64,000 bases of DNA from Patescibacteria group bacterium (GTDB lineage: Bacteria; Patescibacteriota; Minisyncoccia; Phycocordibacterales; PALSA-1337). Positions within the stretch are counted from its first letter, which is position 1; every line of letters begins with the position of its first letter. Shown here in pieces: positions 1 through 64,000 of this stretch. Under the pieces are notes generated by a model that searched no databases, had not been told where the DNA came from, and was given only the letters and a program-made list of their open reading frames with translations. The stretch lies in assembly GCA_024654575.1 (NCBI GenBank), contig JANLHG010000005.1, forward strand, positions 1,260-65,259, given 5' to 3'. Both the position numbers and the translations under genes were made by a program.

Positions 1-321
1 GGGGAAAAAATAGCTTACACAAATTGGGAAAAATCTATTCTTTTTCCAAGTAAAATTGCTGAAAAAAATACTAATACTGAAATTAAAACTGAAATCAAGA
101 ATAATGTTGATAAAAATATTGTAATACTTAATGACAATGCATTAAGTACTTCGACCGACACTAATGATGCTAATATTATCAGCACAAGTTCTACGTCAGG
201 TAGTATATTACGAAATATATTCTCGTCACCATTTGCTCTCGTGATACTTCTAATTCTTCTAGCGATTGTAGTTTACCTAATGATGACAGGTAAAGACGAT
301 GACCTTAGTAAGCCAATTTAA
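1..321 (+). CDS. Partial CDS (5' end outside window). Encodes a Thr/Ser/Asn-rich protein ending in a hydrophobic membrane anchor and a short charged tail (…PFALVILLILLAIVVYLMMTGKDDDLSKPI*).
   Basis: Frame 1 is open from position 1 to the TAA stop at 319-321. The C-terminal TM-like segment is followed by a KDDD tail. No start codon is visible in the window. Confidence 0.45.
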   Translation, partial: GEKIAYTNWEKSILFPSKIAEKNTNTEIKTEIKNNVDKNIVILNDNALSTSTDTNDANIISTSSTSGSILRNIFSSPFALVILLILLAIVVYLMMTGKDDDLSKPI

Positions 322-1378
322 GATTTCCTATTGCTTTAAAGTTTTTATCTAAAATTCTATTGTCAATATTAAAATAGCCAGCTAAGGCGATCATTAATGC
401 GTTATCTGTAGAAAGTTGTGAGGTAGGGAATAGTGAATTAATTTTCTTTTCTTCACTTAATTTACTTAGAGCTTCCCTGATTTTGTCATTAGCTATAACA
501 CCCCCACCTACAATTAAGGTTTTTGCGTCAAATTCGTCCACCGCTTTATTTGTTTTATAAACAAGAACGTCTACAACTGCATCTTCAAATTCTCTAGCAA
601 TTTCCTCTTTCCATTCTAAATTAACTACTTTATCAATCTTATTAACAGTATAAAGAACTGCTGTTTTTAAACCAGAAAAAGAAAAATCATAATCTTTTGA
701 ATACATCATTGGTCTTGGAAGATTCCACTTCTCAGCTGTTTCTCTTTTAAAACGATCCTCTTTAGCTATTTTTGATATCTGTGGCCCGCCAGGATAGGGT
801 AATCCGATAAGTCTAGCAACCTTATCAAAAGCCTCCCCAACAGCATCATCTCGTGTCTGTCCTATAATTTTATATTTCATCCAATTCTCAATCAAAATAA
901 GTTCTGTGTGGCCTCCACTAATAAGTAAGGCAATAGCGGGAAATTGTATACCATGAAGCATAAAGCTCTCTTGATGAACCATTTCTGAAGGAACTAGAGA
1001 GGCCACTATATGACCTTCCATATGATTTGTTGGGATTACTGGAATATTCCATAATTCACCTAATTTTTTTGCAAAATCAATTCCAACCCACAAGGCTGGT
1101 TCTAACCCAGGACCATACGTTACAGCTATAGCATCTATATCTGGTTTTTTCGAGGTAATAGGAGAGTAAATAAGTTTTTCCAATAGAGGTTTAAGATTTT
1201 TTGCATGTTCTCTTTTTGCTATCATAGGAACAACACCACCGTATTGTTTGTGGATAGAGACTTGAGAATGTATTACGTCACCTAATACTTTAAAATAAGT
1301 CTTACTATCTTTTTTAATTATCTCTAACAAAGCAAGTGCCGTTTCGTCGCAACTTGTTTCAATACCAAGTATTATCAT
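305..1378 (-). CDS. tsaD: tRNA N6-adenosine threonylcarbamoyltransferase TsaD (Kae1/Gcp family)
   Basis: N-terminus is MIILGIETSCDETALAL, the hallmark Kae1/TsaD motif. Length is 357 aa, typical of the family. Confidence 0.9.
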   Translation of the reverse strand: MIILGIETSCDETALALLEIIKKDSKTYFKVLGDVIHSQVSIHKQYGGVVPMIAKREHAKNLKPLLEKLIYSPITSKKPDIDAIAVTYGPGLEPALWVGIDFAKKLGELWNIPVIPTNHMEGHIVASLVPSEMVHQESFMLHGIQFPAIALLISGGHTELILIENWMKYKIIGQTRDDAVGEAFDKVARLIGLPYPGGPQISKIAKEDRFKRETAEKWNLPRPMMYSKDYDFSFSGLKTAVLYTVNKIDKVVNLEWKEEIAREFEDAVVDVLVYKTNKAVDEFDAKTLIVGGGVIANDKIREALSKLSEEKKINSLFPTSQLSTDNALMIALAGYFNIDNRILDKNFKAIGNLKLAY

Positions 1379-1384
1379 ATTTAC

Positions 1385-1657
1385 TTATGCTACATGAACA
1401 ATCTTTCTGACAGATCTTGAACTATCAAAATTAATCTTTCTTTTATTTTTATACTCTACCTTACCTTCTTTTAAAGCAAAAAGAGTATGGTCCTTACCTA
1501 ACCCAACATTTCTACCAGGCATAATAACAGTACCTCTTTGTCGCACCAAAACATCACCTGTTTGGGCTATTTCACCTGTAGTAACCTTAATACCTAGATA
1601 TTGAGGACCTGAATCTCTACCATTTTTAGTTGCGCCAGCCGCTTTTTTAGTTGCCAT
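1385..1657 (-). CDS. rpmA: 50S ribosomal protein L27
   Basis: MATKKAAGATKNGRDSGPQYLGIKV… matches the L27 N-terminal signature (AHKKGGGSTRNGRDS). Length is 90 aa. Confidence 0.9.
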   Translation of the reverse strand: MATKKAAGATKNGRDSGPQYLGIKVTTGEIAQTGDVLVRQRGTVIMPGRNVGLGKDHTLFALKEGKVEYKNKRKINFDSSRSVRKIVHVA

Positions 1658-1941
1658 ATAATGTTATAATGATTATTCTATGAGTATAAAAGAAATCATT
1701 GAAAAATGCAAATCTCCTAAGGTATTTATTTCAATAATTATCGTTTTAACTGCATTTGCATCCTTTGGATTAGGTCGCCTGTCAATTTTACTACACCATA
1801 AAGTACCAATTAACGTTGTAAAATAAGGATATTTTAGGATTTTTATACATCACATCTATTGACATTTAGTTTAAGAAATGCTACCATGTACATACGAGTG
1901 AGGTGAAGTAGGTAACACTATATAAACCTCACTTTTTATTT

Positions 1942-2373
1942 ATGATAGAAATAACAACAAGCGCACTGATGCTTTTCTCAGCGCTTTATGGTTCACCACA
2001 AGCGATTGAGAATTCAGCAACAATTACGTTAATTAAACAGGAGATTACTAATTCTAATCTAGAACGATATACAAGAGAATACTTCAAAGACATACCAATT
2101 CTTGCAGAAATTGCAAAATGTGAATCAAGATTCACACAATTCGATAAGAACGGAAAAGTGATACGAGGTAAAGTTAACAGGTCTGATGTTGGGGTAATGC
2201 AGATTAATGAGTATTACCATTTAGATCAATCTCAAAAACTTGACCTAAATATTCACTCAGTTGACGGAAATCTTGAATATGCAAAGTTAATCTATGATAA
2301 AAGTGGAACATCTCCATGGAATTCATCTCAAAAATGTTGGGGTAAATATTCTAAAGATCTAGCAAAGAAATAA
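1942..2373 (+). CDS. Small secreted lysozyme-like / lytic transglycosylase (SLT-like) domain protein
   Basis: An N-terminal signal-like segment is followed by a …AKCESRF… catalytic-Glu context and a GVMQINEYYH (G-L/V-MQI) motif typical of SLT/goose-type lysozyme folds. Confidence 0.45.
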   Translation: MIEITTSALMLFSALYGSPQAIENSATITLIKQEITNSNLERYTREYFKDIPILAEIAKCESRFTQFDKNGKVIRGKVNRSDVGVMQINEYYHLDQSQKLDLNIHSVDGNLEYAKLIYDKSGTSPWNSSQKCWGKYSKDLAKK

Positions 2374-2392
2374 AATGTAAAGAAAAAAATAA

Positions 2393-2430
2393 AAACAGCT
2401 TTCCGATAGGGAACAGCTGTTTTTATTTTA
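2393..2430 (+). terminator. Rho-independent terminator after the SLT-like gene
   Basis: Hairpin aacagct…agctgtt is followed by tttttatttt. Confidence 0.5.
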
Positions 2431-2464
2431 TATACTAACGTCGCACAATACTTCTTTGACGACC

Positions 2465-2668
2465 CTATAACGATTTTATAGTTATCTTATGAATTAGATC
2501 AACTGATATATCCCAAATATGTACAACTGATGTTTTTAAAAAATCCCAATTCTTCTGAGTCAATGGATTCTTAATTGTTTTTTCAATATCAAAACCATAA
2601 TAACTCAATATAAGAAGTGCAATTACTATAACAACAACCATTTTAATAAGTCCTTTTTTATAGTTCAT
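2465..2668 (-). CDS. Small hypothetical membrane protein (67 aa)
   Basis: Single hydrophobic helix (VVVIVIALLILSYYGF). Lies downstream of, and co-oriented with, the M23 peptidase gene. Confidence 0.3.
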   Translation of the reverse strand: MNYKKGLIKMVVVIVIALLILSYYGFDIEKTIKNPLTQKNWDFLKTSVVHIWDISVDLIHKITIKSL

Positions 2669-2692
2669 ACAATAGTGATTATATATTTATTT

Positions 2693-3985
2693 TTATAAAT
2701 AAGAAAGTGGATTAAGATACGCTTTTTGAGTTGCCACCGGAATACGTATGTTTTTGCAATTTATACTATTAACCAATGGTGACACTTGTATACCTTGAGT
2801 CGCGTAAACACTAAAGTGCAAATGCGCTCCAGAAGGTCCTGGTGGAAGTACGTAGCCACTATAACCACTGTAAGCGATAATATCACCTGTTTTTACTTCT
2901 TGCCCCGCACTGACTAATTGAGATGAAAGATGTGCATACACCGTTGAAAGACCATTGTTATGCTTAACAAGAATCCATCTACCATATGAATAACAGTTTG
3001 GTAATATACCAGTATCACCTATTTCTACAATTGTTCCAGATAAAACAGTTCTAACTGGAGTACCTGTAGTTGCTCGTAAATCAATACCATTATGCCCTTT
3101 TCCATTGTAAGCTTGAGGATTTTGAGTTGCGAAATTAGTGTTACCAAAATATTGAGTAATGTGAACATTATCAAGAGGCCATTGTAAAACTCCAGCTCCG
3201 GCTTTTGGTATACTATTAGGGTCAATTGTAATCCTTAATTCCTGTTCCAAATTAGCTAAATCATCTTCAAAAGCTTTCGCAAGGGCTTTCTTATTATCAA
3301 GTATTTTTTTATAATTAGCTTCTTGATTTTTTGTTTGAGCCAATAAGTCAGCTTTCTCTTTTTTTATATCTTCTACTGATTTTGTCTGTCCTTTAAGTTG
3401 ATTACTAAAGCTCAATAATTGAACTTTATTTTTTTCTGTTTTTATCTTATTTTGTTCAAGTTGAATTTTTGTATCTTCTAAGTCTTTTATGGTTTCCCTG
3501 ATAGTTGATTGGAAACGAGTTAATTTTTCTAATTCGTTCCAAAACTCCCCCAGATCTCCAAATTCAATAAGTGTCTCAATGAGCGATTTAGACTCCTCAA
3601 CATTTATTTTATAAAAAGTTTTACTTATAATTTTAATATCTTCTTCAATACGATTACTCTTATCTCCTATATCAAGTTTTAATTGCTCTATAACGATATT
3701 AGCTGTTTGTATCTTATTTTGCGTAATTTGAATATCTTTTGATAATTTCTTTCTAGTTATTTCTAATCCATCAACTGTACCCTTCAGAGTATTGGCTTGA
3801 TTTGATATTACATCAACTTGGTCTTGATACTGAGCAATTTCTTGTTTAAGTTGATTAAGTAAAACATTCTGCTCATCTATTTTTTGTCTGAGTTCTTCCG
3901 CTTTGTCGGCATAAACATTATTTCCAAAAAATAAAATAAATGCTAATAAAACTATAGTTAATATTTTCCATTTATGATAAAACAT
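2693..3985 (-). CDS. Coiled-coil murein DD-endopeptidase, M23 (LytM) family, EnvC-like
   Basis: Has an N-terminal signal/TM segment and a long coiled-coil (Q/E/K-rich heptads). The C-terminus carries the GHNGIDL and HLHFSVY (HxH) M23 metal-binding motifs. Confidence 0.85.
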   Translation of the reverse strand: MFYHKWKILTIVLLAFILFFGNNVYADKAEELRQKIDEQNVLLNQLKQEIAQYQDQVDVISNQANTLKGTVDGLEITRKKLSKDIQITQNKIQTANIVIEQLKLDIGDKSNRIEEDIKIISKTFYKINVEESKSLIETLIEFGDLGEFWNELEKLTRFQSTIRETIKDLEDTKIQLEQNKIKTEKNKVQLLSFSNQLKGQTKSVEDIKKEKADLLAQTKNQEANYKKILDNKKALAKAFEDDLANLEQELRITIDPNSIPKAGAGVLQWPLDNVHITQYFGNTNFATQNPQAYNGKGHNGIDLRATTGTPVRTVLSGTIVEIGDTGILPNCYSYGRWILVKHNNGLSTVYAHLSSQLVSAGQEVKTGDIIAYSGYSGYVLPPGPSGAHLHFSVYATQGIQVSPLVNSINCKNIRIPVATQKAYLNPLSYL

Positions 3986-5309
3986 GAATTGCTTTTGAAA
4001 TTCTTAAGATTACTTCTTCTTTTCCTAAAATATATATCAAAGAAAAAGGGTCTGGTGATTTATCTTTTCCCGATAGGGCATAGCGAACAGGCCAAAGAAC
4101 ACCCCCCTTCCCTTCTTTTTCGGCATAAGACATTATTTGATTTTTAATATCATCAACACTCCAATTCCCTATTTTATTTATAGAATCAATTACTTTTTCT
4201 AAGTGAATGACAGTTTTTTTAGAATCATTTTCATTCTTCCAAAATAATTTATCTTTTGTATATTCTGGTTCATTAAAAAAGTAATCCAACTCCCCCGCTT
4301 CTATCATTGTGTCTATGTCAGAATAAACATTGATACGGTCGAAAATAATCATTAATAACTTTTCCAAATATTCATCTGATACAACATATTTTTTCTCTAT
4401 TCTTTTTTTAATTTCTTTAAATACTATTTTTTTGTCTAACTTTTTTAGATATTCTTTATTAATCCAATTAAGTTTTTCAATATTAAAAATCGCTCCACTT
4501 TTTTGCACTTTAGCTAGATCAAATTGTGCAATAAGTTCGTCTATACTAAATATTTCTTTTGTCGTTCCGGGGTTCCATCCGAGAAAGGCAAGATAATTAA
4601 TAATTGCTTCGGGGAGATAACCCTTTTCTCTGTAATCATCAACACTCACTGCACCGTGCCTACCTGAAAGTTTAGATTTATCAGGAGCAAGAATAAGTGG
4701 TAAATGAGCATAAATAGGCGTCGGAGCACCTATCGCTTGTTGTATAAGAATTTGTCTGGGAGTGTTAGAAATGCCATCTTCTCCACGAATAATATGAGTA
4801 ATACCCATTTCAAAATCATCAATAACAACTGCTAAATGATAAATTGGTTCCTCCAAAGATTTTGCAATAACAAAATCACCAAGCTCTGTTGTATCAAACT
4901 CTATGTCACCTCGGATTAAATCTGTAAATTTTATTTTTTTATTTGAATTTTTAAAACGAATAACCTCATTTCTTTTCCCTTCCTCTACTTCTTCCTTTGA
5001 AAAATAAGCTTTGTCTTCATCAATGAGTTTCTTCAAATATGTTTTATATATATCATTACGTTGTGATTGCCAAAATGGACCATCATCATAACTAATCCCC
5101 AACCATTCTAAACAATCAAGCATATTTTTTTCATACTCCTTCTTTGATCGTTCTTTATCTGTATCTTCAAATCTAAAAACTATTTTACCTTTATTTTGTT
5201 TTGTAAAAAGGTAGTTAAAAAGAAATGTTCTTGCCCGTCCAATATGCAAAAAACCGGTAGGACTAGGTGGAAATCTGGTAATGACTTTCATACCAGTATA
5301 ATAACACAA
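3972..5309 (-). CDS. gltX: Glutamyl-tRNA synthetase (class I aaRS)
   Basis: RFPPSPTGFLHIGRARTFLFNY contains the HIGH motif in GluRS context. KLSGRHGA is a KMSKS-like motif. Length is about 440 aa. The true start is probably the MKVITRF Met. Confidence 0.9.
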   Translation of the reverse strand: MCYYTGMKVITRFPPSPTGFLHIGRARTFLFNYLFTKQNKGKIVFRFEDTDKERSKKEYEKNMLDCLEWLGISYDDGPFWQSQRNDIYKTYLKKLIDEDKAYFSKEEVEEGKRNEVIRFKNSNKKIKFTDLIRGDIEFDTTELGDFVIAKSLEEPIYHLAVVIDDFEMGITHIIRGEDGISNTPRQILIQQAIGAPTPIYAHLPLILAPDKSKLSGRHGAVSVDDYREKGYLPEAIINYLAFLGWNPGTTKEIFSIDELIAQFDLAKVQKSGAIFNIEKLNWINKEYLKKLDKKIVFKEIKKRIEKKYVVSDEYLEKLLMIIFDRINVYSDIDTMIEAGELDYFFNEPEYTKDKLFWKNENDSKKTVIHLEKVIDSINKIGNWSVDDIKNQIMSYAEKEGKGGVLWPVRYALSGKDKSPDPFSLIYILGKEEVILRISKAIHVLS

Positions 5310-5312
5310 ATA

Positions 5313-5765
5313 CTAATCAATCGCTGTAATTTTGAGTTTGAATTTTACTGTTTTATCTTGCACTTGAACTGTAATTTCATGTTCACCCACTTCTTTTATT
5401 GGTTTATCTAATTTGATGAATTCTGGAGAAATGATAAGTCGAGTTTGTTTGGTAATCTCTGGAGCAATTTCGGCACTATGAATCCCAGCAAAAAGATGGC
5501 CTTTCTCATTGGCTTTTCCAGCCATTTCTATAACAATACCATTCATATCGTTAAGATTCTTCAAAAGCAAGTCTTCTTGAATTTTTTTCTCTATATCTTC
5601 CTTTGCTTTTTCTACTGAAACCCTTTTTACAGCCTTTTCTGTAGCGATTTCAGCAAAACCCTTAGGTATAAGAAGATTTAAAGCATATCCATCAGAGATA
5701 TCTTTAACATCATATTTTTTACCTACTTTAGGTGTGTCTTTTAGTAAAATTATTTTCATACACAA
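5313..5765 (-). CDS. rplI: 50S ribosomal protein L9
   Basis: MKIILLKDTPKVGKKYDVKDISDGYALNLLIPKGFAE matches the L9 N-domain consensus. Confidence 0.85.
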   Translation of the reverse strand: MCMKIILLKDTPKVGKKYDVKDISDGYALNLLIPKGFAEIATEKAVKRVSVEKAKEDIEKKIQEDLLLKNLNDMNGIVIEMAGKANEKGHLFAGIHSAEIAPEITKQTRLIISPEFIKLDKPIKEVGEHEITVQVQDKTVKFKLKITAID

Positions 5766-5779
5766 TAAACCTTATCATT

Positions 5780-7018
5780 TCAATAATTCTTTAGCAACTC
5801 TAAAGCCTTATTCATTTGTGGGTCAATTTTCTTATCTATATCAGTCTGAGATATTTTAACTTCATAATCCGGCTTTAAACCTCCTTCAGAAATGGAATTA
5901 CCTTTTGGAGTAAGCCACCTTGCGACTGTTACTTTAAGAGACGTATCTGAAGTTATAGGAACAAGTTCTTGAACAGAACCTTTACCAAAGGTTTTCGTAC
6001 CAACTAACTTGACAATACCATGTTCTTGTAATGCACCTGCCAAAATCTCTGATGCTGAAGCCGAACCTCCATCAACTAAAATAATAAAATGTAAATTAGA
6101 AAAAACATTATATCCCCTACTTCTGTATATTTTATCATCACCGTTTTTACCAAAATCTTCAGTCACAACAATTTTTCCACTTGGTAAAAACCAACTCGCC
6201 ATGTCCACCGATGCTTCAAGATAACCTCCTGGATTACTACGAAGATCTAAAATCAGTTTTTGGGAACCTGATTCATAAAATTGTCTCAATGCATTTCTAA
6301 ACAGGTCAGGAGAATTAGCAGAAAAACTATATAATTTAATTACAAAAACACCATCTTTTCTTAATTCGGTGTCAATAGTTGGTAAATCAATAGTATCTCT
6401 AGTTATTTTGACATCAAACGGTGCTTTTATACCTTCACGAAAGACATTAAGAGTTACTATAGTCCCCTTTTTACCTCTAATGAAACTAACCGCATTATCC
6501 GTAGACATGTCAATTGTACTGGTAGCATTTATTTTAACAATTTTATCTCCCACCTTAATTCCAGCCTTTTCGGCAGGACTACCTTTCAAAGGAGCGACTA
6601 CTGTTAATATTTGGTCTTTCAGAGCAATCTCCATTCCAACTCCTTCAAAATTCCCAGCGATATCACTTTCAAATATTTTTGATTCTTTAGGAGGAAAAAA
6701 AACTGTATAAGGGTCACCCATTGAGCTAGCTAGTCCTTGCATAGCACCCCAAATTCTCTCTTGATCATTTGGAATTGGTTTTGAAGAAACATATTTTTCA
6801 GTTAAAATTGACCATTCTTTCCAGAATGGAGAAAGGTCTACAGAATTTATATTTGCAACATTTATTCGGTTTTTAGAACCAGCATAAGCACCGGCCATAA
6901 ATACCAAACCTAAAATCACCATCGCCACCACTACTGACGAAACATATTTCAAATATTTATTATTCATAAGTAAAAATATTATATCATATGCTATAATATT
7001 TTCTATTATGGTCATCAA
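5780..7018 (-). CDS. ctpA: Carboxyl-terminal processing protease (peptidase S41, CtpA/Prc-like) with PDZ domain
   Basis: Has an N-terminal TM segment and a PDZ-like region (GIKVGDKIVKIN). The S41 catalytic region is LRSNPGGYLEASVDMASWF. Confidence 0.85.
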   Translation of the reverse strand: MMTIIENIIAYDIIFLLMNNKYLKYVSSVVVAMVILGLVFMAGAYAGSKNRINVANINSVDLSPFWKEWSILTEKYVSSKPIPNDQERIWGAMQGLASSMGDPYTVFFPPKESKIFESDIAGNFEGVGMEIALKDQILTVVAPLKGSPAEKAGIKVGDKIVKINATSTIDMSTDNAVSFIRGKKGTIVTLNVFREGIKAPFDVKITRDTIDLPTIDTELRKDGVFVIKLYSFSANSPDLFRNALRQFYESGSQKLILDLRSNPGGYLEASVDMASWFLPSGKIVVTEDFGKNGDDKIYRSRGYNVFSNLHFIILVDGGSASASEILAGALQEHGIVKLVGTKTFGKGSVQELVPITSDTSLKVTVARWLTPKGNSISEGGLKPDYEVKISQTDIDKKIDPQMNKALELLKNY

Positions 7019-8345
7019 ACTTCACAACACATTGTCTGGAGAAAAAGAAGAATTTAAACCTCTCAATGAAGGAAAGGTTGGTATTTATAATTGTGGACCA
7101 ACAGTTTACGATATTGCACACATAGGAAATCTCAGAACTATGGTTTTTTATGACATTATCAGAAGAATATTTGAATATAATGAGTATAAAGTAGAACAAG
7201 TGATGAATATTACAGATGTTGATGATAAAACAATCCGTAAAAGTATCGAAGAAAAAATAACACTCACTGAACTAACAGAAAAATATGAAAAGCTTTTTTT
7301 TGAAGATATTGAAAAACTCAATATTATTAAACCACAAAAAATACTTTCTGCCAGAGCACATATGTCAGAAATTATAGAACTTATATCAACACTAATTAAA
7401 AATGGTTCAGCATACGAAGCGAGTGACGGAATCTATTTTAAAATTTCAAATTGTAAAAACTACGGATTACTAGCTAGATTAAAATTAGATAAACCGACTC
7501 AAGAAAGAATAGAAAATGATGAGTATGATAAAGAAAACCCTCGTGATTTTGCTTTATGGAAGTTTTATAAAGAAAATGACGGAGATGCAGTGTGGACCGC
7601 GCCCTTCGGGCGCGGTCGCCCTGGTTGGCATATTGAATGCTCAGCTATGGCTATAAAATCACTAGGAGACACGCTTGATATCCACGCTGGTGGAAGTGAT
7701 TTGATTTTTCCTCATCACACAAATGAAATCGCTCAGTCAGAATCAGCAACTAGAAAAACCTTTGTAAACTATTGGCTTCATGGAGGAATGATGAATGTTC
7801 AAAGTGACAAAATGGCGAAATCAAAAGGTAATTTTCTAAAATTAAAAGAGTTAATTGAAGAAAAAATATCACCCCTCGCATATCGTTATTGGCTTCTTAC
7901 TGCACATTATCGAACACAAATTAATTTTACTTTTGAAGCAGTTTCAGCATCTCAAACCGCATTAATAAACTTTTGTAATTATTTTATGGCATTTGGAGAA
8001 AAAAGTGGTGAAATTGATATAGATTACAATAATAAATTTATTGACTTCATAAATAACGATTTGGATATGCCTAAGGCAGTAGCTCTGGCTTGGGAATTGA
8101 TTAAAGATAAAAATATTTCAAACGAAAACAAAAAAGCTACTCTATTAAAATTTGACGAAGTATTCGGATTAAAATTAAAAGACCTAAAAATTCCTGATAA
8201 TAATGAAGAGATACCAGAAGAAATCAAGTTTTTGATTGAAGAAAGAGAAAATGCCCGCAAAGCTAAAGATTTCAAAAAATCCGACGCCCTAAGGAGTGAA
8301 ATAGAAGCTAGAGGGTATAAAGTCAAAGATATACCCTTATCTTAA
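7008..8345 (+). CDS. cysS: Cysteinyl-tRNA synthetase
   Basis: YNCGPTVYDIAHIGNLRT contains the HIGH region. RPGWHIECSAM is the Zn/cysteine-binding motif. KMAKSKGN is the KMSKS motif. Confidence 0.92.
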   Translation: MVIKLHNTLSGEKEEFKPLNEGKVGIYNCGPTVYDIAHIGNLRTMVFYDIIRRIFEYNEYKVEQVMNITDVDDKTIRKSIEEKITLTELTEKYEKLFFEDIEKLNIIKPQKILSARAHMSEIIELISTLIKNGSAYEASDGIYFKISNCKNYGLLARLKLDKPTQERIENDEYDKENPRDFALWKFYKENDGDAVWTAPFGRGRPGWHIECSAMAIKSLGDTLDIHAGGSDLIFPHHTNEIAQSESATRKTFVNYWLHGGMMNVQSDKMAKSKGNFLKLKELIEEKISPLAYRYWLLTAHYRTQINFTFEAVSASQTALINFCNYFMAFGEKSGEIDIDYNNKFIDFINNDLDMPKAVALAWELIKDKNISNENKKATLLKFDEVFGLKLKDLKIPDNNEEIPEEIKFLIEERENARKAKDFKKSDALRSEIEARGYKVKDIPLS

Positions 8346-8364
8346 GCCATATTATTAATTTCGC

Positions 8365-8394
8365 TTGACATAAAACTATCTTATGGTGTATAAT
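8365..8394 (+). promoter_or_regulatory. Near-consensus sigma70 promoter (TTGACA-18-TATAAT) driving the GC-rich orphan gene
   Basis: ttgaca at 8365-8370 and tataat at 8389-8394. Downstream is a roughly 110-nt leader with two hairpins (cttag…ctaag; ttcct-tg-cacc-GAAA-ggtg-aggaa) and two SD-like sites. Confidence 0.6.
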
Positions 8395-8507
8395 AAGGGG
8401 TAGATTCTTAGTCGTATGGCTAAGTCGTTCCTTGCACCGAAAGGTGAGGAATAAGGAGGTAAGTGCGTTCCTCTACTAACGCACAAGTACATTGAAAGGA
8501 GTGTTGT

Positions 8508-9005
8508 ATGACATTCAAAAACGAAGAATTCGTAATCAACAACGGGCCGTCAAAGATCGATCTTATGTTTTCCTTATTCGATACTGACATGGGAAAGCGG
8601 ATGTTAGAATTTCACACGCCTCAGTGGGTTCACACCCACGATGCGAATGATTTCAAAGTTCAGATTACTTCCGCACGAAGACGAAATCCGGCGGCGACGA
8701 TCTGGGAGATCGAAGGAATCACTGACGCTCAAGGTGGGAAGACGCGAGTCTCCATCTATTATCTCTCGGACACCCGCGAAGGTCGCATGAGGTTCGAGGA
8801 AGAGCTTCGGACTCATGGCATCATGGAAACGCCGGACGACGCCAAAAGAGCAAGGGCCCTCATGATCATCATCCAGAAGATGGTGGCCATCGCTCAGTAT
8901 CACGGCGGCTTGCCCGAAGAGTTCTACGTCCTGTTCGAGAAGGCAAAAAAAATCAAATTTGCCGAAGATCGTGATTCACTCACTGAAGCTGTCAAAGGCA
9001 TCTAA
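8508..9005 (+). CDS. Hypothetical protein (165 aa), compositionally foreign (about 50% GC against a roughly 30% background)
   Basis: Strong RBS AAAGGAG 8 nt upstream of the ATG. It has its own promoter and terminator. Codons are GC3-rich, unlike the neighbours. No recognisable motif. Confidence 0.6.
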   Translation: MTFKNEEFVINNGPSKIDLMFSLFDTDMGKRMLEFHTPQWVHTHDANDFKVQITSARRRNPAATIWEIEGITDAQGGKTRVSIYYLSDTREGRMRFEEELRTHGIMETPDDAKRARALMIIIQKMVAIAQYHGGLPEEFYVLFEKAKKIKFAEDRDSLTEAVKGI

Positions 9006-9026
9006 TCTCTAAACTGAAACCTCAAG

Positions 9027-9066
9027 AAGCGCATCTGCAAAGATGCGCTTTAACTTTAATTTTTTA
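9027..9066 (+). terminator. Rho-independent terminator
   Basis: Perfect hairpin aagcgcatc-tgcaaa-gatgcgctt followed by a T-rich tract. Confidence 0.7.
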
Positions 9067-9101
9067 TCCCCAAATTAGACACATCTTATAACCGTTTTCA
9101 A

Positions 9102-9131
9102 TTGATGCGGAATTTTTCATTATGCTACAAT
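9102..9131 (+). promoter_or_regulatory. Putative sigma70 promoter for dnaB (TTGATG-18-TACAAT)
   Basis: The hexamers sit 8-37 nt upstream of the dnaB ATG. Confidence 0.35.
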
Positions 9132-9138
9132 TCCCTCA

Positions 9139-10524
9139 ATGAACACCAAAACCATTCAACCTAGGAGTTTAAGAATTCCTCCACAAAATATTGATGCTGA
9201 AAAAGCAGCTCTTGGTTCTATTATGTTAAGACCTGAAGCAATGCACGATGTAGTTGATATTATTCGTGGAGAATCTTTTTATGCAGAAAAACACCGACTC
9301 ATCTGGCAAACAATGCTTGATTTACAAAGCAAGAGTTCTCCTATTGATTTACTTTCTCTTTCTTCACGACTTAAAGAAAAGGGTTTATTAGACGCAATTG
9401 GCGGAATGTCGTATCTCACAGAAATTGCAGGTTTTGTCCCCTCTTCTACAAACGCAAACCATTATGCCGAAATTGTTCAAAAAAAATATATGATGCGGAG
9501 TCTAATTAATGCTTCGGAATATATTGGAGAGTTAGGTTTTGATGAAGCAGGAGAACTTGAAGAACTTTTGGAAAAAGCGGAAAAAAGAATTTTCGAAGTG
9601 ACAAATTATTCCGGTATTCATAAGTTTATTGAACTTAAAGATACTCTAGTTGAAGCATGGGATAGACTTGACACTCTTCACAAATCTAAAGATGAAATGA
9701 GAGGTGTTTCAACTGGTTTCAAAGAATTAGACCTAAAACTTGCTGGTCTGCAAAAATCCGACCTCATTATTCTAGCTGCTCGACCTTCTATGGGAAAAAC
9801 ATCTCTAGCTCTTGATATTGCTCGAAAATCAGCCACAAATCATAATGTGCCAGTAGGAATATTTTCTCTTGAAATGAGCTCCCAACAATTAGTAGATAGA
9901 ATGCTTGCCGCAGAATCACAGGTTGATTCTTGGAAACTACGAACTGGACAGAATCTTTCAATTGAGACAGATTTCAAACATATTCGTGATGCAATGGATA
10001 AATTATCAAAAGCACCGATTTATATTGATGATCAACCCGGAAATAACATTTTAAAAATGCGTTCTGTCGCACGACGTCTTAAAAGTGAAAAAGGATTAGG
10101 TCTAATTATCGTTGATTATTTACAATTAATGGTCCCAACTCAAGCACGACATTCCGACAATCTTGTTCAGCAAGTGACAGAAATATCTCGCTCTCTTAAA
10201 AATCTAGCCAGAGAATTAGATATCCCCGTTTTAGCCCTTTCTCAACTTTCTCGAGCCGTTGAACAACGTGGAGGTAGACCTCGCCTATCGGACTTGCGAG
10301 ATTCTGGTTCTATTGAACAAGATGCGGATGTGGTAATGTTTATACATCGTGAAGATAAATATAATGAAAATTCTGAAAGACCAAATATTGCCGAAATTCT
10401 TATCGAAAAACACAGAAATGGTCCTACTGGAAAAGTAGAACTATATTTTGATGAAAAGAAAACGACTTTCCTTAGTGTAGAAAAAACAGATTTCAAAGAT
10501 TTTGATAAAGAAGGAGGATTTTAA
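9139..10524 (+). CDS. dnaB: Replicative DNA helicase DnaB
   Basis: The N-terminal domain is PPQNIDAEKAALGSIML. The RecA-like core has Walker A (ARPSMGKTSLAL) and the LIIVDYLQLM motif. Length is 461 aa, so there is no intein. Confidence 0.92.
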   Translation: MNTKTIQPRSLRIPPQNIDAEKAALGSIMLRPEAMHDVVDIIRGESFYAEKHRLIWQTMLDLQSKSSPIDLLSLSSRLKEKGLLDAIGGMSYLTEIAGFVPSSTNANHYAEIVQKKYMMRSLINASEYIGELGFDEAGELEELLEKAEKRIFEVTNYSGIHKFIELKDTLVEAWDRLDTLHKSKDEMRGVSTGFKELDLKLAGLQKSDLIILAARPSMGKTSLALDIARKSATNHNVPVGIFSLEMSSQQLVDRMLAAESQVDSWKLRTGQNLSIETDFKHIRDAMDKLSKAPIYIDDQPGNNILKMRSVARRLKSEKGLGLIIVDYLQLMVPTQARHSDNLVQQVTEISRSLKNLARELDIPVLALSQLSRAVEQRGGRPRLSDLRDSGSIEQDADVVMFIHREDKYNENSERPNIAEILIEKHRNGPTGKVELYFDEKKTTFLSVEKTDFKDFDKEGGF

Positions 10525-10530
10525 AAAAAT

Positions 10531-11145
10531 ATGGATTCTATCAATAAACTTATTGAATATTTCAGTGAATTCCCAGGTATCGGTCCCAGACAAGCCAAAA
10601 GATTTGCTTTCTTTTTACTTACAAAAAATAAAAGTTATTTGGAATCACTGACCAAAAATATAACTGAACTTAAACAATCAATTCGCATTTGTGAAGAATG
10701 TTTTAGATTTTATACCAAAGATAAAAATGATTTACCTATTTGTAATATCTGCAAAAGTGTCAATCGTGATAATTCCATCATGATGATTGTAAGTAGAGAT
10801 GTTGATATGGAAACTATCGAAAAAAGTCATTCTTTCAACGGAAAATATTTTGTGCTTGGCGGAACAGTACCTATTCTTGATAAAAACCCAGAAATGAGAG
10901 TACGTTCACGGGAATTAATAAAAAGAATAGGTATTTTAGATGGTTCATTAAAAGAAATAATTTTAGCTCTAAACGCTAACTCCGAAGGCGAAAATACAAC
11001 TGATTATTTAAAATCTATTCTCTCTTCCATCACCGAAAAACATTCAATCAAAATATCTATTCTCGGCCGAGGGCTTTCCACAGGCACAGAACTAGAGTAT
11101 TCCGATTCCGATACCATCAAAAATGCTTTAAAAAATAGAGCTTAA
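10531..11145 (+). CDS. recR: Recombination protein RecR
   Basis: EFPGIGPRQAKRFAFFLL is the HhH motif. A C4 zinc finger (CEEC…CNIC) and a Toprim region are present. Length is 204 aa. Confidence 0.9.
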   Translation: MDSINKLIEYFSEFPGIGPRQAKRFAFFLLTKNKSYLESLTKNITELKQSIRICEECFRFYTKDKNDLPICNICKSVNRDNSIMMIVSRDVDMETIEKSHSFNGKYFVLGGTVPILDKNPEMRVRSRELIKRIGILDGSLKEIILALNANSEGENTTDYLKSILSSITEKHSIKISILGRGLSTGTELEYSDSDTIKNALKNRA

Positions 11146-11459
11146 CTAAACGACTCAATTTTAACTTTGAAAAAAGGTTGACGGTGGCCGTTTTTTTTGA
11201 AATAACGAGATTTTTGTTTGTATTTGATAACAGTTACTTTCGGTAATCTACCGATTTCAATAAGAGTAGCAGTTACTTTTGCATTTTCAATAAAAGGAGT
11301 ACCAATAGTAGTATCTTTACCATTATCAACAAGAAGTACCTTATCAAAAGTGATTTTATCACCTTCCTTTACATCACCGGGGATTTTCTCAATCTTGAGA
11401 GTATTTCCTACAGCGACCTTGTATTGCTTACCTCCTGTTTCTATTATCGCAAATTCCAT
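11142..11459 (-). CDS. rplU: 50S ribosomal protein L21
   Basis: MEFAIIETGGKQYKVAVGNTLKIEKI matches the L21 N-terminus (AVIKTGGKQYRV). Confidence 0.88.
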   Translation of the reverse strand: MEFAIIETGGKQYKVAVGNTLKIEKIPGDVKEGDKITFDKVLLVDNGKDTTIGTPFIENAKVTATLIEIGRLPKVTVIKYKQKSRYFKKNGHRQPFFKVKIESFS

Positions 11460-11509
11460 ATGCTTTCATTCTATACAAAGTGCTACAAAAAGCAAGTTTT
11501 TTAATAACT

Positions 11510-11550
11510 ATAAAAAAAAGCGGGTCGTTGCACAACGACCCGCTTCGCGA
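11510..11550 (-). terminator. Rho-independent terminator downstream of the lone mreB paralog
   Basis: The minus-strand reading is aagcgggtcgttgtgcaacgacccgc followed by tttttttt. Confidence 0.7.
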
Positions 11551-11675
11551 ACTCTTACTCACAACTCATCAACTATCTATTGAACTAAGGGCTAAACAGA
11601 GTTGCAACACCACCGGGGTGTCTAAAGTAAGAACCAGCTAAACCCACAGGACTACTGTTGATGATATCATATCCA

Positions 11676-12689
11676 CTATCTTTTTGCAAGGATACTTTTT
11701 TTATAAGTATCAAGATGTTCAAGAGCAATACCTGTACCTTTTGCTACACAAAATAAAGCGTCCTCTGCCAAAACCGCCTTAACGCCAGTTCTACGATAAA
11801 CAAGTTCTGGAAAATTACGAAGCATAGATGAACCACCTGTCATCGTAATACCAATATCTATTATGTCCGAAGCAAGTTCTGGCGGAGTTTCTTGCAAAAC
11901 ATCTTTAATAGCTTTCAACATTTCTCGTAATTCTTTACTTATAGCTTTTACTATTTCGTTTGTTTTTATCTCTGCTCCACGAGGCAATCCAGAAATAAAA
12001 TCCCTACCCTTCACTATCATTGAAAGTTCATCTTCAATAGGTACAGCCGAGCCAATTTTAATTTTTATATCTTCCGCCATTTTATCCCCTATAGCTAAAT
12101 TAAAGGTCTTTTTAATATAATCAGCGATAGCGTAATCAATCCTATTTCCAGCACATTTCACTGAGGTTGAAGAAACAATTCCTCCAAGTGATATCACTGC
12201 TACATCTGTCGTACCTCCACCTATATCAACAATCATATGTCCAACCGCCTCTTGAATTGGAATTCCAGCACCAATAGCTGCTAAAATCGGTTCTTTAACT
12301 ACATAGGCATTTTTAGCACCGGCTTTTATGGCTGCTTCAATAACTGCTCGTCTTTCAGTAGAAGTTACTCCAGCAGGTACCGAAACCATCACTTCAGGTT
12401 TCCAAATATTCCATTTACCCATAGCTTTATCAATAAAATACCTTAACATTGCCTCAGTAACTCGATAATCAGCAATCACTCCGTCCTTCATTGGACGATA
12501 AGCAATAATACTTTCAGGTGTCTTACCTATCATATTTTTTGCTTCAATACCAACAGCAATAATTCTATTATCTTGTTCCGAAACAGCCACGACTGACGGT
12601 TCATTCAACACAATTCCCTTCCCAGGCAAAAAAACCAAAGTATTAGCAGTACCCAAATCAATTCCTAATTTTTTAGAAAATAGAGACAT
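11676..12689 (-). CDS. mreB: Rod shape-determining protein MreB paralog (Mbl-like), not part of the mreBCD operon
   Basis: GIDLGTANTLVF…NEPSVVAV… is the actin-fold phosphate-1 motif. The sequence also shares DIGGGTTD with MreB, and the overall pattern matches MreB. Confidence 0.88.
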   Translation of the reverse strand: MSLFSKKLGIDLGTANTLVFLPGKGIVLNEPSVVAVSEQDNRIIAVGIEAKNMIGKTPESIIAYRPMKDGVIADYRVTEAMLRYFIDKAMGKWNIWKPEVMVSVPAGVTSTERRAVIEAAIKAGAKNAYVVKEPILAAIGAGIPIQEAVGHMIVDIGGGTTDVAVISLGGIVSSTSVKCAGNRIDYAIADYIKKTFNLAIGDKMAEDIKIKIGSAVPIEDELSMIVKGRDFISGLPRGAEIKTNEIVKAISKELREMLKAIKDVLQETPPELASDIIDIGITMTGGSSMLRNFPELVYRRTGVKAVLAEDALFCVAKGTGIALEHLDTYKKSILAKR

Positions 12690-12720
12690 ATTCCTTATAT
12701 AATACGGTATATGCTATAGT

Positions 12721-14046
12721 ATGCAAATGAAAATTGATAATGACACAAGTGCATTAAATCTCAAAATTGAAGGTGGTCATAAACTTTCAGGTGAAGTAAC
12801 CACCAAAAGCTCAAAAAATGCTGGCGTTGGGCTTCTTTGTGCTTCTATTCTGAATAAAAATAAAACCGTTTTAAAAAATATGCCTCGTATTGAGGAAGTC
12901 AATAGAATTATGGAAGTACTTAATAGTATTGGAGCACAAGCAAGATGGATTGGTAATGATGTAGAAATAAATCCTAAAAATATAAATCTCAAAAATCTAA
13001 ATATTGAGGCCGCTATAAAAACTAGAAGTATCATCATGCTCATCGGTCCTCTTATCCATCTTTTTAAAAAATTTGAATTACCACAGGCTGGTGGATGTAA
13101 ACTTGGTTCACGAACCGTCAAACCACATTTTTTTGCTTTAGAAAAATTGGGGGTAAATATTGTAACCAAACAAAAAACATACCAAATCACTTCAAAAAAA
13201 TTACAAGCAAATGATGTTGTGATGTATGAATCAGGTGATACGGTTACGGAAAATACAATCATGACAGCTTCGCGAATTCCCGGAAAAACAACTATAAAAT
13301 TCGCTTCAGCAAATTATATGGTGCAAGATTTATGTTTTTTTCTTCGTTCACTTGGAGTAAAAATTGATGGTATAGGCACGACGACATTAACCATTGAAGG
13401 TAAACCAGAAATTGATACTCCAATTTCCTATTCCATAAGTGAAGACCCTATAGAATCAATGTTTTTTATAGCCACAGCAATTGTCACAAAATCATCAATC
13501 ATAATTAGAAGATGTCCGATTGATTTTTTAGAAATTGAATTATTAAAACTTGAAAAAATGGGTTTCAAATATAAAATTCTGAAAAAATACAAAGCAAATA
13601 ATGAAGAAACAAATCTTGTTGATATCAAAACTTTTTCATCAAAACTAACAGCTCTTGAAGAAAAAATAGAATCACGACCTTATCCGGGATTGAATATTGA
13701 TAACCTTCCATTTTTTGCAATAATCGGAACTCAAGCCAAAGGTCAGACATTTATCCACGACTGGGTTTACGAAAAACGAGCTATTTATTATAAAGAATTA
13801 GACAAGCTTGGCGCAGATACCATTCTTGCTGACCCGCATCGTTTTTATGTTACAGGACCAACAAAACTAAAAGCGACCGAAGCTATCTGTCCACCAGCTC
13901 TGCGTCCAGCCGTGCTTCTTTTAATCGGAATGTTAGGGGCTGAAGGCATTTCTATTTTAAGAAATGTTTACAACATCAATCGCGGTTATGAAGACCTTGC
14001 TAACCGCCTAAACGCCATCGGCGCGAAGATTGAGATAATATCATGA
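12721..14046 (+). CDS. murA: UDP-N-acetylglucosamine 1-carboxyvinyltransferase MurA
   Basis: Has the EPT-family architecture and an N-terminus of the L…I.GG..L.G.V..…KN type. Length is 441 aa. It lies next to the peptidoglycan genes. Confidence 0.85.
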   Translation: MQMKIDNDTSALNLKIEGGHKLSGEVTTKSSKNAGVGLLCASILNKNKTVLKNMPRIEEVNRIMEVLNSIGAQARWIGNDVEINPKNINLKNLNIEAAIKTRSIIMLIGPLIHLFKKFELPQAGGCKLGSRTVKPHFFALEKLGVNIVTKQKTYQITSKKLQANDVVMYESGDTVTENTIMTASRIPGKTTIKFASANYMVQDLCFFLRSLGVKIDGIGTTTLTIEGKPEIDTPISYSISEDPIESMFFIATAIVTKSSIIIRRCPIDFLEIELLKLEKMGFKYKILKKYKANNEETNLVDIKTFSSKLTALEEKIESRPYPGLNIDNLPFFAIIGTQAKGQTFIHDWVYEKRAIYYKELDKLGADTILADPHRFYVTGPTKLKATEAICPPALRPAVLLLIGMLGAEGISILRNVYNINRGYEDLANRLNAIGAKIEIIS

Positions 14047-15941
14047 ACATAATTAAAGTCATTCCTATTTCTCGCGGAATCGGAAAAGAAACACTTTCAT
14101 ATTTTACCGGTGCAGAGATAAAAATAGGAGATATTGTTGAAGCACCATTGCGAAATAAAAAAATTAGTGCTCTTGTTGTTGATATAAAAGATGTGGCAAA
14201 TGTAAAATCTGAAATTAAAAATGCTGATTTTGTAACTAGAAAAGCTAATGTAGTAAAAATCAGAAATCTTTTATCTCCAGAGTTTATAGAAGCATCATAT
14301 GATACTGCAAAATATTTTGCATCAAACTCTGGAAGTATTTTGAATTCATTAATTTCCAAAATCATACTTGAAAATGAAGAAAAAGAAAGTCGGTTACCCA
14401 TTCCAACAACAACCTCTAAAAATCTTTCAGAAAAATATGCTATGCAAGGAGATGACGATGAGCGGTTTGCGAGTTACAGAAGTCATATACGTCAACAATT
14501 TGCTAAGAAAAAATCAGTATTTTTTTGTGTTCCCACAATTGAAGATGCTAAAAAATCCCTAAAAAAATTAGAAAAAGGAATTGAAGATTATACTTTTGTT
14601 CTACATAGTAAATTAAAGAAAAAAGAAATAATTTCTCTGTGGAAAAAAATAATTGAAGAAAAACACCCCACACTCATAATCAGCACACCTAGTTTTATAG
14701 CAATACCGAGAAATGATATTGGTACTATCATCGTGGAAAAGGAAAACGCTAAAAACTATAAAACATTGATACGCCCCTATTTTGACATTAGATATTTTAT
14801 GGAAAAATATGCCGAAAAAATAGGAGCGCAAATTATATTTGGGGATATTCTTTTGAGAATTGAAACATTGTGGAGAGAAGAAGAAGGTGAGATTTTAAAA
14901 GCCACACCATTCAAATTTCGTTCTCTTTTTAATTCAGAAGAAACTTTAGTAGACATGCGAAAATACAAAACCAAAAAAGGTATTTTCAAAATAGCTGGTG
15001 AAGAAATAGAAGAACTCATAAAAAATAATAAAGCCAACAGTCATCGCTTATTTATTTTTGCTGTAAGACGAGGAATAGCACCGAGTGCTTTATGCGCTGA
15101 TTGTCAAAATATTGTGATGTGTGACAATTGTGACTCCCCCGTCATTCTTCATAGTTCAAAAACTAATAATGATGCAGAAAACTATTTTTCATGTCATCAT
15201 TGTGGAAAAAAACGGAGTGCAGATGAGGTATGTAAAGTTTGTGGAAGCTGGAAATTAGCGACAATTGGTATTGGGATTGAACTTGTGGAAGAAAAAATCA
15301 AGCAACGATTTCCAGATATAAAAATATTTCGTATTGATTCTGATTCTATAAAAACAGAAAAACAACTAACCAAAACAATTCAATCGTTTTATAATTCCCC
15401 CGGTAGTATTCTTGTTGGCACAGAAATGGCTTTGTCCTATTTAAATGAAAAAATTGAAAACTCCGCTATTATATCTATTGATTCTCTTTTTTCTATTCCC
15501 GATTTCAAAATACATGAAAAAATTCTATACACTTTATTAAAAATAAGAAACATCACTTCTCAAACATTCATCATTCAAACTAGAAATCCTGACGAAAAAG
15601 TTTTGGAATATGCTTTGAAAGGAAATTTAATAGATTTTTATAGAAAAGAAATAATTGATAGAAAATCCTTTGATTACCCACCATTTTCAATTCTTATTAA
15701 AATAACAATTGAGGGCGAAAAAAATAAAATAATAAAAGAAATGGAAAATGTTAAAAATATTCTTTTACCTTTTACTATTGATATATTTCAGGCCTTCACT
15801 AAAACAGTCAAAAATAAATCTGTCCTCCATTCTCTTATTAAAATTCCTAGAAACAAATGGCCTGACTCAGAACTTCTAGAAAAGCTCTATTCCCTACCTC
15901 AATACGTAGCGATTAAGGTAGACCCAGATAATTTGCTATAA
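14043..15941 (+). CDS. priA: Primosomal protein N' (PriA)-like; Cys4 zinc-binding region present but Walker A/DExH helicase motifs not evident
   Basis: The N-terminal 3'-DNA-binding-domain pattern and VLHS…IISTPSFIA…IVEKE… align by eye to PriA motifs Ia-III. CxxC…CxxC clusters are present (CADCQ…CDNCD…CHHCG…CKVCG). No GxGKT is found and the DEEH position reads VEKE. Confidence 0.65.
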   Translation: MNIIKVIPISRGIGKETLSYFTGAEIKIGDIVEAPLRNKKISALVVDIKDVANVKSEIKNADFVTRKANVVKIRNLLSPEFIEASYDTAKYFASNSGSILNSLISKIILENEEKESRLPIPTTTSKNLSEKYAMQGDDDERFASYRSHIRQQFAKKKSVFFCVPTIEDAKKSLKKLEKGIEDYTFVLHSKLKKKEIISLWKKIIEEKHPTLIISTPSFIAIPRNDIGTIIVEKENAKNYKTLIRPYFDIRYFMEKYAEKIGAQIIFGDILLRIETLWREEEGEILKATPFKFRSLFNSEETLVDMRKYKTKKGIFKIAGEEIEELIKNNKANSHRLFIFAVRRGIAPSALCADCQNIVMCDNCDSPVILHSSKTNNDAENYFSCHHCGKKRSADEVCKVCGSWKLATIGIGIELVEEKIKQRFPDIKIFRIDSDSIKTEKQLTKTIQSFYNSPGSILVGTEMALSYLNEKIENSAIISIDSLFSIPDFKIHEKILYTLLKIRNITSQTFIIQTRNPDEKVLEYALKGNLIDFYRKEIIDRKSFDYPPFSILIKITIEGEKNKIIKEMENVKNILLPFTIDIFQAFTKTVKNKSVLHSLIKIPRNKWPDSELLEKLYSLPQYVAIKVDPDNLL

Positions 15942-15950
15942 TATATCCAT

Positions 15951-16463
15951 ATGGTAGAAATTGTTCAACAAAATAACCCTATTTTAAGAAAAATTGCCAA
16001 GGCAGTGCCTATTAATGATATTTCATCTATAAAAATTCAAAATATTATAAAAAATATGAAAGAAGCTTTAGCTTCTCAAAAAGATGGGGTAGCTATAGCA
16101 GCACCTCAAATCGGCGTGTCTTTGAGAATTTTTGTAGTATCTGGTTTGATACTAAAACAGGCTGATGAAAAATATAAAGACATCGAAAAAGATTTAATTT
16201 TTATAAACCCTGAAATTTCAAAACTTTCTCGTAAAAAAGAAACCGTTGAAGAAGGTTGTCTATCTGTACGATGGCTTTATGGAAAAATATCACGATCCAT
16301 AAAAGCGACAATCAAAGCCTACGATGAAAATGGAAATTTGTTTGAAAGAGGTGCTTCTGGAATTTTAGCACAAATATTTCAACACGAAACAGACCATTTA
16401 AACGGGATACTCTTTACAGATAACGCTAAAGATATAGAAGAAATTAATCCAAAAGAAAAATAA
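15951..16463 (+). CDS. def: Peptide deformylase
   Basis: Contains the EGCLSV motif and the QHETDHLNG (HExxH) motif. Confidence 0.9.
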   Translation: MVEIVQQNNPILRKIAKAVPINDISSIKIQNIIKNMKEALASQKDGVAIAAPQIGVSLRIFVVSGLILKQADEKYKDIEKDLIFINPEISKLSRKKETVEEGCLSVRWLYGKISRSIKATIKAYDENGNLFERGASGILAQIFQHETDHLNGILFTDNAKDIEEINPKEK

Positions 16464-17305
16464 TGAAAAAACCAATTAATTTTGCCTTTTTTGGAACACC
16501 AGATAGAGCAGTGTGGGCACTTGATACGCTTCATGCTTTAGGCTTCACGCCTCGTGTTATTATCACTCAACCAGATAAACCTCAAGGAAGAAAACTAATA
16601 ATAACTCCACCACCAGCCAAAGTTTGGGCGTTTGAACATAATATTCCTATATTACAACCAGAAAAATTGGATTCTGAATTTGCTAATAAATTAATTTCCG
16701 CCTCTTGTGACCTGTTTATAGTAGTTGCTTACGGTAAAATTATTCCTCAAAATATTTTAGATATACCAAAATACGGCGCATTAAATATTCACGGTTCATT
16801 ATTACCAAAATATCGAGGAGCTTCACCTGTAGAAATGGCAATTCTTAACGACGACAAGGAAACAGGCGTTAGTATAATTCTCATGGACGAAAAAATGGAC
16901 CATGGACCGATTGTAACAAAAGATAAAGTAACCATTGAAAATTGGCCACCAACTTCAGATGAATTAGCTAAAAAAATTATCCAAAAAGGTGCTGAACTAC
17001 TAATTAATATACTCCCAAAATGGATTTCTGGAGAAATCAAACTAGTAGAACAAGATCATTCAAAAGCCACATTTACTAAAAAAATAAAAAAGGAAGATGG
17101 ATTAATAAACTTTAATGATGAGTCCTATAAAAATTACCTCAAAATTCAAGCATACAAAAATTGGCCTGGAACTTATTTTTTTATCAACGAAAAAAGAATT
17201 ATCATAAAATCTGCCGACTACAAAGAAAACACACTAAAAATCAGACGAATCATTCCTGAAGGAAAAAAAGAAATGGATTATGAAGAATTTATTAAAAATC
17301 AATAA
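16463..17305 (+). CDS. fmt: Methionyl-tRNA formyltransferase
   Basis: FFGTPD begins the N-domain. HGSLLPKYRGASP is the formyltransferase catalytic motif. The gene sits in a def-fmt tandem. Confidence 0.9.
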   Translation: MKKPINFAFFGTPDRAVWALDTLHALGFTPRVIITQPDKPQGRKLIITPPPAKVWAFEHNIPILQPEKLDSEFANKLISASCDLFIVVAYGKIIPQNILDIPKYGALNIHGSLLPKYRGASPVEMAILNDDKETGVSIILMDEKMDHGPIVTKDKVTIENWPPTSDELAKKIIQKGAELLINILPKWISGEIKLVEQDHSKATFTKKIKKEDGLINFNDESYKNYLKIQAYKNWPGTYFFINEKRIIIKSADYKENTLKIRRIIPEGKKEMDYEEFIKNQ

Positions 17306-17457
17306 TCTTCTACGCTCATTCCTTGATAATTTACCCACGCTGTACCAATGACATCTGCTCTGTACGCCACATACCAGATTCCAGTAGAGATAAGAACTAA
17401 ACCTAACAACATAAAAATTGAAATATTCGGACTAAATCTTTTTTGAATAATATCCAT
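17299..17457 (-). CDS. Candidate small membrane protein (about 52 aa), not in the ORF track
   Basis: The minus-strand ORF reads MDIIQKRFSPNISIFMLLGLVLISTGIWYVAYRADVIGTAWVNYQGMSVEDY*. It has one TM helix and overlaps the fmt stop. Confidence 0.2.
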   Translation of the reverse strand: MDIIQKRFSPNISIFMLLGLVLISTGIWYVAYRADVIGTAWVNYQGMSVEDY

Positions 17458-17462
17458 ATTTA

Positions 17463-17840
17463 TTAAATATTTTTAATACTTTTTTTAATTTTAGCACCGA
17501 TTTTTCTAGAAGTTTTAATCGTTTTCTTTTTCACAGATACAATTTCCCTTTCTATCTCTTTTTTAACAATATCAATTGCAGTGTAGAGATCCTCATTTTC
17601 TGACGAAGCATAAAAACTTTTCGGTTTAACGTAGATATTAACTTCCGCTCTAAAAATATCTCCATGTTTATGATGACGAGTAGTTCTACCTACTTCAACA
17701 GCACAAACCATATCATCACTTTCTTTTTTTATAAATTTTTCAAGTGCACCAAAATGCTTACGAACATATTCTTCAATTGCTGTTGTGAGGGTAATATTTT
17801 TTGTTTTGATAGTGATGTTCATATTTACATTATAGCACAT
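17463..17840 (-). CDS. hpf: Ribosome hibernation-promoting factor (HPF/RaiA, S30AE family)
   Basis: MNITIKTKNITLTTAIEEYVRKHFGALEKF matches the HPF N-terminus. The true start is probably the MNITIK Met at about 17822. Confidence 0.8.
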   Translation of the reverse strand: MCYNVNMNITIKTKNITLTTAIEEYVRKHFGALEKFIKKESDDMVCAVEVGRTTRHHKHGDIFRAEVNIYVKPKSFYASSENEDLYTAIDIVKKEIEREIVSVKKKTIKTSRKIGAKIKKSIKNI

Positions 17841-17841
17841 C

Positions 17842-18057
17842 TCAATCCCCTACACTTATAATTTTACTTGGACTATGATGTCCGCTTACTATTCTTATTT
17901 TACCGGTTTTAAAATACTTCTTCATTACCTCAACAACTCGCCTGTTCGCCATATTTCTTTCCGCTTTTTCTCTAATCCATATTTCAAAATGGTCTTCAGA
18001 AATCTTATTAATTTTCTCTTTTTTAGCGTTAGTAACCACTCGAAGTTTTATATACAT
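17842..18057 (-). CDS. DUF167 (YggU/UPF0235) family protein
   Basis: …LRVVTNAKKEKI…GHHSPSKIISV follows the DUF167 pattern (V.V.PnAk……G..s..K.v.i). Length is 71 aa. Confidence 0.65.
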   Translation of the reverse strand: MYIKLRVVTNAKKEKINKISEDHFEIWIREKAERNMANRRVVEVMKKYFKTGKIRIVSGHHSPSKIISVGD

Positions 18058-18110
18058 AAATGAATTATTTCACTTTTTTACCAAAAATGCTATGATACAA
18101 ATATTCCGGC

Positions 18111-18185
18111 GTGGCGCAGCGGTAGAGTGAAGAAGCGAATACTTGGAGCTTCTGCAAGGCCGGAGCGTGACGGCGCGAGGCAGGG
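18111..18185 (+). pseudogene. Degenerate tRNA-like fragment (pseudo-tRNA related to the adjacent tRNA-Asn 5' half)
   Basis: TCCGGCGTGGCGCAGCGGTAGAGTG…AAGCGAATACTTGG aligns to the tRNA-Asn 5' portion TCCGGTGTAGCTCAGCGGTAGAGCA…TAAGCGATTGG. It does not fold into a cloverleaf. Confidence 0.35.
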
Positions 18186-18256
18186 TCGAAATATTTTTTA
18201 TCAAAAAAATACTTTTGACGGCACCTGTTTTTATAATTTTAAAAATCGTATTGTGT

Positions 18257-18332
18257 GCTCCGGTGTAGCTCAGCGGTAGAGCAGTCGCCTGTTAAGCGAT
18301 TGGTCGCAGGTTCGATCCCTGCCGCCGGAGCA
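18257..18332 (+). tRNA. tRNA-Asn (anticodon GTT)
   Basis: Cloverleaf by eye: acceptor TCCGGTG/CGCCGGA, D arm GCTC-AGCGGTA-GAGC, anticodon stem GTCGC/GCGAT with loop CTGTTAA, T arm GCAGG-TTCGATC-CCTGC, discriminator G73. No encoded CCA. Confidence 0.85.
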
Positions 18333-18355
18333 GACAATAGGATTTAAATCATGTG

Positions 18356-18395
18356 TAAGCGATTGGTCGTTGGTTCGAATCCAACCGCCGGAGCA
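18356..18395 (+). repeat. Duplicated tRNA 3' half (anticodon-loop to 3' end) with compensatory T-stem substitutions, att-like
   Basis: TAAGCGATTGGTCG-TTGG-TTCGAAT-CCAA-CCGCCGGAGCA compared with tRNA-Asn TAAGCGATTGGTCG-CAGG-TTCGATC-CCTG-CCGCCGGAGCA. T-stem pairing is preserved despite different bases. It lies 24 nt after the intact tRNA. Confidence 0.7.
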
Positions 18396-18476
18396 GTTGA
18401 CAAGTATATTTAACTATGATTAGATAACATAATAGTAGTTTTTTGACATATTTTTTGGTAGTTAGCTATTTTTCTT

Positions 18477-18866
18477 ATGAACCCGATAACAAATCAACTG
18501 CGTACGATGTATGAGGAAGAGGTTGCTGACATACGACGTAAAAAACATTACAGCAATCCAAAACTTGACCTTGAAGATATTCTGAAAAAGAGTGTTCTCC
18601 TGGGTACAGTTTCAGACCACTTCAATAGATTTATGGCTGTAATGGATTTATTCGATAAAAATAAGCTCAAAACTGGAGAGGACTATTTCTATGCTTCATT
18701 TATCTTAAGTCAAGAAGATGAAGCTCCAAATTTAGCCCTTGGTTGCATGTTGGCACAAGCATCAGGGAAACTAAATTTTTCCGGAAATATAGACGTCCCT
18801 GATGTTGACGAATACATCAAGTGTCTACAAGATGCATTCTTCACCAGACTTACTGGTATAAATTAA
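18477..18866 (+). CDS. Hypothetical protein (129 aa)
   Basis: Has an intact ORF with a downstream terminator. No recognisable motif. Confidence 0.45.
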   Translation: MNPITNQLRTMYEEEVADIRRKKHYSNPKLDLEDILKKSVLLGTVSDHFNRFMAVMDLFDKNKLKTGEDYFYASFILSQEDEAPNLALGCMLAQASGKLNFSGNIDVPDVDEYIKCLQDAFFTRLTGIN

Positions 18867-18876
18867 CCTATCACTG

Positions 18877-18927
18877 CCCCTCAAAGACTGCCACGATGGC
18901 ACTTTGTTGGGGTAGTTTTTTTATACA
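18877..18927 (+). terminator. Rho-independent terminator (imperfect long hairpin plus T7)
   Basis: cccctcaaagactgccacgatggcactttgttgggg followed by tagttttttt. Confidence 0.55.
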
Positions 18928-18980
18928 AAACTAAACATCCTCATTTCCTTTTCAATAACAGATCAACTAATAATTCTAAT

Positions 18981-19000
18981 CTCGTCCAACATGCGGAGTT
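18981..19000 (+). repeat. Degenerate tRNA-3'-end-like direct repeat, copy R2
   Basis: ctcgtccaacatgcggagtt, compared with the R1/tRNA segment TTCGAATCCAACCGCCGGAGCA. Confidence 0.45.
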
Positions 19001-19085
19001 AATCAAGATGATTCCCTTGCATTATTTGTAACTCTTATGTTATGATGTAAATATCACCACGAAAAAGCTCCTGTGAGGCTAGTCC

Positions 19086-19604
19086 TTACAGGGCCTTTTT
19101 CTTTATATGTGTGTATTCTATCTTGCTTTTAACTTCATTAAGAAATATAAGATATTTTTCTGAATTTGTATTGATTTTTTTAAGTAAAGCCGAATATCTT
19201 TTATGATCTGGTATTACTACTGCTTGAAGTTTTTTATTATCTCTAAGATACTCTGCTAAACAGTAAAAATCACCATCTCCAGATACAATAACGGCTTTGT
19301 TGTAATGAGGATATTCAATCATAGAATGGAGAACAAGCTCTGCATCACAATTTCCTTTCGTGGAGTTATCTTTATATATTAAAGTTGGTTTAAAAATAAC
19401 AATGTATCCATCTTCTTGAAGCTTTTTATACATTTGCTGATTACCTTCCACATAACCTATAAAGATATATGCTTTTTCAATTTTATATTTATCTTTCAGA
19501 TATATTCTGAATTTAGTAAAATCAATTTTCCACCCTTGATTTTTTATACCAAGATAAAGATTTTGACTGTCTATAAAAGCATAATTATTTTCTCCAGATG
19601 TCAT
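19086..19604 (-). CDS. NYN-domain (LabA-like) predicted ribonuclease
   Basis: The N-terminal part is YAFIDSQNLYLGI. It continues with …NCDAELVLHSM… and VIVSGDGDF, following the NYN/PIN-like acidic motif pattern. Confidence 0.75.
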   Translation of the reverse strand: MTSGENNYAFIDSQNLYLGIKNQGWKIDFTKFRIYLKDKYKIEKAYIFIGYVEGNQQMYKKLQEDGYIVIFKPTLIYKDNSTKGNCDAELVLHSMIEYPHYNKAVIVSGDGDFYCLAEYLRDNKKLQAVVIPDHKRYSALLKKINTNSEKYLIFLNEVKSKIEYTHIKKKAL

Positions 19605-19654
19605 ATTAAAATTAATATTACCATAGAATATGCAGTAAATTTAATTACAATAGG

Positions 19655-19680
19655 CTCTAACTTCGTTCAACATGCGGAGC
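19655..19680 (+). repeat. Degenerate tRNA-3'-end-like direct repeat, copy R3
   Basis: ctctaacttcgttcaacatgcggagc. Confidence 0.5.
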
Positions 19681-19989
19681 CAAGTAGGTTTACTAGCTAA
19701 ATCTAGTACCAAATTATATGGAGAAGCTATTGTAAAATATAGCTTTTTTCCGTTTACAGAAAGGTTCTGAATTAAATAATTCAAAAATACTTTTTTCTCG
19801 TGTGGTTTAGAACTTTCAAAGATTGACTTAGCACGGCGAGCAACTGAAATCACTGATGCTACAGTGTTTTGATAGTCATAATCTGCTTTTGTGTGTTCTT
19901 CAAGTTCAATGTTTAAGACTTGTATCTTGTCGTGATATAATGTCGGAATGAAAGGCTACGTTGCAGATTAAGAAAGGAGAAAAACCTCG

Positions 19990-20091
19990 ATGGCAGTGGG
20001 GACCACGTTAGGTAGTGATTTCATCAAAAAGTTGGAGCTCAGAAATCATTTAGATATTAACTATGATACAATGGATATATGGAATCATTAA
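19990..20091 (+). CDS. Candidate small ORF (33 aa) with a strong SD
   Basis: aaaggag lies 7 nt upstream of ATG. The product is MAVGTTLGSDFIKKLELRNHLDINYDTMDIWNH*. Not in the ORF track because of its length. Confidence 0.2.
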   Translation: MAVGTTLGSDFIKKLELRNHLDINYDTMDIWNH

Positions 20092-20330
20092 TAAAATTAG
20101 ATATTTTCTTTTTTATATCTTCTGTGGCAACAGTTATATTGACGATTTTAGTTTCCATTATCCTTTTTTATTTTATCAAAGCTGGAAAGAATCTCTATCT
20201 GCTTTCAGAAGAACTTAAGAATGATTTTAAGGGGTCGGAAGCGTTCGTCGTAGAGCTTAAGGAACGTTTGGAAGACAACATAGTTTTTCGACTTTTCTTT
20301 CCCCCATCTCGAAAAAAACGAAATCATTAA
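20079..20330 (+). CDS. Small membrane protein (83 aa)
   Basis: One TM helix (FFISSVATVILTILVSIILFYFI) and a charged tail. Confidence 0.35.
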   Translation: MESLIKLDIFFFISSVATVILTILVSIILFYFIKAGKNLYLLSEELKNDFKGSEAFVVELKERLEDNIVFRLFFPPSRKKRNH

Positions 20331-20352
20331 TAATTAATAACTTTTTAAAACA

Positions 20353-20694
20353 ATGCAAAAGAAAACAACAAAAATAAATTCCACTGCAATGGAATTAGGT
20401 ATCCTCGGTGCAAGTATTGCTGGTATAGCTGCTGCATATTTCTTCCTCGGTCCAAAAGGTAAAAAACACCAGAAACAAATGAAGGTATGGGCAATAAAAA
20501 TGAAAGCTGATGTTGTAGAAAAACTCGAAGAAGCTCGTGATATAAGCGAACCCATATTTCATCAAATCATTGACTCTATAGCGGAAGAATATGAACAAAA
20601 AGCGAAAATTGGTCGTGAAGAAATTCAGTTATTGGCGAAGGACTTAAAGAAACACTGGAAATTAATTAGTAAGGAAGCAGGTATTGATAAGTAA
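20353..20694 (+). CDS. YtxH-like (DUF948) membrane-anchored protein
   Basis: GILGASIAGIAAAYFFLGPKGKKHQKQMK follows the YtxH G-rich helix plus APKSGK-like motif. It ends in a charged coiled-coil tail. Confidence 0.5.
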   Translation: MQKKTTKINSTAMELGILGASIAGIAAAYFFLGPKGKKHQKQMKVWAIKMKADVVEKLEEARDISEPIFHQIIDSIAEEYEQKAKIGREEIQLLAKDLKKHWKLISKEAGIDK

Positions 20695-20770
20695 TATATA
20701 TGTACACATACAACTGGTACTCACAAATTATCAAACCATAATGTAAGTGCTATAACCCCTTACACACCCG

Positions 20771-20796
20771 CTCTAACTTCTTCCACCATGCGGAGC
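20771..20796 (+). repeat. Degenerate tRNA-3'-end-like direct repeat, copy R4 (with TTYGAACCTG tail motif about 45 nt downstream)
   Basis: ctctaacttcttccaccatgcggagc, then …ctaggtagggcgtttgaacctgtgg at about 20830-20850. Confidence 0.5.
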
Positions 20797-20903
20797 TGCA
20801 GAAAATAATACCAAAGTATAGGGGTTATTTTATACCATCTAGGTAGGGCGTTTGAACCTGTGGTATGATTTTGATATTAGAATTAGAATAGCACTACACA
20901 CAT

Positions 20904-21581
20904 ATGAAATTATTTTTAGGGGGTGGAGGAAGAAAAGAAGATTCGACAGAGCTAGACAAAAATTTTGTTGCTAATTTAGATTTATCTAAACCTCTTTTAT
21001 ATATTCCAATAGCTATAAATACTAACAAGTATCCATACTCCGGTTGTATAAATTGGCTTCGTGATATATTAAGCCCCTTAGGGGTAAAGAATATTGTAAT
21101 GTGGATTGAAGATGATTTAAAGAAAAAACAAGAGAAAGATTTTGAACAATTCTCAGGTGTCTATATAGGAGGTGGTAACACTTTCAAATTACTTAAAGAA
21201 TTAAAAGAATTTGGTACATTCGAAATATTGAAAAGATTAGCCAAAAAAGATGTTCCAATTTATGGCGGAAGTGCTGGTGCAATAATAATGGCAAAAACCA
21301 TCATACCAGCATTATCTGCAGATGAAAATAATGTTGGTTTAACTGATTATTCAGCAATGAATTTAGTAAAAGATTATGATATTTGGTGTCATTATTCAGA
21401 GTCGTTAGATACGATGATAAAAGATTATACGAATAAATATGGTTTAAATAAAATAGTAGCGATACCTGAAAAAGCTGGACTTTTTATTACAGAAAAATCT
21501 AAAATAGTGATAGGACCAGCGAATGTTTATATCATCGAACAAAATAGGAAAACTATTTTAAAACCTGGATCAAAATTTTAA
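20904..21581 (+). CDS. Peptidase S51 (dipeptidase E / alpha-aspartyl dipeptidase-like) family protein
   Basis: Contains the IYGGSAGAIIMAKTII (GxSAG) nucleophile-elbow motif in a class-I-GATase-like fold context. Length is 225 aa, similar to PepE. Confidence 0.65.
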   Translation: MKLFLGGGGRKEDSTELDKNFVANLDLSKPLLYIPIAINTNKYPYSGCINWLRDILSPLGVKNIVMWIEDDLKKKQEKDFEQFSGVYIGGGNTFKLLKELKEFGTFEILKRLAKKDVPIYGGSAGAIIMAKTIIPALSADENNVGLTDYSAMNLVKDYDIWCHYSESLDTMIKDYTNKYGLNKIVAIPEKAGLFITEKSKIVIGPANVYIIEQNRKTILKPGSKF

Positions 21582-21682
21582 GCTTGCTCATCTAAAATAT
21601 TTGTGGTACTTTTTGTTATAGATTTACTCATTGAAAATTAGGACAAAAAACATCAATCAAACCCGTAGAAAGGAATTTTACA

Positions 21683-21883
21683 ATGCAAAAACTAGCCAAG
21701 TTGGTTATCGGTGATACAGTCGCTTTAATCACTCCTGCTGGAATGCCACCAGAGAGATTTCGTCATTACATCCCTTTAATGGAAGAATATGTTCAAAAAG
21801 AGGGTTTTCGAACAAAAACATATCTTTCATCTGAACAATCATCAGACCAAGAGTTGGCGGAATTATTTTATTATATAGCTTGA
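21683..21883 (+). pseudogene. N-terminal fragment of an LD-carboxypeptidase (peptidase S66, LdcA/MccF-like); truncated at 66 aa
   Basis: LVIGDTVALITPAGMPPERF matches the S66 N-terminus (L.pGD.I.ivAPSs). The ORF ends long before the catalytic Ser/His region. Confidence 0.4.
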
Positions 21884-22068
21884 CATTTTTAGATGTAAAA
21901 TGATAAACTTTATCTATGAAATTTAGTGTTATAAACACATGGAATCGTAGAGGTAGCCGAATTATTCAGGCTACTTTTGAGTGTTTGTAATTTTCTCCTA
22001 GCGTATTATGAACTTTCTAAAGCGGCCTGAAGGTCGCTATTTTATTATCATATTAACCAAAAACTAGC

Positions 22069-22659
22069 ATGAGCAAAAACCTAAAAATAATTCCTGATTC
22101 AAAATTAGTTAAAATACCGATAAAAGATAACGGTGAACCTTTAGTTTATATAAATGATTTTGTTCCAAAAGTGGTAATCAAAATTCCTAAATACATCAAA
22201 GATGAGGGTGAGAAATTCATTAAACAATCTTCAAAGGTAAGAATCAGTGTTGCAAAAATGTTAAAAATTGCCCAAGAATTGCTTCCAGATCAATATAGAC
22301 TAAGAATAAGAAGTGGCTACAGGTCGTTAATGATTCAGAAAAAAGCTTATCAGAGAACGTTTAATAAAATGAGAAAAAATAATCCCAACTGGAGTTTAGA
22401 CAAACTAAAAGATGAAGTGAGTAAATTTGTTGCTCCTTTAGACATTGTTCCACCACATTCAACCGGCGGAGCTGTTGATATATCAATAATTGGACCAAAT
22501 GATAAACAGTTAGATATGGGGACAAGAATTGGACAAGATACTCGTTTGGAAAAAACCAGAACTGATTCTAATAAGATATCATCAATGGCCATAAAAAATA
22601 GAAAATTACTGGTGAAAATAATGTCTACAGCTGGATTCATAAATTATCCAACCGAATAG
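22069..22659 (+). CDS. D-Ala-D-Ala dipeptidase-like zinc peptidase (M15D, VanX/DdpX family)
   Basis: Contains SGYRS and HSTGGAVDISI (compare VanX SxHxxGxAxD) in a 196-aa protein. Confidence 0.65.
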   Translation: MSKNLKIIPDSKLVKIPIKDNGEPLVYINDFVPKVVIKIPKYIKDEGEKFIKQSSKVRISVAKMLKIAQELLPDQYRLRIRSGYRSLMIQKKAYQRTFNKMRKNNPNWSLDKLKDEVSKFVAPLDIVPPHSTGGAVDISIIGPNDKQLDMGTRIGQDTRLEKTRTDSNKISSMAIKNRKLLVKIMSTAGFINYPTE

Positions 22660-22743
22660 TGGCATTGGTCTTATGGTGACAGATATTGGGCTGCTAAATT
22701 AAAAAAAAGATACTCTATTTATAAAGGTATTTAAATTAAAAAC

Positions 22744-23439
22744 ATGAAAAATAAAACAATCGGGGTGCTTGGAGGAATGGGACCAGGAGCCTCAGCTAAT
22801 CTGTATATGGAGATTATTAAGTATTCTCAACAGAAATATGGTGCAATTCAGGATATTGATTATCCGCCCGTTATTATTTACAGCTTACCCTTGGAAGGTT
22901 TTGATGAAAAAGGAATTGCTAATGAGAAATTGGTTGAGAGCCAACTCATAGATGGGGTTAAAAAGTTAGAATCGGCAGGTTGTGATCTGATAATAATTGG
23001 TTGTAATACCGTTCATATTCTTTTCAATAAAATGCAAAAAGCTGTCAAAATTCCTATCCTAAATATCATCGAGGTGACAAAAAATAAAGTTATGAAGTTT
23101 GGCTATAAGAAGATCGGGTTATTTGCCTCAGAAAGCACAAGTAACTCCGGTCTATATCAAAATAATTTTAAGAAAGACGGAATTCAGGTCATTTCTCCAA
23201 ATAAAGATCAGCAGAAAATATTAAATAGAGTGATAGAACATGTAATGGGTGGTAATCAAAAAGCAGATGATATCATTCTTTTAAAAGATGTCGCTCGAGA
23301 TTATCTAAAACAAGGAGTCGAAGCGATCGTTATGGGCTGTACTGAAATCCCTCTAGCAATAAATCAGACTCATACAGATATTAAACTATTTAATACAATA
23401 GAAATAATTGTACAGTCAGCAGTAGATTTTTCTCTATAA
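22744..23439 (+). CDS. Aspartate racemase (Asp/Glu/hydantoin racemase superfamily)
   Basis: Contains the three racemase motifs GVLGGMGPGAS, IIGCNTVHILF and MGCTEIPLAI. Length is 231 aa. Confidence 0.8.
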   Translation: MKNKTIGVLGGMGPGASANLYMEIIKYSQQKYGAIQDIDYPPVIIYSLPLEGFDEKGIANEKLVESQLIDGVKKLESAGCDLIIIGCNTVHILFNKMQKAVKIPILNIIEVTKNKVMKFGYKKIGLFASESTSNSGLYQNNFKKDGIQVISPNKDQQKILNRVIEHVMGGNQKADDIILLKDVARDYLKQGVEAIVMGCTEIPLAINQTHTDIKLFNTIEIIVQSAVDFSL

Positions 23440-23444
23440 ACACA

Positions 23445-23478
23445 CCCTAACTTCTTCCACCATGTGGAGCAGTTGACA
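23445..23478 (+). repeat. Degenerate tRNA-3'-end-like direct repeat, copy R5, sharing the GGAGCAGTTGACAA extension with R1
   Basis: ccctaacttcttccaccatgtggagcagttgaca. Confidence 0.5.
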
Positions 23479-23501
23479 AAATCAATAAAAAGATATAATA
23501 T
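23473..23501 (+). promoter_or_regulatory. Promoter-like element inside R5 (TTGACA-17-TAATAT), oriented antisense to the NUDIX/AbiE genes
   Basis: The hexamers carry a 17-nt spacer. There is no plus-strand ORF downstream for about 2 kb. Confidence 0.3.
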
Positions 23502-23630
23502 CAACTCTAGAAATAAAGAAAGTGTTGCACTTTTTACTCGTATCAATTACCTCAAGACTATGCTTTATTCCAAAAAATTTCCTCCAGCATCGGAAGTTAT
23601 ACAAACCCTTGCTTGTTATTTACCCAACAT

Positions 23631-24080
23631 TTAAAAGTCAATAAAAATTTCTTTTATTTTTTTCTGAGTATCTTTTAGTTGTCCATCAAAAAGCAAATAA
23701 TCTTTTAATTGCATAAAGGGTACCCACTTATAAGCTCTCACCTCACCATCTTTTGGTTTAATTTCATTGTCATCACCAACAAAACGGAAACCAAAAAAGT
23801 ATCTTTTTGATCCTTCATAGTTCTGACCGTCGCGATTCATTTTAATAACCTTAAATTTGAACTTTATTGGATTACTACTCTGACCCACAAACTGAAGAGA
23901 TTTTTTTTCTATACTCAACTCTTCATGTATCTCTCGATATACTGCATTTTCTAAAGTTTCTTCTTGTTCAACTCCGCCACCAGGAATTGCAAAATACCTA
24001 TCTTCAAAAGATTCTAAATTCACTAAAAGAAACTCTTTGTCTTTATTAATAATAAGTGCTGAAACGCCTTTTCTGTACAT
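23631..24080 (-). CDS. NUDIX hydrolase
   Basis: Contains the NUDIX box GGGVEQEETLENAVYREIHEELSI (Gx5Ex7REUxEExGU). Confidence 0.8.
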   Translation of the reverse strand: MYRKGVSALIINKDKEFLLVNLESFEDRYFAIPGGGVEQEETLENAVYREIHEELSIEKKSLQFVGQSSNPIKFKFKVIKMNRDGQNYEGSKRYFFGFRFVGDDNEIKPKDGEVRAYKWVPFMQLKDYLLFDGQLKDTQKKIKEIFIDF

Positions 24081-24089
24081 AATATATAA

Positions 24090-24794
24090 TCATTTATTTA
24101 AATCTTCATTATCTTGCATGATTTTTAACAAAAAAATTGTATCGAATTTTAATTTTGCTCGTGCTGAATCTTTTTGTGGATCAGTCAATAACTCTCCAAG
24201 ACCATCCAAGATATGCTTGTTGTCCATTTTTTCTAACATCTCAACGCACTTTACTAAAGCATCCTTAAAAGACATACCCGACCTCTCTTCAACAATCTGA
24301 CGATTGATCGGCCAGTTATTTTTGGCAAAATAATGAATATCAAAAATATCTCGGCTTGTTTTTCCAATCCTTTCATACATAGCCATAAGCTTATGCGCAA
24401 ACATATCCTCTTGGACCATTACAAGCATTGAAATACCAAGTAAAGTTTTCACCTCATATTTTGACCCAAATTGTCTGCGACTTACTTCGACTTTTATATT
24501 CTGAGCTTTGGGATCGTAAGAAATAACATTTCTTAAATTAGATTTCTGTATGTATGAATCTGTAATTTTTCCATAATTACTTATAATCTCGTTTATCTTT
24601 TCAAAAACTTCGGTTTCTTTAGTTTCATCTAATAAATCAAAATCCAAATCTACAGAATTTCTTGGTAAATCATAAAACATCATAGCCGCTGTACCACCCT
24701 TGAAACCAAGATATGACGCGAGAGAAATATCTGAATAAATATCTTTCAAAATCTGAAGCATAATATTTTTATGTTTTGAATAATCTAATGTCAT
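24090..24794 (-). CDS. abiEii: AbiEii/AbiGii-family nucleotidyltransferase toxin (DUF1814; type IV TA / abortive infection)
   Basis: FKGGTAAMMFYDLPRNSVDLDFDLL is the Pol-beta-like NTase GG[ST] motif plus acidic dyad, characteristic of AbiEii. It overlaps the upstream partner by 4 bp. Confidence 0.8.
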   Translation of the reverse strand: MTLDYSKHKNIMLQILKDIYSDISLASYLGFKGGTAAMMFYDLPRNSVDLDFDLLDETKETEVFEKINEIISNYGKITDSYIQKSNLRNVISYDPKAQNIKVEVSRRQFGSKYEVKTLLGISMLVMVQEDMFAHKLMAMYERIGKTSRDIFDIHYFAKNNWPINRQIVEERSGMSFKDALVKCVEMLEKMDNKHILDGLGELLTDPQKDSARAKLKFDTIFLLKIMQDNEDLNK

Positions 24795-25375
24795 ATAGTT
24801 TTATAATATTCATTGACTTTTTTAACCATTCTTTTATTGTGATAAATCGGTAATATCTCAAATACTTTATCCCAATTCAAATTAGTTAAGTTGTCAAAAT
24901 GATAATCCTTGCTTACATATATTCTATCCAAAAAAGCACGCTCTCGTGTAGCAATTGCATAACCATCTTTATGTTCAATACCTAAAGTATTACTTAAAAC
25001 ATAATCCTTCATCCGAACAAAAGTAATTTTTTGTTCTCTAACTATAATTTCTCGATTAACATAAGAAGAAACGAAAATATTTCCGTAATATTGAAAATTT
25101 ATACCCTCTCTTGTTAAGACAGTTTCAAAACTAATATAGGCAGGAGTATAGATTCTAGTTGCTAATTCAAATCGATTATAGTTTTTATCCTTTGCATAAA
25201 AGCCACGATGCACTCGAATTAACTTTCCAGCCACGACATACTTGTTTAATCTTCCACTGACAGTTGATTTTTTCTCTTCACTCCATAATAAAGCCACATC
25301 TTTTGTGGAAAAGATTGTTTTTGACGATCTTAATAATACCTCTAAATATTCACCTTTTGTTGGTTTTTTGTCCAC
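24791..25375 (-). CDS. abiEi: AbiEi-family antitoxin / transcriptional regulator (wHTH plus C-terminal domain)
   Basis: The gene is 194 aa, lies immediately upstream of the AbiEii gene and overlaps it. A near-palindromic operator sits upstream. Size and organisation are canonical for AbiEi. Confidence 0.6.
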   Translation of the reverse strand: MDKKPTKGEYLEVLLRSSKTIFSTKDVALLWSEEKKSTVSGRLNKYVVAGKLIRVHRGFYAKDKNYNRFELATRIYTPAYISFETVLTREGINFQYYGNIFVSSYVNREIIVREQKITFVRMKDYVLSNTLGIEHKDGYAIATRERAFLDRIYVSKDYHFDNLTNLNWDKVFEILPIYHNKRMVKKVNEYYKTI

Positions 25376-25382
25376 TTTATTA

Positions 25383-25411
25383 CTGGAAGTTACCTTAAAA
25401 GTAATCTCCAG
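25383..25411 (-). promoter_or_regulatory. Near-perfect inverted repeat upstream of abiEi; candidate autoregulatory operator
   Basis: ctggaagttacc-ttaaaa-gtaatctccag is an 11-nt arm pair with 2 mismatches. It lies 8 nt upstream of the abiEi start. Confidence 0.5.
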
Positions 25412-25456
25412 TTCATATCTTAATACTTTTGGTAAATAAGTGCAAGTGATACGAGC

Positions 25457-25480
25457 GAGCTTCGTCCAACATACGGGAGC
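25457..25480 (+). repeat. Degenerate tRNA-3'-end-like direct repeat, copy R6 (with TTCGAACCTG tail motif)
   Basis: gagcttcgtccaacatacgggagc, then …ctaggacattcgaacctgc. Confidence 0.5.
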
Positions 25481-25547
25481 AGATAAAATATCTAGGACAT
25501 TCGAACCTGCTATAGAATTTTATATTTAAATATGGTATATTTTTGGC

Positions 25548-26003
25548 ATGGAAAATTGTGTTTTTTGTAAAATCGTAAGTGGCGAACTGCCTTGCTACAA
25601 AATATGGGAGGATGAAAAGCATTTAGCTTTTCTTTCCCGCAACCCCAACACGGAAGGTTTTTCAGTTGTCATAACCAAAGAGCACTATCCGAGCTATGCA
25701 TTCGATCTTCCTGATCAGGTTTTAACCGACCTTATTCTTGTAACAAAGAAAGTCGGAAAGTTGATTGATTCTAAACTTGATGATGTCGGAAGAACCGGCA
25801 TGATCTTTGAAGGATTCGGAGTTGACCATATCCATGCCAAACTTTTCCCAATGCATGGTACAAAAGATATGGGAGAGTGGAAGTCGATGAAATCCAATGT
25901 GGACAAGTATTTTGAAATCTACGAAGGATACATCTCTTCCCATGATTATAAACCCTCAACTAACGAAGAGCTTGCGAAAATTGCTTCTAAGTTCAAGCAG
26001 TAA
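25548..26003 (+). CDS. HIT-family (histidine triad-like) hydrolase
   Basis: The N-terminus is CVFCKIVSGELPCYKIWEDEKHLAFL. The HIT-like motif is VDHIHAKLFP. Confidence 0.55.
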   Translation: MENCVFCKIVSGELPCYKIWEDEKHLAFLSRNPNTEGFSVVITKEHYPSYAFDLPDQVLTDLILVTKKVGKLIDSKLDDVGRTGMIFEGFGVDHIHAKLFPMHGTKDMGEWKSMKSNVDKYFEIYEGYISSHDYKPSTNEELAKIASKFKQ

Positions 26004-26086
26004 TTTTTATAAAACCGAAAGTCAATCTAACGAGTAGGTTTTTTTATGGTATAATTTAGTAAATTCAAATAACATAAATAAAATAT

Positions 26087-26503
26087 ATGAAAATAGAAAA
26101 AATTGTTATGTTCTTACTTCGTTTGGTTATGAGTTTTACTTTTCTTTGGGCATTTTTTGATAAGGTCTTTGGTTTAGGTTTTGCTACTACCGCAGATAAG
26201 GCATGGATTAACGGAATATCACCAACTTATGGTTTTTTGAAATTTGCATCAAAAGGTCCATTCGTTGAAATATTTCATAATCTAGCCGGTGTAGTTTTAG
26301 TTGATTGGTTATTTATGCTTGGTCTTCTTTTTGTTGGTCTTGCTCTCATTTTCAACAGATTTATAAAATTAGGATGTCTTGCTGGAATTTTAATGATGGC
26401 ACTTATGTATCTAGCTTTGCTTTTCCCAATAAACAATCCTATTATTGATGAGCATATTGTTTATATTCTAGTTCTAGCCCTTATAGCTATCAAAAAAGAA
26501 TAA
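26087..26503 (+). CDS. DoxX-like small integral membrane protein
   Basis: A 138-aa protein with four predicted TM helices. Confidence 0.4.
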   Translation: MKIEKIVMFLLRLVMSFTFLWAFFDKVFGLGFATTADKAWINGISPTYGFLKFASKGPFVEIFHNLAGVVLVDWLFMLGLLFVGLALIFNRFIKLGCLAGILMMALMYLALLFPINNPIIDEHIVYILVLALIAIKKE

Positions 26504-26506
26504 GTT

Positions 26507-27256
26507 TTACACACTGCAACTACCTGAACTCTGACGAAGTTGCGGTTGTGTGACTTGAGATACAATTTTAGCGTATCCTTGAGCACTAGAATAATTTGCG
26601 CCAAGAATTTCTTGTGGATTTACATTTTTCCATTCAACACCTTTATTTTTCATATAAGTTTTTATTACTGCGTAATTATCTGGAAACCAATTTGAATTCA
26701 TCGTTAAAGCATTTTTCCACATATCTTTTTCACTCATATCTTGTGACGCCATTAATTCAAGAAGTCCCAACATAGCCATACCATGATTACAATCAGGAAA
26801 ATGAGTAGAATTTCCACAACATGGTCGGTATATACCTAATGACATTTTATCTACTAATGCTTGTTGTTCCGGTGTTAAATTAAAAAACTTATGACGACTA
26901 TAATGATCCATCGGATTACCATGGGCTATTGTCCAACCAGCTGTAGAAGCAAAATTTTGTGCTCCTCCATATCTTTTATCCATCATCTCGCCAGATTCTA
27001 AAATTGGATTTTTACTAGCAAGACCAAGTGCCCAAAGCAAGTTGAGAATGGAATGATTATATGTAATATCAAATCTATCTGGATCAATCACTCCAACACT
27101 TATCATTTTTTCAGTAAGATCACCCCACCCTTCTATGATTTCTTCTTTAGTTTGAATATTTTGAATATTATCTGTACCTTTATAAAACATTGCTCCACCA
27201 ATAATAATTCCCGCAACAACTATAGCTAGCGGTACTTTTTTTATTTCTTTTTCCAT
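26507..27256 (-). CDS. Hypothetical membrane-anchored Cys-rich protein
   Basis: Has an N-terminal TM segment and a CCGNSTHFPDCNHG cluster. It lies in the copper/redox neighbourhood. Confidence 0.45.
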   Translation of the reverse strand: MEKEIKKVPLAIVVAGIIIGGAMFYKGTDNIQNIQTKEEIIEGWGDLTEKMISVGVIDPDRFDITYNHSILNLLWALGLASKNPILESGEMMDKRYGGAQNFASTAGWTIAHGNPMDHYSRHKFFNLTPEQQALVDKMSLGIYRPCCGNSTHFPDCNHGMAMLGLLELMASQDMSEKDMWKNALTMNSNWFPDNYAVIKTYMKNKGVEWKNVNPQEILGANYSSAQGYAKIVSQVTQPQLRQSSGSCSV

Positions 27257-27262
27257 ATATTT

Positions 27263-27745
27263 TTATTCTTTACAACAATCAGCTAGCTTGGCGACTAAAT
27301 CCTCAAGCCGATTGGTGTCTTTAGATATTTTATTAATTTGTTTAACATTCACCAATTTAATCTTTAACGCCCAAAAAATAGAATAAATCTTATAAGCATC
27401 ATTAAACATTTCTTTGGCTTCTTTCTTTTTTCCTTCGGAATGCAATTTATTTCCAACCTCAATAAATCGCATTGTGGTAGAAAGGAGATGTTTTGAAGCA
27501 CACCATGTTTCTCCTTCGTGGTTCGGTATAAGTTTAATTAATAGTTCTTTACGCATCTTTCTTATCTCATCAGATGTATCTAGGTATTCATCCTTACCAG
27601 TTTTCATAGAAGTAAAAAAGAAATGTTCTTCAAGCGAAATCAGATTCATCACCGCCAAACTTAAATCCTCAGTAATTGATAGGTCAACACCACCTTCTTT
27701 TTTAGCTAATTCAATTTTCGTCATAAACTCTTCAAATGTTTTCAT
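27263..27745 (-). CDS. Hypothetical protein (160 aa)
   Basis: Intact ORF with no recognisable motif. The C-terminus ends in CC. Confidence 0.4.
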   Translation of the reverse strand: MKTFEEFMTKIELAKKEGGVDLSITEDLSLAVMNLISLEEHFFFTSMKTGKDEYLDTSDEIRKMRKELLIKLIPNHEGETWCASKHLLSTTMRFIEVGNKLHSEGKKKEAKEMFNDAYKIYSIFWALKIKLVNVKQINKISKDTNRLEDLVAKLADCCKE

Positions 27746-27754
27746 ATTAATAAA

Positions 27755-28534
27755 TTAAATGAATAAAACTAAAATACCAATAATAACCATAGCGATACCT
27801 ACCCATAGGTGCACATCTTTCATATTCGCGTGTTTCCATTCTTTAACTTTTTCAATAAAAGCTGGATTAGAAGCAATCCAAAGAGTTGCTATAAGTGGAG
27901 TGATAAGAATGATGTTATAGAGAATAAGATAACCAAAACCACTAAAATATGTAGAATAATCATGAAGTAATCCAATGACCATTAAATACGGACCTCCCAT
28001 ACACGGAAATTGACAAAGGCCGACAAGTAAACCAAGAAAAAAAGCAGACGGAAGTGATACGATATTAATGAGTTTACCAATAGAACGATGTGCCACATCA
28101 GGGATTTTGAGCTTAATAGGAAACTTAGGAAAGAGAGCATTAAGTAAATTAAGTAATCCAAAAATAATCAACATACTTGCACCGAGCTTACCCATAAAAT
28201 GGGGAGTGTTGAAAATATGAAGTACTTTTAAGAGACCGATGCCTATAGTGAAATAAGCAAAGAAAATACCAGCAATATATAGACCGCCAATTTGAAGAAT
28301 TTTCTTACGCGTCAACTGTAAGCCAAACAAAAATGCAATAGTAATGAGTAGAATAGAAAAAGAACAAGGATGAACACTATCAAGAAGTGCAGAAAAAAAG
28401 ACCAGCGGTAAAAGCCATACACCTTGATCACTTACATTCCAAAGAAAGGTAGAAAAATTAGAGCTATATTTTAAGACTACAATTCCCAGAATTACTACAA
28501 GCACTACTACTATGCTGATGATATTTTTTTTCAT
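27755..28534 (-). CDS. CcdA/DsbD-like thiol-disulfide transporter family membrane protein
   Basis: Polytopic membrane protein with conserved Cys inside TM helices (VHPCSFSIL and CQFPCMGG). It is paired with a DUF1573 protein. Confidence 0.45.
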   Translation of the reverse strand: MKKNIISIVVVLVVILGIVVLKYSSNFSTFLWNVSDQGVWLLPLVFFSALLDSVHPCSFSILLITIAFLFGLQLTRKKILQIGGLYIAGIFFAYFTIGIGLLKVLHIFNTPHFMGKLGASMLIIFGLLNLLNALFPKFPIKLKIPDVAHRSIGKLINIVSLPSAFFLGLLVGLCQFPCMGGPYLMVIGLLHDYSTYFSGFGYLILYNIILITPLIATLWIASNPAFIEKVKEWKHANMKDVHLWVGIAMVIIGILVLFI

Positions 28535-28539
28535 AATAT

Positions 28540-29040
28540 TTAAGGAGTAACTATGGCCTTGATTTCAAGTTGAAGTTCTCCACCGTTTTTATCAGTTAAA
28601 ATAACAACTCTATCAATCTGACCTACACCCGCTGGACCATGAGCATTTGGGTCATAAACAACGCGAATAATACGACTTTCACCAGTTTTGATAATTTCAT
28701 TTGCAGGGGGAACATAACCCATACCAGCCATACTAAATGGACCCTTAGTACTTCCATCTGGTCCAATAATAAACGCAGTTGTACACATACAAGAAGTCAA
28801 CACTGTGCTAATGGTGATATCTTCATTAGTCGGATTAGTCACGGTAAACTCTTTAGTAACATTTCCATTTTTCATAGAAATATTACCAAAATCATAAATT
28901 GTTTCTGTAGTAGTAATAAGGCTTTTAGAAACATTTGAAGATGAACTTGGCAATTTATTGCTGTTAGAATAACCCCAGACAAGAAGACCTATAAAAACAA
29001 AACAAGCAAGAATAGTAGCGATAACTGTTTGTGGTTTCAT
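28540..29040 (-). CDS. DUF1573 family protein (signal-anchored, TSCxCT motif)
   Basis: TVTNPTNEDITISTVLTSCMCTTAF carries the conserved DUF1573 Cys motif. Confidence 0.55.
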   Translation of the reverse strand: MKPQTVIATILACFVFIGLLVWGYSNSNKLPSSSSNVSKSLITTTETIYDFGNISMKNGNVTKEFTVTNPTNEDITISTVLTSCMCTTAFIIGPDGSTKGPFSMAGMGYVPPANEIIKTGESRIIRVVYDPNAHGPAGVGQIDRVVILTDKNGGELQLEIKAIVTP

Positions 29041-29099
29041 TTTGAAAATAATTACAAATTAATAATTAGAAATTACTAATAAAGGTAAAACATTTACTA

Positions 29100-29447
29100 C
29101 TATAAGTAAGATGGACTATTTTCAAAGAGGGAGAGCCAGCGAGTTATTTTTCTATTATAAGAACTAACAAATGGAGAACTATATAAAAATGAAGAATATA
29201 TAGAAATTAAAAAAACAAAAAAGACAAAAGTGGGTATAGAAATAGCAAAAATTATTATATTTACATTAATAAGAGTATTGAAAAATGTGTTATATGTGAA
29301 TATTTGCGTACAAAGTGATTTACCCATAGTAGAAAGTGGACAATCTACAGACATGCGTCCATCAGACCAGTGAGTCATCAAAGCAAAGCCAAAAACAGCT
29401 ACTCCGATAAAACTTATCAAAAACAATAATGAGATAAAATATTTCAC
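29100..29447 (-). CDS. Small polytopic membrane protein
   Basis: Three hydrophobic helices. Length is 115 aa. Confidence 0.3.
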   Translation of the reverse strand: MKYFISLLFLISFIGVAVFGFALMTHWSDGRMSVDCPLSTMGKSLCTQIFTYNTFFNTLINVNIIIFAISIPTFVFFVFLISIYSSFLYSSPFVSSYNRKITRWLSLFENSPSYL

Positions 29448-29451
29448 AGTT

Positions 29452-31764
29452 TTATAATTTCTTCAATCGCAATGAATTAGCGACGACACTGATACTACTA
29501 AAAGCCATAGCCGCTCCAGCAAAAATTGGATTAAGTAGGATTCCAAAAAATGGAAAAAGTGCTCCAGCTGCAACAGGTATAAAAGCGACATTATAGAAAA
29601 ATGCCCAAAAAAGATTCTGCTTTATTATTCGCATTGTTCTTTTAGAAATTTTTATTGTTTCAGGAATAAGCATTAAATCCCCTCTCATCAAAGTGATGTT
29701 TGCTGACTCCATTGCAATATCTGTACCTTCACCCATAGCAATGCCAATATTAGCTTGTGTCAAAGCTGGTGCATCATTAATACCATCACCTACCATTGCC
29801 ACAATTTTTCCTTGTCCCTGAAGCTCGCGTATCTTTTCTGTTTTTTTATCAGGCATCACCTCACTCATCACATTTTCTATCCCCACTTGATGAGCGATAG
29901 CGCGAGCGGTTCGATCGTTATCCCCAGTAAGCATCCAGACAATCACACCATTTTCTTTCAAAACTTTTACCGCTTTTATTGACTCGTCTTTAAGCACATC
30001 AGCAACAGCAAGTGCTCCTTTAATCTTTTTATTAACCACAAGAATCATTACTGTCTTACCCTCACTTTCAAGTTTTTGAATTTGGTTATCAAATGACGAT
30101 ATATCAAGTTCTATATCGAGCATAAGGGCTCTATTCCCCAAGTAAGCCTCGGTTTTTTTCCCTTCAATGTATAGAAAACCGCGCAAACCCTTTCCTGAAA
30201 TTGCTTTGAAATCTTCAAGTTTGTATAAATCTATTTTTTCTTTTTTCGCCTCATCTATAATCGCCTTATCAAGTGGATGTGATGATTTCTGGTCCAAACT
30301 AGCGGCATACTGTAAAATCGCTTTCGCTAAAGGATGTTCTGACCGCTGTTCGAGCGATACCGCGAAATTTAAGATTTCCTGTTTATCATCGCCATCAAAA
30401 GCCAAAATATTAGTTAATCGAGGTTTTCCTTCAGTAAGGGTTCCTGTTTTATCAAGCACAATAGTGTCAATCTTGTTTGCAATTTCAAGTGAAGATGCAT
30501 CTTTAATCAAGATCCCTCGACTAGCCGCACTACCAGAAGAAACCATGATGGCCATAGGAGTTGCTAATCCCAATGCACACGGACAAGCGATGATAAGAAC
30601 GGCAACGAAATTAATCAAAGCAAAAGAAAGAGCGGGAGCCGGTCCAAAGAAAAACCAAACCACGAAAGTCAAAATAGCGATTACAAACACCGCTGGCACA
30701 AAATAAGAAGAGATAAGGTCAGCGAGTCGCTGGATGGGTGCCTTGGAACCTTGAGCTTCTTCCACCATTTTAATTATTTGCGAGAGCACTGTGTCTTTTC
30801 CGATTTTTGTAGCTCTAAAAATAAATGTACCAGATAAATTAATAGTACTTCCAACAACCTTACTTCCTATAATCTTATGAACAGGCATTGACTCCCCAGT
30901 CACCATAGATTCATCAATTTCCGACTCCCCTTCTGTTATTTCTCCATCAACTGGAATCTTTTCTCCTGGACGAACGACTATAAAGTCTCCTACTTGCACT
31001 TCTGAAATAGCTATTTCAATTTCTTTTCCGTTCTTTAAGACCTTCGCAGTCTTAGGTTGTAAACCAATAAGCTTTTTAATAGCGTCCGAAGCTCTACCTT
31101 TCATCAAAATTTCAAAATATTTTCCCAGAAGAATCAAAACGATAATTATCGCTGAAGTATCAAAATAAAGCGCTGGCGTTATTCCCCCTTTTGCAAAAAA
31201 AGCCGGAAAAACGGTTACCGCCACACTATAAAAATACGCAGACAGTGTACCCACGGCTACCAAGGTATTCATATCGGCAGTACGATATTTTACCATCATC
31301 TTTAACCCACTATAAAATTGTGAGCCAACCCAAAACTGCACAGGTGTTGCAAGTAAAAGAAGTACCCAGCTACTATTTAGAATTTTTGGAACAAAAGAAA
31401 ACAGGTTAGCAAAACTACCTAAAAATATAAACACAGAAAGGATGCCCCCGATGATGAGTTTGCGTTTCAATACATCCACCTTTTCTTCTTCCATCATTTT
31501 CATATGGTCGTGCGGAGCACTCATATCCATACCAGGCATTTTTATTTCTTCTTTTTTAGCTATGAGTTTATACCCCGCTCCATCAACCGCTTTTTCCAAA
31601 TCGGATTCAGAAATGACATTTTCGTCAAATTCAACCAAGGCCGACTCGGAAGCAAAATTGACTGAAGCCGAATGCACGCCTGCGGTTTTGGATAGCACTT
31701 TCTCAATAGTCGCGACACAACTCGCACAATGCATCCCGCCAATTTTATATGTTTCTTTTTTCAT
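29452..31764 (-). CDS. copA: Copper-translocating P1B-type ATPase
   Basis: The N-terminal HMA domain is GMHCASC. The CPC motif is [18 protein letters not shown] is the phosphorylation site. [10 protein letters not shown] and a His-rich MxxxHDHMKMM linker are present. Confidence 0.93.
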
Positions 31765-31997
31765 TAACTTAAATCCTTTTTCTTTTCTTCAAATTCTTCC
31801 TTACTAATTTCGCTTTTTGCATATCTCTCTTTTAAGATTTCAATTGCGTGGTGATGTGGATGTTTAGAATGTTTACCAGAGATTTCTCTAACGATCCAAA
31901 CAATAAGAGAAATGAAAAGAGCCCAAAAAACAATCATCATCAGTCCTCCGACTATATGATATCCCCAACCATAAGTGTTATATATTCCATACATCAT
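31764..31997 (-). CDS. SHOCT-domain small membrane protein
   Basis: One TM helix plus an [28 protein letters not shown] motif. A His-rich stretch reads HSKHPHHH. Confidence 0.6.
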
Positions 31998-32027
31998 AGT
32001 ATTTTTTAGTTAATTAATAATAGTTAA

Positions 32028-32588
32028 TTATACCTCTTTTTCTGTAAATACTACAAGTCGGTTAGGATAACTTCCATTCTGTGGATTCCATTTACCATCA
32101 CAAGTAATTAGATTGAGGCGATAAGCCGTAGTAGGCCCAAATACTTCATCGCTAATAACCTTTGAATTGTACGAAGTACTTTTTACAACTTTGAACCGTA
32201 TAATACTTTTGTCGTTATTTTCAATAATTACTTCATCTCCTATTTTTAGTTTATTAAGTTTATAAAAAACTGCAGGCAAACCAAACATATTATCATAATG
32301 TCCAGCAATAACAGCATTGCCTATAGTACCGGGTCTAGCACCGAGTTTATACCACGAAACAATATTTGTTCGAGATGGCACCTCCATTGTACCGTCTTCT
32401 GCAACACTCATAGATTCCACCGTAGTTTTGATGCCGATAGAAGGAATACTTAAATACACGGGATAGATATCTTTTTCAATAATATGCACAATTCGAACTG
32501 GGCTAGGCATGTATACAATGGTTAGATTGATAATAATCCCAGTATACAAAATCAAAAATATTAAACGAAGTATAATTTTCCTAAACAT
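32028..32588 (-). CDS. Sortase family transpeptidase
   Basis: NAVIAGHYD carries the catalytic His. RLNLITCDGKW is the TLxTC Cys motif. An N-terminal TM anchor is present. Confidence 0.75.
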   Translation of the reverse strand: MFRKIILRLIFLILYTGIIINLTIVYMPSPVRIVHIIEKDIYPVYLSIPSIGIKTTVESMSVAEDGTMEVPSRTNIVSWYKLGARPGTIGNAVIAGHYDNMFGLPAVFYKLNKLKIGDEVIIENNDKSIIRFKVVKSTSYNSKVISDEVFGPTTAYRLNLITCDGKWNPQNGSYPNRLVVFTEKEV

Positions 32589-33277
32589 ACAATTAAAATT
32601 ACAATAAGAATACCATTTATAATTCCATATATATCTATAGTTCTACCAGTAATAGGAAAGGAAGGGAGAGGGATAATTGTAGGAGGAGTAACACTAGCTA
32701 CTGTTACAGTTATAACTGGTGGAGGGGTATAAAGTGGATGATGTCTACTTCCACTAGAATTAAGTGTTGGTGGAGAAGAAGGTGGAGTTGGCGGTGGAGG
32801 AATTACTACAGGAGAAGTAATGATTGTCACATTAACACCTTGATTACCTCCCCCTTGACTATCAGTATCATTTTGATGAATTGTTCCAATATTATCTGCA
32901 GTGGCCGTCAAAGTACCGTCAGTTTTGACATCTTCAGTTCGTGCTACATAAGTAACAATATTGGAATAGAAGTCTAGTTGACCATTTGAAAGAGATGTTC
33001 GTGTGAGCGAAACAGAATGATTTTGACCATCTGGTGTAGTAATAGAAGCTTGAATATCAGTCGCATCACAAACCACTGGTCCAATGCCTGTACCGTTAAA
33101 AATATCTAAACTATAAGAAATAATATCCCCTATATAGGCTTGGGGGCTATTTGTGGATAAATTTATACCTAAACCGCTACCAGAACAGTCATCTGGGCTT
33201 CTATGCGCTGATACTGGACTAACCCATAATATTAATAGTACTACAGTAATTATGCCTATTTGATGGATTTTCTTCAT
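32561..33277 (-). CDS. Secreted Pro/Thr-rich surface protein with C-terminal hydrophobic anchor; candidate sortase substrate
   Basis: Has a signal peptide and a PPPPTPPSSPP linker. The C-terminus reads …LPSFPITGRT followed by a TM helix and a short KLYFV tail, resembling a noncanonical sorting signal. Confidence 0.55.
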   Translation of the reverse strand: MKKIHQIGIITVVLLILWVSPVSAHRSPDDCSGSGLGINLSTNSPQAYIGDIISYSLDIFNGTGIGPVVCDATDIQASITTPDGQNHSVSLTRTSLSNGQLDFYSNIVTYVARTEDVKTDGTLTATADNIGTIHQNDTDSQGGGNQGVNVTIITSPVVIPPPPTPPSSPPTLNSSGSRHHPLYTPPPVITVTVASVTPPTIIPLPSFPITGRTIDIYGIINGILIVILIVCLGKLYFV

Positions 33278-33382
33278 ATTCAGAGCATATACCCCTTATT
33301 GACAAATAGCTACTATTTAGACAAATAGTTTAGAAATCTCAAAATATGCTATAATTATAAATTATTATTTAATCTATTTTTT

Positions 33383-33760
33383 ATGAGTACAAATAAACAA
33401 GAAAATACGATCATTGCTACTTCGGCACTTCTTACATCTGTCGCGATTATGCATTTTTTGAGAGTTGTTTTTGATTTAGATTTAATTATTAATGGAGTAA
33501 ATATTGCAATGTGGGTAAGTTATTTAGCAGTTATCGGTACAGGATTTCTTGCAATTTTAGATTTTGAAACCTTAAGAAAAAGTAGGATTGTTTGGACAAA
33601 ATTCATTATGTCACTTTTTGTGATAGATGCTGTTATAGTATTTTATTCTTGGATTAGTAATTTAAATTATTGGGGTATTTCTCATGATGGGTTTGGTCTG
33701 ATATTAATTTTTGATATCATTGTGGTTATCTTATTGTTATCGCGAATTAAAAAGAATTAA
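33383..33760 (+). CDS. Hypothetical polytopic membrane protein (125 aa)
   Basis: Four hydrophobic helices. Confidence 0.4.
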   Translation: MSTNKQENTIIATSALLTSVAIMHFLRVVFDLDLIINGVNIAMWVSYLAVIGTGFLAILDFETLRKSRIVWTKFIMSLFVIDAVIVFYSWISNLNYWGISHDGFGLILIFDIIVVILLLSRIKKN

Positions 33761-33792
33761 AAAAACCAAACACTCGGTGTTTGGTTTTGTGA
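33761..33792. terminator. Bidirectional Rho-independent terminator between convergent genes
   Basis: aaaaaccaaacac-tcg-gtgtttggtttt is a perfect 10-bp stem flanked by an A-run and a T-run. Confidence 0.65.
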
Positions 33793-33813
33793 TTTGTGTG
33801 TTCTAGTTTCGTC

Positions 33814-34950
33814 TCAACCAACAAGTTTCCATAGAAGCTCAGTTCCTCCTTTGAAGACTTGGACTTCTCCGACTTTCTGCGGAACGACAAGCGCCCCGCG
33901 TTCGATCGTCATCATCTCCGAGCTCACTTCCATGCCATAAAGCGCGAGGAAGTTTTCGGAAAGGAACGGACCGAGATGTTCGAGTGCGTTGTCCTGGTCG
34001 AAGGTCATCGTGTAGAGCTCAACGGCCGAGGGAGCGGTGAAGATGCCAGCCGCACAGCCATAGCAGCGAGACTTTGCACTTTCATCGTGAGGAGCGGAAT
34101 CCGTTCCTGCTCCGAAGCGACGATTACCCGAAGTCACATACTGCCGGACTTTTGCACGATGCGTTTCGCGCTTCGGCACAGGCTTGCAGTAGTGGCCAGG
34201 ATTCATCCCACCCCAGAACATGGCGTTGCGATTAATCATCAGATGATGAGCAGTCACAGTCGCATGGATATCGTGATCGACTTCTGCGACGAAGTCGGCC
34301 GCTCGTCCATCGGTGAGATGTTCGAAGACCACCGGCAATCCTGGAAAGGACTTGAGGATGGGCTTGAGGTCGCGGTCCACGGAAACGCTCTCGCGATCGA
34401 ATTCGTCGACATCTTCCTCGACTGCTTCGAAGTGTCCAAGCAATGGGATTTTGTGTTTCTCCATCACCTCGAACACCGGATAGCGACCAAGAAGATTCTT
34501 CACGCCGTGCGCCGAGCCAGTGGTGCCACCCTGGCCTTTTTGATTGGCCATGTAGAGCTTCACCGCTCGCCAAACACCTTCTTCGAAACCGCGCACGACT
34601 TCTTCAGGATCGATATGATCCGTCAGATACAGCGTCATGCAAGGCACGAAGTCGTAATCCTTCTTCCAATACCATTCTTGTCCTTTCGGAGCATTAGTAT
34701 TGAAGCGTAAACTCGTCATAACTTGTTCGATCTCTTTACGGTAATCTTTCGCTTTTTCAATCGTCGTTACCGGGTCAGCAAGGTTTGGCATGATAATCGC
34801 CCCCGTTGCATGCTGTTTGAGTGTACACGGAAGAACGGTCTTGAGCATATCACCACTTCGAAGGTGAAGATGACGGTCAAACCATCGAGGTATTGTTACC
34901 GAGTTTTCTTTCATGAGTTTTCCTTTTTGATAAACGATGTGGGTTTCCAC
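33814..34950 (-). CDS. pyrC: Dihydroorotase, type II (E. coli PyrC-like); GC-rich foreign composition
   Basis: FDRHLHLRSGDMLKTVLP, AIIMPNLADPVTT, CMTLYLTDHIDPEEVVRGFEEGV, PLLGHFE, VVFEHLT, GTDSAPH and CYGCAAGIFTAPSA align motif-by-motif to E. coli PyrC. DNA is about 55% GC. Confidence 0.9.
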   Translation of the reverse strand: METHIVYQKGKLMKENSVTIPRWFDRHLHLRSGDMLKTVLPCTLKQHATGAIIMPNLADPVTTIEKAKDYRKEIEQVMTSLRFNTNAPKGQEWYWKKDYDFVPCMTLYLTDHIDPEEVVRGFEEGVWRAVKLYMANQKGQGGTTGSAHGVKNLLGRYPVFEVMEKHKIPLLGHFEAVEEDVDEFDRESVSVDRDLKPILKSFPGLPVVFEHLTDGRAADFVAEVDHDIHATVTAHHLMINRNAMFWGGMNPGHYCKPVPKRETHRAKVRQYVTSGNRRFGAGTDSAPHDESAKSRCYGCAAGIFTAPSAVELYTMTFDQDNALEHLGPFLSENFLALYGMEVSSEMMTIERGALVVPQKVGEVQVFKGGTELLWKLVG

Positions 34951-35780
34951 GGAGTCCGCAGATGAATTGCACCGAAGCCGATCGCTTTCGCGCCGAGCCT
35001 CCTAAGCTTTTCCATGTCTTCGAATTCCATGATACTTGGACCGATCACAGGAAGCGATCCTTGTTTAGCGAGAGCTTCGACTGCCGCCCAGTTGTGTTTC
35101 TGTGCCGGTTTGCCGGAGACGCCTCCGCCTCCACCACCGACTTGTTTTTCGAGCTTCGCTAAAGGGGTCTGCCCGCTGTTAGTAAAGACCGTCTTCCACG
35201 GCACGCTGTTGAGGGAAACCGCTTCCGCGATTCCGACAAGTCCGCGTGCAATAGTGAGATAGTCCTGATCAGCCGAGACTTTGACGATTACGGGGTGACG
35301 CGAAGCGCGTTTGACCGCCTTCACACTATTCACCACCATTTCTGCCTGTTCGATTGCATGGCCAGTATTCGGACACGAGACGTTGACTTCAAGCGCAACG
35401 ATATCGAAGCGATTGAGCATCTCCGCCATTTCCACCAGTTCCTTTTCATCGCCGAAAATTGATCCGGCTGTTGGGAACTTTTTGAAATCGAGTTTGGGAC
35501 CGACTTCTCGGCACCACCACTCGACACCAGGATTAGTGAGCCCAACTTTATTGACCGCTCCGCCTGGAATCAGGCGAACGCAGGTCCAAGGCTTCCACCA
35601 TCGTAGGTTTCCGATACGCGGGTTGCGCGTCAGAGATTTGATGACTACAGTGAAGAGTTCGGGCTTGATGAGACCGAGCCACACCAGTGGCCGTTCCCAA
35701 GGCCAGCCCTTGCCATCAAAGGCAAGAGCGCCGCTTGCAACCATGTATTTGAACGCATGTCCGTTTGATAATGTGATCAT
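34911..35780 (-). CDS. pyrD: Dihydroorotate dehydrogenase, class 1 (Cys active site, PyrD 1A-like); GC-rich foreign composition
   Basis: Contains NKVGLTNPGVEW, ALEVNVSCPNTGH (NxSCPN), GGGGGVSGKP and a C-terminal GFGAIHL. It overlaps pyrC by 40 nt. Confidence 0.85.
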   Translation of the reverse strand: MITLSNGHAFKYMVASGALAFDGKGWPWERPLVWLGLIKPELFTVVIKSLTRNPRIGNLRWWKPWTCVRLIPGGAVNKVGLTNPGVEWWCREVGPKLDFKKFPTAGSIFGDEKELVEMAEMLNRFDIVALEVNVSCPNTGHAIEQAEMVVNSVKAVKRASRHPVIVKVSADQDYLTIARGLVGIAEAVSLNSVPWKTVFTNSGQTPLAKLEKQVGGGGGGVSGKPAQKHNWAAVEALAKQGSLPVIGPSIMEFEDMEKLRRLGAKAIGFGAIHLRTPWKPTSFIKKENS

Positions 35781-35870
35781 AGGATCTCCGTTTGTTGATC
35801 GTTTTAAATGTTCATTTCCATTCTGACATTACCTTATCTCAAAGTTATTTAATAGTAAAGATATGTTATA

Positions 35871-36224
35871 ATGACCTATATGAAAAAAATACTAATTACT
35901 ATTTTTGTTTTAATTGTTATTTGTGCAATATGGTTTTTTATACGAACTCCATCACCTGTCTTAAATATTCAAGATGCTTCAGCTACTGTAAACATAAAAA
36001 GCTTCGCTTTCAGTCCTTCACAGGTAAACATTAAAGTTGGAGATAAAGTTGTGTGGACGAATTTAGACAGTGCCCCTCACGATGTTACATTTGAAAATGG
36101 TGAGCAATCAAAAACATTAGCTCAAGGTGAAAGTTTTGATACGGTGTTCAACGAACCAGGAACTTATCCATATATTTGTAGTATCCATCCTTCAATGAAA
36201 GGAACTGTTATAGTGTCAAACTAA
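35871..36224 (+). CDS. Cupredoxin (plastocyanin/amicyanin-like type-1 copper protein), membrane-anchored
   Basis: KVGDKVVWTNLDSAPHDVTF…YPYICSIHPSMKGTVIV supplies the His…Cys…His…Met copper ligands. Confidence 0.8.
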   Translation: MTYMKKILITIFVLIVICAIWFFIRTPSPVLNIQDASATVNIKSFAFSPSQVNIKVGDKVVWTNLDSAPHDVTFENGEQSKTLAQGESFDTVFNEPGTYPYICSIHPSMKGTVIVSN

Positions 36225-36251
36225 TATAATATATTAAATACATAATAGTTA

Positions 36252-36298
36252 CATTGTCAATGTTGCATATATTTATCAATTTTGTACAATATGTACAT
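36252..36298 (+). promoter_or_regulatory. Operator/promoter region of the YefM-MazF module with two palindromes
   Basis: acattg-t-caatgt is a perfect 6-1-6 inverted repeat. TGTACA-ATA-TGTACA lies immediately upstream of the antitoxin start. Confidence 0.45.
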
Positions 36299-36299
36299 T

Positions 36300-36551
36300 A
36301 TGAAAGTCGTTACAACAACCACAGCTCGCAAAAATATTGGTAATATGATTAATCGAGTAAAATACTCAGGTGAAGTTTTTGGTATTGGTCGTCGTAATTC
36401 TATTGATGCATTACTTATTAAATTTCCAAACACATATAATAAAGAACTTAATGACATCACTAATGTAAACGCCAATTCAGGAAGTTTTGATTTTTTAGCT
36501 GATGAACCAGAAATTTATTCAGTAGCCGATCTTCGTAAAAAGTATGTCTAA
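36300..36551 (+). CDS. Phd/YefM-family antitoxin
   Basis: MKVVTTTTARKNIGNMINRV…GEVFGIGRRNSIDALLI follows the YefM/Phd N-domain pattern. It overlaps the toxin start by 8 nt. The ORF track's upstream extension uses a TTG start. Confidence 0.6.
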   Translation: MKVVTTTTARKNIGNMINRVKYSGEVFGIGRRNSIDALLIKFPNTYNKELNDITNVNANSGSFDFLADEPEIYSVADLRKKYV

Positions 36552-36870
36552 AGGTACAATAATACTTACTCCTTTTCCATTTACAGATTTGTCAGGAAAT
36601 AAAGTTCGCCCAGCACTTGTTTTACATAATCAAAAAGATGGAGAAGATTGTATAGTAGCTTTCATATCGTCAATTAAAAATAAAAAATCTATAATTCATG
36701 ATATTCCAGTAATAGCAACAAAGAATAATGGTTTCAAAATAAATTCTACAATTAAAATTTCAAAAATTGCTACACTTCAAAAGACAATAATTCTTGGTGA
36801 AATTGGAAATCTAGAATCGTCAATTATGACAAAAGTTGATAATGCACTAAAAAATATATTTAAGATTTAA
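36544..36870 (+). CDS. mazF: PemK/MazF-family endoribonuclease toxin
   Basis: GTIILTPFPFTDLSGNKVRPALVL matches the MazF/PemK signature (…G.E…RPalVvs). Length is 108 aa. Confidence 0.7.
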   Translation: MSKGTIILTPFPFTDLSGNKVRPALVLHNQKDGEDCIVAFISSIKNKKSIIHDIPVIATKNNGFKINSTIKISKIATLQKTIILGEIGNLESSIMTKVDNALKNIFKI

Positions 36871-37994
36871 CTCTCATGAGAAAGAGCGATGTTCAAAATC
36901 GCTCGGGCGATTTTAGTAGAAGCATCTGGTTGAGCGAATTTTTTAGCGGAGATTTTCATTTTTTCGCGAATAGCTGGATTTTTCATTAAATGATTTATTT
37001 CTGAAATTAAAACATTAGCACTCAAATTATTTTCTTCCATTACCACACAAGCACCTGAACGAGCATAATTAAAAGCATTTTTAATTTGGTCGTGACTTAT
37101 ACTTTCTGGAATAGGAATAATAATTGAAGGAACCCCCCATTGAGCAATTTCAAAAATAGTAGAACCAGCTCTAGAAATTATAATGTCCGCAACACCAGCA
37201 GACATTCTCATCGCTAGAGGATTTAAATGGTCAAATGGTTTATAGCGTGAAGCATAAATACTATCTTTCATCACAAGCTGAGCAGTATCCCTTACTTCAA
37301 CAAAATTATTTTTACCTGTTTGATGAATTATCTGATATGAAGTAAGTAGTTGAGGTAAAGCATCTATTATCGTATCATTGATGATTTGTGAACCTTGTGA
37401 ACCTCCTAAAATAAGGATAGTCGGTATATTTGGATCAAGTTTTAAAAATTCATGAGCACCGTTACTTAAAGGAATAGATATTTCTCTTCTTATTGGATTA
37501 CCGGTATGAGCTACTTTATCTTTTGGAAAAAAATGGGCTACTTCTGGATATGACACGGCAATTTTTTTAGCAAACTTACCTGCCCACAAATTAACTCTTC
37601 CCGGTTCACTGTCTGATTCATGAATGATAACTGGAATACGTAAAAAACGAGCTGAAAAAACTATAGGAAAACTAGCGTATCCTCCTTTACTAAATACAAC
37701 ATCTGGATAAATATTGAATAAAGAAATCATTGCTTCCACAATCCCCCAAGCAGTTTTAAATAAATCAAAAAAATTTAAAATAGAAAAATATCGTCTTATT
37801 TTTCCTGCAGATACTTTTATAAAAGTAATATTATTATCAAAAAGTGCTCTACTATCGTAGGGAGTTGGTCCCATATAAAAAATCTCAGGTTCAAGAATTC
37901 TATCTTCTTTAGCAATTTGATGAATTCCCTCAACAACAGCAATAATCGGATAAAAATGTCCGCCTGTACCTCCACCTGTAAGTACTATTTTCAT
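36867..37994 (-). CDS. murG: Undecaprenyldiphospho-muramoylpentapeptide beta-N-acetylglucosaminyltransferase MurG
   Basis: MKIVLTGGGTGGHFYPIIAV is the G-rich loop. The C-domain is a GT28 fold. The gene is adjacent to ftsW. Confidence 0.9.
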   Translation of the reverse strand: MKIVLTGGGTGGHFYPIIAVVEGIHQIAKEDRILEPEIFYMGPTPYDSRALFDNNITFIKVSAGKIRRYFSILNFFDLFKTAWGIVEAMISLFNIYPDVVFSKGGYASFPIVFSARFLRIPVIIHESDSEPGRVNLWAGKFAKKIAVSYPEVAHFFPKDKVAHTGNPIRREISIPLSNGAHEFLKLDPNIPTILILGGSQGSQIINDTIIDALPQLLTSYQIIHQTGKNNFVEVRDTAQLVMKDSIYASRYKPFDHLNPLAMRMSAGVADIIISRAGSTIFEIAQWGVPSIIIPIPESISHDQIKNAFNYARSGACVVMEENNLSANVLISEINHLMKNPAIREKMKISAKKFAQPDASTKIARAILNIALSHES

Positions 37995-38001
37995 AATCTT
38001 A

Positions 38002-39150
38002 TTATATGCTATTTTTTTTATGATATCTAGAGATGTTGAGGATAATGCCTACCTCTGCTAAAACTGTTACTAAAGCCGTACCACCATGACTTACAAAAAG
38101 TAAAGGAATACCAGAAAGTGGAATAATACCTATCATTGACGCAATATTCATAAATGATTCAACGACAATCAGAACTACTATTCCTACTATGAAAAAACTG
38201 CCGAAAAGATCTCCCGACCTAGTAGCGATTTTAAAACCACGAATAACAAAAAAAAGAAATAAGAAAATTAATGCAACAGATCCAACAAATCCCCACTCTT
38301 CAGCATAAACGGCAAAGATAGAATCACCGACTGGTTCTGGTAAATAATTAAATTTTTGAACACTCTGTCCGAATCCCCTTCCAAACATCCCACCAGAACC
38401 AATAGCGATCAGAGATTGTTGAATTTGATACCCTGAGTTTAGAGGGTCACTGGCGGGATTGATAAAAGTCTTAATTCTTTCCATCGCATAAGGTCTTACG
38501 AGTGCAACAGCTCCAACAAATAATAATCCCATACAAGCAATGACGCCAATATCCCTCCATTTAGCTCCAGCAGAAAAAAGCATAGCTAAACCAGAAAAAG
38601 CAATAATAACAAATGTTTTTGTATCAGATTGAGCAATAAGTATAGGGCATAAAATAATAGCAATAACTATAAAAGGCAAAAGACCAAATTTAAATTTAGT
38701 TACATTATCTTTAACACTAGCAAGCCACGTTGAAAAATAAAGAATAAATCCAAATTTCAAAAATTCTGATGGTTGAATTGTAAAAGAACCGATTGTAATC
38801 CATCTTGTGGCTCCTCCATGTTCAAATCCTAGTTTTGGAATAAAAAGTAAAAGGTTAAGTAAAATTGTGGATAAAAATATGTAAAAAGCATATCTTCTCC
38901 AAAATTTATGTGGGATTACTTTTGCACAAAGAAAAAGTCCCAGAAGTCCTAATCCGAGAGCTATGAGTTGAGTATTGGATATATTGTCAAACTTAGAATT
39001 ATCTCTAGCCAATATTCCTAATGATGCAGAAGTAAAAATAAAAAATCCAAAAATCACCAAAATCAACACCGAAAAAAGAAACGGTTTATCAACCTTTAAA
39101 AGTTTCATATGAGAAATTATAACATATTTTTTACTTGATTTTTTCCGCAA
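38002..39150 (-). CDS. ftsW: SEDS-family peptidoglycan glycosyltransferase FtsW/RodA
   Basis: About 10 TM helices with a SEDS-like pattern. Gene order is ftsW-murG. Confidence 0.85.
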   Translation of the reverse strand: MRKKSSKKYVIISHMKLLKVDKPFLFSVLILVIFGFFIFTSASLGILARDNSKFDNISNTQLIALGLGLLGLFLCAKVIPHKFWRRYAFYIFLSTILLNLLLFIPKLGFEHGGATRWITIGSFTIQPSEFLKFGFILYFSTWLASVKDNVTKFKFGLLPFIVIAIILCPILIAQSDTKTFVIIAFSGLAMLFSAGAKWRDIGVIACMGLLFVGAVALVRPYAMERIKTFINPASDPLNSGYQIQQSLIAIGSGGMFGRGFGQSVQKFNYLPEPVGDSIFAVYAEEWGFVGSVALIFLFLFFVIRGFKIATRSGDLFGSFFIVGIVVLIVVESFMNIASMIGIIPLSGIPLLFVSHGGTALVTVLAEVGIILNISRYHKKNSI

Positions 39151-39902
39151 TAAAGAGTAAAAAGATACTAGAACAAAAGAAAGGTCTTTACATGTACATA
39201 CATCAAATGGATACTCTATTCACAGAAACGGCTCGTATCGTAGTAGAACAAAAAAAAGAACATACACGCCTTGCTCTTGAAAAAGAAAAACGGAAAGTGC
39301 TAGAAAAAACAAATCGTGATAATGTAAGAAAATTAGAGATTACCAAACTCGTCAAAAATGCACAAACTAATCTTGATTTTATGACGAGAAGCCATAAAAG
39401 CAACAGGAAATTTCCTGACTATCTCACAACATTGTTTGAAGAATTTGCGATAGTTAAAAGGTGGTATGAATATGAAGTGGTGAAGGGAAAGCCAGAACCT
39501 ATGGACGAAATAACAGCTTCAGTAAAGACGAAAACAACTGAAGTGAAAGCTCAACGTCTTAGAGAAGTCTGGAAGGAAGAACTCGTACTCTCAGTTGCTA
39601 GAATACCGCAAAAAGAAGATTATGAACTGAGAAACAAATGTATTACAGAAATTGTAATAATCACAAGGAAAGCTGGTGACCTTAAAAGTAAAGTAGATTT
39701 AGAACAAAATCAAGCAACTGTAACGGTGATTAATAGGGTTATTCCAGGTCATCAAAATAACGAAAATGAATGGAAACCATGTATCCTTTATTGGGGTAAA
39801 GCACTAGATGTAGTGCTTGAAAATCTCACAACACCAGACGGAACTATCCGTCAACTCATAGAAAAATTCGGATTACCGAATGAGTGGAGAGACGAATACT
39901 GA
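39135..39902 (+). CDS. Hypothetical charged protein (start likely at the MYIHQMD Met, about 39192)
   Basis: Intact ORF followed by a strong terminator. No recognisable motif. Confidence 0.45.
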   Translation: MIFSAIKSKKILEQKKGLYMYIHQMDTLFTETARIVVEQKKEHTRLALEKEKRKVLEKTNRDNVRKLEITKLVKNAQTNLDFMTRSHKSNRKFPDYLTTLFEEFAIVKRWYEYEVVKGKPEPMDEITASVKTKTTEVKAQRLREVWKEELVLSVARIPQKEDYELRNKCITEIVIITRKAGDLKSKVDLEQNQATVTVINRVIPGHQNNENEWKPCILYWGKALDVVLENLTTPDGTIRQLIEKFGLPNEWRDEY

Positions 39903-39926
39903 TGCTGACAAATTCGCTCTCGTTTA

Positions 39927-39954
39927 CCCTCGCGCTTGCGCGAGGGCTTTTTTA
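39927..39954 (+). terminator. Rho-independent terminator (GC-rich perfect hairpin)
   Basis: ccctcgcgc-ttgc-gcgcgaggg followed by ctttttt. Confidence 0.7.
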
Positions 39955-39975
39955 TACATAGGAGTTTCCTATGTA
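39955..39975. repeat. Inverted repeat TACATAGGAGTTTCCTATGTA; member of a GC-hairpin plus IR composite repeat family (second copy inside dnaG)
   Basis: The same 17-nt core, TAGGAGTTTCCTATGTA, recurs at 46594-46610. Confidence 0.6.
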
Positions 39976-40437
39976 TTACCTCGTCACTGAAATCACTAGG
40001 ATTTCAATTTCTGTTGATGGGGCAGTGATGGTAATACGGTCATTCACATCTATTGCTATAGAATATTGAGTATCGTAGTCATTCACCGAAGTAAAGTGTG
40101 CACCAGAAGCACTAGGGTCAAACGGCATTGAAGCAATATAAGTAGGTACTAAACAAGGAGCGATATCAAAACCACCAGATGATTTCATTATGGTAGATGT
40201 TGCTGGGATTGTCGTGACCGTTCCACTGCATTTAAATAATCCTCTATTTTCCGACATATTTTGTCCAATAGCATTTAATATAGTTGTTACATGACTAGTT
40301 CTTTGAGAATCCCTAGCGATTTTAAATTGCCGAGATGGATTGATGGCTACAAGTACTACTCCAGCAAGTATGGCAATAATACCTATAACCACCAAAATCT
40401 CAATAAGAGTAAAACCGTCTTGCTTATTATTTTTCAT
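39976..40437 (-). CDS. Type IV pilin (prepilin with N-terminal methylation motif)
   Basis: KQDGFTLIEILVVIGIIAILAG is the class III signal peptide plus the conserved N-terminal helix. Confidence 0.8.
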   Translation of the reverse strand: MKNNKQDGFTLIEILVVIGIIAILAGVVLVAINPSRQFKIARDSQRTSHVTTILNAIGQNMSENRGLFKCSGTVTTIPATSTIMKSSGGFDIAPCLVPTYIASMPFDPSASGAHFTSVNDYDTQYSIAIDVNDRITITAPSTEIEILVISVTR

Positions 40438-40449
40438 AAAAACATTATC

Positions 40450-40836
40450 TCATATTTCTTGAAAATTGGTAATAGTTGGATTATTTATATCTGAAATATC
40501 CAAAGTGGCGGTAAAGGTCGTAAAACTTCTGGATACAACCGACGTTGCCGTGATGATGCGACTATTACCACTTTCTGTAATGCTCGTTATTGAACAAGAA
40601 CCATTAGGAATTGAAATAACTTCTGGAGAACTTATAGAATAATGCGAATCCTGAATAATATGAAGAAAACCGTATTCCAGACAGGTTTCAGCAAAATACC
40701 TGCTTTGAAATTTGTCTCTGGATTGCATTCTTTCGGTTCGTAAAGTGAATAATGAAAGAACCGAGCCTACACTGACCGCCAACAATATGGCGGATACTAT
40801 AATCACAACAATCAATGTCGCAAATCCTTTTTTCAT
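40450..40836 (-). CDS. Pilin-like / minor pilin
   Basis: MKKGFATLIVVIIVSAILLAV is a prepilin-like N-terminus. Confidence 0.55.
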   Translation of the reverse strand: MKKGFATLIVVIIVSAILLAVSVGSVLSLFTLRTERMQSRDKFQSRYFAETCLEYGFLHIIQDSHYSISSPEVISIPNGSCSITSITESGNSRIITATSVVSRSFTTFTATLDISDINNPTITNFQEI

Positions 40837-41243
40837 AGCCTTGTATATCTAATTACACTAAAATTTATTTTATTGATACTAAAAGAAACTTTTACCCATG
40901 CCGGAGCGTTTCCACTCTTTCCGTGTTCAACCACAAAATCTTTCACTTCTATTAAATCACTAGCAAAAATTTTGGCATCAATATCATATGTTATACCATT
41001 ATTTTTTAAACTTAATGTTGTAGAAGTGGCATTCAATACAGGGATATAAACAACATCTGCACCAAGTAAAAGATATCTGATTTTACCTATTATGAAATCG
41101 CCCTCTTGAATAGCAAAAATATCGTTATCGTGACGATTAAAATTTGAAAGCAATGTATAAGATGAATTTACTAAACCAATCAAAAGTACAGATAGTAGTC
41201 CGATATAAATAATGGTTTCTATTAAGGTAAATCCTTTTTTCAT
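40833..41243 (-). CDS. Prepilin-type N-terminal cleavage/methylation domain protein (minor pilin)
   Basis: MKKGFTLIETIIYIGLLSVLL. Confidence 0.65.
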   Translation of the reverse strand: MKKGFTLIETIIYIGLLSVLLIGLVNSSYTLLSNFNRHDNDIFAIQEGDFIIGKIRYLLLGADVVYIPVLNATSTTLSLKNNGITYDIDAKIFASDLIEVKDFVVEHGKSGNAPAWVKVSFSINKINFSVIRYTRL

Positions 41244-42514
41244 TGTGGTGTGATAATTTTTAAGGCATTATTATCTTCAAATGCTATATAAACAACATCT
41301 TCATCGCAATCAATAGCTACAGCTTTTGAAGAAAAATCTAAACTAGAAACTAGAGAAATTGAAGCTGGATTTAAAACAGAAAGAACTTGCAGTTTTTTGT
41401 TTGTGGTAACCAAAAATGCTAGATTTTTATCGCCAACAATATCGTTTATACTTGAACCGATACGATACGAACCAAGTTTTTGTGGAGTGGTGCTGGAAGT
41501 ATCTAAAACAAAAAAATCTCCTCCAGTTGTATGCCCTAGATATGTCGTCGTCCCTACAGAATAGATACTCTTACCAGAATTGTTTGCCTCGCTAAAACCA
41601 CTTACTTGTGTGATATTTGAAAAATCGCTTATATCCAGAACCTTTAATTCTTCATTATTCGGACTAGCTTCATACAAAATATTTCCTTTTACATTCATAG
41701 CATTTATAGTTGTGTTCGCTTCCCAATTCCCTATTTCAGTTGGATTATAGACATCTGAGACATTAATAATATGGAGCTCACTTATTGAACTTTTTGGAGT
41801 ACCTAGATAAACTTTTTTCTTTGAATAAAAAATACTATTAGCATATAGACCGCTATAAGTCCCGGGTAATTTATAAGAAGAAACAATAAATGGATTATAC
41901 GGGTCTTTAATATTTATAATTTGTAATTGAGCATTTGTACTTGAATTGCCAACATAAGCATAATCACCAGCCACAGCCAAAGCTACTAACCCAGGACCAG
42001 TATCTATTTTTGAAATAATATCCGGATTTTGAGGATTCGAAACATCAACAATAAAAAAATCTTCTTTATTTTGAACGGCAGAATCAGCTGTCACATAAGC
42101 ATAGCTTCCTTGATTGATCACATCCGTAGCAACAATATCGGTTGTTGTGCTGGTATCCAAAGTGATTTCACCAACAATTTTTAGATTAGACCAATCGTCA
42201 TTAAATGAACAATTTTTATATCCTCGAGCATTTCGCCAATCAATAACACGAATAGTAAAATCATCTTTATTTACATCTTTAGTAATATCATCAATATCAT
42301 TTGCAATAATAGAATTAAAATCTATCCTTCCTTGTACTATAGTATTTTCCAAAAATTCTTCCGTTTCTGAATCAATTTCAACACTATTTTTCATATCAGC
42401 CATAGTCTTATCGGTAACATAATAGAGATTTATTAATGCACCAAAAGAAATAATTAATACCGAAAAAGCGATTAAAATCTCTAGAGTTATAGAACCTTTA
42501 TTGTATTTTTCCAT
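41240..42514 (-). CDS. Pilin-like N-terminus fused to a beta-propeller with LVIVD-type repeats; candidate pilus-tip adhesin
   Basis: The N-terminus GSITLEILIAFSVLIISFG is prepilin-like. Repeated units of the form …YAYV…IVDVSNPQNP…, …YAYVGNS…IINIKDPYNP… and …IINVSDVYNP… follow. Confidence 0.55.
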   Translation of the reverse strand: MEKYNKGSITLEILIAFSVLIISFGALINLYYVTDKTMADMKNSVEIDSETEEFLENTIVQGRIDFNSIIANDIDDITKDVNKDDFTIRVIDWRNARGYKNCSFNDDWSNLKIVGEITLDTSTTTDIVATDVINQGSYAYVTADSAVQNKEDFFIVDVSNPQNPDIISKIDTGPGLVALAVAGDYAYVGNSSTNAQLQIINIKDPYNPFIVSSYKLPGTYSGLYANSIFYSKKKVYLGTPKSSISELHIINVSDVYNPTEIGNWEANTTINAMNVKGNILYEASPNNEELKVLDISDFSNITQVSGFSEANNSGKSIYSVGTTTYLGHTTGGDFFVLDTSSTTPQKLGSYRIGSSINDIVGDKNLAFLVTTNKKLQVLSVLNPASISLVSSLDFSSKAVAIDCDEDVVYIAFEDNNALKIITPQ

Positions 42515-42827
42515 TTGAGTAGATTGTCATAATTTCTGAACGACCATTTTTTGAAAAAATAACTTCAGTCGTAGAAGAAACATTAGCACTGACCCTATCA
42601 AAAACGCCATGAGAAACATTATCAATATTATTAAGTGATTGACTTCGTGATTCCTGAATAGAATTTATAAACAAAACTTTTTCTTTATTAAATTCATAAC
42701 GATTATATGAACTTATAGTAGCGACTAAACCAATACTTCCGATTACAGATAAAACAGAAAGAGAGATGAGTACTTCAATAAGAGAAAATCCACGCATATT
42801 ATTGATGTAAATTTTGGGTAATAGCAT
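42498..42827 (-). CDS. Prepilin-type minor pilin
   Basis: MRGFSLIEVLISLSVLSVIG. Confidence 0.65.
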   Translation of the reverse strand: MLLPKIYINNMRGFSLIEVLISLSVLSVIGSIGLVATISSYNRYEFNKEKVLFINSIQESRSQSLNNIDNVSHGVFDRVSANVSSTTEVIFSKNGRSEIMTIYSNGKIQ

Positions 42828-43833
42828 AGATCGGCGAAATCACAGCAACTGCAATAAAACCAACACTTAAACCTATGATAATCATAAGTATTGGTTCAAT
42901 GGAACTTGATAAATTTTTAGTAATTTCATCTACTTCTTTTTCATAATATTCAGAAATATACAAAAAAACATCTGATAAATTTCCAGCTCTTTCACCTATG
43001 GCTGTCATATCAGAAACCATTGGAAAAAATATTTTTGGATATAGTGCAAAATGAGTAGAAATTTTTTCACCACGAGAAACAGCTTCTGACACTTCAATTA
43101 GTTTTTCTTTATAAATCGGATTAGACAAAGTTAAACCTGTAACTGCTAACGACTCACTCAAAGTTATCCCGCTTTTTTGTAAAAGTCCTAGAGTTCTACA
43201 TATATTTGCTATCATAGCGTATTTAATTATTTGAGAAATTAATGGGATATAAAGAAAAAAAGAGTAAAATAAAAATCTAACACGATAATATTTTTTACAT
43301 AAAAACCAAATGATAGTTGGTATAAAAAGCACAAAAAATAAAATAATAATCCAATAATGACTCACTAGATCACTAGTAAAAATTAAAATTTTAGTAGAAA
43401 AAGGTAATTCTCCATTAATACTTTTAAAAACAGGTAATATCTTAGGAAAAAGATAAACAGACATCATTAAACCAACAGCTAAAGCTGAAATTAAGATAAA
43501 AAACGGATAGATGAGAGCTGTTTGTATTTTTCGTCTTAAGGCATGTCGTTTCTTAAGTTCTTCTGCTAAATATTGAAGATTAGAATTTAATGTTCCACTC
43601 ATTTCCCCAACTTTAACAATGTGTATAGCAAAAGAATTCCATACACCTAAATTAGTAAAACCTTTAGAGAGTGAAAGTCCTTTAGAAACATCATCTAACA
43701 ATTTTTTCAAAATTATTTTATTTTTCTTCAATGCCTGAGACTGGAGCATACGCAAACTTTCTTGAAGAGTAATCCCCGAATTAAGAAGAAAAGCTAGGCG
43801 TTGGACAAAATTTATTTTATCTTCTTTATTCAT
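42799..43833 (-). CDS. pilC: Type IV pilus assembly platform protein PilC (GspF family)
   Basis: Two GspF-like repeats plus three TM segments. The gene is adjacent to the pilB ATPase. Confidence 0.85.
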   Translation of the reverse strand: MNKEDKINFVQRLAFLLNSGITLQESLRMLQSQALKKNKIILKKLLDDVSKGLSLSKGFTNLGVWNSFAIHIVKVGEMSGTLNSNLQYLAEELKKRHALRRKIQTALIYPFFILISALAVGLMMSVYLFPKILPVFKSINGELPFSTKILIFTSDLVSHYWIIILFFVLFIPTIIWFLCKKYYRVRFLFYSFFLYIPLISQIIKYAMIANICRTLGLLQKSGITLSESLAVTGLTLSNPIYKEKLIEVSEAVSRGEKISTHFALYPKIFFPMVSDMTAIGERAGNLSDVFLYISEYYEKEVDEITKNLSSSIEPILMIIIGLSVGFIAVAVISPIYAITQNLHQ

Positions 43834-45034
43834 GAATTATTCTTAAAACTTCTTCCACTGTAGTTAATCCTTGAAAAGCTTTTGATAAACCATCTTCCAA
43901 CATCGTTTGCATTCCATTTTTTATAGCAAGATTTTTAATTTCGCGAGCTGAAGATTTACGAACAATGGCATCTTTTATTTTATTATCAATTTGCATTACT
44001 TCGTATACGCCGATTCTTCCTCTAAAACCCGTATTTGCACATTTATCACAACCCTTTCCGAAATATAATTTTTTTATTTTTGTAATCTTTGGTTTTGATA
44101 AAATTTCCTTGAGTTTTTGTTTATCAATTTCCGTTATTTTTCTATCGTGAATACAATGCTCACATATTCTACGAACTAATCTTTGTGCAACAACAACACT
44201 AACAGTAGAAGCAATCAAATAGGCGTCAATTTTCATATCAAGAAGACGAGGTAATGTGGAAGCTGAATCGTTTGTGTGAAGTGTTGAAAGGAGCAAGTGA
44301 CCAGTAAGCGAAATATTCACAGCAATACGTGCAGTTTCTTCATCACGAATTTCTCCAACCATAATTATATTTGGATCTTGTCGCAACATCGCTCGTAAAC
44401 CTTTAGCAAAAGATAATCCTGTTTCTGAATTTATCTGTATTTGTTTTATTCCTTTAATTGAATATTCTATCGGATCTTCAATCGTCATCAAACATCTATC
44501 ACTTTTGTTTAACATTTGTATAAGCGTATAAAGTGTAGTTGTTTTTCCAGAACCTGTCGGACCAGTTACTAAAATCATTCCGTTCGGTTTATGAATAGCT
44601 TTAGTTATTGTTGTTACATCAATATCCCTCATTCCTAAATTTTCTAGTGTAAAATTTTCAACCTTTTTAGCTAAAATACGAAATACTGCATTCTCACCAT
44701 AATAAGTCGGCATAACTGAAATTCTTATATCAAGAAAACCACCAGTAATGGTGTCTATTCTAAATCTTCCATCTTGCGGAGTGTGGTGAACGTCGGTTCT
44801 AAGTCCAGCTAAAACTTTTATTCTTGAAATAATTTCTGAATGAATTATTTTTGGAAGAGTAAAAGAAGAAATTAAAACACCGTCAATTCGCAATCGAACC
44901 AAAATTTCTTCTTCTACTGGGTCAATGTGTACATCTGAAGCGTTTATTTCGTAAGCGTGTTCAATGAGATTTTGAACTAAATCAATGATAGAAATATTCC
45001 TACCTTTCGCCAATTCCGCCTCCACTTTTGTCAT
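43826..45034 (-). CDS. pilB: Type IV pilus assembly ATPase PilB/GspE family
   Basis: Walker A is GPTGSGKTTTLY. The C4 Zn motif is CEHC…CDKC. An Asp box and His box are present. Length is 402 aa. Confidence 0.85.
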   Translation of the reverse strand: MTKVEAELAKGRNISIIDLVQNLIEHAYEINASDVHIDPVEEEILVRLRIDGVLISSFTLPKIIHSEIISRIKVLAGLRTDVHHTPQDGRFRIDTITGGFLDIRISVMPTYYGENAVFRILAKKVENFTLENLGMRDIDVTTITKAIHKPNGMILVTGPTGSGKTTTLYTLIQMLNKSDRCLMTIEDPIEYSIKGIKQIQINSETGLSFAKGLRAMLRQDPNIIMVGEIRDEETARIAVNISLTGHLLLSTLHTNDSASTLPRLLDMKIDAYLIASTVSVVVAQRLVRRICEHCIHDRKITEIDKQKLKEILSKPKITKIKKLYFGKGCDKCANTGFRGRIGVYEVMQIDNKIKDAIVRKSSAREIKNLAIKNGMQTMLEDGLSKAFQGLTTVEEVLRIIHE

Positions 45035-45047
45035 AATATTCTTTTAT

Positions 45048-46220
45048 TTAATAATTCCTTAATCGGTTAATATTTTCGTGTTCGCGGATTTTATCATGTG
45101 CTTTGGCTTCAATTTGACGAATTCTTTCTCGAGTAACCCCAAATTCTTTTCCCACCTCTTCAAGAGTATGAGTAATACCATCAACCAATCCATGTCTCAT
45201 TTCAAGAATTTTTCTCTCCTTCAAAGATAAATCTCCTAAAATATCCTTGACCTGATCACCTAAAATTCTACGAGAAGAATCCTGGTCTGGAGAAAGAATT
45301 TTATCATCTGAAAGGAAATCACCGAGTGTTGATTTGTCTTCACCGTCATCACCAACAGGACTTTCCAAAGAAACTGTATCCTGATCTATTTTCTCAATAT
45401 TATAAATTTTTTCAACATCAAGTCCCATTTCCGTAGCGATTTCTTCCGCTAATGGTTCTCGTCCTAAATCTTGACTAAGTCGTCGCACCACTTGTTTGTA
45501 TTTTGCAATTGTCTCAACCATATGCACCGGCACACGAATAGTTCTTGATTGGTCAGCCAAAGCTCTAGTAATAGCTTGTCTAATCCACCAAGTAGCATAA
45601 GTTGAAAATTTGTATCCTTTAGTCCAATCAAATTTATCAACAGCTTTAAAAAGACCGAGATTTCCTTCTTGAATTAAATCAAGTAAAGTTAAATCTGGAC
45701 TTCGTCCAACATATTTTTTAGCAATAGAAACAACGAGACGAAGGTTTGCACGTGCCAGTAAATTTTTTGCTTCTTCTTCTCCTTTTTGAATTCTTTTTGC
45801 TAAATCTTTTTCAACCGAAGCCGGAACAAGCGGATATTGTCCGATTTCCTTTAAATACATTTGAATAGAATCATATGCTGAATCACTTTTACCATAACTA
45901 TACTTTTTAGAAACGGGTTCCTCAGGTTCTATATCTAAAATACCACCACCTTCAAGAATATCTACTCCAGCTTCTGCTAATTTATTATAGAGATCATCAA
46001 GACCATTTATATTTTCTTCAATCGTTGGAAAATCTCTTAAAATCTCATCATAAGTAACAAATCCCCTCTCTTTTCCTTTCTCAAGTAATTTTTCTGATTT
46101 TACACTAAACTCTTTAGCTTTACTTAAAACTGCTTTTTTAGGCCTAATCTTAGCCTTATTTTTCTTTTTTTTGATAACTTTGACCTTTTTTTTTGGAACC
46201 CTTTTTTTAGATTTCTTCAT
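45048..46220 (-). CDS. rpoD: RNA polymerase sigma-70 factor RpoD
   Basis: [24 protein letters not shown] is region 2.4/3.0. Region 4.2 is an HTH. A Lys-rich N-terminal tail is present. The gene sits in a dnaG-rpoD tandem. Confidence 0.9.
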
Positions 46221-46237
46221 ATGTAAGTAATACTATA

Positions 46238-47971
46238 CTATCTTTTCTTCAATAATTCAATACGAGATGATAACTCTTGACATTCCTCAAGAATTTTTAG
46301 TGCTTGTTCAGAATCTTTTTTCTTTTCTGCCGAAGCAAGTTCAAACATTTTTTTACCAAATAATTGTTTTAAATGTTCCAATTCAAAATTACACAAAAGT
46401 TCCTCAATTTCTTTTGTAAGATTTTTTTGATTTGAATAAGTTATTTCGGCTTGAAATATCATTTCGTTTTTTTCTGTCTCCAATATTTTTATATTTTCAA
46501 AAAAATCTTTTCCAAGCAAAGAAATTATTTTATTTTTAATTTCTTTTATGTCCAATGTTGGCTCTTTCATCTTTTCCTGCCAAAAAATTATACCTAGGAG
46601 TTTCCTATGTATAGAATTTTTGGGGCGATTATCTGCCCCGCCCGCTTGAGCGGGCGGGGCTATCATTTTCGGTATTTTTTTCAAATCTTCCCAAATAGCA
46701 TCTTCGCTAATCCCAGTTTTATTATGAATCGTTTTCACAAAATGTGATTGTTCCATATTACTTGATAAAACTGCAACGAGTGGAAGTACTTTTTCTTTTA
46801 TTCCTTTTGTTATTTTTAATTGGTCAGCTGTTTCTTTCACAATCCTATCTATATTAAAATCAATAATATTTTTTGAATTTTTGATAACATCTTTCCATTC
46901 AGTTGGATTAGCTAGTATAAAATCAGCGGGGTCTTTTCCTGATGGAACAGTAGCAATTTTAATATCCATTCCCAAAGAAAGTCCGATGATAGCTGACCGT
47001 TCGGTGGCATTAAGTCCAGCGTTATCAGCATCAAAAGCCAAAATCATATTATGAGAAAGTCGATTGATAATTCCAAGATTATTTACAGCATTTTCTCTCG
47101 TCATTAACGAATCAGTTAATGCCGTACCCGAAACCGCAACGGTATTTTTATAACCAGCTTGATGAGACATAATAAGGTCCATTTGCCCTTCCACTAAGAT
47201 TGAAAAATTTAATTTTCTAATATGACTTTTTGCCTTATCAATTCCATAAAGAACATTGCTCTTATTAAAAAGTTCAGTGTCTGGACTATTTAAATATTTA
47301 GCTGATTTGTCGTCATCAACTAAAATCCTACCAGAAAAAGCAATTACTCTTCCCCCACTATCCATAATAGGAAACATAATTCTGCCCCGAAAACGATCAT
47401 AATGGCCTGCCTGCGCAGGCGGGCCTTTTTCTGTTTTTTTAGTCAGTCCCACTTTTTCAATATCATTATCGCTATATCCCTTACTTCTCAAGTGGGTGTG
47501 TAATTTACGCCATTCATCTGGAATAAAACCAATTCTAAATTCTTTTATGGTTTTATCTACTAATCCGCGATTTTGAAGATATTTTTTTGCATCTGGATAA
47601 ATATTTAATAAACTTTCAAAAAACTTACATGCTTCTTCCATAATATTATAAAGCCGTTCTTTTTCTGTTTTAACCTGTGGATTTTCATGAATAATTTCCA
47701 CACCCGCCCGTCCTGCCAACATTTTCAAAGCCCCCATAAAATCCAACCCTTCAAAATTCTGCACGAATTCAAAAATATCACCTTTTGCTCCACATCCGAA
47801 ACAATAATAACTTCCCCGTTCAGGCGATACAAAAAAACTAGGAGTTTTCTCATTATGAAAAGGACATTTTCCTTTCAAATTCGCCCCCGCCCGCTCAAGT
47901 TTTATATATGATTCAACAACATCGACAATAGAAAGTCGCTGTTTTATTTGCTCTACGGTATTAGAAGCCAT
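46238..47971 (-). CDS. dnaG: DNA primase DnaG (contains two in-frame GC-rich palindromic insertions encoding PPAQAG)
   Basis: The Zn ribbon is CPFHNEKTPSFFVS…CFGCG. The Toprim region is ILVEGQMD…FDADNAG. Confidence 0.9.
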   Translation of the reverse strand: MASNTVEQIKQRLSIVDVVESYIKLERAGANLKGKCPFHNEKTPSFFVSPERGSYYCFGCGAKGDIFEFVQNFEGLDFMGALKMLAGRAGVEIIHENPQVKTEKERLYNIMEEACKFFESLLNIYPDAKKYLQNRGLVDKTIKEFRIGFIPDEWRKLHTHLRSKGYSDNDIEKVGLTKKTEKGPPAQAGHYDRFRGRIMFPIMDSGGRVIAFSGRILVDDDKSAKYLNSPDTELFNKSNVLYGIDKAKSHIRKLNFSILVEGQMDLIMSHQAGYKNTVAVSGTALTDSLMTRENAVNNLGIINRLSHNMILAFDADNAGLNATERSAIIGLSLGMDIKIATVPSGKDPADFILANPTEWKDVIKNSKNIIDFNIDRIVKETADQLKITKGIKEKVLPLVAVLSSNMEQSHFVKTIHNKTGISEDAIWEDLKKIPKMIAPPAQAGGADNRPKNSIHRKLLGIIFWQEKMKEPTLDIKEIKNKIISLLGKDFFENIKILETEKNEMIFQAEITYSNQKNLTKEIEELLCNFELEHLKQLFGKKMFELASAEKKKDSEQALKILEECQELSSRIELLKKR

Positions 47972-47995
47972 AGAGGTATTATACTCTTTTTTACT

Positions 47996-49459
47996 CTACT
48001 TCTCCAAATCTAAAATTTCATCAATACGGATTTGAGCGACAAATTCTGGAACATGGGAGACCAAAATCATTGCACCTTGATAGGTATTGAGTGCTTCAGC
48101 GATAATAGGCAAATGACGAAAATTAATATGATTAGTTGGTTCATCTAAAATAAGAAGTCCTGGTTTTTGGAGAACGAGACGAGCAAAAGCAACAAGACCT
48201 TTTTGCCCCTCAGATAATGCACCAATTTTGGTATTAATCATTTCGGAAGTTATTAAAAAATTTGCTGCAACCGCCCGAAATTCTTGTTCAATAATCCTTC
48301 CTTCAGTACTTTTTAAAACATCAACTAATGATTGATAAACAGTATCTTCAAAATTAAGTGTTGAAAAATCTTGACGATAATATCCGACGCGTATACCATC
48401 CGAGATAATAGCACCATCTGACTTTCCTTTTGCCAGTGCTTCAAGAAGAGTACTTTTACCAATACCATTTGGTCCTTTGATAAGTAAATGCTGATTTTTT
48501 CTTAAAGAAATACTAGTTTTTCTTATTGTTGGCTTATGATTTTTTATGACCTTAAAAGATTTAATATCAACAATAACCCCACCTAAATCTGGTTGAACTG
48601 ATATATTAAATGGTTTAATTGTCTTATCTTCTTTTCTTACATCCACCTTTTCCTCTTCCATTTCTATCGCTTTTTCACGCATACGTTTAGCAACGAGACG
48701 CATCTGCCCTCCTTTATTAGCGAAAAAGTTCGCCTTATCTTTATTCTCTTGAATTTCTTTTGCAAGTAATGCGTTTTTTCTATTTTCTTTATCAATTCGT
48801 GCCGAAATATCTTTGACCACATCAAAATAATTACCGACATATTGTTCAACCTTATGATTATACACATCTAAATATAGCACTCCATGTGTAAAAGAATTCA
48901 AAAAATCTGAATCGTGAGAAATCACAATCACCGTTTTTTTATAATCAATAAGAAATTGCGTAAGATGTTCAATTCCCGCCTTATCAAGATTATTTGTAGG
49001 TTCATCAAGAAGTAATAAATCAGGATCTTGAATTAATGCCGAGGCTAGTAAAAGTCTAGCCTGTTGTCCCCCAGAAAATGACCCTACAATTCTATCCAAA
49101 GGAACTTCAAGATTCACAACTTCAAGAATGGCGTTAATTCGTGGCTCAATATCATATTTTTTTTCAGAAAAACTTAATGCAAAAAATTCGAGCAAGTTTT
49201 TATCAAGTAAATCTCTAGGCATCACTTGCGATGTGAGTGCTACAGAAAATCCTTGAGCTATATTAATATTGCCAGACTCAGGTTTAACTTTTCCTGTAAT
49301 AAGTTTAAAAATAGTGCTTTTTCCGGCACCATTTTGTCCCATAAAAGTTATTTTACTTCCTTTACGTACACTAAAAGTAACCTCATCTAAAATGGGTTTA
49401 TTTGGACCATATTCAAAGGAAACTTTGTCAAATCTTAGGATGACTTCTTCTTTAGACAT
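47996..49459 (-). CDS. ABC-F family ATPase (tandem ABC domains, no TMD)
   Basis: Two Walker A motifs (GQNGAGKST and GPNGIGKST) and two LSGGQ signatures. Length is 487 aa. Confidence 0.85.
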   Translation of the reverse strand: MSKEEVILRFDKVSFEYGPNKPILDEVTFSVRKGSKITFMGQNGAGKSTIFKLITGKVKPESGNINIAQGFSVALTSQVMPRDLLDKNLLEFFALSFSEKKYDIEPRINAILEVVNLEVPLDRIVGSFSGGQQARLLLASALIQDPDLLLLDEPTNNLDKAGIEHLTQFLIDYKKTVIVISHDSDFLNSFTHGVLYLDVYNHKVEQYVGNYFDVVKDISARIDKENRKNALLAKEIQENKDKANFFANKGGQMRLVAKRMREKAIEMEEEKVDVRKEDKTIKPFNISVQPDLGGVIVDIKSFKVIKNHKPTIRKTSISLRKNQHLLIKGPNGIGKSTLLEALAKGKSDGAIISDGIRVGYYRQDFSTLNFEDTVYQSLVDVLKSTEGRIIEQEFRAVAANFLITSEMINTKIGALSEGQKGLVAFARLVLQKPGLLILDEPTNHINFRHLPIIAEALNTYQGAMILVSHVPEFVAQIRIDEILDLEK

Positions 49460-49499
49460 AGAATAAAAATAATACCTTATTTTTTGATATATGACAATA

Positions 49500-50885
49500 T
49501 TATTGCACTAAATACAAAGAAAGATCGTTTCCTTCATACAAAATTTTGGCCTGTAATTTTAATTGACTAGGTAAAATCAAATAGAATGGACGAGAGGTAA
49601 TTTTTTCGTCATAAGCTTGAGGTCTTCTACCACCACTATAGTAAGCAATAGTATCCCAGTAAGCGTGCATATGGATATAAATTGGCGTTGATGTGGAATT
49701 TTTATTCATAATTTCTCCCATACTTTTTTCTTGTTGAGCTAAATTTAAGCTTTGAGCAAAATAATTATTACCGAAACCAAAAGAAATATAAATTGTTACG
49801 ATAAAGGAAAAAATAAAGATTAGAGAATAAGTAAAAATAACAAAATCTTTATGTTTCAGATAAAACTTTTCAACAAAAGAAAGAAATGAATCAAATGATA
49901 ACGCAATAAAAATAGCAACGAAAGGATAAATTGGAATAAAATAATAAAGTAATTTTGTACTTGAAATAAAAAATACAAATGAAAGACAAATTATAATTGA
50001 TAGAAACAAAAGATGAACACGAAACATTTGCTTATATTTTTTCATAGCAATAAATATTCCAATCAGACACACGAAAAAAATAATAAACCACGGCTCATAA
50101 TAATTGATGAGATTCATTACATAAACAGCGTTAGTAGAAACACCTCCTAAAATATTTTCCTGAATTCTAACAAAAATAAATTTCATTATATAAAGGTTTG
50201 AAAATTCAATCGGATATTTTAACCATTCATAAATGTGCCACGGTAATCCAATAATTCCACCGAGTAATAAACCAAAATAAAAATTTCTATCTCGTAAATA
50301 ATTCCATTTTTTAAAAAATAAACTACAGAGAATGATAGCTGGGATGGAAAAAAATCCGATAACGCTTTTTGTCATAATCCCTAAACCTATTCCAACACCA
50401 ATTCCCATAAACCAACGTGGTTGTCTCAGACCTCTCAAAAAAGAATAAAATGAAAACAAAATAAATGCCGTTACTGGAACATCTAATCGTAATTGTCGTC
50501 CTGCTTCTAAAAACAATCCGGTAGTCAACAATATCAACATTGAAAGAATGGCTACACGCTTTTTACCTGTTATTTCATAAGCACATCCATAAACTAAAAT
50601 AAGGCAAAAAATCAACAATAATGAAGAAGGGAAACGCAAAATAAATTCACTAAAACCAAAAATCTTTACAAGTACTGTATCCATCCAAAATATCAAGGGT
50701 GGCTTATCAAACCAATTATTTCCACTCTGAGTTAGAGTAATATAATTTCCATTTTGGACACTTTCCTTAACCACTTGTGCATAAAATGCTTCATCATTAT
50801 CAATCAAAGGGTTATGTCCAAGCATAAAAAATGCCAAAAAACTTCCCAAAATTAAAATTACAAAAAATATTGAATTATATTTCAT
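49500..50885 (-). CDS. GT-C glycosyltransferase (family 39, ArnT/PMT-like)
   Basis: DNDEAFYAQVVKESVQNGNYITL…WFDKPPLIFW forms the DE…KPPL loop. Polytopic membrane topology. Confidence 0.7.
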   Translation of the reverse strand: MKYNSIFFVILILGSFLAFFMLGHNPLIDNDEAFYAQVVKESVQNGNYITLTQSGNNWFDKPPLIFWMDTVLVKIFGFSEFILRFPSSLLLIFCLILVYGCAYEITGKKRVAILSMLILLTTGLFLEAGRQLRLDVPVTAFILFSFYSFLRGLRQPRWFMGIGVGIGLGIMTKSVIGFFSIPAIILCSLFFKKWNYLRDRNFYFGLLLGGIIGLPWHIYEWLKYPIEFSNLYIMKFIFVRIQENILGGVSTNAVYVMNLINYYEPWFIIFFVCLIGIFIAMKKYKQMFRVHLLFLSIIICLSFVFFISSTKLLYYFIPIYPFVAIFIALSFDSFLSFVEKFYLKHKDFVIFTYSLIFIFSFIVTIYISFGFGNNYFAQSLNLAQQEKSMGEIMNKNSTSTPIYIHMHAYWDTIAYYSGGRRPQAYDEKITSRPFYLILPSQLKLQAKILYEGNDLSLYLVQ

Positions 50886-50912
50886 ATAAAACAGTATAAA
50901 TCTTATTCACCA

Positions 50913-50942
50913 AAATAAAAACTCCCTTTCGGGAGTTTTTAT
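50913..50942. terminator. Bidirectional Rho-independent terminator
   Basis: aaaactccc-tttc-gggagtttt is flanked by A and T runs. Confidence 0.6.
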
Positions 50943-50945
50943 TTA

Positions 50946-51020
50946 CTATCGTCGTCGCTTTGAAGTTTTCTTCTTAGCTGTTTTTTTTGTTTTCTTTACT
51001 GCTTTCTTTTTCTTTTTCAT
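50946..51020 (-). CDS. Candidate tiny poly-lysine peptide gene (24 aa: MKKKKKAVKKTKKTAKKKTSKRRR)
   Basis: Its own terminator lies immediately downstream and an AT-rich promoter-like region lies upstream. The ORF track's longer 65-aa version adds an unlikely hydrophobic N-extension. Confidence 0.25.
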   Translation of the reverse strand: MKKKKKAVKKTKKTAKKKTSKRRR

Positions 51021-51204
51021 AATATTGGAGTGACTGACAAAAAATATTATTTTTAATAAAAAGTATATAATAATTTTTCGACAAAAAAATATTACATTGA
51101 CTATTATCATTATGATGTATGTGTAAAATAAAAACAATACCAAAAAATAAAAAACTGTGTATAACTTTTTTATTTTTTAAAAAAGAAAATTAAATATTTT
51201 TGAA

Positions 51205-51238
51205 ATAAAAAATTGCGGAATTTATTCCGCAATTTTGT
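51205..51238 (-). terminator. Rho-independent terminator downstream of pyrE
   Basis: attgcggaa-tttatt-ccgcaat with a T-run on the minus strand. Confidence 0.6.
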
Positions 51239-51258
51239 GAAGATGTTTTTTCACTGCA

Positions 51259-51876
51259 TTATGCAATGATGTATTTCATCACCTCATCTCTCGTTTCTGA
51301 AGTGATTTTTTTCTTACCGACAAAGAACTCCAATGTTTCGCTGAGCTTGGCGACAGCGATAACCATTCGATCTTTATTTAACTCAATAAGCCCACCTTGT
51401 TCCCGATCGTACAAAACGAGGGTGGCGACTACTTCCAATCCATTCGCTTCGACTGATTTGATGGCTTCGCGTTTGGTATCGGCTTTGGTGATGAGGTCGT
51501 CAATCAACACAACTTTTTTACCTTTTTCAAAAGGATCTAAAATTGTGGAAGTGATATGACGACCTTCCTCATTCTCAACCTTTTGGATACGCAAATGAGG
51601 TTTACTTACAGCTTTGGCAAACGCTTTACCAATCGGCTCGCCGGCGTTGGGGATACCAATGACATAATCGAAGTCAGTAATTCTTTCCTGAACAACAAGG
51701 TCATGCAGAATATCTCCAGCTAAAGCGTAGAGCCATTCTGGCAATTCTCTGATGTTGAGATAAATCGGCGACAGTGGTGCCGTCGGATTTTTCTCGTGCA
51801 ATTTCAATCTGAAAGCACCGAACTTGATCTTTGCCAAATTGAGAAGACTCATATGGAGATACTCTTTTGCTTGCAT
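51259..51876 (-). CDS. pyrE: Orotate phosphoribosyltransferase
   Basis: The N-terminus is FGAFRLKLHEKNPTAPLSPIYLNIRE. The PRPP-binding motif is KKVVLIDDLITKADT. Length is 205 aa. GC is intermediate, about 45%. Confidence 0.75.
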   Translation of the reverse strand: MQAKEYLHMSLLNLAKIKFGAFRLKLHEKNPTAPLSPIYLNIRELPEWLYALAGDILHDLVVQERITDFDYVIGIPNAGEPIGKAFAKAVSKPHLRIQKVENEEGRHITSTILDPFEKGKKVVLIDDLITKADTKREAIKSVEANGLEVVATLVLYDREQGGLIELNKDRMVIAVAKLSETLEFFVGKKKITSETRDEVMKYIIA

Positions 51877-52021
51877 AATCCTTTGTCAATTTTGAATACG
51901 AATTTACATCGCATTCTATATATCAGAATAGGTCTGACATACTCTGCTGTAATATTTACATGAAGATTACTATATAGTCAAATCTGTGACCCCATAGGCA
52001 AGACCTATGGGGTAGAATTTG

Positions 52022-52092
52022 TTGCCGGACTTGGATTCGAACCAAGATAACATCCTCCAGAGGGATGTGGCCTACCATTAGCCGATCCGGCA
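52022..52092 (-). tRNA. tRNA-Gln (anticodon CTG)
   Basis: The minus-strand cloverleaf has acceptor TGCCGGA/TCCGGCA, anticodon stem CATCC/GGATG with loop CTCTGGA, and T arm CTTGG-TTCGAAT-CCAAG. A palindromic hairpin (ccccatagg…cctatgggg) lies downstream. Confidence 0.8.
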
Positions 52093-52124
52093 ATGCATCT
52101 CAAAGAATACAAGAAAAATAGTGA

Positions 52125-52931
52125 TTATTCAAGTTTTGTACGGACTATTTTTAGAGCTAGCGATGGAACTTTTATTTTTTCTCCCAAAGAATTCGCAATA
52201 CTGCGAACATATGTCCCACTTGAACAAAAAACTTTAACTTCCGCGACATCAAAATATTCTCTCTTGGTATTTTCAAAAAATTTATTCCATAGTTTAATGA
52301 TCTCTTTTTGTCTAAAATCTCCTTTGACTAAAGAAATTTTTTGCAAAATAAGGTTCTTCAATTTTTCTTTAGTTACTTTAGAAAAAGATATTAATGAGAT
52401 TTTATAGATTTCCACTTCCCTCTCTGGTATTTTTATTTCATTTATTTTTCCTTCACGGGACCACTGAAAAAGCGATTTACCATTTACAGTTTTAGAAGAA
52501 TACGGAGGATATTTTTGTAAAATTATTCCCTTTAGTTCCAATAATAGTTTTTTGATATTTGGTTTAATTTGTTCAAAATCATATTGCACATCTTTGTCAT
52601 CAATAATTTTACCTAAAATATCATAAGTGTCTGTTCTGATTCCAAAAAGTATTTCAAAAACATATTCTTTTTTATAATTCAAATAGATTTTTCTATTTTT
52701 ATTTTCCTCACCAACCAAAACCAAAAGTACCCCTTCTGCCACCGGGTCAAGTCGTCCAGCATAGCTCATTTTGACATTTTCATATTCTGGATTTTCCTTC
52801 TTGAATCTATTGATACACTCAAGCGGTGTTTCCCCAATTTCTTTGTGTAAATTAAGGACATTTAACATATATAATACTATGCTATAATTTATTATCATGA
52901 ATATCAACAAATTAAGCACGGAACCATACAA
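52125..52931 (-). CDS. truB: tRNA pseudouridine(55) synthase TruB-like
   Basis: SYAGRLDPVAEGVLLVLVGE follows the TruB catalytic-Asp motif (GTLDPxAxGVL). The likely start is the MLNVLNL Met at about 52871. Confidence 0.75.
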   Translation of the reverse strand: MYGSVLNLLIFMIINYSIVLYMLNVLNLHKEIGETPLECINRFKKENPEYENVKMSYAGRLDPVAEGVLLVLVGEENKNRKIYLNYKKEYVFEILFGIRTDTYDILGKIIDDKDVQYDFEQIKPNIKKLLLELKGIILQKYPPYSSKTVNGKSLFQWSREGKINEIKIPEREVEIYKISLISFSKVTKEKLKNLILQKISLVKGDFRQKEIIKLWNKFFENTKREYFDVAEVKVFCSSGTYVRSIANSLGEKIKVPSLALKIVRTKLE

Positions 52932-53805
52932 AGGTGTTAGGGATTTCTATCCTGAAGATATGGCGGTGCAAAATTATATTTTTAATACTTGGAGAAAAGT
53001 ATCAGAAAAATTTGAGTATAAAGAGTACACTGCTTCTATTCTTGAATATGCAGACCTCTATAGAAGTAAAGGAAATGATGAGATAGTAAACGACCAAATG
53101 TATGTTTTCAAAGATAAGGGAGACCGAGAGGTTGCACTTCGTCCAGAAATGACACCGACACTTGCACGAATGGTTGCAACACAACGAAAATCTCTAAAGT
53201 TTCCATTACGTTGGTATTCTATTCCAAATGTTTTTCGTTATGAACGTCCTCAACGCGGTCGCAAGCGAGAACACTGGCAACTAAACTGCGACCTTATGGG
53301 TATTGTAGATAATGACCCTATCAATGCCGAAGTGGAAATAATTTCTCTATCGCATGCGATTATGAAAGAATTTGGAGCAAAAGAAATTGATTTTGTTATT
53401 AAAATAAATAATAGGTTTGCGATGGAAACAGCACTATCAGCACAAGGAATGAGTCAAGAAGATATTCTTGCTTCATATCGTCAGTGGGATAAAGAAGGAG
53501 TACCTGAAGATAAAAAAAAGTTGTGGGCATCTGCTACTGACACATTATTAAAATCTCTAAAAGAAAAAGGAATAACAAATGCAGAGTTTGACGCAAACAT
53601 TGTGCGTGGTTTTGATTATTATACTGGAATGGTTTTTGAGGTTTTTGATACCAATCCAGAAAATCGTCGTTCGCTTTTTGGTGGCGGACGTTATGATAAT
53701 CTTTTAGAAATGTTTGGAGTAGAACCGATACCGACAGTTGGTTTTGGTATGGGAGATGTGACTATCAAAGATTTTTTAATTACCCACAATTTACCAACCG
53801 CTTGA
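52897..53805 (+). CDS. hisS: Histidyl-tRNA synthetase-like catalytic domain only (302 aa; no anticodon-binding domain)
   Basis: The N-terminal motif-1 region matches HisRS, and GGGRYDNLLEMFG is motif 3. The ORF terminates where the HGTP_anticodon domain would begin. Confidence 0.65.
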   Translation: MNINKLSTEPYKGVRDFYPEDMAVQNYIFNTWRKVSEKFEYKEYTASILEYADLYRSKGNDEIVNDQMYVFKDKGDREVALRPEMTPTLARMVATQRKSLKFPLRWYSIPNVFRYERPQRGRKREHWQLNCDLMGIVDNDPINAEVEIISLSHAIMKEFGAKEIDFVIKINNRFAMETALSAQGMSQEDILASYRQWDKEGVPEDKKKLWASATDTLLKSLKEKGITNAEFDANIVRGFDYYTGMVFEVFDTNPENRRSLFGGGRYDNLLEMFGVEPIPTVGFGMGDVTIKDFLITHNLPTA

Positions 53806-54386
53806 ATAAAATGAATAAAATCGTATTTGATATAGAAACACAAAACACTTTTCAGGAAGCAGGTTCGAGTGACCCAGCCGACCTTTCTATTTCATTGGTA
53901 GGAATATATGATTACACAACGGATAAATATGACTCCTTTCTAGAGAACGAATTAACACGACTTTGGCCAATTTTAGAAAAAGCTGATATGTTAATCGGTT
54001 ATAACAGTGATCATTTTGACATTCCACTACTTAATAAATATTATCCAGGAGATTTAACTAAAATAAAAAGTTTGGACTTACTAAAAGAAATAAAAAATTC
54101 TTTTGGACGACGAGTTAAACTTGATTCTGTAGCTCTCGGCACTTTTAATAAAGGTAAAATAGGACATGGACTTGAAGCAATAACTTGGTGGAAAAATGGA
54201 GAAATAGATAACATAAGAAAATACTGTCTTGAAGATGTAAAAATCACAAAAGAACTCTACGAATACGCGGTCAAAAATAATTCTGTCAAATGTCGAGAAG
54301 GTCAAAAAGATTTTGAGATAAAATTAGATACAAATAACTGGCATGACAAAACCGCTAGTGCTATGACCTTTACATTGCCTTTTTAG
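53802..54386 (+). CDS. DEDDh 3'-5' exonuclease (DnaQ/RNase T-like)
   Basis: IVFDIETQN is Exo I. YNSDHFDIPLL (H…D) is Exo III. Length is 194 aa. Its start overlaps the hisS-like stop. Confidence 0.65.
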   Translation: MNKMNKIVFDIETQNTFQEAGSSDPADLSISLVGIYDYTTDKYDSFLENELTRLWPILEKADMLIGYNSDHFDIPLLNKYYPGDLTKIKSLDLLKEIKNSFGRRVKLDSVALGTFNKGKIGHGLEAITWWKNGEIDNIRKYCLEDVKITKELYEYAVKNNSVKCREGQKDFEIKLDTNNWHDKTASAMTFTLPF

Positions 54387-54426
54387 CTATTATTGTTTAC
54401 TATTCATTATAGAAAGGAAACAGCTT

Positions 54427-54651
54427 ATGCCATTAAATAAAAATGAGGCACGGGCTATCGGACTAAGGGTTAAGCGAATCGAAGGAGAAGGAGAACAAGA
54501 AATCGATGTTGGTAGAATTGGAACTATCCTATCACCAAACGGATATAATGTCGTTAGTGGAAGTATAACAGTAAAGTATGATTCTACTGATTTACTCCCA
54601 GAAAAAACTGATGACTGTTGTTCATTCTTCGAATTTGAAAAAGTGCCGTAA
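54427..54651 (+). CDS. Hypothetical small protein (74 aa)
   Basis: The ORF has an SD-like ggaaa and is followed by a terminator. Confidence 0.35.
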   Translation: MPLNKNEARAIGLRVKRIEGEGEQEIDVGRIGTILSPNGYNVVSGSITVKYDSTDLLPEKTDDCCSFFEFEKVP

Positions 54652-54682
54652 AAGGCAGTATCTCTTACTGCCTTTTATCTAT
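54652..54682 (+). terminator. Rho-independent terminator
   Basis: aaggcagta-tctct-tactgcctt followed by ttatct. Confidence 0.6.
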
Positions 54683-54717
54683 GATATAATATGTGAATAT
54701 TATTTAAGAATATATAA

Positions 54718-55440
54718 ATGGAAAAAGAAAATAATTTAATTACTATTCCGAGTGCAATTTTAATTGCTGGAATTATTATAGGAGGAGCTGTTATCTACAC
54801 CAAAGGAATGCCTGTAGAAAAAATAATATCGCAAAGTACATCTGCAATAAAAAGTTCTTCAATAAATATAGACCCTGTAACTGAGAACGACCATATTCGG
54901 GGAACACCTGATGCTCCAATTGTAATTGTGGAATTTTCAGATTTAGAATGTCCATTTTGTAAATCATTTCATTTGACGATGCAAAAAATTATGAATGAAT
55001 ATGGAAAAAGCGGAAAAGTCGCTTGGGTCTATAGACACTTCCCTCTTTCTATACATCCAAAAGCTCAAAAAGAAGCTTTGGCATCTGAATGTGCTTACGA
55101 ACAAGGTGGTAATGAAAAATTTTGGCAATATGTTGATAATATTTTTTCTATTACTCCATCAAACAATCAACTTGACCCTCTTCAATTACCGATAATCGCA
55201 AAAAACATAGGACTTGATGTTGAAAAATTTAATATCTGTTTTAATAGTGAAAAGTATGATGAAAAAATCCAAAAAAATTATCAAGATGGTATTCGTGTGG
55301 GTATTGGTTCTATTCCAGAAACAGGCACACCATACAGCGTGGTAATAGATAAAAAAGGTAACAAAGTACCTATCAACGGCGCTCAACCTTATGAATCGGT
55401 CAAGCAATTAATTGACGCGATACTAGCAGGTAGTAATTAA
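54718..55440 (+). CDS. DsbA-like thioredoxin-fold thiol:disulfide oxidoreductase, membrane-anchored
   Basis: An N-terminal TM segment is followed by FSDLECPFCKSFH, which carries the CPFC active site. Confidence 0.75.
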   Translation: MEKENNLITIPSAILIAGIIIGGAVIYTKGMPVEKIISQSTSAIKSSSINIDPVTENDHIRGTPDAPIVIVEFSDLECPFCKSFHLTMQKIMNEYGKSGKVAWVYRHFPLSIHPKAQKEALASECAYEQGGNEKFWQYVDNIFSITPSNNQLDPLQLPIIAKNIGLDVEKFNICFNSEKYDEKIQKNYQDGIRVGIGSIPETGTPYSVVIDKKGNKVPINGAQPYESVKQLIDAILAGSN

Positions 55441-55475
55441 ACAATTAAAATATTTAAAAAAATAAAATTTTGTTC

Positions 55476-55509
55476 CACTAACTTGCAACGACCGCACATA
55501 GTTAGTGGA
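55476..55509. repeat. 34-bp palindromic repeat, copy A: CCACTAACT-TGCAACGACCGCACAT-AGTTAGTGG
   Basis: It contains the stop codon of the enclosed gene. A second copy lies at 56066-56098. Confidence 0.65.
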
Positions 55510-56065
55510 GACCAAAATATTCTTTAAGTTTTTTGTCATTCTCAATTGTGTCAGCTATTATATATAATATATCTTTTCCAATTTTAAAATCAGCTTTTAA
55601 AAGAGTAATAAAATCTTCACAATCATAAGGAAAAACCCAAACACTGCGTTGAAGACATTTAAATCCTATTGAAATAAGAGTAAGCCTCAATTTATCTCTC
55701 AACACTCTTCTATATTCTTTAATATCAAAAATAACAATTCGCCATTTTTTGTCCCACTTCTTTGGAACTACGATAGAATCTTTAGTTTGTAAATGATAAA
55801 GTTTTTCTTTCCCTTTATCTGTGAGTGTAATAAAATCATTTTCATATTTAAGAAAACCCTGTTTTATTAAACGGGATCTTGAACGCAATAATATTTCTTT
55901 ATCTCTTCTGTTTGGTTTATATCCAAACATTTTTAACACCTGTAACGCATTTGGTGCAAGAAGTGCAACACTCAAAAGGCCAGCCATCGCGACACTTTGC
56001 AAGACAACTTTCTGAATATTACTTCTTCTAGTCCGTTTTTTAGATTCTTTTTCCAAATTCCCCAT
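55502..56065 (-). CDS. Hypothetical protein: basic N-terminus, wHTH-like middle, C-terminal domain with Cas2-like sequence pattern
   Basis: The wHTH-like region reads LIKQGFLKYENDFITLTDKGKEKL. The C-terminal WRIVIFDIKEYRRVLRDKLRLTLISIGFKCLQRSVWVFPYD resembles the Cas2 N-terminal pattern (vvv.YDi…RR.kv.k.L..yG.rvQ.SVf). The start codon abuts palindrome copy B and the stop lies inside copy A. Confidence 0.5.
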   Translation of the reverse strand: MGNLEKESKKRTRRSNIQKVVLQSVAMAGLLSVALLAPNALQVLKMFGYKPNRRDKEILLRSRSRLIKQGFLKYENDFITLTDKGKEKLYHLQTKDSIVVPKKWDKKWRIVIFDIKEYRRVLRDKLRLTLISIGFKCLQRSVWVFPYDCEDFITLLKADFKIGKDILYIIADTIENDKKLKEYFGLH

Positions 56066-56098
56066 CCACTAACTATACACGACCGCATGTAGTTAGTG
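56066..56098. repeat. 34-bp palindromic repeat, copy B: CCACTAACT-ATACACGACCGCATGT-AGTTAGTG
   Basis: The arms are identical to copy A and the ACGACCGCA core is conserved. Confidence 0.65.
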
Positions 56099-56149
56099 TA
56101 TGTGGATAAGATTAAAAAAAGTGAAAACAAATATATAAAAAATAAAAAG

Positions 56150-56185
56150 ATAAAAGGTTCGCGTGTGATACGCGAACCTTTTTGA
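56150..56185 (-). terminator. Rho-independent terminator of the upstream minus-strand membrane-protein gene
   Basis: ggttcgcgt-gtgata-cgcgaacc with a T-run on the minus strand. Confidence 0.6.
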
Positions 56186-56199
56186 TTCAAAAAGAACGA

Positions 56200-56838
56200 C
56201 TAGATTACTTCCGATTTTTCTGCGCGGATTATTTTGTCCGCTTCTTCAAACATTGGTCCGAAGGGAGCAATAGGAAGGTCAAAGTTCTCGCGTAAAATTT
56301 TTGAGATAACTCTTAAATTAACACGCAAGGAGTCAGCCAGATCCTCCATATCTTCAATTTCCCGTCGTCTAATTACTAGAACATTTGCTTGAAGAAGATT
56401 ACTAATCTTAACCGTCATACTCTCACGCCCTGGTGGTAATTCAGCAATTCCACGATTAATACCACACTGTTGCAGTAAGTAATCCAGCCGATTCACTACA
56501 TTGGTGAATTGAATCAATAAGCCAATATTAATTAGACTGGCTATTAAACCAAAAAGGAGAGATATTGAAATGATTATGATACCAACAGAAATGATCCACA
56601 TGAAACCGTTTTCGCTGATGAGACCATAAAAAAACAAATATATCGAAAGTGTCACGACAGCAGAAAAACCAACTGAGATAAAAAGAGATATTTCCGCTAT
56701 GTGCATCGCCTTAATGTTCTCATTTAGATCATCCTTTTGTCCTTTCCATCTCCATGAGGAAAAAAAAACTGGAAGGACTGGTAATACATCTGCCACCAGA
56801 AGTTTATCCACTCGAATACCACGTATGTTAATGTTCAT
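56200..56838 (-). CDS. Hypothetical membrane protein (TM helices plus cytoplasmic C-domain)
   Basis: Two or three TM helices. It has a strong RBS (gaggaagg) and a GC-rich structured leader upstream. Confidence 0.5.
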   Translation of the reverse strand: MNINIRGIRVDKLLVADVLPVLPVFFSSWRWKGQKDDLNENIKAMHIAEISLFISVGFSAVVTLSIYLFFYGLISENGFMWIISVGIIIISISLLFGLIASLINIGLLIQFTNVVNRLDYLLQQCGINRGIAELPPGRESMTVKISNLLQANVLVIRRREIEDMEDLADSLRVNLRVISKILRENFDLPIAPFGPMFEEADKIIRAEKSEVI

Positions 56839-56860
56839 TTTTACCTTCCTCTGTTCAGTT

Positions 56861-56935
56861 ACTTTCAGAGAATAATGGGGGTCGGTCCCATCGCAAAGCC
56901 GCTTCCTGGCAACTCCCGCCTTCCTTGACGAGGCG
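56861..56935 (-). promoter_or_regulatory. GC-rich structured 5' leader (candidate cis-regulatory RNA/riboswitch-like element) of the 56200-56838 gene
   Basis: A roughly 75-nt island of about 60% GC sits in an AT-rich spacer. It contains the cgcct…aggcg hairpin and gggggtcggtccc, and lies directly 5' of the SD. Confidence 0.35.
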
Positions 56936-56993
56936 ATACTTCATTATTTTAAAAAACTTTCCTGAACAATCCACTATTTAGTATAAATAACAA

Positions 56994-59888
56994 TTAAATA
57001 TTTGTCAATGATTTCAACTGACACCATTCACATTTTTTGTTGTTGCAGAAAGTGGTGATAATAGAACCAGAATTAACAGCATCAAAAAGAGATTTGATTT
57101 CTGTTTTGAGTTTTTCAATATCTGAATTTTCTACAGAAAGGGTTATGATCGGACATCTACCTTTTGAATCTGGAATTACAAAAACCAATGAAGGTATGAT
57201 TTTCTTATCTAGAAATCTTGAATCATTTTCAAGTAAAAGCCGATAAAATACCAACTGTCGAAAATAATCACCATTACTATTTTTTGTTTCTCCTTTTATT
57301 TCATTTTCAGACATCACCTGTTTCGTCTTATAATCAAAAACAAACACTTCTTTTCCATCGTCTACAACTGCATCAAGTTTACCGTGAAGAACAGCCTCTT
57401 CAAATATAGTTTCGCTCCATATTTCTGAAAAAATTGTTCCTTTTTGAGCAAAATGAGATTGTAATTCCTTTGCAATTATTGGAATATCTTCAAACAATTC
57501 TTTTTTGACCGTTTCTTTTTCAGATAATGAAAGTAAAGATTCTATAAAATAATTACTAACAGTCGTCTTCATAATCTTCTCAAGATCTTCAATATCTCTT
57601 TTTTTAGAATTCCATATCAACGATATTGCTTTATGCATAGAATTCCCTTTTTCAGCTAAAGGAGATGGAGCTTGAGGAATTTTTAAAATACTTTGATAAA
57701 GAAATTTACTCGGACAATCTAAAAAATGATTGAGAGCCGTAACAGAAAGTCCAGATTCTTGAAGAATTGATTTTGCATAATCTATAGTTTTTTTAGCAGA
57801 ATTATTTAATTGTCTATTTTTTATCAAAATATCTTTTTTTTCCATAATGCGAGGTAGATTAATTTTAGAAATATGTTTTGGGTCTAACTCGTCAATAAAC
57901 CTTAACGGAATAAGGGATTCTCCATGATCACTGGCTCCAAAAAGAATAACAACATGCGAACGAGCCCTCGTTAAAGCAACATAAAAAAGTCGCCGAACAT
58001 CTCTCACATCATTCATAACTCTTGTTTCTGGAAGCACAAAATAACTTCCCCAATTTTTACCAATCCATGATTCTTCGGTGACATAAGGAATAAAAACATA
58101 ATCAAATTCTAATCCCTTACTAGCATGAGCTGTCATAACTCTAATCGGTAAATCTGGAGTTCCAACACTAATTTTGACACTTTTATTTTCAGCAGAAACT
58201 TTATAAGCAATAAGATAGTCCATAAGTTTTTTAGGGTCTTGTATGTTTCCTTGATGAATTATATTTTCAGACAAAGTCGTAATCCCTCGCCATACTTCCA
58301 CATAAGATGGTTCTTTAGCGATAATCTTATTCAGACCTGTTAACTCTGCTAAATTTATAATAAACTCTAGCGGATTATCATCAGTAATTTCTTTTTTAAT
58401 AGTTTTAAGAATTGGAATTTTGTTATCAAGTTTAATATCTTCGGTAGATTTTAGTAACTTTATAATTGATACTGAATCATCAAAGGACAAGCCCCACAAA
58501 CCCGAGACTAAAGTTTTAGCTAACAAATCAGTTTTTGTTGGGTCACAAATAAATTCAATTAAATCAAAAAATAAAATCCCAACAGGATGATTAAAAATAT
58601 CTATACTTCTTTCAGACGACACTGAAATATTATTCGCTTCACATAAATGTAAAATCCTTTCAAGGTCACGATTGGTTTTTGTAATAACTGCCGTGTTGAT
58701 ATTTTTTTTAAATGTTAATTTCTTAAGTTCATCAACTAGATATTTTTCAATTGTTTCCGTATCTTCCGCTGAGACAACATCAACAGGTTTTAAAAATTCA
58801 TCACTTTTAGCAGAAAGTTTTACTCTCAAATTTTGATGTTCTCCATCAATATAATTATTTTCAATCATTGAAAAACTAGCATCTAATATACTCTGATGAG
58901 AACGATAATTTTCTTCAAGACGAATAATTTTCATTTCTTTCCACGTATTTTCAAATTTCAAAAAATTATCCACTGAAGCTCCTTGAAAACGATAAATTGC
59001 CTGTTTCTCATCACCTACTATAAATACATTTGGTACATCAAAAAAATCAGCCAGAAGTTTTATTAATTCATTTTGAGAATTATTAGTATCTTGATGTTCG
59101 TCAATTAACATATACAAAAACTTTTCCTGCAACATTCGCAAAAGAAGTTCATCATGTTTTAAGGCAATAACAAGCTCATATATAAGGTCATCAAAATCCA
59201 TAACTTTATCTACTCTTTTTTTATTTTCATAAGCTTTATAAATATCGGCAAAAATAAATGTCCGCTCACATTTCTCTATTTTTTTCTTTGATTCTGCCTT
59301 TAGTTCACCTTTACTTTTACCTCTAGTAGAATAAGAATCTTCACCGGCTTTTATTTTTTCTATTTCATCTTCCGCATGTTTACGAACCATATCCGGTGTA
59401 TAAGATTCTCGTTTTGAATCACTTATAGCACCAATTATTTTTTGAATATAAAAATCTGGATTACCAAATGGCCGTAAATCACTCATTTTATCACTTTTCA
59501 ATAAAGTTCTAATTATATTTTCCGCCTCAATATCTGTTAATTGTTTAAAACGATCTAAATGGGTAAAATGATCACGAAATTCATTAATGACAGAAGATGC
59601 AAACCCATGAAAAGTGTGGATTCTTACTTCGTTAGCTCTGGTTCCAATAATATCCCGAAGTTTCATTCTCATCGCTTTTACTCCCGCTTCAGTAAATGTC
59701 AGTGCTAAAATACCTGACGCTGGTGTATCAGTTTTTTGTAAAATGTTAGCAATACGCAGAGTGAGAATAGTTGTTTTGCCAGTACCAGGTCCAGCAATAA
59801 CCATCACTGGCCCTTCAATTGAATCGACAGCTTCTTTTTGTTTTTTATTAAGTCGCTTATATTGTTCTTCAAAGTTTTCAGAAGTCAT
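56994..59888 (-). CDS. UvrD/PcrA-family helicase fused to a C-terminal RecB-family (PD-D/ExK, Cas4-like) nuclease with a Cys cluster
   Basis: Walker A is VIAGPGTGKTT and helicase motifs follow. The C-terminal motifs are VFVFDYKT (D-x-K), QLVFY (QxxxY) and a …CNNKKCEWCQL cysteine cluster. Length is 964 aa. Confidence 0.8.
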   Translation of the reverse strand: MTSENFEEQYKRLNKKQKEAVDSIEGPVMVIAGPGTGKTTILTLRIANILQKTDTPASGILALTFTEAGVKAMRMKLRDIIGTRANEVRIHTFHGFASSVINEFRDHFTHLDRFKQLTDIEAENIIRTLLKSDKMSDLRPFGNPDFYIQKIIGAISDSKRESYTPDMVRKHAEDEIEKIKAGEDSYSTRGKSKGELKAESKKKIEKCERTFIFADIYKAYENKKRVDKVMDFDDLIYELVIALKHDELLLRMLQEKFLYMLIDEHQDTNNSQNELIKLLADFFDVPNVFIVGDEKQAIYRFQGASVDNFLKFENTWKEMKIIRLEENYRSHQSILDASFSMIENNYIDGEHQNLRVKLSAKSDEFLKPVDVVSAEDTETIEKYLVDELKKLTFKKNINTAVITKTNRDLERILHLCEANNISVSSERSIDIFNHPVGILFFDLIEFICDPTKTDLLAKTLVSGLWGLSFDDSVSIIKLLKSTEDIKLDNKIPILKTIKKEITDDNPLEFIINLAELTGLNKIIAKEPSYVEVWRGITTLSENIIHQGNIQDPKKLMDYLIAYKVSAENKSVKISVGTPDLPIRVMTAHASKGLEFDYVFIPYVTEESWIGKNWGSYFVLPETRVMNDVRDVRRLFYVALTRARSHVVILFGASDHGESLIPLRFIDELDPKHISKINLPRIMEKKDILIKNRQLNNSAKKTIDYAKSILQESGLSVTALNHFLDCPSKFLYQSILKIPQAPSPLAEKGNSMHKAISLIWNSKKRDIEDLEKIMKTTVSNYFIESLLSLSEKETVKKELFEDIPIIAKELQSHFAQKGTIFSEIWSETIFEEAVLHGKLDAVVDDGKEVFVFDYKTKQVMSENEIKGETKNSNGDYFRQLVFYRLLLENDSRFLDKKIIPSLVFVIPDSKGRCPIITLSVENSDIEKLKTEIKSLFDAVNSGSIITTFCNNKKCEWCQLKSLTNI

Positions 59889-59901
59889 AAAGATGATTAT
59901 A

Positions 59902-61575
59902 TCATTTTAAATACTCTGGTGTGTTTTCTACCATCCAATCAAACATTTGACGAGCCACTGATGTAGCACCTACATCATTATAGGCTGGGCCACGTTCCAT
60001 CATAATGACAAAAGCATAATGAGGATTTTCATAAGGGAAAAAACCAACAGCCCAAGAGTTAACATAAGCATTTGAAAGACCAACCTGAGCAGTTCCTGTC
60101 TTTGTAGCAATATCAACAGCTTGTATATTAAGACCTTGTCCCGTTCCAATTGTAACAGCCATTCTCATTCCCTCATGAACAATATCAAAATATTCTTTTG
60201 GAATTTTGACATCACGAATATCTCCAGAAAGTTGATTCTCTCCAAGTAAAAGTTTAGGAGTTAATAGTTTTCCATAATTAGCGATTGCTGAGATAGCTCT
60301 CACAGCTTGAATGGGAGTAAGTTGATAACCATATTGTCCGATAACTGTATTATAAGTATCTCCCACACGCCACGGATCACCCGAAAAATTAAAAGCTTTC
60401 CATTCAGGAGTTGGAATAGGACGATTTATTTCTCCTTGTAAATTTATGTTGGTTTTCTCTCCAAATCCAAAAAGCTCTGAATATTTATCAATGTTTGAAA
60501 TACCAATCCCTTTTTGGTCTTCAAAACCTCCTCCAACAGTGTAAAAATAAACGTCAGATGAAAAAGCAATTGCCTCTCTTAAGTCAACCCACCCAAGTGC
60601 TTTCCAATCTTTAAAAATAGAAAATTTTGTTGAGTCATATGGATTAGGCAAAGAAATAGAACCAGTACTTAAAATCTTTTTATTAGGGTCTATAATTTTT
60701 TCATTTAAAACACCGATAGCCATCACTGGTTTTATAATAGACCCCGGTGTATATGCACCATGAATAATCCTATTTAAAAAAGGTTTGTTTTTATTATTTA
60801 TATATTCTTTTATTTTTTCAGAATCATCTCCTTCTGCTAATACCTGTGAACTATATTCTGGATAGCTCACCATCGCTAATAATTCTCCTGTATTAACATC
60901 CATAATGGTTGATGCTCCACCAACGAATCCATATGTTTCAGAAAAATTCTTCATTATTTCATATATTTTGCTGTTTAATTTTGAATCAACTGCAAGTATA
61001 GTATTTTCGCCATCCTTGGGAGGAGTCATAATATTTTGAGATTGAATTTTACCAAGTGCATTTATTTCTACAATTCTGACACCATTTTCTCCTTTCAGTT
61101 TTTCATCATAAGCTTTTTCAACACCATCTATACCTTCAAAATCTTCTCTATAGTAAAAACCGTAATTATCTTTTGAAGGATACTTTGCATAACCAACAAG
61201 ATGAGCCACGCCAGAATTTTCTATATAACGTCTTGAAGAAAAACTTTTATCTTCCCCTCGTTCGTTCCAAGCAAGTTCTACTTTATTTCGATCATAAATA
61301 ATCCCCCTTTCTGAAAAAACAACTGTATTTCTTAATCTATTATTTTCTCCACGTTGAGCATAAATTTCTCCTTTATTAATCTGAAGTGCCCAAATTTTTG
61401 ATGTATAAATAATGCTGACAATCAAAAAGAAAACTCCTAAAAAAATAATACTTCTTCTAGATATTGCCTTTTCTAATCTACCTTCAAACTGATTCGTATC
61501 AAAATCTGGTAAATTATGTGAATCAATGAAAATTTCATCTGGTTCTATTGGTTTGTTTTTAATATGTCTTATCAT
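59902..61575 (-). CDS. mrdA: Penicillin-binding protein 2 (class B transpeptidase)
   Basis: An N-terminal TM segment. PGSIIKP is SxxK, SSD is SxN-like and KTGTA is KTG. The gene lies downstream of mreBCD. Confidence 0.88.
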   Translation of the reverse strand: MIRHIKNKPIEPDEIFIDSHNLPDFDTNQFEGRLEKAISRRSIIFLGVFFLIVSIIYTSKIWALQINKGEIYAQRGENNRLRNTVVFSERGIIYDRNKVELAWNERGEDKSFSSRRYIENSGVAHLVGYAKYPSKDNYGFYYREDFEGIDGVEKAYDEKLKGENGVRIVEINALGKIQSQNIMTPPKDGENTILAVDSKLNSKIYEIMKNFSETYGFVGGASTIMDVNTGELLAMVSYPEYSSQVLAEGDDSEKIKEYINNKNKPFLNRIIHGAYTPGSIIKPVMAIGVLNEKIIDPNKKILSTGSISLPNPYDSTKFSIFKDWKALGWVDLREAIAFSSDVYFYTVGGGFEDQKGIGISNIDKYSELFGFGEKTNINLQGEINRPIPTPEWKAFNFSGDPWRVGDTYNTVIGQYGYQLTPIQAVRAISAIANYGKLLTPKLLLGENQLSGDIRDVKIPKEYFDIVHEGMRMAVTIGTGQGLNIQAVDIATKTGTAQVGLSNAYVNSWAVGFFPYENPHYAFVIMMERGPAYNDVGATSVARQMFDWMVENTPEYLK

Positions 61576-61842
61576 TTATTTTTTAAAAAATACCAAACTC
61601 TTCTTAAGATAAATTGAAACCACAAAAAGTAACAATGCTATAAAAGTATTACGAAGTTCTACGGTGTACAAAGAATCAATAGCTAAACCTATTAAAATAA
61701 TTTCATAAAAATTATCAAAATAAAATAAGGCAATCAATGATAATGACACATAAAACCACCAAGGAAACAAAAATACTGACAACAAAATAAAAACAACTAC
61801 AATCCAGCGAATATTTTTTATGGTTTTATAATTTCCACCCAT
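61576..61842 (-). CDS. mreD: Rod shape-determining protein MreD-like
   Basis: An 88-aa polytopic membrane protein positioned between mreC and mrdA. Confidence 0.5.
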   Translation of the reverse strand: MGGNYKTIKNIRWIVVVFILLSVFLFPWWFYVSLSLIALFYFDNFYEIILIGLAIDSLYTVELRNTFIALLLFVVSIYLKKSLVFFKK

Positions 61843-62624
61843 TTTATTGAAGATATGTTATATGGACTTCTAAAAAGAACTCTGTTAAAAGCTTTAGTCG
61901 GGTCTGTTATGGTATCTTCTACGATACCAAAAATCTGTTGATTTATACTTGGTAAAAAAACAAATTCTCCCGGTAAAATCTTAATAGACCTTGGAATGAT
62001 AACTTCAAAATTACCACCACCTCGACCAATGGCAACCGCTTGGATGGTACTAGTCCCTATCAAAACATCTGTTTTTTGTTCACTTGTAGAATATAATTTA
62101 ACCTTAGATGTTTTACCTAACACTTCTTCAACCTCGCCAATAATATCACTTCCGCCAACAACCACCTTATCTCCGTTTTCTACATCTTCATTGACCCCAG
62201 CATCTACAATAATATTATCATAAAATGTTACGGGAGGTCTTTGAAGCACTGAAGCGATAATCATTTTTTTATTTTCATTAATTCTACCTAATATTTTTTT
62301 AAATTCTTCATTTTCGTATTCCAAAACACTTAATTTTAAATTTTCATTTTTAAGAAATTCATTCTCCATTTTCAAACTATTATTTTCTTGAAGAAGTAAA
62401 CGTTTAGACATAAAATACCCAGTTGTTCCATAACCTTCATGAACTAAAACATTTTCAGTTTTCCACAATAGCCTACCTACTGTGTTAAATAGAATAGAAA
62501 ATAATTTTGGAAAAATTATGTGAATTAAAAAAATAATTACGAAAATAATTATCGCAATGACAATAATGCGAAATGTTTTTTTATTTTCTCTATTATTACT
62601 TTTTAGGAGGTAATTCGTCTTCAT
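61818..62624 (-). CDS. mreC: Rod shape-determining protein MreC
   Basis: An N-terminal TM segment, a coiled-coil and a beta-rich C-domain. It sits immediately downstream of mreB. Confidence 0.75.
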   Translation of the reverse strand: MKTNYLLKSNNRENKKTFRIIVIAIIIFVIIFLIHIIFPKLFSILFNTVGRLLWKTENVLVHEGYGTTGYFMSKRLLLQENNSLKMENEFLKNENLKLSVLEYENEEFKKILGRINENKKMIIASVLQRPPVTFYDNIIVDAGVNEDVENGDKVVVGGSDIIGEVEEVLGKTSKVKLYSTSEQKTDVLIGTSTIQAVAIGRGGGNFEVIIPRSIKILPGEFVFLPSINQQIFGIVEDTITDPTKAFNRVLFRSPYNISSIKWVEIIKP

Positions 62625-63660
62625 TAGCTATAAGCATATCACCATATTTGTTCATATCCTCAAGTATAATTCCTGTTCCTCTAGCTATTGCTGTAAGAGG
62701 GTCTTCAACGATATACACTGGAATTTTTAAAAAATCTTTTATCAGTTCATCAATACCTTTTATGAGAGCCCCTCCACCAACAAGATAAATACCTCTCCGC
62801 ATCACATCTCCCAAAATTTCTGGTGGAGTTGTTTCCAAAACTTCCTTCACTGATTCAACAAGCATATCAATCGACTGAGACATTGCTTCTCGGACATCAG
62901 AATCAGTAATAACGACTTCGCGAGGTAATCCAGTAATGAGATCCCTTCCCCTAACTTCAATTTCACTAGATTCTTCTCCGGGAAGCACAGAGCCGATTTT
63001 GATTTTTATATTTTCAGCAGTTTTTTCTCCTATTAAAATCTTAAATTCATTTCTTATGTAAGAAATAACGTCTTGATTCAATTTATCGCCAGCAATTCTT
63101 AAATTTTTAGAACTAACAATTCCTCCCAAAGAAATTACAGCAATATCGGTCGTGCCTCCACCGATATCTATAATCATATTGCCAACTGGTTCGTCCACAG
63201 GTAATCTTATCCCAATTGCACCTGCCATCGGTTCTTCCACAATATAAACTTCTCTGGCTCCGGCGTTTTTCGTAGCATCACGCACAGCACGAATTTCCAC
63301 ATTAGTCACTCCAGAAGGCACACCTACCACAACCTTTGGTCCAAGTATTTTTTTTGAATATGTTTCAGCTTTTTTAACCAAATAAGAAATCAATTCCTCC
63401 GTCACTTCAAAATCAGAAATTACTCCATCAACTAGAGGACGCACAGCGACAATATGTGGAGGAGTACGTCCCAACATTTCCTTAGCTTGAGTTCCGACGG
63501 CCACAACACGACCAGTTTTTTGATTCACAGCTACAACAGATGGTTCATTTATAACCACACCATGTCCACGCAAATACACCAAAGTATTGGCTGTCCCTAA
63601 ATCTATACCTATTTCATTGGACACCAACGAAAAGAATTTTTTTTTCAGATTTTTAAACAT
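62596..63660 (-). CDS. mreB: Rod shape-determining protein MreB (operon copy)
   Basis: Contains IGIDLGTANTLVY, NEPSVVAV and DIGGGTTD. Length is 354 aa. Confidence 0.9.
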   Translation of the reverse strand: MFKNLKKKFFSLVSNEIGIDLGTANTLVYLRGHGVVINEPSVVAVNQKTGRVVAVGTQAKEMLGRTPPHIVAVRPLVDGVISDFEVTEELISYLVKKAETYSKKILGPKVVVGVPSGVTNVEIRAVRDATKNAGAREVYIVEEPMAGAIGIRLPVDEPVGNMIIDIGGGTTDIAVISLGGIVSSKNLRIAGDKLNQDVISYIRNEFKILIGEKTAENIKIKIGSVLPGEESSEIEVRGRDLITGLPREVVITDSDVREAMSQSIDMLVESVKEVLETTPPEILGDVMRRGIYLVGGGALIKGIDELIKDFLKIPVYIVEDPLTAIARGTGIILEDMNKYGDMLIANEDELPPKK

Positions 63661-64000
63661 TTTAGCATTTCCTTTTCATCCATTTTTTTTACCTCTCCTG
63701 TTTTACGATTTTTCATTTCAATCATTTTTTCCGACATTAATTTTTCACTTACTACTATTCTCCAAGGTATTCCAATAAGATCTGAATCAGCAAATTTTTC
63801 GCCAGGCCTAACATCTCTATCATCATATAAAACTTCAATATTATGCTCTAAAAGTTTAGAGTAAAGTTGATCAACATATTTTTTGACAATTTCTTTATCA
63901 TTACCTATAGACACTAGATGTACTCTGTAAGGCGCCACTTCTTCAGGCCAAACTATTCCCGCCTCATCAGCAAAAACTTCCACAATAGTCCCCATAACTC
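63645..64000 (-). CDS. proS: Prolyl-tRNA synthetase, C-terminal anticodon-binding domain (partial; 5' end beyond window)
   Basis: GIVWPEEVAPYRVHLV…IEVLYDDRDVRPGEKFADSDLIGIP aligns to the E. coli ProRS C-terminus (GIIWPDAIAPFQVAIL…[25 protein letters not shown]). Confidence 0.75.
   Translation of the reverse strand, partial: VMGTIVEVFADEAGIVWPEEVAPYRVHLVSIGNDKEIVKKYVDQLYSKLLEHNIEVLYDDRDVRPGEKFADSDLIGIPWRIVVSEKLMSEKMIEMKNRKTGEVKKMDEKEMLKCLKI

Follow-up and report, generated by a model that had tools for sequence, protein, structure and literature searches.

The described systems closest to the locus analysed here are the AbiE modules of S. agalactiae and L. lactis, in which a winged helix-turn-helix (wHTH) antitoxin of ~195 aa, AbiEi, is encoded upstream of AbiEii, a toxin of the DUF1814 nucleotidyltransferase (NTase) family (PMC3985639, PMC7319586, 10.64898/2026.01.19.700257). 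The pol-beta NTases follow the pattern hG[G/S] ... R-x-x-x-D-h-D in motifs I and II (PMC3985639), and phospho-acceptor residues have been placed two positions ahead of the first catalytic Asp in AbiEii (T65) and in MenT3 (S78) (10.64898/2026.01.19.700257). A 2026 preprint has reclassified the S. agalactiae system as type VII, the class neutralised by phosphorylation that also includes MenAT3, and reports that this system gave no phage protection in E. coli (10.64898/2026.01.19.700257). For this reason a role of AbiE in phage defence, which would be presumptive at the present locus as well, is not to be assumed.

A second related system is Rv2827c-Rv2826c/MenAT of M. tuberculosis, which likewise combines a DUF1814 toxin with a two-domain wHTH antitoxin, here of the COG5340 type, and inverted-repeat autoregulation, and in whose MenT toxins the active-site motif contains a Ser or Thr as phospho-acceptor (MenT3 S78, MenT1 T39). 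Rv2827c differs in having four 23-bp repeats, negative cooperativity and a larger C-terminal domain, whereas one palindrome is found here.

The locus described here lies in a window of 64 kb (the whole stretch of DNA that was analysed) from an uncultured lineage of the Patescibacteria, which are small-genome bacteria and mostly uncultured. It is an ordinary, already annotated AbiEi/AbiEii toxin-antitoxin pair of a Patescibacteria genome. Its order of genes is that of the S. agalactiae and L. lactis systems, but apart from the host it differs from the S. agalactiae system in that the sequence similarity is very low, and phmmer and hmmsearch reach no solved AbiEi.

Genes and family assignment

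The following genes were considered, all in the same orientation:
24791-25375, minus strand: abiEi, predicted antitoxin and autorepressor, 194 aa, GTG start (ORF and profile match)
24090-24794, minus strand: abiEii, predicted DUF1814 nucleotidyltransferase toxin, 234 aa, containing FKGGTAAMMFYDLPRNSVDLDFD (Pfam and PADLOC)
23631-24080, minus strand: NUDIX hydrolase gene, a neighbour outside the AbiE module, 149 aa (Pfam NUDIX)

The abiEi and abiEii genes overlap by 4 bp (ATGA), and a 4-nt overlap is also found in S. agalactiae. A gap of 9 nt separates the toxin stop from the ATG of the NUDIX gene. The start codon of abiEi is GTG, with ATG at the same position in all relatives. In the Pfam check proposed by the first-pass annotation, which had been made from the letters of the sequence, AbiEii matched PF08843 well above the cut-off (61.3 bits against 22.5, E=1.7e-16), and AbiEi matched AbiEi_4 over residues 14-61 below it (23.4 bits against 25, E=6.7e-5). 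The PADLOC profiles covered both proteins almost completely, PDLC02324 for AbiEii at 2.5e-78 (profile positions 3-226 of 231) and PDLC02255 for AbiEi at 3.3e-53 (residues 9-190, profile positions 3-183 of 186). A search of the NCBIfam profiles returned no model for AbiEii, and AbiEi scored 30.8 bits against the equivalog TAA_AbiEi, for which the cut-off is 150; lying under both the Pfam and the NCBIfam cut-offs is a further difference between this antitoxin and the S. agalactiae system. The first-pass proposal of an AbiE pair with an upstream partner of 194 aa and a 4-bp overlap therefore agrees with the ORFs, PF08843 and the PADLOC profiles. NCBI annotation already names the three genes AbiEi, AbiEii and NUDIX, and identical proteins carry such names (e.g. 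AbiEi family antitoxin). The AbiE identity given in the first-pass annotation stands, but the ‘type IV’ attached to it may be outdated in view of the 2026 preprint (10.64898/2026.01.19.700257).

The third gene matched Pfam PF00293 with 74.3 bits (1.3e-20), and a generic NUDIX domain is the only secure call. An assignment as the RNA pyrophosphohydrolase RppH was rejected, the best NCBIfam model, NF001938, giving 55.7 bits against a cut-off of 116. The PADLOC candidate PDC-S07 was also set aside, as the match was partial (residues 6-71, the Nudix-box region; profile positions 9-76 of 135; E=3.3e-11).

More than 7,800 homologs of the toxin were found in the Patescibacteria subfamily, and the best 120 of these all share at least 79% identity with it. 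For comparative analysis we used 80 related loci, of which 72 were independent, and labelled them L006, L053 and so on. The gene directly upstream of abiEii encodes AbiEi in essentially all 80.

Predicted promoter and probable operator

The elements read or predicted around the genes are as follows:
25440-25445, minus strand: TTGCAC, predicted -35 element for abiE, with a 17-nt spacer to the -10 element (read from the sequence)
25417-25422, minus strand: predicted -10 element TAAGAT, 4 nt ahead of the operator (cross-locus conservation)
25382-25412, strandless: predicted 31-bp palindromic operator, ACTGGAGATTACTTT-T-AAGGTAACTTCCAGT on the minus strand
23581-23596, minus strand: weak terminator-like hairpin and T-run, 35 nt past the NUDIX stop (consensus match only)

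The putative promoter was assigned from cross-locus conservation. Of 59 distinct upstream regions from related loci, 58 have a TAnnnT hexamer that ends 1-6 nt ahead of the palindrome, and 46 have TTG at the -35 position with the same spacing. The -10 element is common to the window and to L006, its closest relative. A consensus scan missed this promoter because TTGCAC matches TTGACA at just 3 of 6 positions. We propose that a sigma-70-like promoter (TTGCAC-17 nt-TAAGAT) would drive abiEi and abiEii as one transcript, with the 31-bp operator directly downstream of the -10 box and spanning the predicted transcription start.

The palindrome is odd (15+1+15), with 12 of its 15 pairs Watson-Crick (80% in the arms) and 3 mismatches, and lies 6 nt from the abiEi start codon. 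The inverted repeat reported in the first-pass annotation is thus present upstream of abiEi, but the 11-nt arms given there are complementary at 9 of 11 positions and the distance to the start is 6 nt, not 8. In the window, the outer arms (ACTGGA/TCCAGT) and the centre (TTTAA) are the conserved parts and the inner arms (GATTACT/GGTAACT) the variable ones. The comparative consensus is a 31-bp ACTGGAA-N5-CTTtAAG-N5-TTCCAGT, carried at the same position by about 60 related loci (57 distinct sequences), where it begins directly past the conserved -10 box and mostly ends 6 nt before the ATG. Across these loci 78% of arm positions form Watson-Crick pairs, and positions 8-13 show several pair types. 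Because the same element recurs at the same position in so many relatives, and not because of the statistics of the window, we regard the palindrome as very probably a real operator, on comparative grounds.

A promoter operator in the form of an inverted repeat with best-conserved outermost bases is shared with S. agalactiae. In four relatives (L014, L068, L037 and L008) the palindrome grows to arms of 19-23 nt, long enough to include both the -10 box and the start codon, and the extended version, 22+3+22 bp, matches the 23+3+23 operator of S. agalactiae (PMC3985639, PMC7319586). The cores differ, being ACTGGAA-N17-TTCCAGT within 31 bp here and TGTTGCTTTTA-N27-TAAAAGCAACA in S. agalactiae. The operator in the window also differs in lying past the -10 box and over the predicted start, with no overlap with the -35 and -10 elements, and there is no Shine-Dalgarno (SD) sequence.

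Antitoxin fold and co-variation with the operator

An AlphaFold2 (AF2) model of AbiEi was used to place the variable part of the protein on its fold, with one feature resulting:
25232-25273, minus strand: codons of the predicted recognition helix alpha3, AbiEi residues 35-48 (AF2 model, entropy and co-variation)

The model contains helices at residues 10-15, 24-30 and 36-48 and a beta-hairpin at 52-61, with a pLDDT of about 80-88 in these elements. The overall mean pLDDT is 61 and values fall below 50 at residues 62-128, so the model is confident for the wHTH domain only. Residues 36-48 form the third helix of that domain. Local Foldseek matches of AbiEi are to wHTH regulators, and no PDB match was found by Foldseek at E<=0.001. 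Phmmer and profile searches of the PDB returned nothing, and the solved AbiEi structures were thus retrieved neither by sequence nor by fold. The N-terminal domain of AbiEi is, as modelled, a wHTH domain. Sequence entropy is 1.71 bits at residues 31-42 and 0.69 elsewhere, and the hypervariable specificity residues 35-41 read KKSTVSG in the window.

A comparison of operator and protein distances across the related loci showed that the variable inner arms of the operator change together, and that they do so with the recognition helix. Operator distance correlated best with AbiEi residues 33-44 (r=0.81), the values for the remainder of AbiEi and for the toxin being 0.33 and 0.10, and the partial correlation given the rest of the module was 0.77 (permutation p<=5e-4). 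Matched classes of helix residues and inner arms could be recognised, namely TD/AAGGGAC, KK/GTCGCC, RV/GTTAG, SI/TATACC and SG/GATTACC. These recur across backbone clades (RV/GTTAG in 6 and TD/AGGG in 3), and at least 6 matched classes are present within one tight clade. L006 has the same operator class and the same helix residues, TVSG, as the window. The operator and the helix codons lie within ~160 bp of each other, where one recombination tract would move both, and part of r may therefore reflect physical linkage and not selection. Linkage would not explain the joint change of both arms, nor the concentration of variability in the recognition helix.

The palindrome might alternatively act mainly as a hairpin of the 5' UTR RNA, affecting translation or mRNA stability, and several properties are compatible with this. 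It lies between the predicted -10 element and the start codon and would then be mostly transcribed, it folds with -11.5 kcal/mol in the window and with down to -24.5 in relatives, it ends 6 nt ahead of a start codon that has no SD, and its inner stem varies yet stays complementary. However, mismatches in the operator show no wobble bias (G.T 31 and A.C 26, along with 110 of transversion type), and the sense strands of 51 distinct elements fold no better than the antisense strands (p=0.37), which indicates symmetry of the double-stranded DNA type. The symmetry of several loci reaches into the -10 box, which is not transcribed, and the inner arms change in step with the recognition helix of a protein. 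No Rfam family was matched, a sub-threshold miRNA hit being all that the search returned, and a missing SD is normal here, only 12 of 67 genes having one. We rejected the RNA hairpin on the strand-equal folding, the lack of wobble bias and the Rfam result, and consider it improbable.

The lack of wobble bias, together with the co-variation of the arms and of the helix, means that the palindrome is best read as a double-stranded DNA operator through which AbiEi would repress its own promoter. This is what the first-pass annotation had suggested, and the conserved position, the co-varying arms and the matching changes in the recognition helix all argue for it. Repression itself and the stoichiometry of AbiEi binding are, like the transcription start, predictions. 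The recognition helix may use its N-terminal end (residues ~35-41) to read the variable inner arm (GATTAC[C/T] in the window), and invariant parts of the AbiEi domain may read the conserved outer ACTGGA.

Toxin motifs and proposed activity

Residue conservation in AbiEii was scored over 44 family members. Motifs I and II, F31-K32-G33-G34 and R45-N-S47-V-D49-L-D51, fit the hG[G/S] ... R-x-x-x-D-h-D pattern; no variation is seen at G33, G34, R45, S47 or D49, and D51 is at least 90% conserved. In addition to these six, D53, E103, K135, R142, D149 and D152 are invariant or at least 90% conserved. Motif III, for which the pattern is K-L-x-A-a-x-x-R, reads K135-L-M-A-M-Y-E-R142, with K135, L136, A138 and R142 invariant and with the Lys and Arg seven residues apart, as in S. 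agalactiae (K173, R180). Its ‘aromatic’ position is occupied by Met, and a Tyr follows one residue later. Past motif III, an invariant R148-D149-x-x-D152 aligns with RDLFD of the DUF1814 protein 4o8s, and the Asp equivalent to motif IV D192 of S. agalactiae was judged by pattern and not by alignment to S. agalactiae AbiEii. The structures 4o8s and 4ok0 are the nearest solved DUF1814 proteins (E ~1e-7), and the only MenT-type PDB entry matched by sequence was 6y56, marginally (E=0.39).

The nucleotidyltransferase motif picked out in the first-pass annotation is therefore present, in a protein matching PF08843 and at residues that the family conserves. AbiEii shares with its S. agalactiae counterpart the GG, R-x-[S/T]-x-D-h-D and K...R motifs and, as judged by pattern, probably a C-terminal Asp, but is shorter at 234 aa, the residue numbers cited for S. 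agalactiae AbiEii going up to at least 220 (10.64898/2026.01.19.700257). Judged from its sequence, AbiEii is an intact DUF1814 nucleotidyltransferase, and homology suggests that it is toxic. Going by the same homology, with AbiEii of S. agalactiae and with the MenT toxins, it would add nucleotides to tRNA 3' ends and so halt translation.

AbiEi's C-terminal domain would then neutralise AbiEii. The invariant S47, in R45-x-S47-x-D49, stands two residues ahead of the first catalytic Asp, and was equated with T65 of S. agalactiae by motif pattern (R63, T65, D67, D69; PMC3985639 and the preprint 10.64898/2026.01.19.700257). One possible route of neutralisation is induced auto-phosphorylation of Ser47 within the R-x-[S/T]-x-D-h-D motif.

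It could be argued that the pair is a decaying remnant which is no longer toxic or regulated, as abiEi has GTG in place of the ATG of its relatives, the C-terminal tail of AbiEi is shorter (194 against ~200 aa), many relatives have a more perfect palindrome and the pair is not set in a defence island. GTG, however, can legitimately serve as a start, and the 194-aa form and overlapping genes also occur in L008, L027, L029, L031 and L066. Both ORFs are full length and keep every family-invariant residue, including the catalytic motifs, which makes decay very unlikely.

Module boundaries and the NUDIX neighbour

Comparison of the 80 related loci showed that a two-gene module is kept from the palindrome through the toxin stop, and that the sequence outside differs. 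Homology detected by blastn spans ~25412 (25451 in L006) to ~24092-24123. Downstream of AbiE, the genes of the related loci form 63 clusters that are unrelated to one another. The flanks diverge directly past the stop codon, and a shared terminal motif or recombination site was not found at this 3' junction. A search of the 64-kb window for a second AbiE pair or extra copies of the operator gave nothing beyond chance. Plasmid and phage collections contained relatives at no more than 31% identity, and thus gave no support for carriage of the subfamily on known plasmids or phages. As possible partners, the HIT, DoxX and racemase neighbours were examined and rejected, as none recurs beside AbiE in the related loci; one weak racemase-like match was seen beside AbiE in L053.

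The first-pass annotation had also suggested that the NUDIX hydrolase, co-oriented and 9 bp past the toxin stop as the sequence confirms, could be a third component. Such a three-gene unit, in which NUDIX would modulate toxicity, e.g. by acting as a hydrolase on nucleotide substrates or by undoing a modification, could draw on the close spacing and on the consensus scan, which found no terminator-like site between toxin and NUDIX. Terminator-like sites on the minus strand were found at 25308-25294, inside abiEi, and at 23581-23596 (a 6-pair stem with 3 GC pairs), the first non-coding one past the abiE promoter and beyond NUDIX. An unrelated NUDIX gene lies directly downstream in L053, a NUDIX fusion lies two genes downstream in L059, and the weak PDC-S07 match falls in the Nudix-box region.

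The comparative data largely refute this partnership. A homolog of the window NUDIX is downstream of AbiE in none of the 72 independent loci, and any NUDIX gene is directly downstream in 1 of 72, about the background (one NUDIX per 125 kb, ~0.5 expected). L006, which is syntenic, has AbiE but a different downstream gene. Orthologs of the NUDIX gene at 70-86% identity are many in the Patescibacteria, and those at 79-82% were found in four further settings that lack AbiE, where they follow other genes at close spacing. In the window, 61% of co-oriented neighbours are 20 nt or less apart; such gaps being typical of the genome, the 9-nt gap is uninformative. Module homology ends at the toxin stop, and NUDIX enzymes, which by their known chemistry cleave pyrophosphate linkages, would be unable to take 3'-added nucleotides off tRNA. 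We therefore regard a three-gene unit as most unlikely, and the NUDIX gene as being, from its distribution, an unrelated conserved gene of the lineage and a chance neighbour of the AbiE module. Since no terminator separates it from the toxin, co-transcription with abiE is possible in this one genome, and transcription from the abiE promoter may extend into NUDIX without its being a component; this is not evidence of a functional unit.

Discussion

Taken together, sequence comparison makes it probable that the locus is a two-gene AbiE module whose promoter is repressed by AbiEi through the operator and whose toxin is neutralised, with NUDIX as an incidental neighbour. A chance palindrome without function is scarcely credible, since although the window holds 6 palindromes of this quality against 3.0 +/- 2.0 expected (Markov-1 random sequences) and this one has 3 mismatches in 15 pairs, the element, at the same start-codon distance, is present in about 60 loci with otherwise unrelated flanks, and L006 shares its class along with the TVSG helix residues. 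The finding in the window adds little by itself, the pair being already named publicly and the NUDIX partnership having failed. In compact genomes, tight spacing and co-orientation are not evidence for functional linkage.

The wider family is of more interest. Few accessory modules are as common in Patescibacteria as AbiE, which travels as a sharply delimited unit of 1.35 kb that brings along a promoter and an operator. We suggest, giving it slightly less than even weight, that this hyper-abundant subfamily may represent naturally diversified, orthogonal repressor-operator pairs, in which the helix patch at residues ~35-41 and the inner arms were switched together many times. Class switching could proceed by exchange of a ~200-bp 5' cassette. 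A parallel exists in the C proteins and C-boxes of restriction-modification systems, where a small HTH autoregulator heads a potentially lethal module and has a palindromic operator beside its own start. Within C protein families the specificity for the operator is diversified, so that cross-talk among co-resident systems is limited (e.g. PMC2175313). C proteins differ in having an unrelated fold family and effector and in activating as well as repressing, and serve as an analogy for specificity diversification only.

The co-variation of helix and inner arms provides in-silico support for autoregulation in organisms where experiments are hard. It also offers a small number of wHTH-operator pairs from nature, probably orthogonal, that lend themselves to direct tests in E. 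coli. If the proposal is true, co-resident or incoming copies of AbiE would be kept from cross-repression, and the family would hold a readable code for wHTH-DNA recognition.

The abiE locus and its proteins

The locus lies on the minus strand and comprises the following features.

24791-25375, minus: abiEi (antitoxin), 194 aa, GTG start
24090-24794, minus: abiEii (toxin), 234 aa; 4 bp (ATGA) common to abiEi
23631-24080, minus: NUDIX ORF, 149 aa; begins 9 nt past the toxin stop
25382-25412, minus: palindrome ACTGGAGATTACTTT-T-AAGGTAACTTCCAGT, 31 nt, odd, 12/15 paired; ends 6 nt before the GTG
25422-25417, minus: predicted -10 element, TAAGAT
25445-25440, minus: predicted -35 element, TTGCAC

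The first-pass annotation described an AbiEi/AbiEii pair with an upstream inverted repeat and a NUDIX gene as a possible third component. All of these are present in the window, as are the quoted toxin motif (FKGGTAAMMFYDLPRNSVDLDFD), the 4-bp gene overlap and the 194-aa AbiEi. The interpretation is supported in part: the pair and operator hold up, but the NUDIX partner does not. AbiEii matched Pfam PF08843 at 61.3 bits (cut-off 22.5) and the full PADLOC AbiEii profile (2.5e-78), while AbiEi matched its PADLOC profile full-length (3.3e-53). The pair is a further AbiE member and is already annotated so in public records; NCBI holds identical proteins from a Patescibacteria MAG, named 'AbiEii/AbiGii toxin family protein', 'AbiEi family antitoxin domain-containing protein' and 'NUDIX domain-containing protein'. 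Earlier work has noted AbiE pairs in Patescibacteria (10.1101/2024.03.08.584096).

At E<=1e-10, over 7,800 homologs of AbiEii were found; the top 120 span many Patescibacteria lineages, each at 79% identity or more. Using published motif definitions (PMC3985639), we found that the residues of motif I (G33-G34), motif II (R45-x-S47-x-D49-L-D51), motif III (K135...R142) and the following R148-D149-x-x-D152 are invariant or at least 90% conserved among 44 family members. S47, the Ser/Thr position of the R-x-[S/T]-x-D motif, is invariant. The nearest solved proteins, 4o8s and 4ok0 (E ~1e-7), are both uncharacterised DUF1814 structures.

AbiEi scored only 23.4 bits with Pfam AbiEi_4 (cut-off 25) and 30.8 with the NCBIfam equivalog (cut-off 150), and PDB searches, including a profile search, gave no sequence match. 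Its AlphaFold model is of low overall confidence (pLDDT 61) except in the N-terminal domain, which is confidently predicted and forms a canonical winged helix-turn-helix (wHTH; helices 10-15, 24-30 and 36-48, beta-hairpin wing 52-61). Foldseek matches were local only, and all were wHTH regulators.

In the window (GC ~32%), an SD-like motif precedes only 12 of 67 long ORFs, against a background of ~10%; the missing SD at abiEi is normal for this genome. Co-oriented neighbours lie within 20 nt of each other in 61% of cases and 4-nt overlaps are frequent. In this genome, then, little can be concluded from gene spacing or from a missing SD.

A conserved palindrome spans the predicted transcription start

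Inspection of the sequence confirms the inverted repeat, although the 11-nt arms first proposed for it are imperfect (9/11 paired). Taken alone, the 31-nt palindrome is not above chance, since the window holds six of such quality against 3.0 +/- 2.0 in random sequences. The five others (odd, at least 12/15) start at 29047, 33760, 51066, 54648 and 56152, the best being 56152 (14/15). Support for an operator came from a comparison of 80 related loci from species-representative genomes, in ~60 of which a 31-nt palindrome is kept at the same position (57 distinct sequences), in most cases ending 6 nt before the ATG. Conservation in the consensus, ACTGGAA-N5-CTTtAAG-N5-TTCCAGT, lies in the outer arms and centre; the inner arms vary without losing complementarity, and at position 10, TA, AT, CG and GC pairs all occur. 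A TAnnnT hexamer ends 1-6 nt before the palindrome in 58 of 59 distinct upstream regions, and 46 of the 59 have TTG at -35 spacing. With these elements just upstream, the palindrome spans the predicted transcription start. In four relatives (L014, L068, L037 and L008) the symmetry widens to 19-23-nt arms, covering the -10 box and start codon.

Such a repeat could act as an RNA hairpin or as a DNA site. Mismatches are symmetric (G.T 31, A.C 26, other 110), the two strands do not differ significantly in folding energy (mean -10.25 kcal/mol for sense, -10.05 for antisense, p=0.37), no Rfam family matches the palindrome, and in some loci the symmetry reaches into the untranscribed -10 box. Taken together, these sequence features favour a double-stranded DNA site of two half-sites.

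In about nine loci (L005, L008, L012, L016, L017, L023, L024, L029 and L032), though not in the window, a second conserved inverted repeat, ATTCACT(A/G)G-N13-C(T/A)AGTGAAT, lies ~95-65 nt upstream of the abiEi start, just before the -35 element. Its possible roles include insulation as a terminator, marking the edge of the cassette, or binding of a protein at a further site.

Co-variation of the predicted operator with the AbiEi recognition helix

When the loci were sorted by operator inner arm, the AbiEi residues ahead of the conserved RL-KY motif were sorted too.

Matched AbiEi residues and operator inner arms
VVTD: AAGGGAC
VIKK: (A/G)GTC(G/T)CC
A(A/V)RV: GTTAG
IISI: GT(A/T)TACC
TVSG: GATTAC(C/T) (window and its closest relative, L006)

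AbiEi residues 31-42 are its most variable stretch (1.71 bits vs 0.69 elsewhere). Operator distance correlated with residues 33-44 at r=0.81, compared to 0.33 for the rest of AbiEi and 0.10 for the toxin; controlling for the remainder of the module left a partial correlation of 0.77 (permutation p<=5e-4), with a sharp sliding-window peak. The same pairings reappear in separate backbone clades (RV/GTTAG in six, TD/AGGG in three), and one clade of at most 22% divergence contains at least six matched classes. In the AlphaFold model, the co-varying residues form the N-terminal end of wHTH helix 3, the usual base-reading position. As judged from these alignments, the operator co-varies with the recognition helix. 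The operator and helix codons are ~160 bp apart, and one recombination tract could move both. Linkage alone is inadequate, however, because both arms change together and variability is concentrated in the recognition helix.

The pair forms a two-gene cassette

In virtually all of the 80 loci, AbiEi immediately precedes AbiEii. DNA homology to the window begins at ~25412, the outer edge of the palindrome, and ends at ~24092-24123, the toxin stop; in L006 it begins at 25451 and includes the promoter. Past the AbiEii stop codon, related loci are unlike from the first base, and the first downstream genes of 72 loci fall into 63 unrelated clusters, with restriction-modification and ATPase/helicase genes mixed with housekeeping genes. 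L006 carries the window's upstream chromosomal neighbours (homologs of 26507-28534) without HIT, DoxX or NUDIX. The sharp boundaries and differing neighbours thus indicate a ~1.35-kb two-gene cassette that carries its own promoter and sits in a variable region. Searches of catalogued plasmids and phages found only distant relatives.

L006 1-7044 is syntenic with window 24066-28534, the three upstream genes sharing ~77% DNA identity. Between these and abiE, the window has HIT (25548-26003) and DoxX (26087-26503) and L006 one 123-aa ORF. A P-loop kinase-like gene occupies the NUDIX position in L006, followed 1.4 kb on by an ORF that by eye resembles an IS30-family transposase. This stretch looks like a variable hot spot. 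In four other loci (L001, L003, L004 and L005), a common ORF start (ATGAATCCAGTTGCAAACCAAAA, MNPVANQ...) lies 4 nt past the AbiEii stop (about 4701). Some 150-190 nt beyond it, L003-L005 have a larger gene of another kind; in L001 the ORF extends to 238 aa with a C-terminal DUF7695 domain.

The NUDIX gene is not a component of the module

The NUDIX protein matched PF00293 at 74.3 bits; its best specific NCBIfam models were RppH-like, at scores far under their cut-offs. No homolog of it was found near AbiE in related loci. Pfam-confirmed NUDIX genes lie within 4 kb of AbiE in 4 of 80 loci, and only L053 has one directly downstream, unrelated in sequence. NUDIX-box density (4 per 559 kb in related loci, 1 per 64 kb in the window) predicts ~0.5 adjacent cases in 72 loci by chance. 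The protein belongs to its own large Patescibacteria ortholog group (70-86% identity), and orthologs at 79-82% occur in four independent contexts without AbiE, packed tightly behind ATP-grasp or other genes. The proposed third component is therefore not a part of the AbiE module. Given the tight packing in the window, the 9-nt gap is uninformative. No terminator was found between toxin and NUDIX, and a weak terminator-like hairpin follows NUDIX (23596-23581); read-through is plausible in this genome and would reflect packing, not partnership. By established NUDIX chemistry, a pyrophosphatase could not strip nucleotides added to tRNA 3' ends. Some Patescibacteria contigs (L085/L086, 1-8450) have four NUDIX-domain genes in 8 kb, including a NUDIX-methyltransferase fusion; such local density in these genomes makes incidental adjacency likelier.

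Other features of the window

33814-35780, minus: ~1.95-kb island, 49-56% GC (genome ~32%), with adjacent genes for a 378-aa ORF without Pfam match and a 289-aa dihydroorotate dehydrogenase-like protein (PF01180, 7e-19)
21683-21883, plus: 66-aa ORF
22069-22659, plus: 196-aa M15/VanX-like peptidase; its Pfam match ends with the protein's last residue, at profile position 178/199

The island has no Rfam match and is therefore not rRNA; its composition suggests that it was recently acquired by horizontal transfer from a donor of high GC. The two plus-strand ORFs, beside an Asp/Glu racemase, may represent cell-wall peptidase genes that have been truncated or fragmented.

Proposed mechanism

The predicted promoter would drive abiEi-abiEii, and two AbiEi molecules on the two half-sites would prevent initiation, a mode of repression demonstrated by experiment for homologs in S. 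agalactiae and M. tuberculosis (PMC3985639, PMC7319586). AbiEii is probably an intact nucleotidyltransferase toxin. Characterised relatives add pyrimidines to tRNAs, halting translation, and are neutralised through antitoxin-induced auto-phosphorylation of the R-x-[S/T]-x-D Ser/Thr (10.64898/2026.01.19.700257; PMC11375011); by motif position, S47 is a candidate phosphorylation site. The module may serve in phage defence, help to stabilise DNA or be purely selfish; S. agalactiae AbiE gave no phage protection in E. coli (10.64898/2026.01.19.700257).

At 22+3+22 bp, the extended palindromes in relatives resemble the S. agalactiae operator, in which 3 bp separate two 23-bp repeats (PMC3985639, PMC7319586). 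A literature search found no earlier description of a helix-operator specificity series. Compared to characterised AbiE systems, the Patescibacteria operator is compact (31 bp) and sits downstream of the -10 box, close up to a start codon that lacks an SD, and this family presents a clear series of helix-operator specificities.

Follow-up and report, generated by a model that had tools for sequence, protein, structure and literature searches.

The window analysed here, a stretch of 64 kb of DNA from a Patescibacteria group bacterium, contains a compact GC-rich block in which only two open reading frames are found, both on the minus strand (Table 1). The first of them, here called pyrD', codes for a divergent member of the dihydroorotate dehydrogenase (DHODH) family and is followed by pyrC, which codes for a dihydroorotase. 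A third gene related to pyrimidine synthesis, annotated as pyrE, is located at some distance on the same strand.

Table 1. Features of the pyrD'-pyrC locus and related elements in the window.
Feature	Position	Strand	Basis or remarks
DoxX-like membrane-protein gene	26087..26503	+	Ortholog in L081, 80% aa
Variable slot with respect to L081	33316..36155		Window-L081 nucleotide homology on both sides
Bidirectional intrinsic-terminator hairpin	33762..33788		12-bp stem, T runs on both strands
GC-rich block, regarded as transferred	33807..35814	-	Delimited by nucleotide homology to pyrD'-pyrC cassettes elsewhere
pyrC, type II (E. coli-type) dihydroorotase, 366 aa	33814..34914	-	ATG at 34914; TIGR00856, PDB matches
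Variable loop insertion in PyrC, AT-richer (GC 0.37), KEIEQVMTSLRFNTNAPKGQEWYWKKD	34655..34737	-	blastn breaks, GC
ATGA stop/start overlap of pyrD' and pyrC	34911..34914	-	Read from the sequence
pyrD', divergent class-1-type, Cys-base DHODH-family member, 289 aa	34911..35780	-	PF01180, conserved residues, model
Retained 3' end of the cassette leader	35781..35814	-	Includes GGAGA ribosome-binding site; alignment
'pyrE', OPRT-type phosphoribosyltransferase	51259..51876	-	PF00156, 38 bits; fusion match in L081
Apparent deletion junction	51863..51877	-	T-ATG-CAA-GCA-AAA-GA, comparison with L081 and L015
tRNA-Gln(CTG)	52021..52092	-	Immediately upstream of the truncated pyrE

By its sequence, PyrC is a type II dihydroorotase, and it would be expected to interconvert carbamoyl-aspartate and dihydroorotate. 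It gave a full-length match to TIGR00856 (pyrC_dimer, profile positions 2-340 of 341) with 297 bits, above the curated cutoff of 292.95, although by only 4 bits; no Pfam Amidohydro_1 match was obtained at E 0.01. The solved enzymes 4lfy and 1j79 were recovered with E values between 5e-78 and 5e-75, and in length and domain order PyrC matches the type II enzymes of known structure (1j79, 1xge from E. coli, and 4lfy). All the motifs quoted in a preliminary description of this DNA (HLHLR, AIIMPNL, CMTLYLTD, GTDSAPH, CYGCAAG) are present in the translation, and DRHLHLR, IIMPNL, AVKLY, GSAHGV, LLGHFE and GTDSAPH align with the corresponding residues of 4lfy. The predicted ligands of the binuclear zinc center and the substrate residues can be recognized in this alignment, namely the HxH pair, the Lys that would be carboxylated, in its VKLY context, two downstream His, the Asp and His of GTDSAPH, and Arg/Asn/His. 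In contrast with the solved enzymes, a 5-residue insert follows VKLYMA and there is a lineage-variable loop of 18-27 residues, without counterpart in 4lfy, at which the blastn alignments to loci L001, L005 and L009 are interrupted exactly. Also, unlike stand-alone type II pyrC genes, the one in the window is part of a two-gene cassette with pyrD'. Both genes are under strong purifying selection, with dN/dS values of 0.09-0.10 for PyrC and 0.04-0.06 for PyrD'.

PyrD', named 'hypothetical protein' by NCBI, scored 68.5 bits with PF01180 (DHO_dh; cutoff 27) and remained far under the cutoff of every NCBIfam pyrD equivalog (91 vs. 269 bits with PRK07259, 75.6 vs. 270 with TIGR01037, 23 vs. 301 with the class 1A equivalog NF002702 and, at best, 35 vs. 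267 with the class 2 equivalog PRK05286). Residues K48, N77, N133, C136, K167 and N191 are invariant across 24 homologs, and C136 aligns with the Cys in the NISCPN active-site loop of 1ep1. The Cys in an N-x-S-C-P-N loop that characterizes class 1 DHODHs, and the conserved Lys/Asn residues with which these enzymes bind FMN and orotate, are thus found in PyrD', as judged from the alignment. The NVSCPN active site and the poly-Gly loop on which the preliminary class 1 assignment was based are both in the translation, and the assignment stands as far as the Cys base is concerned; the protein is nevertheless too divergent to take the name of any NCBIfam pyrD equivalog, and a PyrK partner is absent, since neither the window nor loci L001-L167 gave a tblastn match (E <= 1e-3) to any of three PyrK queries. 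A class 1B (PyrD/PyrK) identity is not supported, given the absence of PyrK and the missed PRK07259 and TIGR01037 cutoffs, and neither is class 1A at the level of the NF002702 score. Class 2 was rejected because the base is Cys, not Ser, and only 15 residues precede the first barrel strand.

The closest match of PyrD' among proteins of known structure, both by sequence (E 1.4e-14) and by predicted fold (AF2 model with pLDDT 79.6; TM 0.71), was the class 1B PyrD subunit of Lactococcus lactis DHODB (1ep1/1ep3/5ue9). Features common to the two would be a TIM barrel, the catalytic Cys within an N-x-S-C-P-N loop, the GG-x-SG loop and the conserved Lys/Asn residues, at an identity of only 23-24%. 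Unlike the canonical class 1B pyrD, which is located directly after pyrK, pyrD' has no pyrK neighbour, and its product differs from PyrDB by a Trp-rich 5-residue insertion (LRWWKPW) and by the replacement of the G-x-G-G FMN-phosphate loop by an invariant I-G/A-P-S-x-M motif, with G-P-S in place of the canonical G-G-G. Class 1A enzymes (L. lactis PyrDA, trypanosomatid DHODH) are, like PyrD', single-subunit proteins of similar size with a Cys base and no partner gene, and provide the closest functional model for a PyrK-less class-1 enzyme, although sequence similarity with them is weak (E about 1e-4). DHODH activity of PyrD' is considered likely, and is graded no higher because of the G-P-S loop and of a score under every curated pyrD equivalog.

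The two genes overlap by 4 nt. The 40-nt overlap initially described derived from the first in-frame GTG, at position 34950. The junction reads ...GAAAACTCATGAAAGAA..., with the ATG of pyrC overlapping the TGA of pyrD' as ATGA and the stretch AAGGAAAA upstream of it, and the homologous 4-nt overlap was called by gene callers in L162-L167. As had been proposed, translation of pyrD' and pyrC is probably coupled, the ATGA being the likely site of coupling. The pair travels as a unit.

With respect to composition, the block has a GC content of 52.2%, vs. 32.9% in the rest of the window, 33.9% in the 10 kb to its left and 32.3% in the 10 kb to its right. It constitutes the 2008-bp segment of highest GC in the 64 kb, all others being at or below 40.1%, so that it is a real outlier, although the value of about 55% given previously is somewhat too high for an average (local GC reaches 0.58-0.61 in 150-bp windows). 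The GC3 deviation, which it had been recommended to test statistically, is clear in both genes: 0.57 for pyrD' and 0.55 for pyrC vs. 0.232 +/- 0.072 for the 65 other ORFs (z of 4.6 and 4.5, respectively). The blastn alignments of the block, with 86-92% identity to L003, L004, L005, L001 and L002, all end at 33807-33816 and 35780-35814, with no match at all in the flanks. The bidirectional terminator noted earlier at the 3' side corresponds to a hairpin between pyrC and a convergent gene for a 125-aa membrane protein, outside the transferred block. At the opposite end, the conserved upstream hairpins of the leader of relatives had no match in the window in a motif search allowing up to 3 mismatches. 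Helix 1 of this leader shows compensatory changes at 3/5 pairs in the relatives, with indecisive shuffle controls; Rfam gave no match for their conserved leader, and only two tRNAs over the whole window.

The closest syntenic relative of the host, L081, allowed us to delimit the site in which the pair is located. Positions 2408-5364 and 7592-8079 of L081 match positions 39126-36156 and 33315-32825 of the window, respectively, with ~80% nucleotide identity. The slot between these matches contains in the window the 5' part of a cupredoxin gene, pyrD'-pyrC and the gene for the 125-aa membrane protein, and in L081 a diverged cupredoxin gene, DoxX and a pyrF-pyrE fusion. Thus, in the sortase-to-cupredoxin interval, where a synteny check had been suggested, the nearest syntenic relative does not have the pair. 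The pair is likewise absent from all 80 loci anchored on murG, and none of 80 loci from other genomes shares the flanking genes of the window within +/-10 kb of the pair. The ortholog of the DoxX gene of L081 is present elsewhere in the window (Table 1), and its position marks a rearrangement. Comparison of only these two close genomes suggests that the polarity of the slot corresponds to gain in the window rather than loss in L081.

The fusions in L081 and L015, which encode PF00215 plus PF00156 and are of the NF004034/PRK05500 (PyrF-PyrE) type, also bear on the pyrE gene of the window. This gene scored 50.5 with TIGR00336, under the cutoff of 106.8, and matched positions 344-470 of NF004034, which correspond to the OPRT half. 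Identity to the fusion in L081 (residues 247-449) is 82% at the amino acid and 79.6% at the nucleotide level (dN/dS 0.09), and the GC3 of the gene is 0.45. The sequence T-ATG-CAA-GCA-AAA-GA at its beginning coincides with the start of both fusions, homology resuming 243 codons on, and AAAGA is found at both ends of the deletion in L081. Unlike the fusions, then, the window gene lacks the whole decarboxylase domain, and this comparison suggests a former pyrF-pyrE fusion whose OMP-decarboxylase half was removed by an in-frame deletion of 243 codons. With pyrE apparently reduced to such a truncated remnant, the window lacks the final reaction leading to UMP, and the loss of the pyrF domain could represent decay of the pathway here. 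The absence of pyrB and pyrF from the window, already pointed out, was corroborated both by tblastn and by searching the six-frame translation with profile HMMs, and neither carAB nor pyrK was found in the 64 kb. The window thus covers the pathway from carbamoyl-aspartate to OMP, with steps 1, 2 and 6 absent from it. That the slot is occupied by one half of the pyr pathway in the window and by another in its close relative suggests active gain, shuffling and erosion.

The pair had been regarded as notable for the lineage; it is not exceptional, since the cassette is widespread in Paceibacteria, where there are hundreds of homologs with 70-97% identity, often beside pyrE and pyrF. These two genes adjoin the pair in L005, L008, L018, L019, L029, L015 and L162, and a pyrB-like match adjoining pyrC was found among Patescibacteria cassettes in L016 only. 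Neighbourhood clustering of 81 loci gave pyrC and pyrE as the only recurrent functional partners, to which pyrF was added by a tblastn survey, and revealed no conserved third gene (electron-transfer partner, transporter). In the BLASTP analysis of both proteins that had been proposed to identify the donor, the best 120 homologs of each were 67-100% identical, and every named one was from Patescibacteria. The window copy belongs to a crown clade with a bootstrap of 97/100. Hosts of PyrD' proteins with 96-98% identity have a flank GC ranging from 0.33 to 0.55, and only in the nearest copy, L001 (Kaiserbacteria GWA2_52_12; gene GC 0.54, flanks 0.54-0.55), do the flanks match the composition of the genes. 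Since the named close homologs are all Patescibacteria and the L001 flanks match in composition, the donor was probably another Patescibacterium, Kaiserbacteria-like and of ~52-55% GC, and not a member of a foreign phylum; the preliminary description had implied a high-GC donor. The dS between the pair and its counterparts in L001, L003 and L005 is 0.39-0.63, and at such values the true donor must be unsampled.

Horizontal acquisition of the block is well supported: composition is deviant, the pair is absent from the syntenic site of the relative, and divergence is incongruent with that of the host, as seen from dS values (0.8-1.3 for host genes vs. L081, above those of the pair) and from copies of 86-92% nucleotide identity in genomes that differ in flank GC and have no flanks in common. 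A donor outside the lineage, with direct acquisition from a high-GC proteobacterium or actinobacterium, is nonetheless improbable. It would be in keeping with a PyrC of the E. coli/proteobacterial type II and with the fact that the only organisms other than Patescibacteria in which PyrD' is found are the high-GC Alphaproteobacteria Lichenihabitans and Lichenibacterium (61-67% identity, 66-74% GC). Nevertheless, besides the Patescibacteria affiliation of all the named close homologs, in a tree with class-1B outgroups the alphaproteobacterial PyrD' sequences form a single clade (75/100) that branches within the Patescibacteria diversity (77/100), which points to export from Patescibacteria and not import. 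Those Alphaproteobacteria, of which Lichenibacterium has a full pyrD'-pyrC-pyrF-pyrE-pyrB operon, carry a different PyrC subtype, with ~28% identity to the window PyrC, and the GC content of the block is well away from theirs. Quite improbable, in turn, is that the pair is ancient and vertically inherited, its GC being held high by selection (expression, mRNA structure). Many relatives do have the pair at 0.50-0.55 GC regardless of host GC, the pattern that the preliminary description had associated with ancient, highly expressed genes; the pair exceeds the GC3 of its flanks by +0.09 on average in 52 Patescibacteria loci, and the strong purifying selection would fit as well. However, gene and flank GC3 are correlated across those loci (r 0.67), and AT-rich versions of the pair, with GC3 of 0.25-0.30, exist in the AT-rich hosts L016, L023, L032, L044 and L078, for which reason selection for GC was rejected as the cause of the anomaly. 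These versions, and the slot without the pair in the nearest host relative, indicate recurrent transfer rather than ancient expression. Copies whose proteins are 96-98% identical still lack synteny, and dS to copies in unrelated genomes is lower than that of host genes to the closest relative, so that the vertical reading is largely refuted.

An assembly chimera or a contaminant within an AT-rich contig is very improbable. The sharp switch in composition at both ends and the origin of the contig in a metagenome-assembled genome would be consistent with it, but GC-rich pyr islands in AT-rich Patescibacteria flanks recur in independent assemblies produced by other studies (L003, L005, L008, L011, L065, L162), the boundaries are intergenic, just outside intact ORFs and with the host-side terminator abutting pyrC, and two precise joins 2 kb apart within a 129.5-kb contig would be required. 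We therefore consider it likely that the block is a pyrD'-pyrC operon acquired from a GC-rich Patescibacterium. The compact cassette (pyrD'-pyrC, optionally accompanied by pyrE and pyrF) would be old in the class Paceibacteria and repeatedly exchanged there. The window copy would belong to a young clade of GC-rich alleles, with a composition like that of Kaiserbacteria-like genomes, and would have arrived in a genome of ~33% GC more recently than the divergence of the host and its nearest known relative, amelioration being still pending.

The landing site would be a recombination-prone slot between the cupredoxin gene and a sortase-substrate gene. Entry most likely took place through DNA uptake and illegitimate or short-homology recombination, since neither an integrase nor att repeats were found, nor a phage or plasmid: the block contains its two ORFs and no integrase or transposase gene, no significant direct or inverted repeats flank it, and there is no tRNA at the insertion site. 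A phage or plasmid vehicle was rejected, as relatives of PyrD' are absent from IMG/VR viral contigs, and the DHODHs of INPHARED phages and PLSDB plasmids are all canonical, with <31% identity along most of PyrD' (35% in a partial match covering 58%). Patescibacteria have been described as often exchanging genes with one another and with bacteria of other groups, among them genes of nucleotide metabolism like thyA (Gios et al., mSystems 2025; PMC12455944), and the transfer proposed here is of that kind. Unlike the islands in that report, the unit in the window is a tight 2.0-kb two-gene block without mobility genes. The words pyrimidine, dihydroorotase/dihydroorotate, orotate, pyrD and pyrC do not occur in its text, and our literature search on the pyrD'-pyrC cassette yielded only general statements on horizontal transfer in Patescibacteria and on pyrimidine pathways.

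In functional terms, PyrC would carry out step 3 of UMP synthesis, from carbamoyl-aspartate to dihydroorotate, and PyrD' step 4, from dihydroorotate to orotate, as a PyrK-independent, Cys-base enzyme of the FMN type; together with the OPRT of the window, they could lead from carbamoyl-aspartate to OMP. Models of Patescibacteria usually treat them as auxotrophic for pyrimidines. The reactions of dihydroorotase and dihydroorotate dehydrogenase are both reversible, and clostridial orotate fermentation is an example of the reverse, orotate-degrading direction. A role of the acquired pair other than de novo synthesis, either as a salvage-like shortcut from host dihydroorotate or carbamoyl-aspartate to orotate or in orotate degradation, is conceivable though rather unlikely. 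This reversibility, the absence of pyrB and carAB from the window, the rarity of pyrB next to pyrC in Patescibacteria cassettes, the window OPRT devoid of an OMP-decarboxylase partner and the reported lack of nucleotide biosynthesis in the lineage (PMC12455944, PMC5220378) would all favour such a role, while the repeated linkage with pyrE and pyrF, plus pyrB in L016 and Lichenibacterium, points to UMP, and one Parcubacterium is reported to have a nearly complete pathway for de novo pyrimidine synthesis (PMC5220378). On a more speculative note, PyrD' might represent an unrecognised PyrK-independent branch of class-1 DHODHs, with an altered FMN-phosphate loop and perhaps a new electron acceptor. 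With type II PyrC, it would form a self-contained 'orotate module' circulating horizontally among episymbiotic Patescibacteria, which would turn host carbamoyl-aspartate or dihydroorotate into pyrimidines without the carbamoyl-phosphate or aspartate-carbamoyltransferase steps, and which would have been exported once to lichen-associated Alphaproteobacteria (Lichenihabitans/Lichenibacterium). This proposal, taken as a whole, is tentative and should be regarded as doubtful.

A horizontally transferred island with two well-known enzymes is no major surprise in itself, and acquisition of the pyrD'-pyrC operon is only moderately surprising because the donor would be a GC-richer relative in the same phylum, in which the cassette is common. 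The locus is nonetheless a clean, datable case of gene flow between members of a phylum with very different base composition. Since PyrD' is named 'hypothetical protein', name-based reconstructions can undercount the pyrimidine capacity of Paceibacteria, and if the protein uses a new electron acceptor, this would bear on dihydroorotate oxidation by anaerobic, quinone-less symbionts. Regarding other neighbours of the cassette in the clustering of 81 loci, a ThrRS gene adjoins it in 6, and 18 have an ABC-F ATPase gene next to it.

The block that holds pyrC and pyrD', the latter our name for the gene of a divergent Cys-type member of the dihydroorotate dehydrogenase (DHODH) family, has 52.2% GC versus 32.9% in the remaining window, and every other 2-kb window of the 64 kb is at or below 40.1%. 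In a greedily picked set of 67 non-overlapping ORFs, GC3 was 0.232 ± 0.072 for the 65 host ORFs and 0.57 and 0.55 for the two block ORFs (z 4.6 and 4.5), so the anomaly resides in synonymous positions and does not stem from amino acid composition. These values bear out the deviation on which the preliminary description had based its claim of an acquired pyrC-pyrD pair. The GC-rich pair is real: both minus-strand ORFs and every motif quoted in that description were found in the sequence, the proposed bidirectional terminator is a hairpin with a 12-bp stem and T runs on either strand, and the antisense ORFs of the block are, as had been suggested, composition artefacts. The overlap of 40 nt reported for the two genes has to be corrected to 4 nt. 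The pyrC frame opens at a GTG (34950) within pyrD', while the ATG at 34914 overlaps the pyrD' TGA as ATGA (...AAGGAAAACTCATGAAAGAA...), and it is at this overlap that gene callers placed the homologous start in other assemblies; this is still a classic arrangement for coupling. Between cysS and dnaB lies a second islet of high GC, a small one (GC 0.49, GC3 0.60, z 5.1); its 165-aa product has no Pfam match, and it is probably another acquired gene.

Coordinates of the features discussed (L numbers, loci from other genomes or metagenomes)
Feature	Locus	Position	Strand
GC-rich block	window	33807-35814	-
pyrD'	window	34911-35780	-
pyrC	window	33814-34914	-
Variable loop in pyrC	window	34655-34737	
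Terminator hairpin	window	33762-33788	
Variable slot	window	33316-36155	
cysS	window	7008-8345	
GC-rich islet	window	8508-9005	+
dnaB	window	9139-10524	
HIT-family and adjoining DoxX genes	window	25548-26503	+
Toxin-antitoxin pair	window	36282-36870	+
Toxin-antitoxin pair	L081	4663-5251	
pyrE	window	51259-51877	
tRNA-Gln(CTG)	window	52021-52092	-
pyrF-pyrE fusion	L081	6181-7578	
pyrF-pyrE fusion	L015	6116-7471	
pyrD' with other pyrC subtype	L002	9777-11743	
pyrD'-pyrC(subtype 2)-pyrF-pyrE-pyrB	L034 (Lichenibacterium minor)	10001-14611	
Same operon (pyrC not detected in some loci)	L038 and ~18 other Lichenihabitans loci		
Leader	L001	112-224	
Leader	L003	9891-10003	
Leader	L004	625-737	
Leader	L006	4494-4606	
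Leader	L008	9891-10003	
Leader	L015	3850-3962	
Leader	L021	1533-1645	
Leader	L161-L164		

Nucleotide homology to other cassettes (86-92% identity) is restricted to the block, reaching 7 nt past the stop codon of pyrC at one end and 34 nt ahead of the start codon of pyrD' at the other. In 80 loci, the surroundings of the pair contain none of the 27 proteins that flank it in the window. The window falls with L001-L005 in a shallow crown clade (97/100) in which the gene stays constant at 0.53-0.55 GC and flanks range from 0.33 to 0.55, matching it only in L001 (Kaiserbacteria GWA2_52_12). High GC is not intrinsic to the gene, since its GC3 follows that of the flanks (r 0.67 over 52 Patescibacteria loci) and AT-rich orthologs exist (GC3 0.25-0.30); an excess above 0.2 was found only in the window, its near relatives L003, L005, L008 and L011, and L067, with another near relative, L065, at 0.20. 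The pair shows dS of 0.39-0.63 against L001, L003 and L005, below that of most host genes against L081, the closest syntenic relative of the host (0.8-1.3 for murG, ftsW-like, doxX, LPXTG and pyrE; 0.48 and 0.66 for two short toxin-antitoxin genes). With dN/dS of 0.04-0.10, both genes are under purifying selection. A chimeric assembly is countered by the recurrence of the island architecture in independent assemblies. Horizontal transfer is right in outline, and the donor was probably a relative, in place of the high-GC donor first proposed. No integrase, repeat, tRNA target, or phage or plasmid copy was found when searched for.

L081, found by a murG-anchored metagenome scan (MurG 86%), is syntenic with the window at ~80% nucleotide identity on both sides of the slot between the cupredoxin and LPXTG-protein genes. 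In the window this slot carries pyrD'-pyrC and a gene for a 125-aa membrane protein; in L081 it holds not the pair but DoxX and an intact pyrF-pyrE fusion, and none of the 80 murG-anchored loci contains the pair. A PemK/MazF toxin and Phd/YefM-like antitoxin between murG and the slot are kept in L081 at 80-93% amino acid identity, which places them outside the acquired block. The window ortholog of the L081 DoxX gene adjoins a gene of the HIT family whose GC3 is raised (0.41, z 2.5), and part of the ancestral slot content may have been relocated there.

Searches of the window found neither pyrB nor pyrF, as previously noted, nor pyrK. The ORF at 51259-51876 encodes a type I phosphoribosyltransferase whose best match is pyrE, but under the cutoff. 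It is most closely related to the OPRT halves of the fusions in L081 and L015, and differs from the former (82% amino acid, 79.6% nucleotide identity) at host level. It begins with the same 15 nt as the fusions, ATG included, homology resumes 243 codons further on, and in L081 AAAGA stands at either end of the segment that is missing here. These features point to an in-frame, microhomology-mediated deletion that would have removed the whole OMP-decarboxylase domain from a pyrF-pyrE fusion; since stand-alone relatives also exist, we consider this origin likely rather than assured. Purifying selection still acts on the OPRT that remains (dN/dS 0.09), and the predicted PyrC, PyrD' and OPRT genes would encode the steps from carbamoyl-aspartate to OMP. 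The truncated pyrE is immediately preceded by a tRNA-Gln(CTG) gene, which may mark how pyrE moved, since integration commonly targets tRNA genes.

PyrC passes the equivalog model of E. coli-type (type II) enzymes (TIGR00856; 297 against a cutoff of 292.95), is matched by solved type II dihydroorotases at E 5e-78 to 5e-75, and aligns with all their metal and substrate residues; it contains a variable loop that is AT-richer than its surroundings. PyrD' passes Pfam DHO_dh (68.5, cutoff 27); on the NCBIfam pyrD equivalogs it reaches only a third of the score that any of them requires. Its K48, N77, N133, C136, K167 and N191, invariant in 24 homologs, align with active-site positions of L. lactis DHODB, and its AlphaFold model is a TIM barrel (pLDDT 79.6, pTM 0.83) whose top PDB match is DHODB PyrD (TM 0.71, 23% identity), with dihydropyrimidine dehydrogenase and class 1A enzymes next in rank. 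Unlike canonical class 1 enzymes, it replaces the G-x-G-G phosphate loop with an invariant I-G/A-P-S-x-M motif and carries several insertions rich in Trp, and whereas canonical class 1B pyrD directly follows pyrK, no PyrK gene was found in the window or in 167 related loci. Only 176 of 1.84 billion cluster representatives match at E <= 1e-30, which defines a small, distinct subfamily. NCBI names its members (P0121, P0138-P0140, P0148, P0154, P0165) 'hypothetical protein' and JGI dihydroorotate dehydrogenase, so that this step would escape pathway reconstructions that rely on the NCBI names.

Within the class the cassette is common, and its enzymes are familiar. Patescibacteria are documented to exchange genes, those of nucleotide metabolism among them (PMC12455944), and a near-complete pyrimidine pathway has been noted in one Parcubacterium (PMC5220378). 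We found nothing on the PyrD'-PyrC cassette or the PyrD' subfamily in the searchable literature. Of more interest are the divergent DHODH lacking PyrK, a single slot at which sister genomes have shuffled pyr genes as modules, the erosion of pyrF and the apparent export to Alphaproteobacteria. Homologs 67-100% identical number hundreds for each protein, and the named ones among the matches listed are all Patescibacteria (Taylor-, Kaiser-, Staskawicz-, Vogelbacteria, Paceibacterota). Among 80 species-representative loci plus the window, a PyrC-family amidohydrolase follows pyrD' in 70 of 81, as one of two subtypes. In L002, PyrD' is 96% identical and PyrC only 27% (TIGR00856, 223 bits), and the nucleotide match to the window breaks off where the two genes meet; this recombination breakpoint indicates a modular cassette. 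Like L002, L007, L014 and L026 combine the other dihydroorotase subtype with PyrD' (76-96% identity across the four). In many Patescibacteria the cassette also includes pyrE and pyrF, as in the 3.6-kb island of L005 (54-58% GC within 33% GC flanks) and in L008, L018, L019, L029, L015 and L162. The only recurring non-pyr neighbour is a divergently oriented threonyl-tRNA synthetase-like gene ~1.9 kb upstream of pyrD' in six Patescibacteria loci (L002, L007, L023, L026, L068, L076); it may point to an older context passed on vertically.

Some Patescibacteria have a conserved ~80-nt leader upstream of pyrD' (alignment A4), of which just the final 34 nt are kept in the window. Its first hairpin is variable and shows compensatory changes in three of five pairs; the next, ~45-60 nt before the ATG, is the invariant hairpin AGCAC-GGCTTAGT-GTGCT. 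The leader has no Rfam match and could be an undescribed cis-regulatory RNA or promoter element.

About 20 loci come from the alphaproteobacterial Lichenihabitans/Lichenibacterium (66-74% GC), including two cultured species. Most carry a five-gene operon of native composition; in some of these loci, L038 included, pyrC was not detected between pyrD' and pyrF. In neighbour-joining trees with class-1B outgroups, the alphaproteobacterial PyrD' sequences form a single clade (75/100), which lies inside the diversity of Patescibacteria (77/100). With this moderate support, from NJ trees only, the family looks native to Patescibacteria and exported once to Alphaproteobacteria.

Follow-up and report, generated by a model that had tools for sequence, protein, structure and literature searches.

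Palindromic DNA inside genes has been described in several systems. The GC clusters of yeast mitochondria form multi-copy mobile families with target-site preferences; palindromic and rich in GC, they stand out from a strongly AT-rich genome and sometimes lie in frame within a coding gene. The classical RPE-1 is about 100-150 bp long and adds a peptide segment to the protein in which it resides, and RPEs in general are in-frame palindromic repeats tolerated in the housekeeping genes of a reduced, AT-rich genome. The REP/RAYT systems (REPtrons and REPINs) consist of many near-identical dispersed copies that are mostly extragenic and downstream of genes, with inverted doublets, copies flanking a Y1/HUH transposase gene and occasional in-frame copies in linkers and loops, many of these intragenic REPs belonging to genes of replication and repair; two of the RPEs, RPE-4 and RPE-6, are counted among the CGTC-type REPs (PMC3733652). 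A different process, template switching, is documented to create and to maintain perfect stems (Monttinen and Loytynoja 2022, PMC8794818), and leaves behind multi-base, both-arm 'compensatory' changes, stems whose sequence is rapidly replaced while their position stays the same, and palindromes lengthened by new flanking pairs.

The dnaG gene of an uncultured ultra-small (CPR) bacterium is a new example of this known phenomenon, the presence of palindromic repeats inside essential genes. The gene (46238-47971, minus strand) lies in a stretch of 64 kb, here called the window, from a genome of 33% GC. ORF and domain matches identify its product as a DNA primase of 577 aa (Zn_ribbon_DnaG, residues 3-95; DNAG_N, 123-248; Toprim, 258-352), and rpoD (45048-46220) follows 17 nt downstream. 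The initial annotation described a 70-bp interval of dnaG as one inserted element that leaves the ORF open. The reading frame is indeed unbroken through both palindromes on the minus strand, where the translation reads ...KMIAPPAQAGGADNRPKNSIHRKLLGI..., and an open frame through a palindromic repeat in a housekeeping gene, seen here in dnaG and mnmA, is a feature of RPEs; the interval, however, contains two unrelated elements and not one. It is suggested that both are palindromes tolerated at the level of the DNA, the one a REP-derived patch and the other a separate, self-symmetrising GC hairpin, and that DnaG tolerates them because of where they lie. This is considered the most likely explanation, with a chance of being correct that is about even. 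A covariance-model scan of the whole window against Rfam at the gathering score matched two tRNAs alone and no hairpin.

The REP-like repeat and its family

The first element, a REP-like 23-mer at 46590-46612 (minus strand), encodes I454-I461 (IHRKLLGI), the residues that open the first helix in the C-terminal domain, and is identical to the consensus ATACATAGGAGTTTCCTATGTAT at 22 of 23 positions. Besides this copy the window holds one canonical copy (23/23), the intergenic palindrome ATACATAGGA-GTT-TCCTATGTAT at 39954-39976, which is assigned to neither strand. This copy lies where the gene block containing dnaG ends, and shares a single nucleotide with the stop codon of the last pilin gene (39976-40437, minus strand). 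The two loci had been noted to have an inverted repeat in common, and TAGGAGTTTCCTATGTA is found at both 46595-46611 and 39959-39975; the shared stretch is longer than first noted, with 24 of 25 nt identical (39952-39976 versus 46588-46612), and the window has no other pair of this kind, nor did any arise in 20 Markov simulations. Seven nucleotides from the canonical copy lies an intrinsic terminator hairpin on the plus strand (39927-39946; CCCTCGCG-cttg-CGCGAGGG, then CTTTTTT) that serves the ORF at 39135-39902. This plus-strand ORF is an orphan.

An exact-pattern scan for the 23-mer picked out 32 groundwater metagenome contigs, probably CPR, which between them carry 51 copies (35 perfect); as in REP systems, a short palindrome (within 20-40 bp) recurs nearly unchanged at many scattered sites, most of them outside genes and on their downstream side. 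In L091 (repeats at 2887 and 3559 around a gene at 2902-3537), L108 and L115 the 23-mer flanks a 211-aa gene in inverted orientation, the arrangement known for Y1/HUH transposase genes, and this gene adjoins the repeat in 11 of the 32 loci. Its product, an IS200-like HUH/Y1 transposase, matches Pfam Y1_Tnp at 35 bits (cut-off 23), and its best NCBIfam match is REP_Tyr_transpos at 40.7, below the cut-off of 80 for that family; a PDB sequence search with the transposase gave nothing significant. An HUH motif (NHFHF) and a YIHLNP motif were spotted in it by eye. REPIN-like inverted doublets with arms of 22-23 bp occur in L092, L100, L101 and L116, clusters occur in L109, and one doublet lies in frame in mnmA. 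The shared inverted repeat belongs to a real dispersed REP-like family that is linked to a putatively RAYT-type transposase and occurs in frame inside genes. It differs from classical REPs in that the 23-mer is AT-rich and is without the unpaired 5' GTAG/CGTC tag (PMC3733652), its ends ATAC...GTAT pairing together, and from REP/RAYT systems in its host, a probable member of the CPR/Patescibacteria, and in a transposase that scores below the NCBIfam RAYT cut-off. A few copies of the 23-mer end in GTAG. The 64-kb window contains no Y1 transposase (RAYT) gene, and no match to the 23-mer was found in viral contigs. A literature search pairing RAYT with CPR or Patescibacteria found no paper, and a REP/RAYT-type repeat family is here documented in ultra-small groundwater bacteria.

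In dnaG, the IHRKLLGI codons line up, collinearly and with no indel, with the IxRKLxGI motif, conserved in all orthologs, that begins the helix. The 23 nt are identical in L001 and L002, the nearest orthologs, and in L112, whereas the other orthologs, about 30 in number, match the repeat at 7-16 of 23 positions; no REP-like match with four or fewer mismatches was found in the other fetched dnaG or cysS loci (L003-L086). Eight native codons have become 22/23 REP-like in the small clade of the window with length unchanged, and the single mismatch, GGT and not TGT, preserves an invariant Gly codon. In the dnaG version of the palindrome this leaves an A.G mismatch. The REP-like codons include AGG, CTC and CTA; AGG makes up 9% of Arg codons here as measured, the figures for CTC and CTA usage in the window being estimates. 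Nucleotide-level constraint on these codons was considered and rejected, the identical run of 23 nt between the window and L001 being unexceptional beside other runs of 20-32 nt. It is suggested that in one short templated event, such as gene conversion or a template switch, native codons that would already have been about 16/23 similar were overwritten with a genomic REP, and that the Gly was retained by selection at the protein level. The proposed ancestral codons come from two outgroups, and the dnaG of L119, which matches the REP at 16/23, already has CTAGGTAT. A REP-type repeat would in this way be able to take the place of codons for a conserved helix, within an essential gene and with protein length unchanged, and such collinear replacement of native codons, as opposed to an added insert, sets the dnaG copy apart from REP/RAYT copies.

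The GC palindrome of the DnaG linker

The second element is the perfect GC-rich palindrome GCCCCGCCCGC-TTGA-GCGGGCGGGGC, 26 nt in length, at 46635-46660 (minus strand), for which none of 100 shuffles gave a match. Its real symmetry is 12+2+12 nt, that is, 12-nt arms about a 2-nt centre; as RNA it forms an 11-bp stem with a UCAA loop, which by folding is the most stable local hairpin of the window (-28 kcal/mol), with z about -6.3 within dnaG. That the hairpin encodes APPAQAGG on the minus strand, as had been proposed, is borne out, the full palindrome encoding, in rare codons, A438-A446 (APPAQAGGA), where the interdomain linker begins. Residues 437-452 have a pLDDT below 50 and the encoded segment is predicted to be disordered. 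The description of the hairpin as terminator-like does not apply to dnaG, because the sense strand has no U-tract, and serves as a warning for annotation that terminator-like hairpins within the genes of AT-rich genomes need not be terminators. A programmed -1 frameshift on the A7 run that precedes the hairpin was also considered and rejected: a spacer of 15 nt separates the two, and L001 does not keep the run. No GTAG/CGTC tag was seen beside the GC palindromes of the window; GTAG-tagged GC palindromes are carried by L029.

The two elements were initially read as one composite mobile element of ~70 bp, an AT repeat plus a GC hairpin, inserted in frame in the manner of an RPE. The AT repeat does belong to a mobile-type family that inserts in frame elsewhere, a GC hairpin also stands beside the 39.9-kb copy, and another dnaG hairpin, at 47404-47425, is a genuine insertion of 18 nt when set against L003 and L119. 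However, a composite element is very unlikely, and is largely refuted already, for several reasons: first, the ortholog alignment shows no net insertion, the linker being shorter than in most orthologs (36 residues between the flanking conserved Trp as against 44 in P0004, by hand count) and the IHRKLLGI codons being collinear with a motif conserved in all orthologs. Second, the GC hairpins at the two loci lie on opposite sides of the repeat, at spacings of 7 and 22 nt, and are unrelated in sequence. Third, there is no second copy of the linker palindrome in the window or in the 1.18 Mb of fetched loci, and this single-copy state also distinguishes it from the yeast mitochondrial GC clusters, which it resembles as an in-frame GC-rich palindrome in an AT-rich genome. 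Fourth, the GC hairpin appears, from the sequences compared, to be older than the REP-like patch, L003 having the hairpin, probably in a weaker form, but only 11/23 identity to the REP. The parallel with RPEs and intragenic REPs is apt because there is a real in-frame repeat family together with a GC hairpin that is a nucleic-acid-level feature (PMC3733652), and in that frame-tolerated palindromic repeats are concerned; it fails in that no peptide is added, the linker is shorter and the REP-like codons are collinear. In comparison with RPE-1, the pieces are of 23 and 26 nt with no net gain in length, and the GC palindrome is not a member of a repeated family.

A homologous peptide encoded without palindromy in relatives would have spoken against a DNA-level element at this site. 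The outcome was the opposite: L001 and L002 have the palindrome GGCCCCGTTCGCC-GT-GGCGAACGGGGCC at the same site of dnaG, and the peptide of the relatives is likewise palindrome-encoded. The hairpin is older than the divergence of the lineages of the window, L001 and L002, and it is kept in position across orthologs of 65-84% identity. Comparison of its 13 pairs between the window and these nearest orthologs gives nine that are invariant, three changed on both sides, none changed on one side and one gained, this being a new outer pair; the symmetry extends to the innermost pair beside the 2-nt centre, which cannot form in an RNA hairpin. Perfect stems, symmetric differences in both arms including multi-base changes, a stem rapidly renewed in place and growth of the palindrome by new pairs are all features of template-switch hairpins (PMC8794818). 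Codon identity at conserved residues is 0.65 between the window and L001, so the stem pairs change at a roughly neutral rate; the hairpin evolves about as fast as synonymous sites and does so strictly symmetrically. At this site the palindrome is conserved while the peptide is not (PPAQAGG versus PFAVANG). As hairpins in coding DNA evolve symmetrically, the encoded peptide changes in mirror image, here P to F and G to N, whereas the published cases concern RNA genes and mutational hotspots (PMC8794818), and the linker provides a clean natural example of such evolution in coding DNA. The covariation rests on few independent events, because no more than three or four members of the clade have been sequenced; in a contig search for relatives, those among the matches listed have at most 54% identity. 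Conservation of the hairpin throughout the dnaG genes of the Patescibacteria was considered and rejected, since it is strong only in the clade of the window and absent in most others. A weak hairpin that recurs near residue 322 in many orthologs is a by-product of the toprim DxDxAG motif.

Other coding hairpins and their maintenance

A second in-frame GC hairpin of dnaG, missed in the initial annotation, is found at 47404-47425 (minus strand; sense GGCCCGCCTGCGCAGGCAGGCC), has one C.A mismatch on the sense strand and encodes G183-H190 (GPPAQAGH). Its 18-nt insertion lies in a beta-hairpin loop and is the only case here in which a peptide segment is added, as by RPEs; the encoded residues, like those of the linker, have a pLDDT below 50. 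Near-identical palindromes are found in frame in a holB-like gene (L094) and in recJ (L106), and between genes in L100. A third coding hairpin, GACCGCGCCC-TTC-GGGCGCGGTC at 7595-7617 (plus strand), lies in the conserved WTAPFGRGRPGWHIECS motif of cysS and is achieved by codon choice alone, without insertion; L084 and L086 keep it with an A-T pair covarying to G-C, and L085 keeps it with a single mismatch.

Both dnaG GC hairpins are flagged as terminator-like on the plus strand by a consensus scan, which region-wide gives 8 sites against 1.5 expected from shuffles, and the hairpin at 47404-47425 is fully paired only on that strand, where the mismatch becomes G.U and TTTTTCTGTTTTTTT follows. This raises the possibility that the two hairpins, each with a plus-strand T-rich tract, stop antisense transcription into dnaG. 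It is highly improbable: the T-rich tail of the linker hairpin is confined to the antisense strand, where about 25% of dnaG positions satisfy the T-tract criterion because Lys codons are abundant, the tracts correspond to a conserved peptide rich in Lys, L001 has poor tails and neither strand of the cysS hairpin carries a T-tract.

A by-product of the protein, in which a Pro/Ala/Gly-rich peptide written in ordinary codons yields palindromes and the likeness to the REP is coincidental, was also weighed. Ala, Gly and Pro codons are mutually complementary, peptide-driven hairpins do exist in many orthologs, at the toprim DxDxAG motif, and the CCTGCCTGCGCAGGCAGG core also occurs in 33 mostly GC-rich viral contigs. 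Synonymous resampling, however, gives 0.04 GC-rich coding palindromes expected per window against two perfect ones observed, with none of 100 resamples reaching two; the palindrome is conserved where the peptide is not; a 22/23 match made partly of rare codons is an outlier beside the orthologs; and the 24/25 pair was absent from every simulation. Chance and by-product are refuted already, and the retention of the palindrome under a varying peptide, with the resampling excess, supports the view of the linker hairpin as a feature of the nucleic acid. That the GC 'PAQAG' core constitutes a specific family was rejected as unproven, because the core is common in GC-rich viral contigs.

More serious is a selected mRNA structure, in which the GC stem-loop, with or without a REP-like stem-loop, tunes dnaG-rpoD expression: a hairpin of rare codons might delay translation at the domain boundary, hinder 3'-5' exonucleases or mark a processing site that uncouples dnaG from rpoD, as REPs uncouple genes in E. 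coli operons. In its favour are the rare codons of the linker hairpin, its conserved position with both-sided changes and its standing as the strongest local fold; in the classical rpsU-dnaG-rpoD operon dnaG expression is low, partly through rare codons. The cysS hairpin, in addition, keeps five of six stem GC third positions in a 70%-identical ortholog, and GC-rich coding palindromes exceed expectation while AT-rich ones show no excess (one observed, about 3.1 expected). Nevertheless, an mRNA structure is thought unlikely as the main cause. Neither loop nor sequence is conserved, the symmetry includes a pair impossible in RNA, the perfect hairpins have no G.U pairs and two of the three imperfect ones have C.A on the sense strand, similar hairpins occur at unrelated places (the cysS motif, mnmA loops, holB, recJ) with no common position with respect to gene ends, and most other Patescibacteria dnaG genes lack the linker hairpin.

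A REP origin for the patch and upkeep of the GC hairpin by template switching are considered more likely. Switching from arm to arm during replication would keep the hairpin perfectly palindromic, the unconstrained linker peptide would simply follow its changes, and the same process would account for the hairpins at 47404 and in cysS; the protein would need neither element, and any effect on the dnaG-rpoD mRNA, such as pausing or exonuclease protection, would be secondary. In line with such turnover, intergenic terminators in the sister contig L084 have given way to different hairpins at unchanged positions, of which one is a perfect palindrome and the other has a single mismatch. A GC-rich excess with no AT-rich excess in a genome of 33% GC is not explained by template switching alone, which leaves room for selection on stability. 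These hairpins bear on whether 'compensatory' covariation is to be read as selection or as template switching, and on the origin of many small insertions in CPR proteins.

Hairpin DNA in other CPR genes

A broader proposal, which is improbable, is that, in this group of CPR bacteria, the lineage-specific loops and linkers of housekeeping proteins regularly arise from hairpin DNA, which would be kept by its action on the DNA or mRNA of the genes concerned. Its sources would be an AT-rich REP/RAYT family and GC-rich palindromes, the latter often encoding PAQAG-type peptides, with a possible bias towards replication genes: dnaG (three segments), the holB-like gene and recJ. If true, it would tie mobile and self-templating palindromes to protein evolution and to the control of replication genes in ultra-small genomes.

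Palindromic segments of dnaG

The window, AT-rich at 33.5% GC, derives from a Patescibacteria (CPR) metagenome-assembled genome (MAG), and NCBI entries from MAGs, located on a 129.5-kb contig, match its DnaG and CysRS. A long block of minus-strand genes, in the order ABC-F ATPase, dnaG, rpoD, pilB, pilC and then pilins, ends at 39976 and includes dnaG (46238-47971, minus strand, 577 aa). The initial annotation described one in-frame inserted element in the C-terminal linker, likened to Rickettsia palindromic elements (RPEs). Its components are present, an AT-rich inverted repeat at 46590-46612 with 24 of 25 nt common to 39952-39976, and a perfect 26-nt GC palindrome at 46635-46660 (site 2), and the reading frame does run uninterrupted through the palindromes. 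The initial interpretation is only partly right: a single composite insertion is contradicted by the collinearity of the repeat with native sequence, the reversed arrangement at 39.9 kb and the unequal ages of the parts.

No other pair like the AT-rich one exists in the 64 kb, and 20 Markov simulations produced none. In an alignment of 30 DnaG sequences the motif S-I-x-R-K-L-x-G-I-x-x-W-Q-E is kept in all orthologs, the linker in the window is shorter than in most rather than longer, and the 23 nt of the repeat copy are collinear with the native motif, codon for codon. As judged from this alignment, the repeat copy is a replacement in register, not an insertion. Across some 30 further dnaG genes of Patescibacteria, only 7-16 positions of the corresponding 23 nt agree with the repeat; the count is 16/23 in the outgroup ortholog L119 (58% identity), where CTAGGTAT is already at the end, and 22/23 in the window and in its closest orthologs, L001 (84% identity) and L002 (81%). 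The lone mismatch of the dnaG copy, GGT for TGT in the repeat, preserves a conserved Gly, and its codons include rare ones (AGG is 9% of Arg codons as measured; CTC and CTA usage is an estimate). A short templated event may have copied a REP over native sequence that was already similar, with protein constraint probably retaining the Gly. Identity of the 23 nt among close relatives, considered as a sign of constraint, is alone no evidence, since identical stretches of 20-32 nt are present elsewhere too. In the AlphaFold model a helix starts at residue 454, at the first REP-like codons.

The site 2 palindrome forms the most stable hairpin of the window (-28 kcal/mol, sliding 36-nt fold) and has no second copy in the window, nor any in shuffled sequence. 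L001 and L002 carry GGCCCCGTTCGCC-GT-GGCGAACGGGGCC at the identical site, encoding MAPFAVANGA; against the envisaged contrary evidence, a peptide encoded without palindromy, the homologous peptide of these relatives is itself encoded by a palindrome. Nine of the 13 pairs are unchanged, three are changed on both arms, none on one arm only, and one outer pair is gained. In ortholog L003 (65% identity) the hairpin is weaker and bulged, with third-position covariation in the outer stem (GCC/GGG vs GCG/GGC); it is missing from L119 and not general among Patescibacteria dnaG genes. Residues 437-452, among them the hairpin-encoded 438-446, have pLDDT <50 in the AlphaFold model. A frameshift signal at the hairpin was considered and is unsupported.

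A further GC hairpin (site 1, 47404-47425, minus strand), absent from the initial annotation, encodes residues 183-190 in frame as GPPAQAGH, such that PPAQAG is encoded at both sites. Compared with L003 and L119 it is an insertion of 18 nt, which the model places in a beta-hairpin loop of low confidence; L001 and L002 have a different GC hairpin there (PARPDGGGG). GCCCGCCTGCGCAGGCAGGC recurs almost unchanged in frame in a holB-like gene (DLPAQAGK, metagenome contig L094) and recJ (SLSAQTGE, L106), and in an intergenic position in L100, a hint that replication genes repeatedly carry a 'PAQAG' hairpin. The site 1 core is also common in GC-rich viral contigs, and may be a favoured GC-rich palindrome that survives through its benign reading frame. 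The L002 dnaG ortholog (GCA_038077855) is called as two ORFs (1-263 and 274-1563); the break, some 300 nt upstream of the site 1 hairpin, may stem from a frameshift, pseudogene formation or an assembly error.

It is conceivable that the dnaG hairpins are antisense terminators, as a terminator scan flagged both on the plus strand. However, the T-tract rule holds for one in four of all antisense positions, the T-rich tails are poor in L001, and a comparable hairpin in cysS has no T-tract.

GC palindromes in other genes and the origin of symmetry

The cysS hairpin (7595-7617, plus strand, within cysS 7008-8345) lies at a conserved WTAPFGRGRPGWHIECS motif and has a perfect 10-bp GC stem, GACCGCGCCC-TTC-GGGCGCGGTC, made purely through rare-codon choice, all third codon positions being complementary to their partners. 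The hairpin is kept in cysS loci L084 and L086, where an A-T pair covaries to G-C (GGT/GGC accompanies a Thr/Ala change), and in L085 (70% identity), where a single pair is mismatched. Synonymous codon resampling over 63 ORFs gave an expectation of 0.04 coding palindromes (stem at least 9 bp, at least 7 GC pairs) per window, against two observed, dnaG site 2 and cysS. The palindromes are not by-products of the peptides, and the hairpin observation is real and non-random. In the sister contig L084 intergenic terminators are positioned as in the window with different stem sequences, one a perfect palindrome and the other with one mismatch; together with the hairpin comparisons, this indicates that fast and mostly symmetric turnover of hairpins is a general trait of the lineage.

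Other metagenome contigs, probably of CPR origin, have similar palindromes within housekeeping genes. The mnmA gene (tRNA 2-thiouridylase; L088 48-665, L117 360-977) contains three in-frame palindromic segments: an in-frame REP doublet (peptide ...ATGHYVQVGEA-KYIGVSYVLVNTQETPMY-LSKGVDPSKDQSYF...), CCCTCTCCTT-gtaa-AAGGAGAGGG in the interdomain linker (PQPSPCKGEGG), and ACCCCGCCT-atattaa-AGGCGGGGT (NPAFNIGGV). GC-rich in-frame palindromes are found in holB-like genes (L094 4497-4516, L109 1351-1377), recJ (L106 2309-2370) and a class-V aminotransferase gene (L105 9047-9069), several of them replication genes, and several of the palindromes share one reading frame, which yields PAQAG-like peptides. 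REPs within genes, many in replication and repair genes, were known before, and Rickettsia RPE-4 and RPE-6 have been equated with CGTC-type REPs (PMC3733652).

DNA-level template switching, a process known from hairpin evolution (PMC8794818), would keep the dnaG GC palindrome perfect. It is favoured for five reasons: changes in the palindrome are wholly symmetric; stem change is near-neutral (codon identity 0.65, window vs L001); symmetry extends to the innermost pair, which is unable to form in RNA; loop and sequence lack conservation; and like hairpins are spread over protein loops with no relation to each other (a further two in mnmA, and those in the holB-like, recJ and aminotransferase genes). 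That the palindromes are tolerated and self-symmetrising is the most likely reading, held with about even confidence on a comparison of 64 kb of one genome with a clade of few sequenced members. The main rival, a regulatory mRNA hairpin under selection, is rather unlikely, though selection for stable mRNA or DNA structure would fit the persistence of GC-rich stems in a 33% GC genome and the lack of any excess of AT-rich coding palindromes. The dnaG feature joins the known intragenic REP/RPE-like palindromes and lies beside a hairpin that probably keeps itself symmetrical.

The AT-rich repeat family

An exact-pattern scan of metagenome contigs with ATACMTAGGAGTTTCCTAKGTAT returned 32 contigs, mostly groundwater assemblies of 29-43% GC, with 51 repeat copies (35 perfect), nearly all intergenic in contexts unrelated to one another. 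Inverted doublets with arms of 22-23 bp are frequent. In L091, L108 and L115 a pair of inverted copies, spaced by about 700 bp, encloses a 211-aa gene; the gene matches Pfam Y1_Tnp (IS200-like) above threshold, and its top NCBIfam match is 'REP-associated tyrosine transposase' (RAYT), with a score under the cut-off. A Y1 transposase gene adjoins the repeat in 11 of the 32 loci, and none of this family lies within the 64-kb window. Inverted copies around a Y1 transposase gene and doublets are the architecture of REP/RAYT systems, whereas the classical unpaired GTAG/CGTC tag (PMC3733652) is lacking in this family. By its sequence and arrangement, the AT repeat is a REP-type element. The canonical copy (39954-39976), a perfect family member, shares 1 nt with the stop codon that ends the last pilin gene and adjoins an ordinary terminator; upstream, ORF 39135-39902 (plus strand) is an orphan, for which a search of 5.8 billion proteins found nothing but the ORF itself, and it has no Pfam domain.

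Other hairpins recur around REP copies in L090, L099, L106, L107, L111 and L116, one type being TGTGCAACATCCGATGTTGCACA then AATGTTGCACAAAA and a second being a family of stem-loops with the pattern CTTGG...CCAAG(T), in which the upper stem varies; these hairpins may belong to some larger element or to a non-coding RNA. The Patescibacteria contig L029 (24% GC) has intergenic GC palindromes at 5726-5747, 5847-5866 and 10287-10306, each preceded by GTAG (GTAG-TGGCCAGCCATGGCTGGCCA is present twice) and by an AT-rich 35-nt repeated leader, which in sequence look like classical GTAG-tagged REPs.

Further features of the window

A segment at 18356-18396, 25 nt beyond tRNA-Asn (18259-18331), is an 85%-identical copy of the tRNA 3' half, and its sequence resembles an att-site remnant of an integrated element. 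Just downstream, a 24-nt motif, TCTAAC(T)TC.T.C.ACCATGCGGAG, has four intergenic copies of 75-88% identity (18975-18998, 19656-19679, 20772-20795, 23446-23469), each just outside a small ORF. Elsewhere, an island of about 2 kb (33800-35850) has 52% GC vs 33% for the genome, many strong local folds and, on either strand, long open frames that overlap; it may be foreign DNA.
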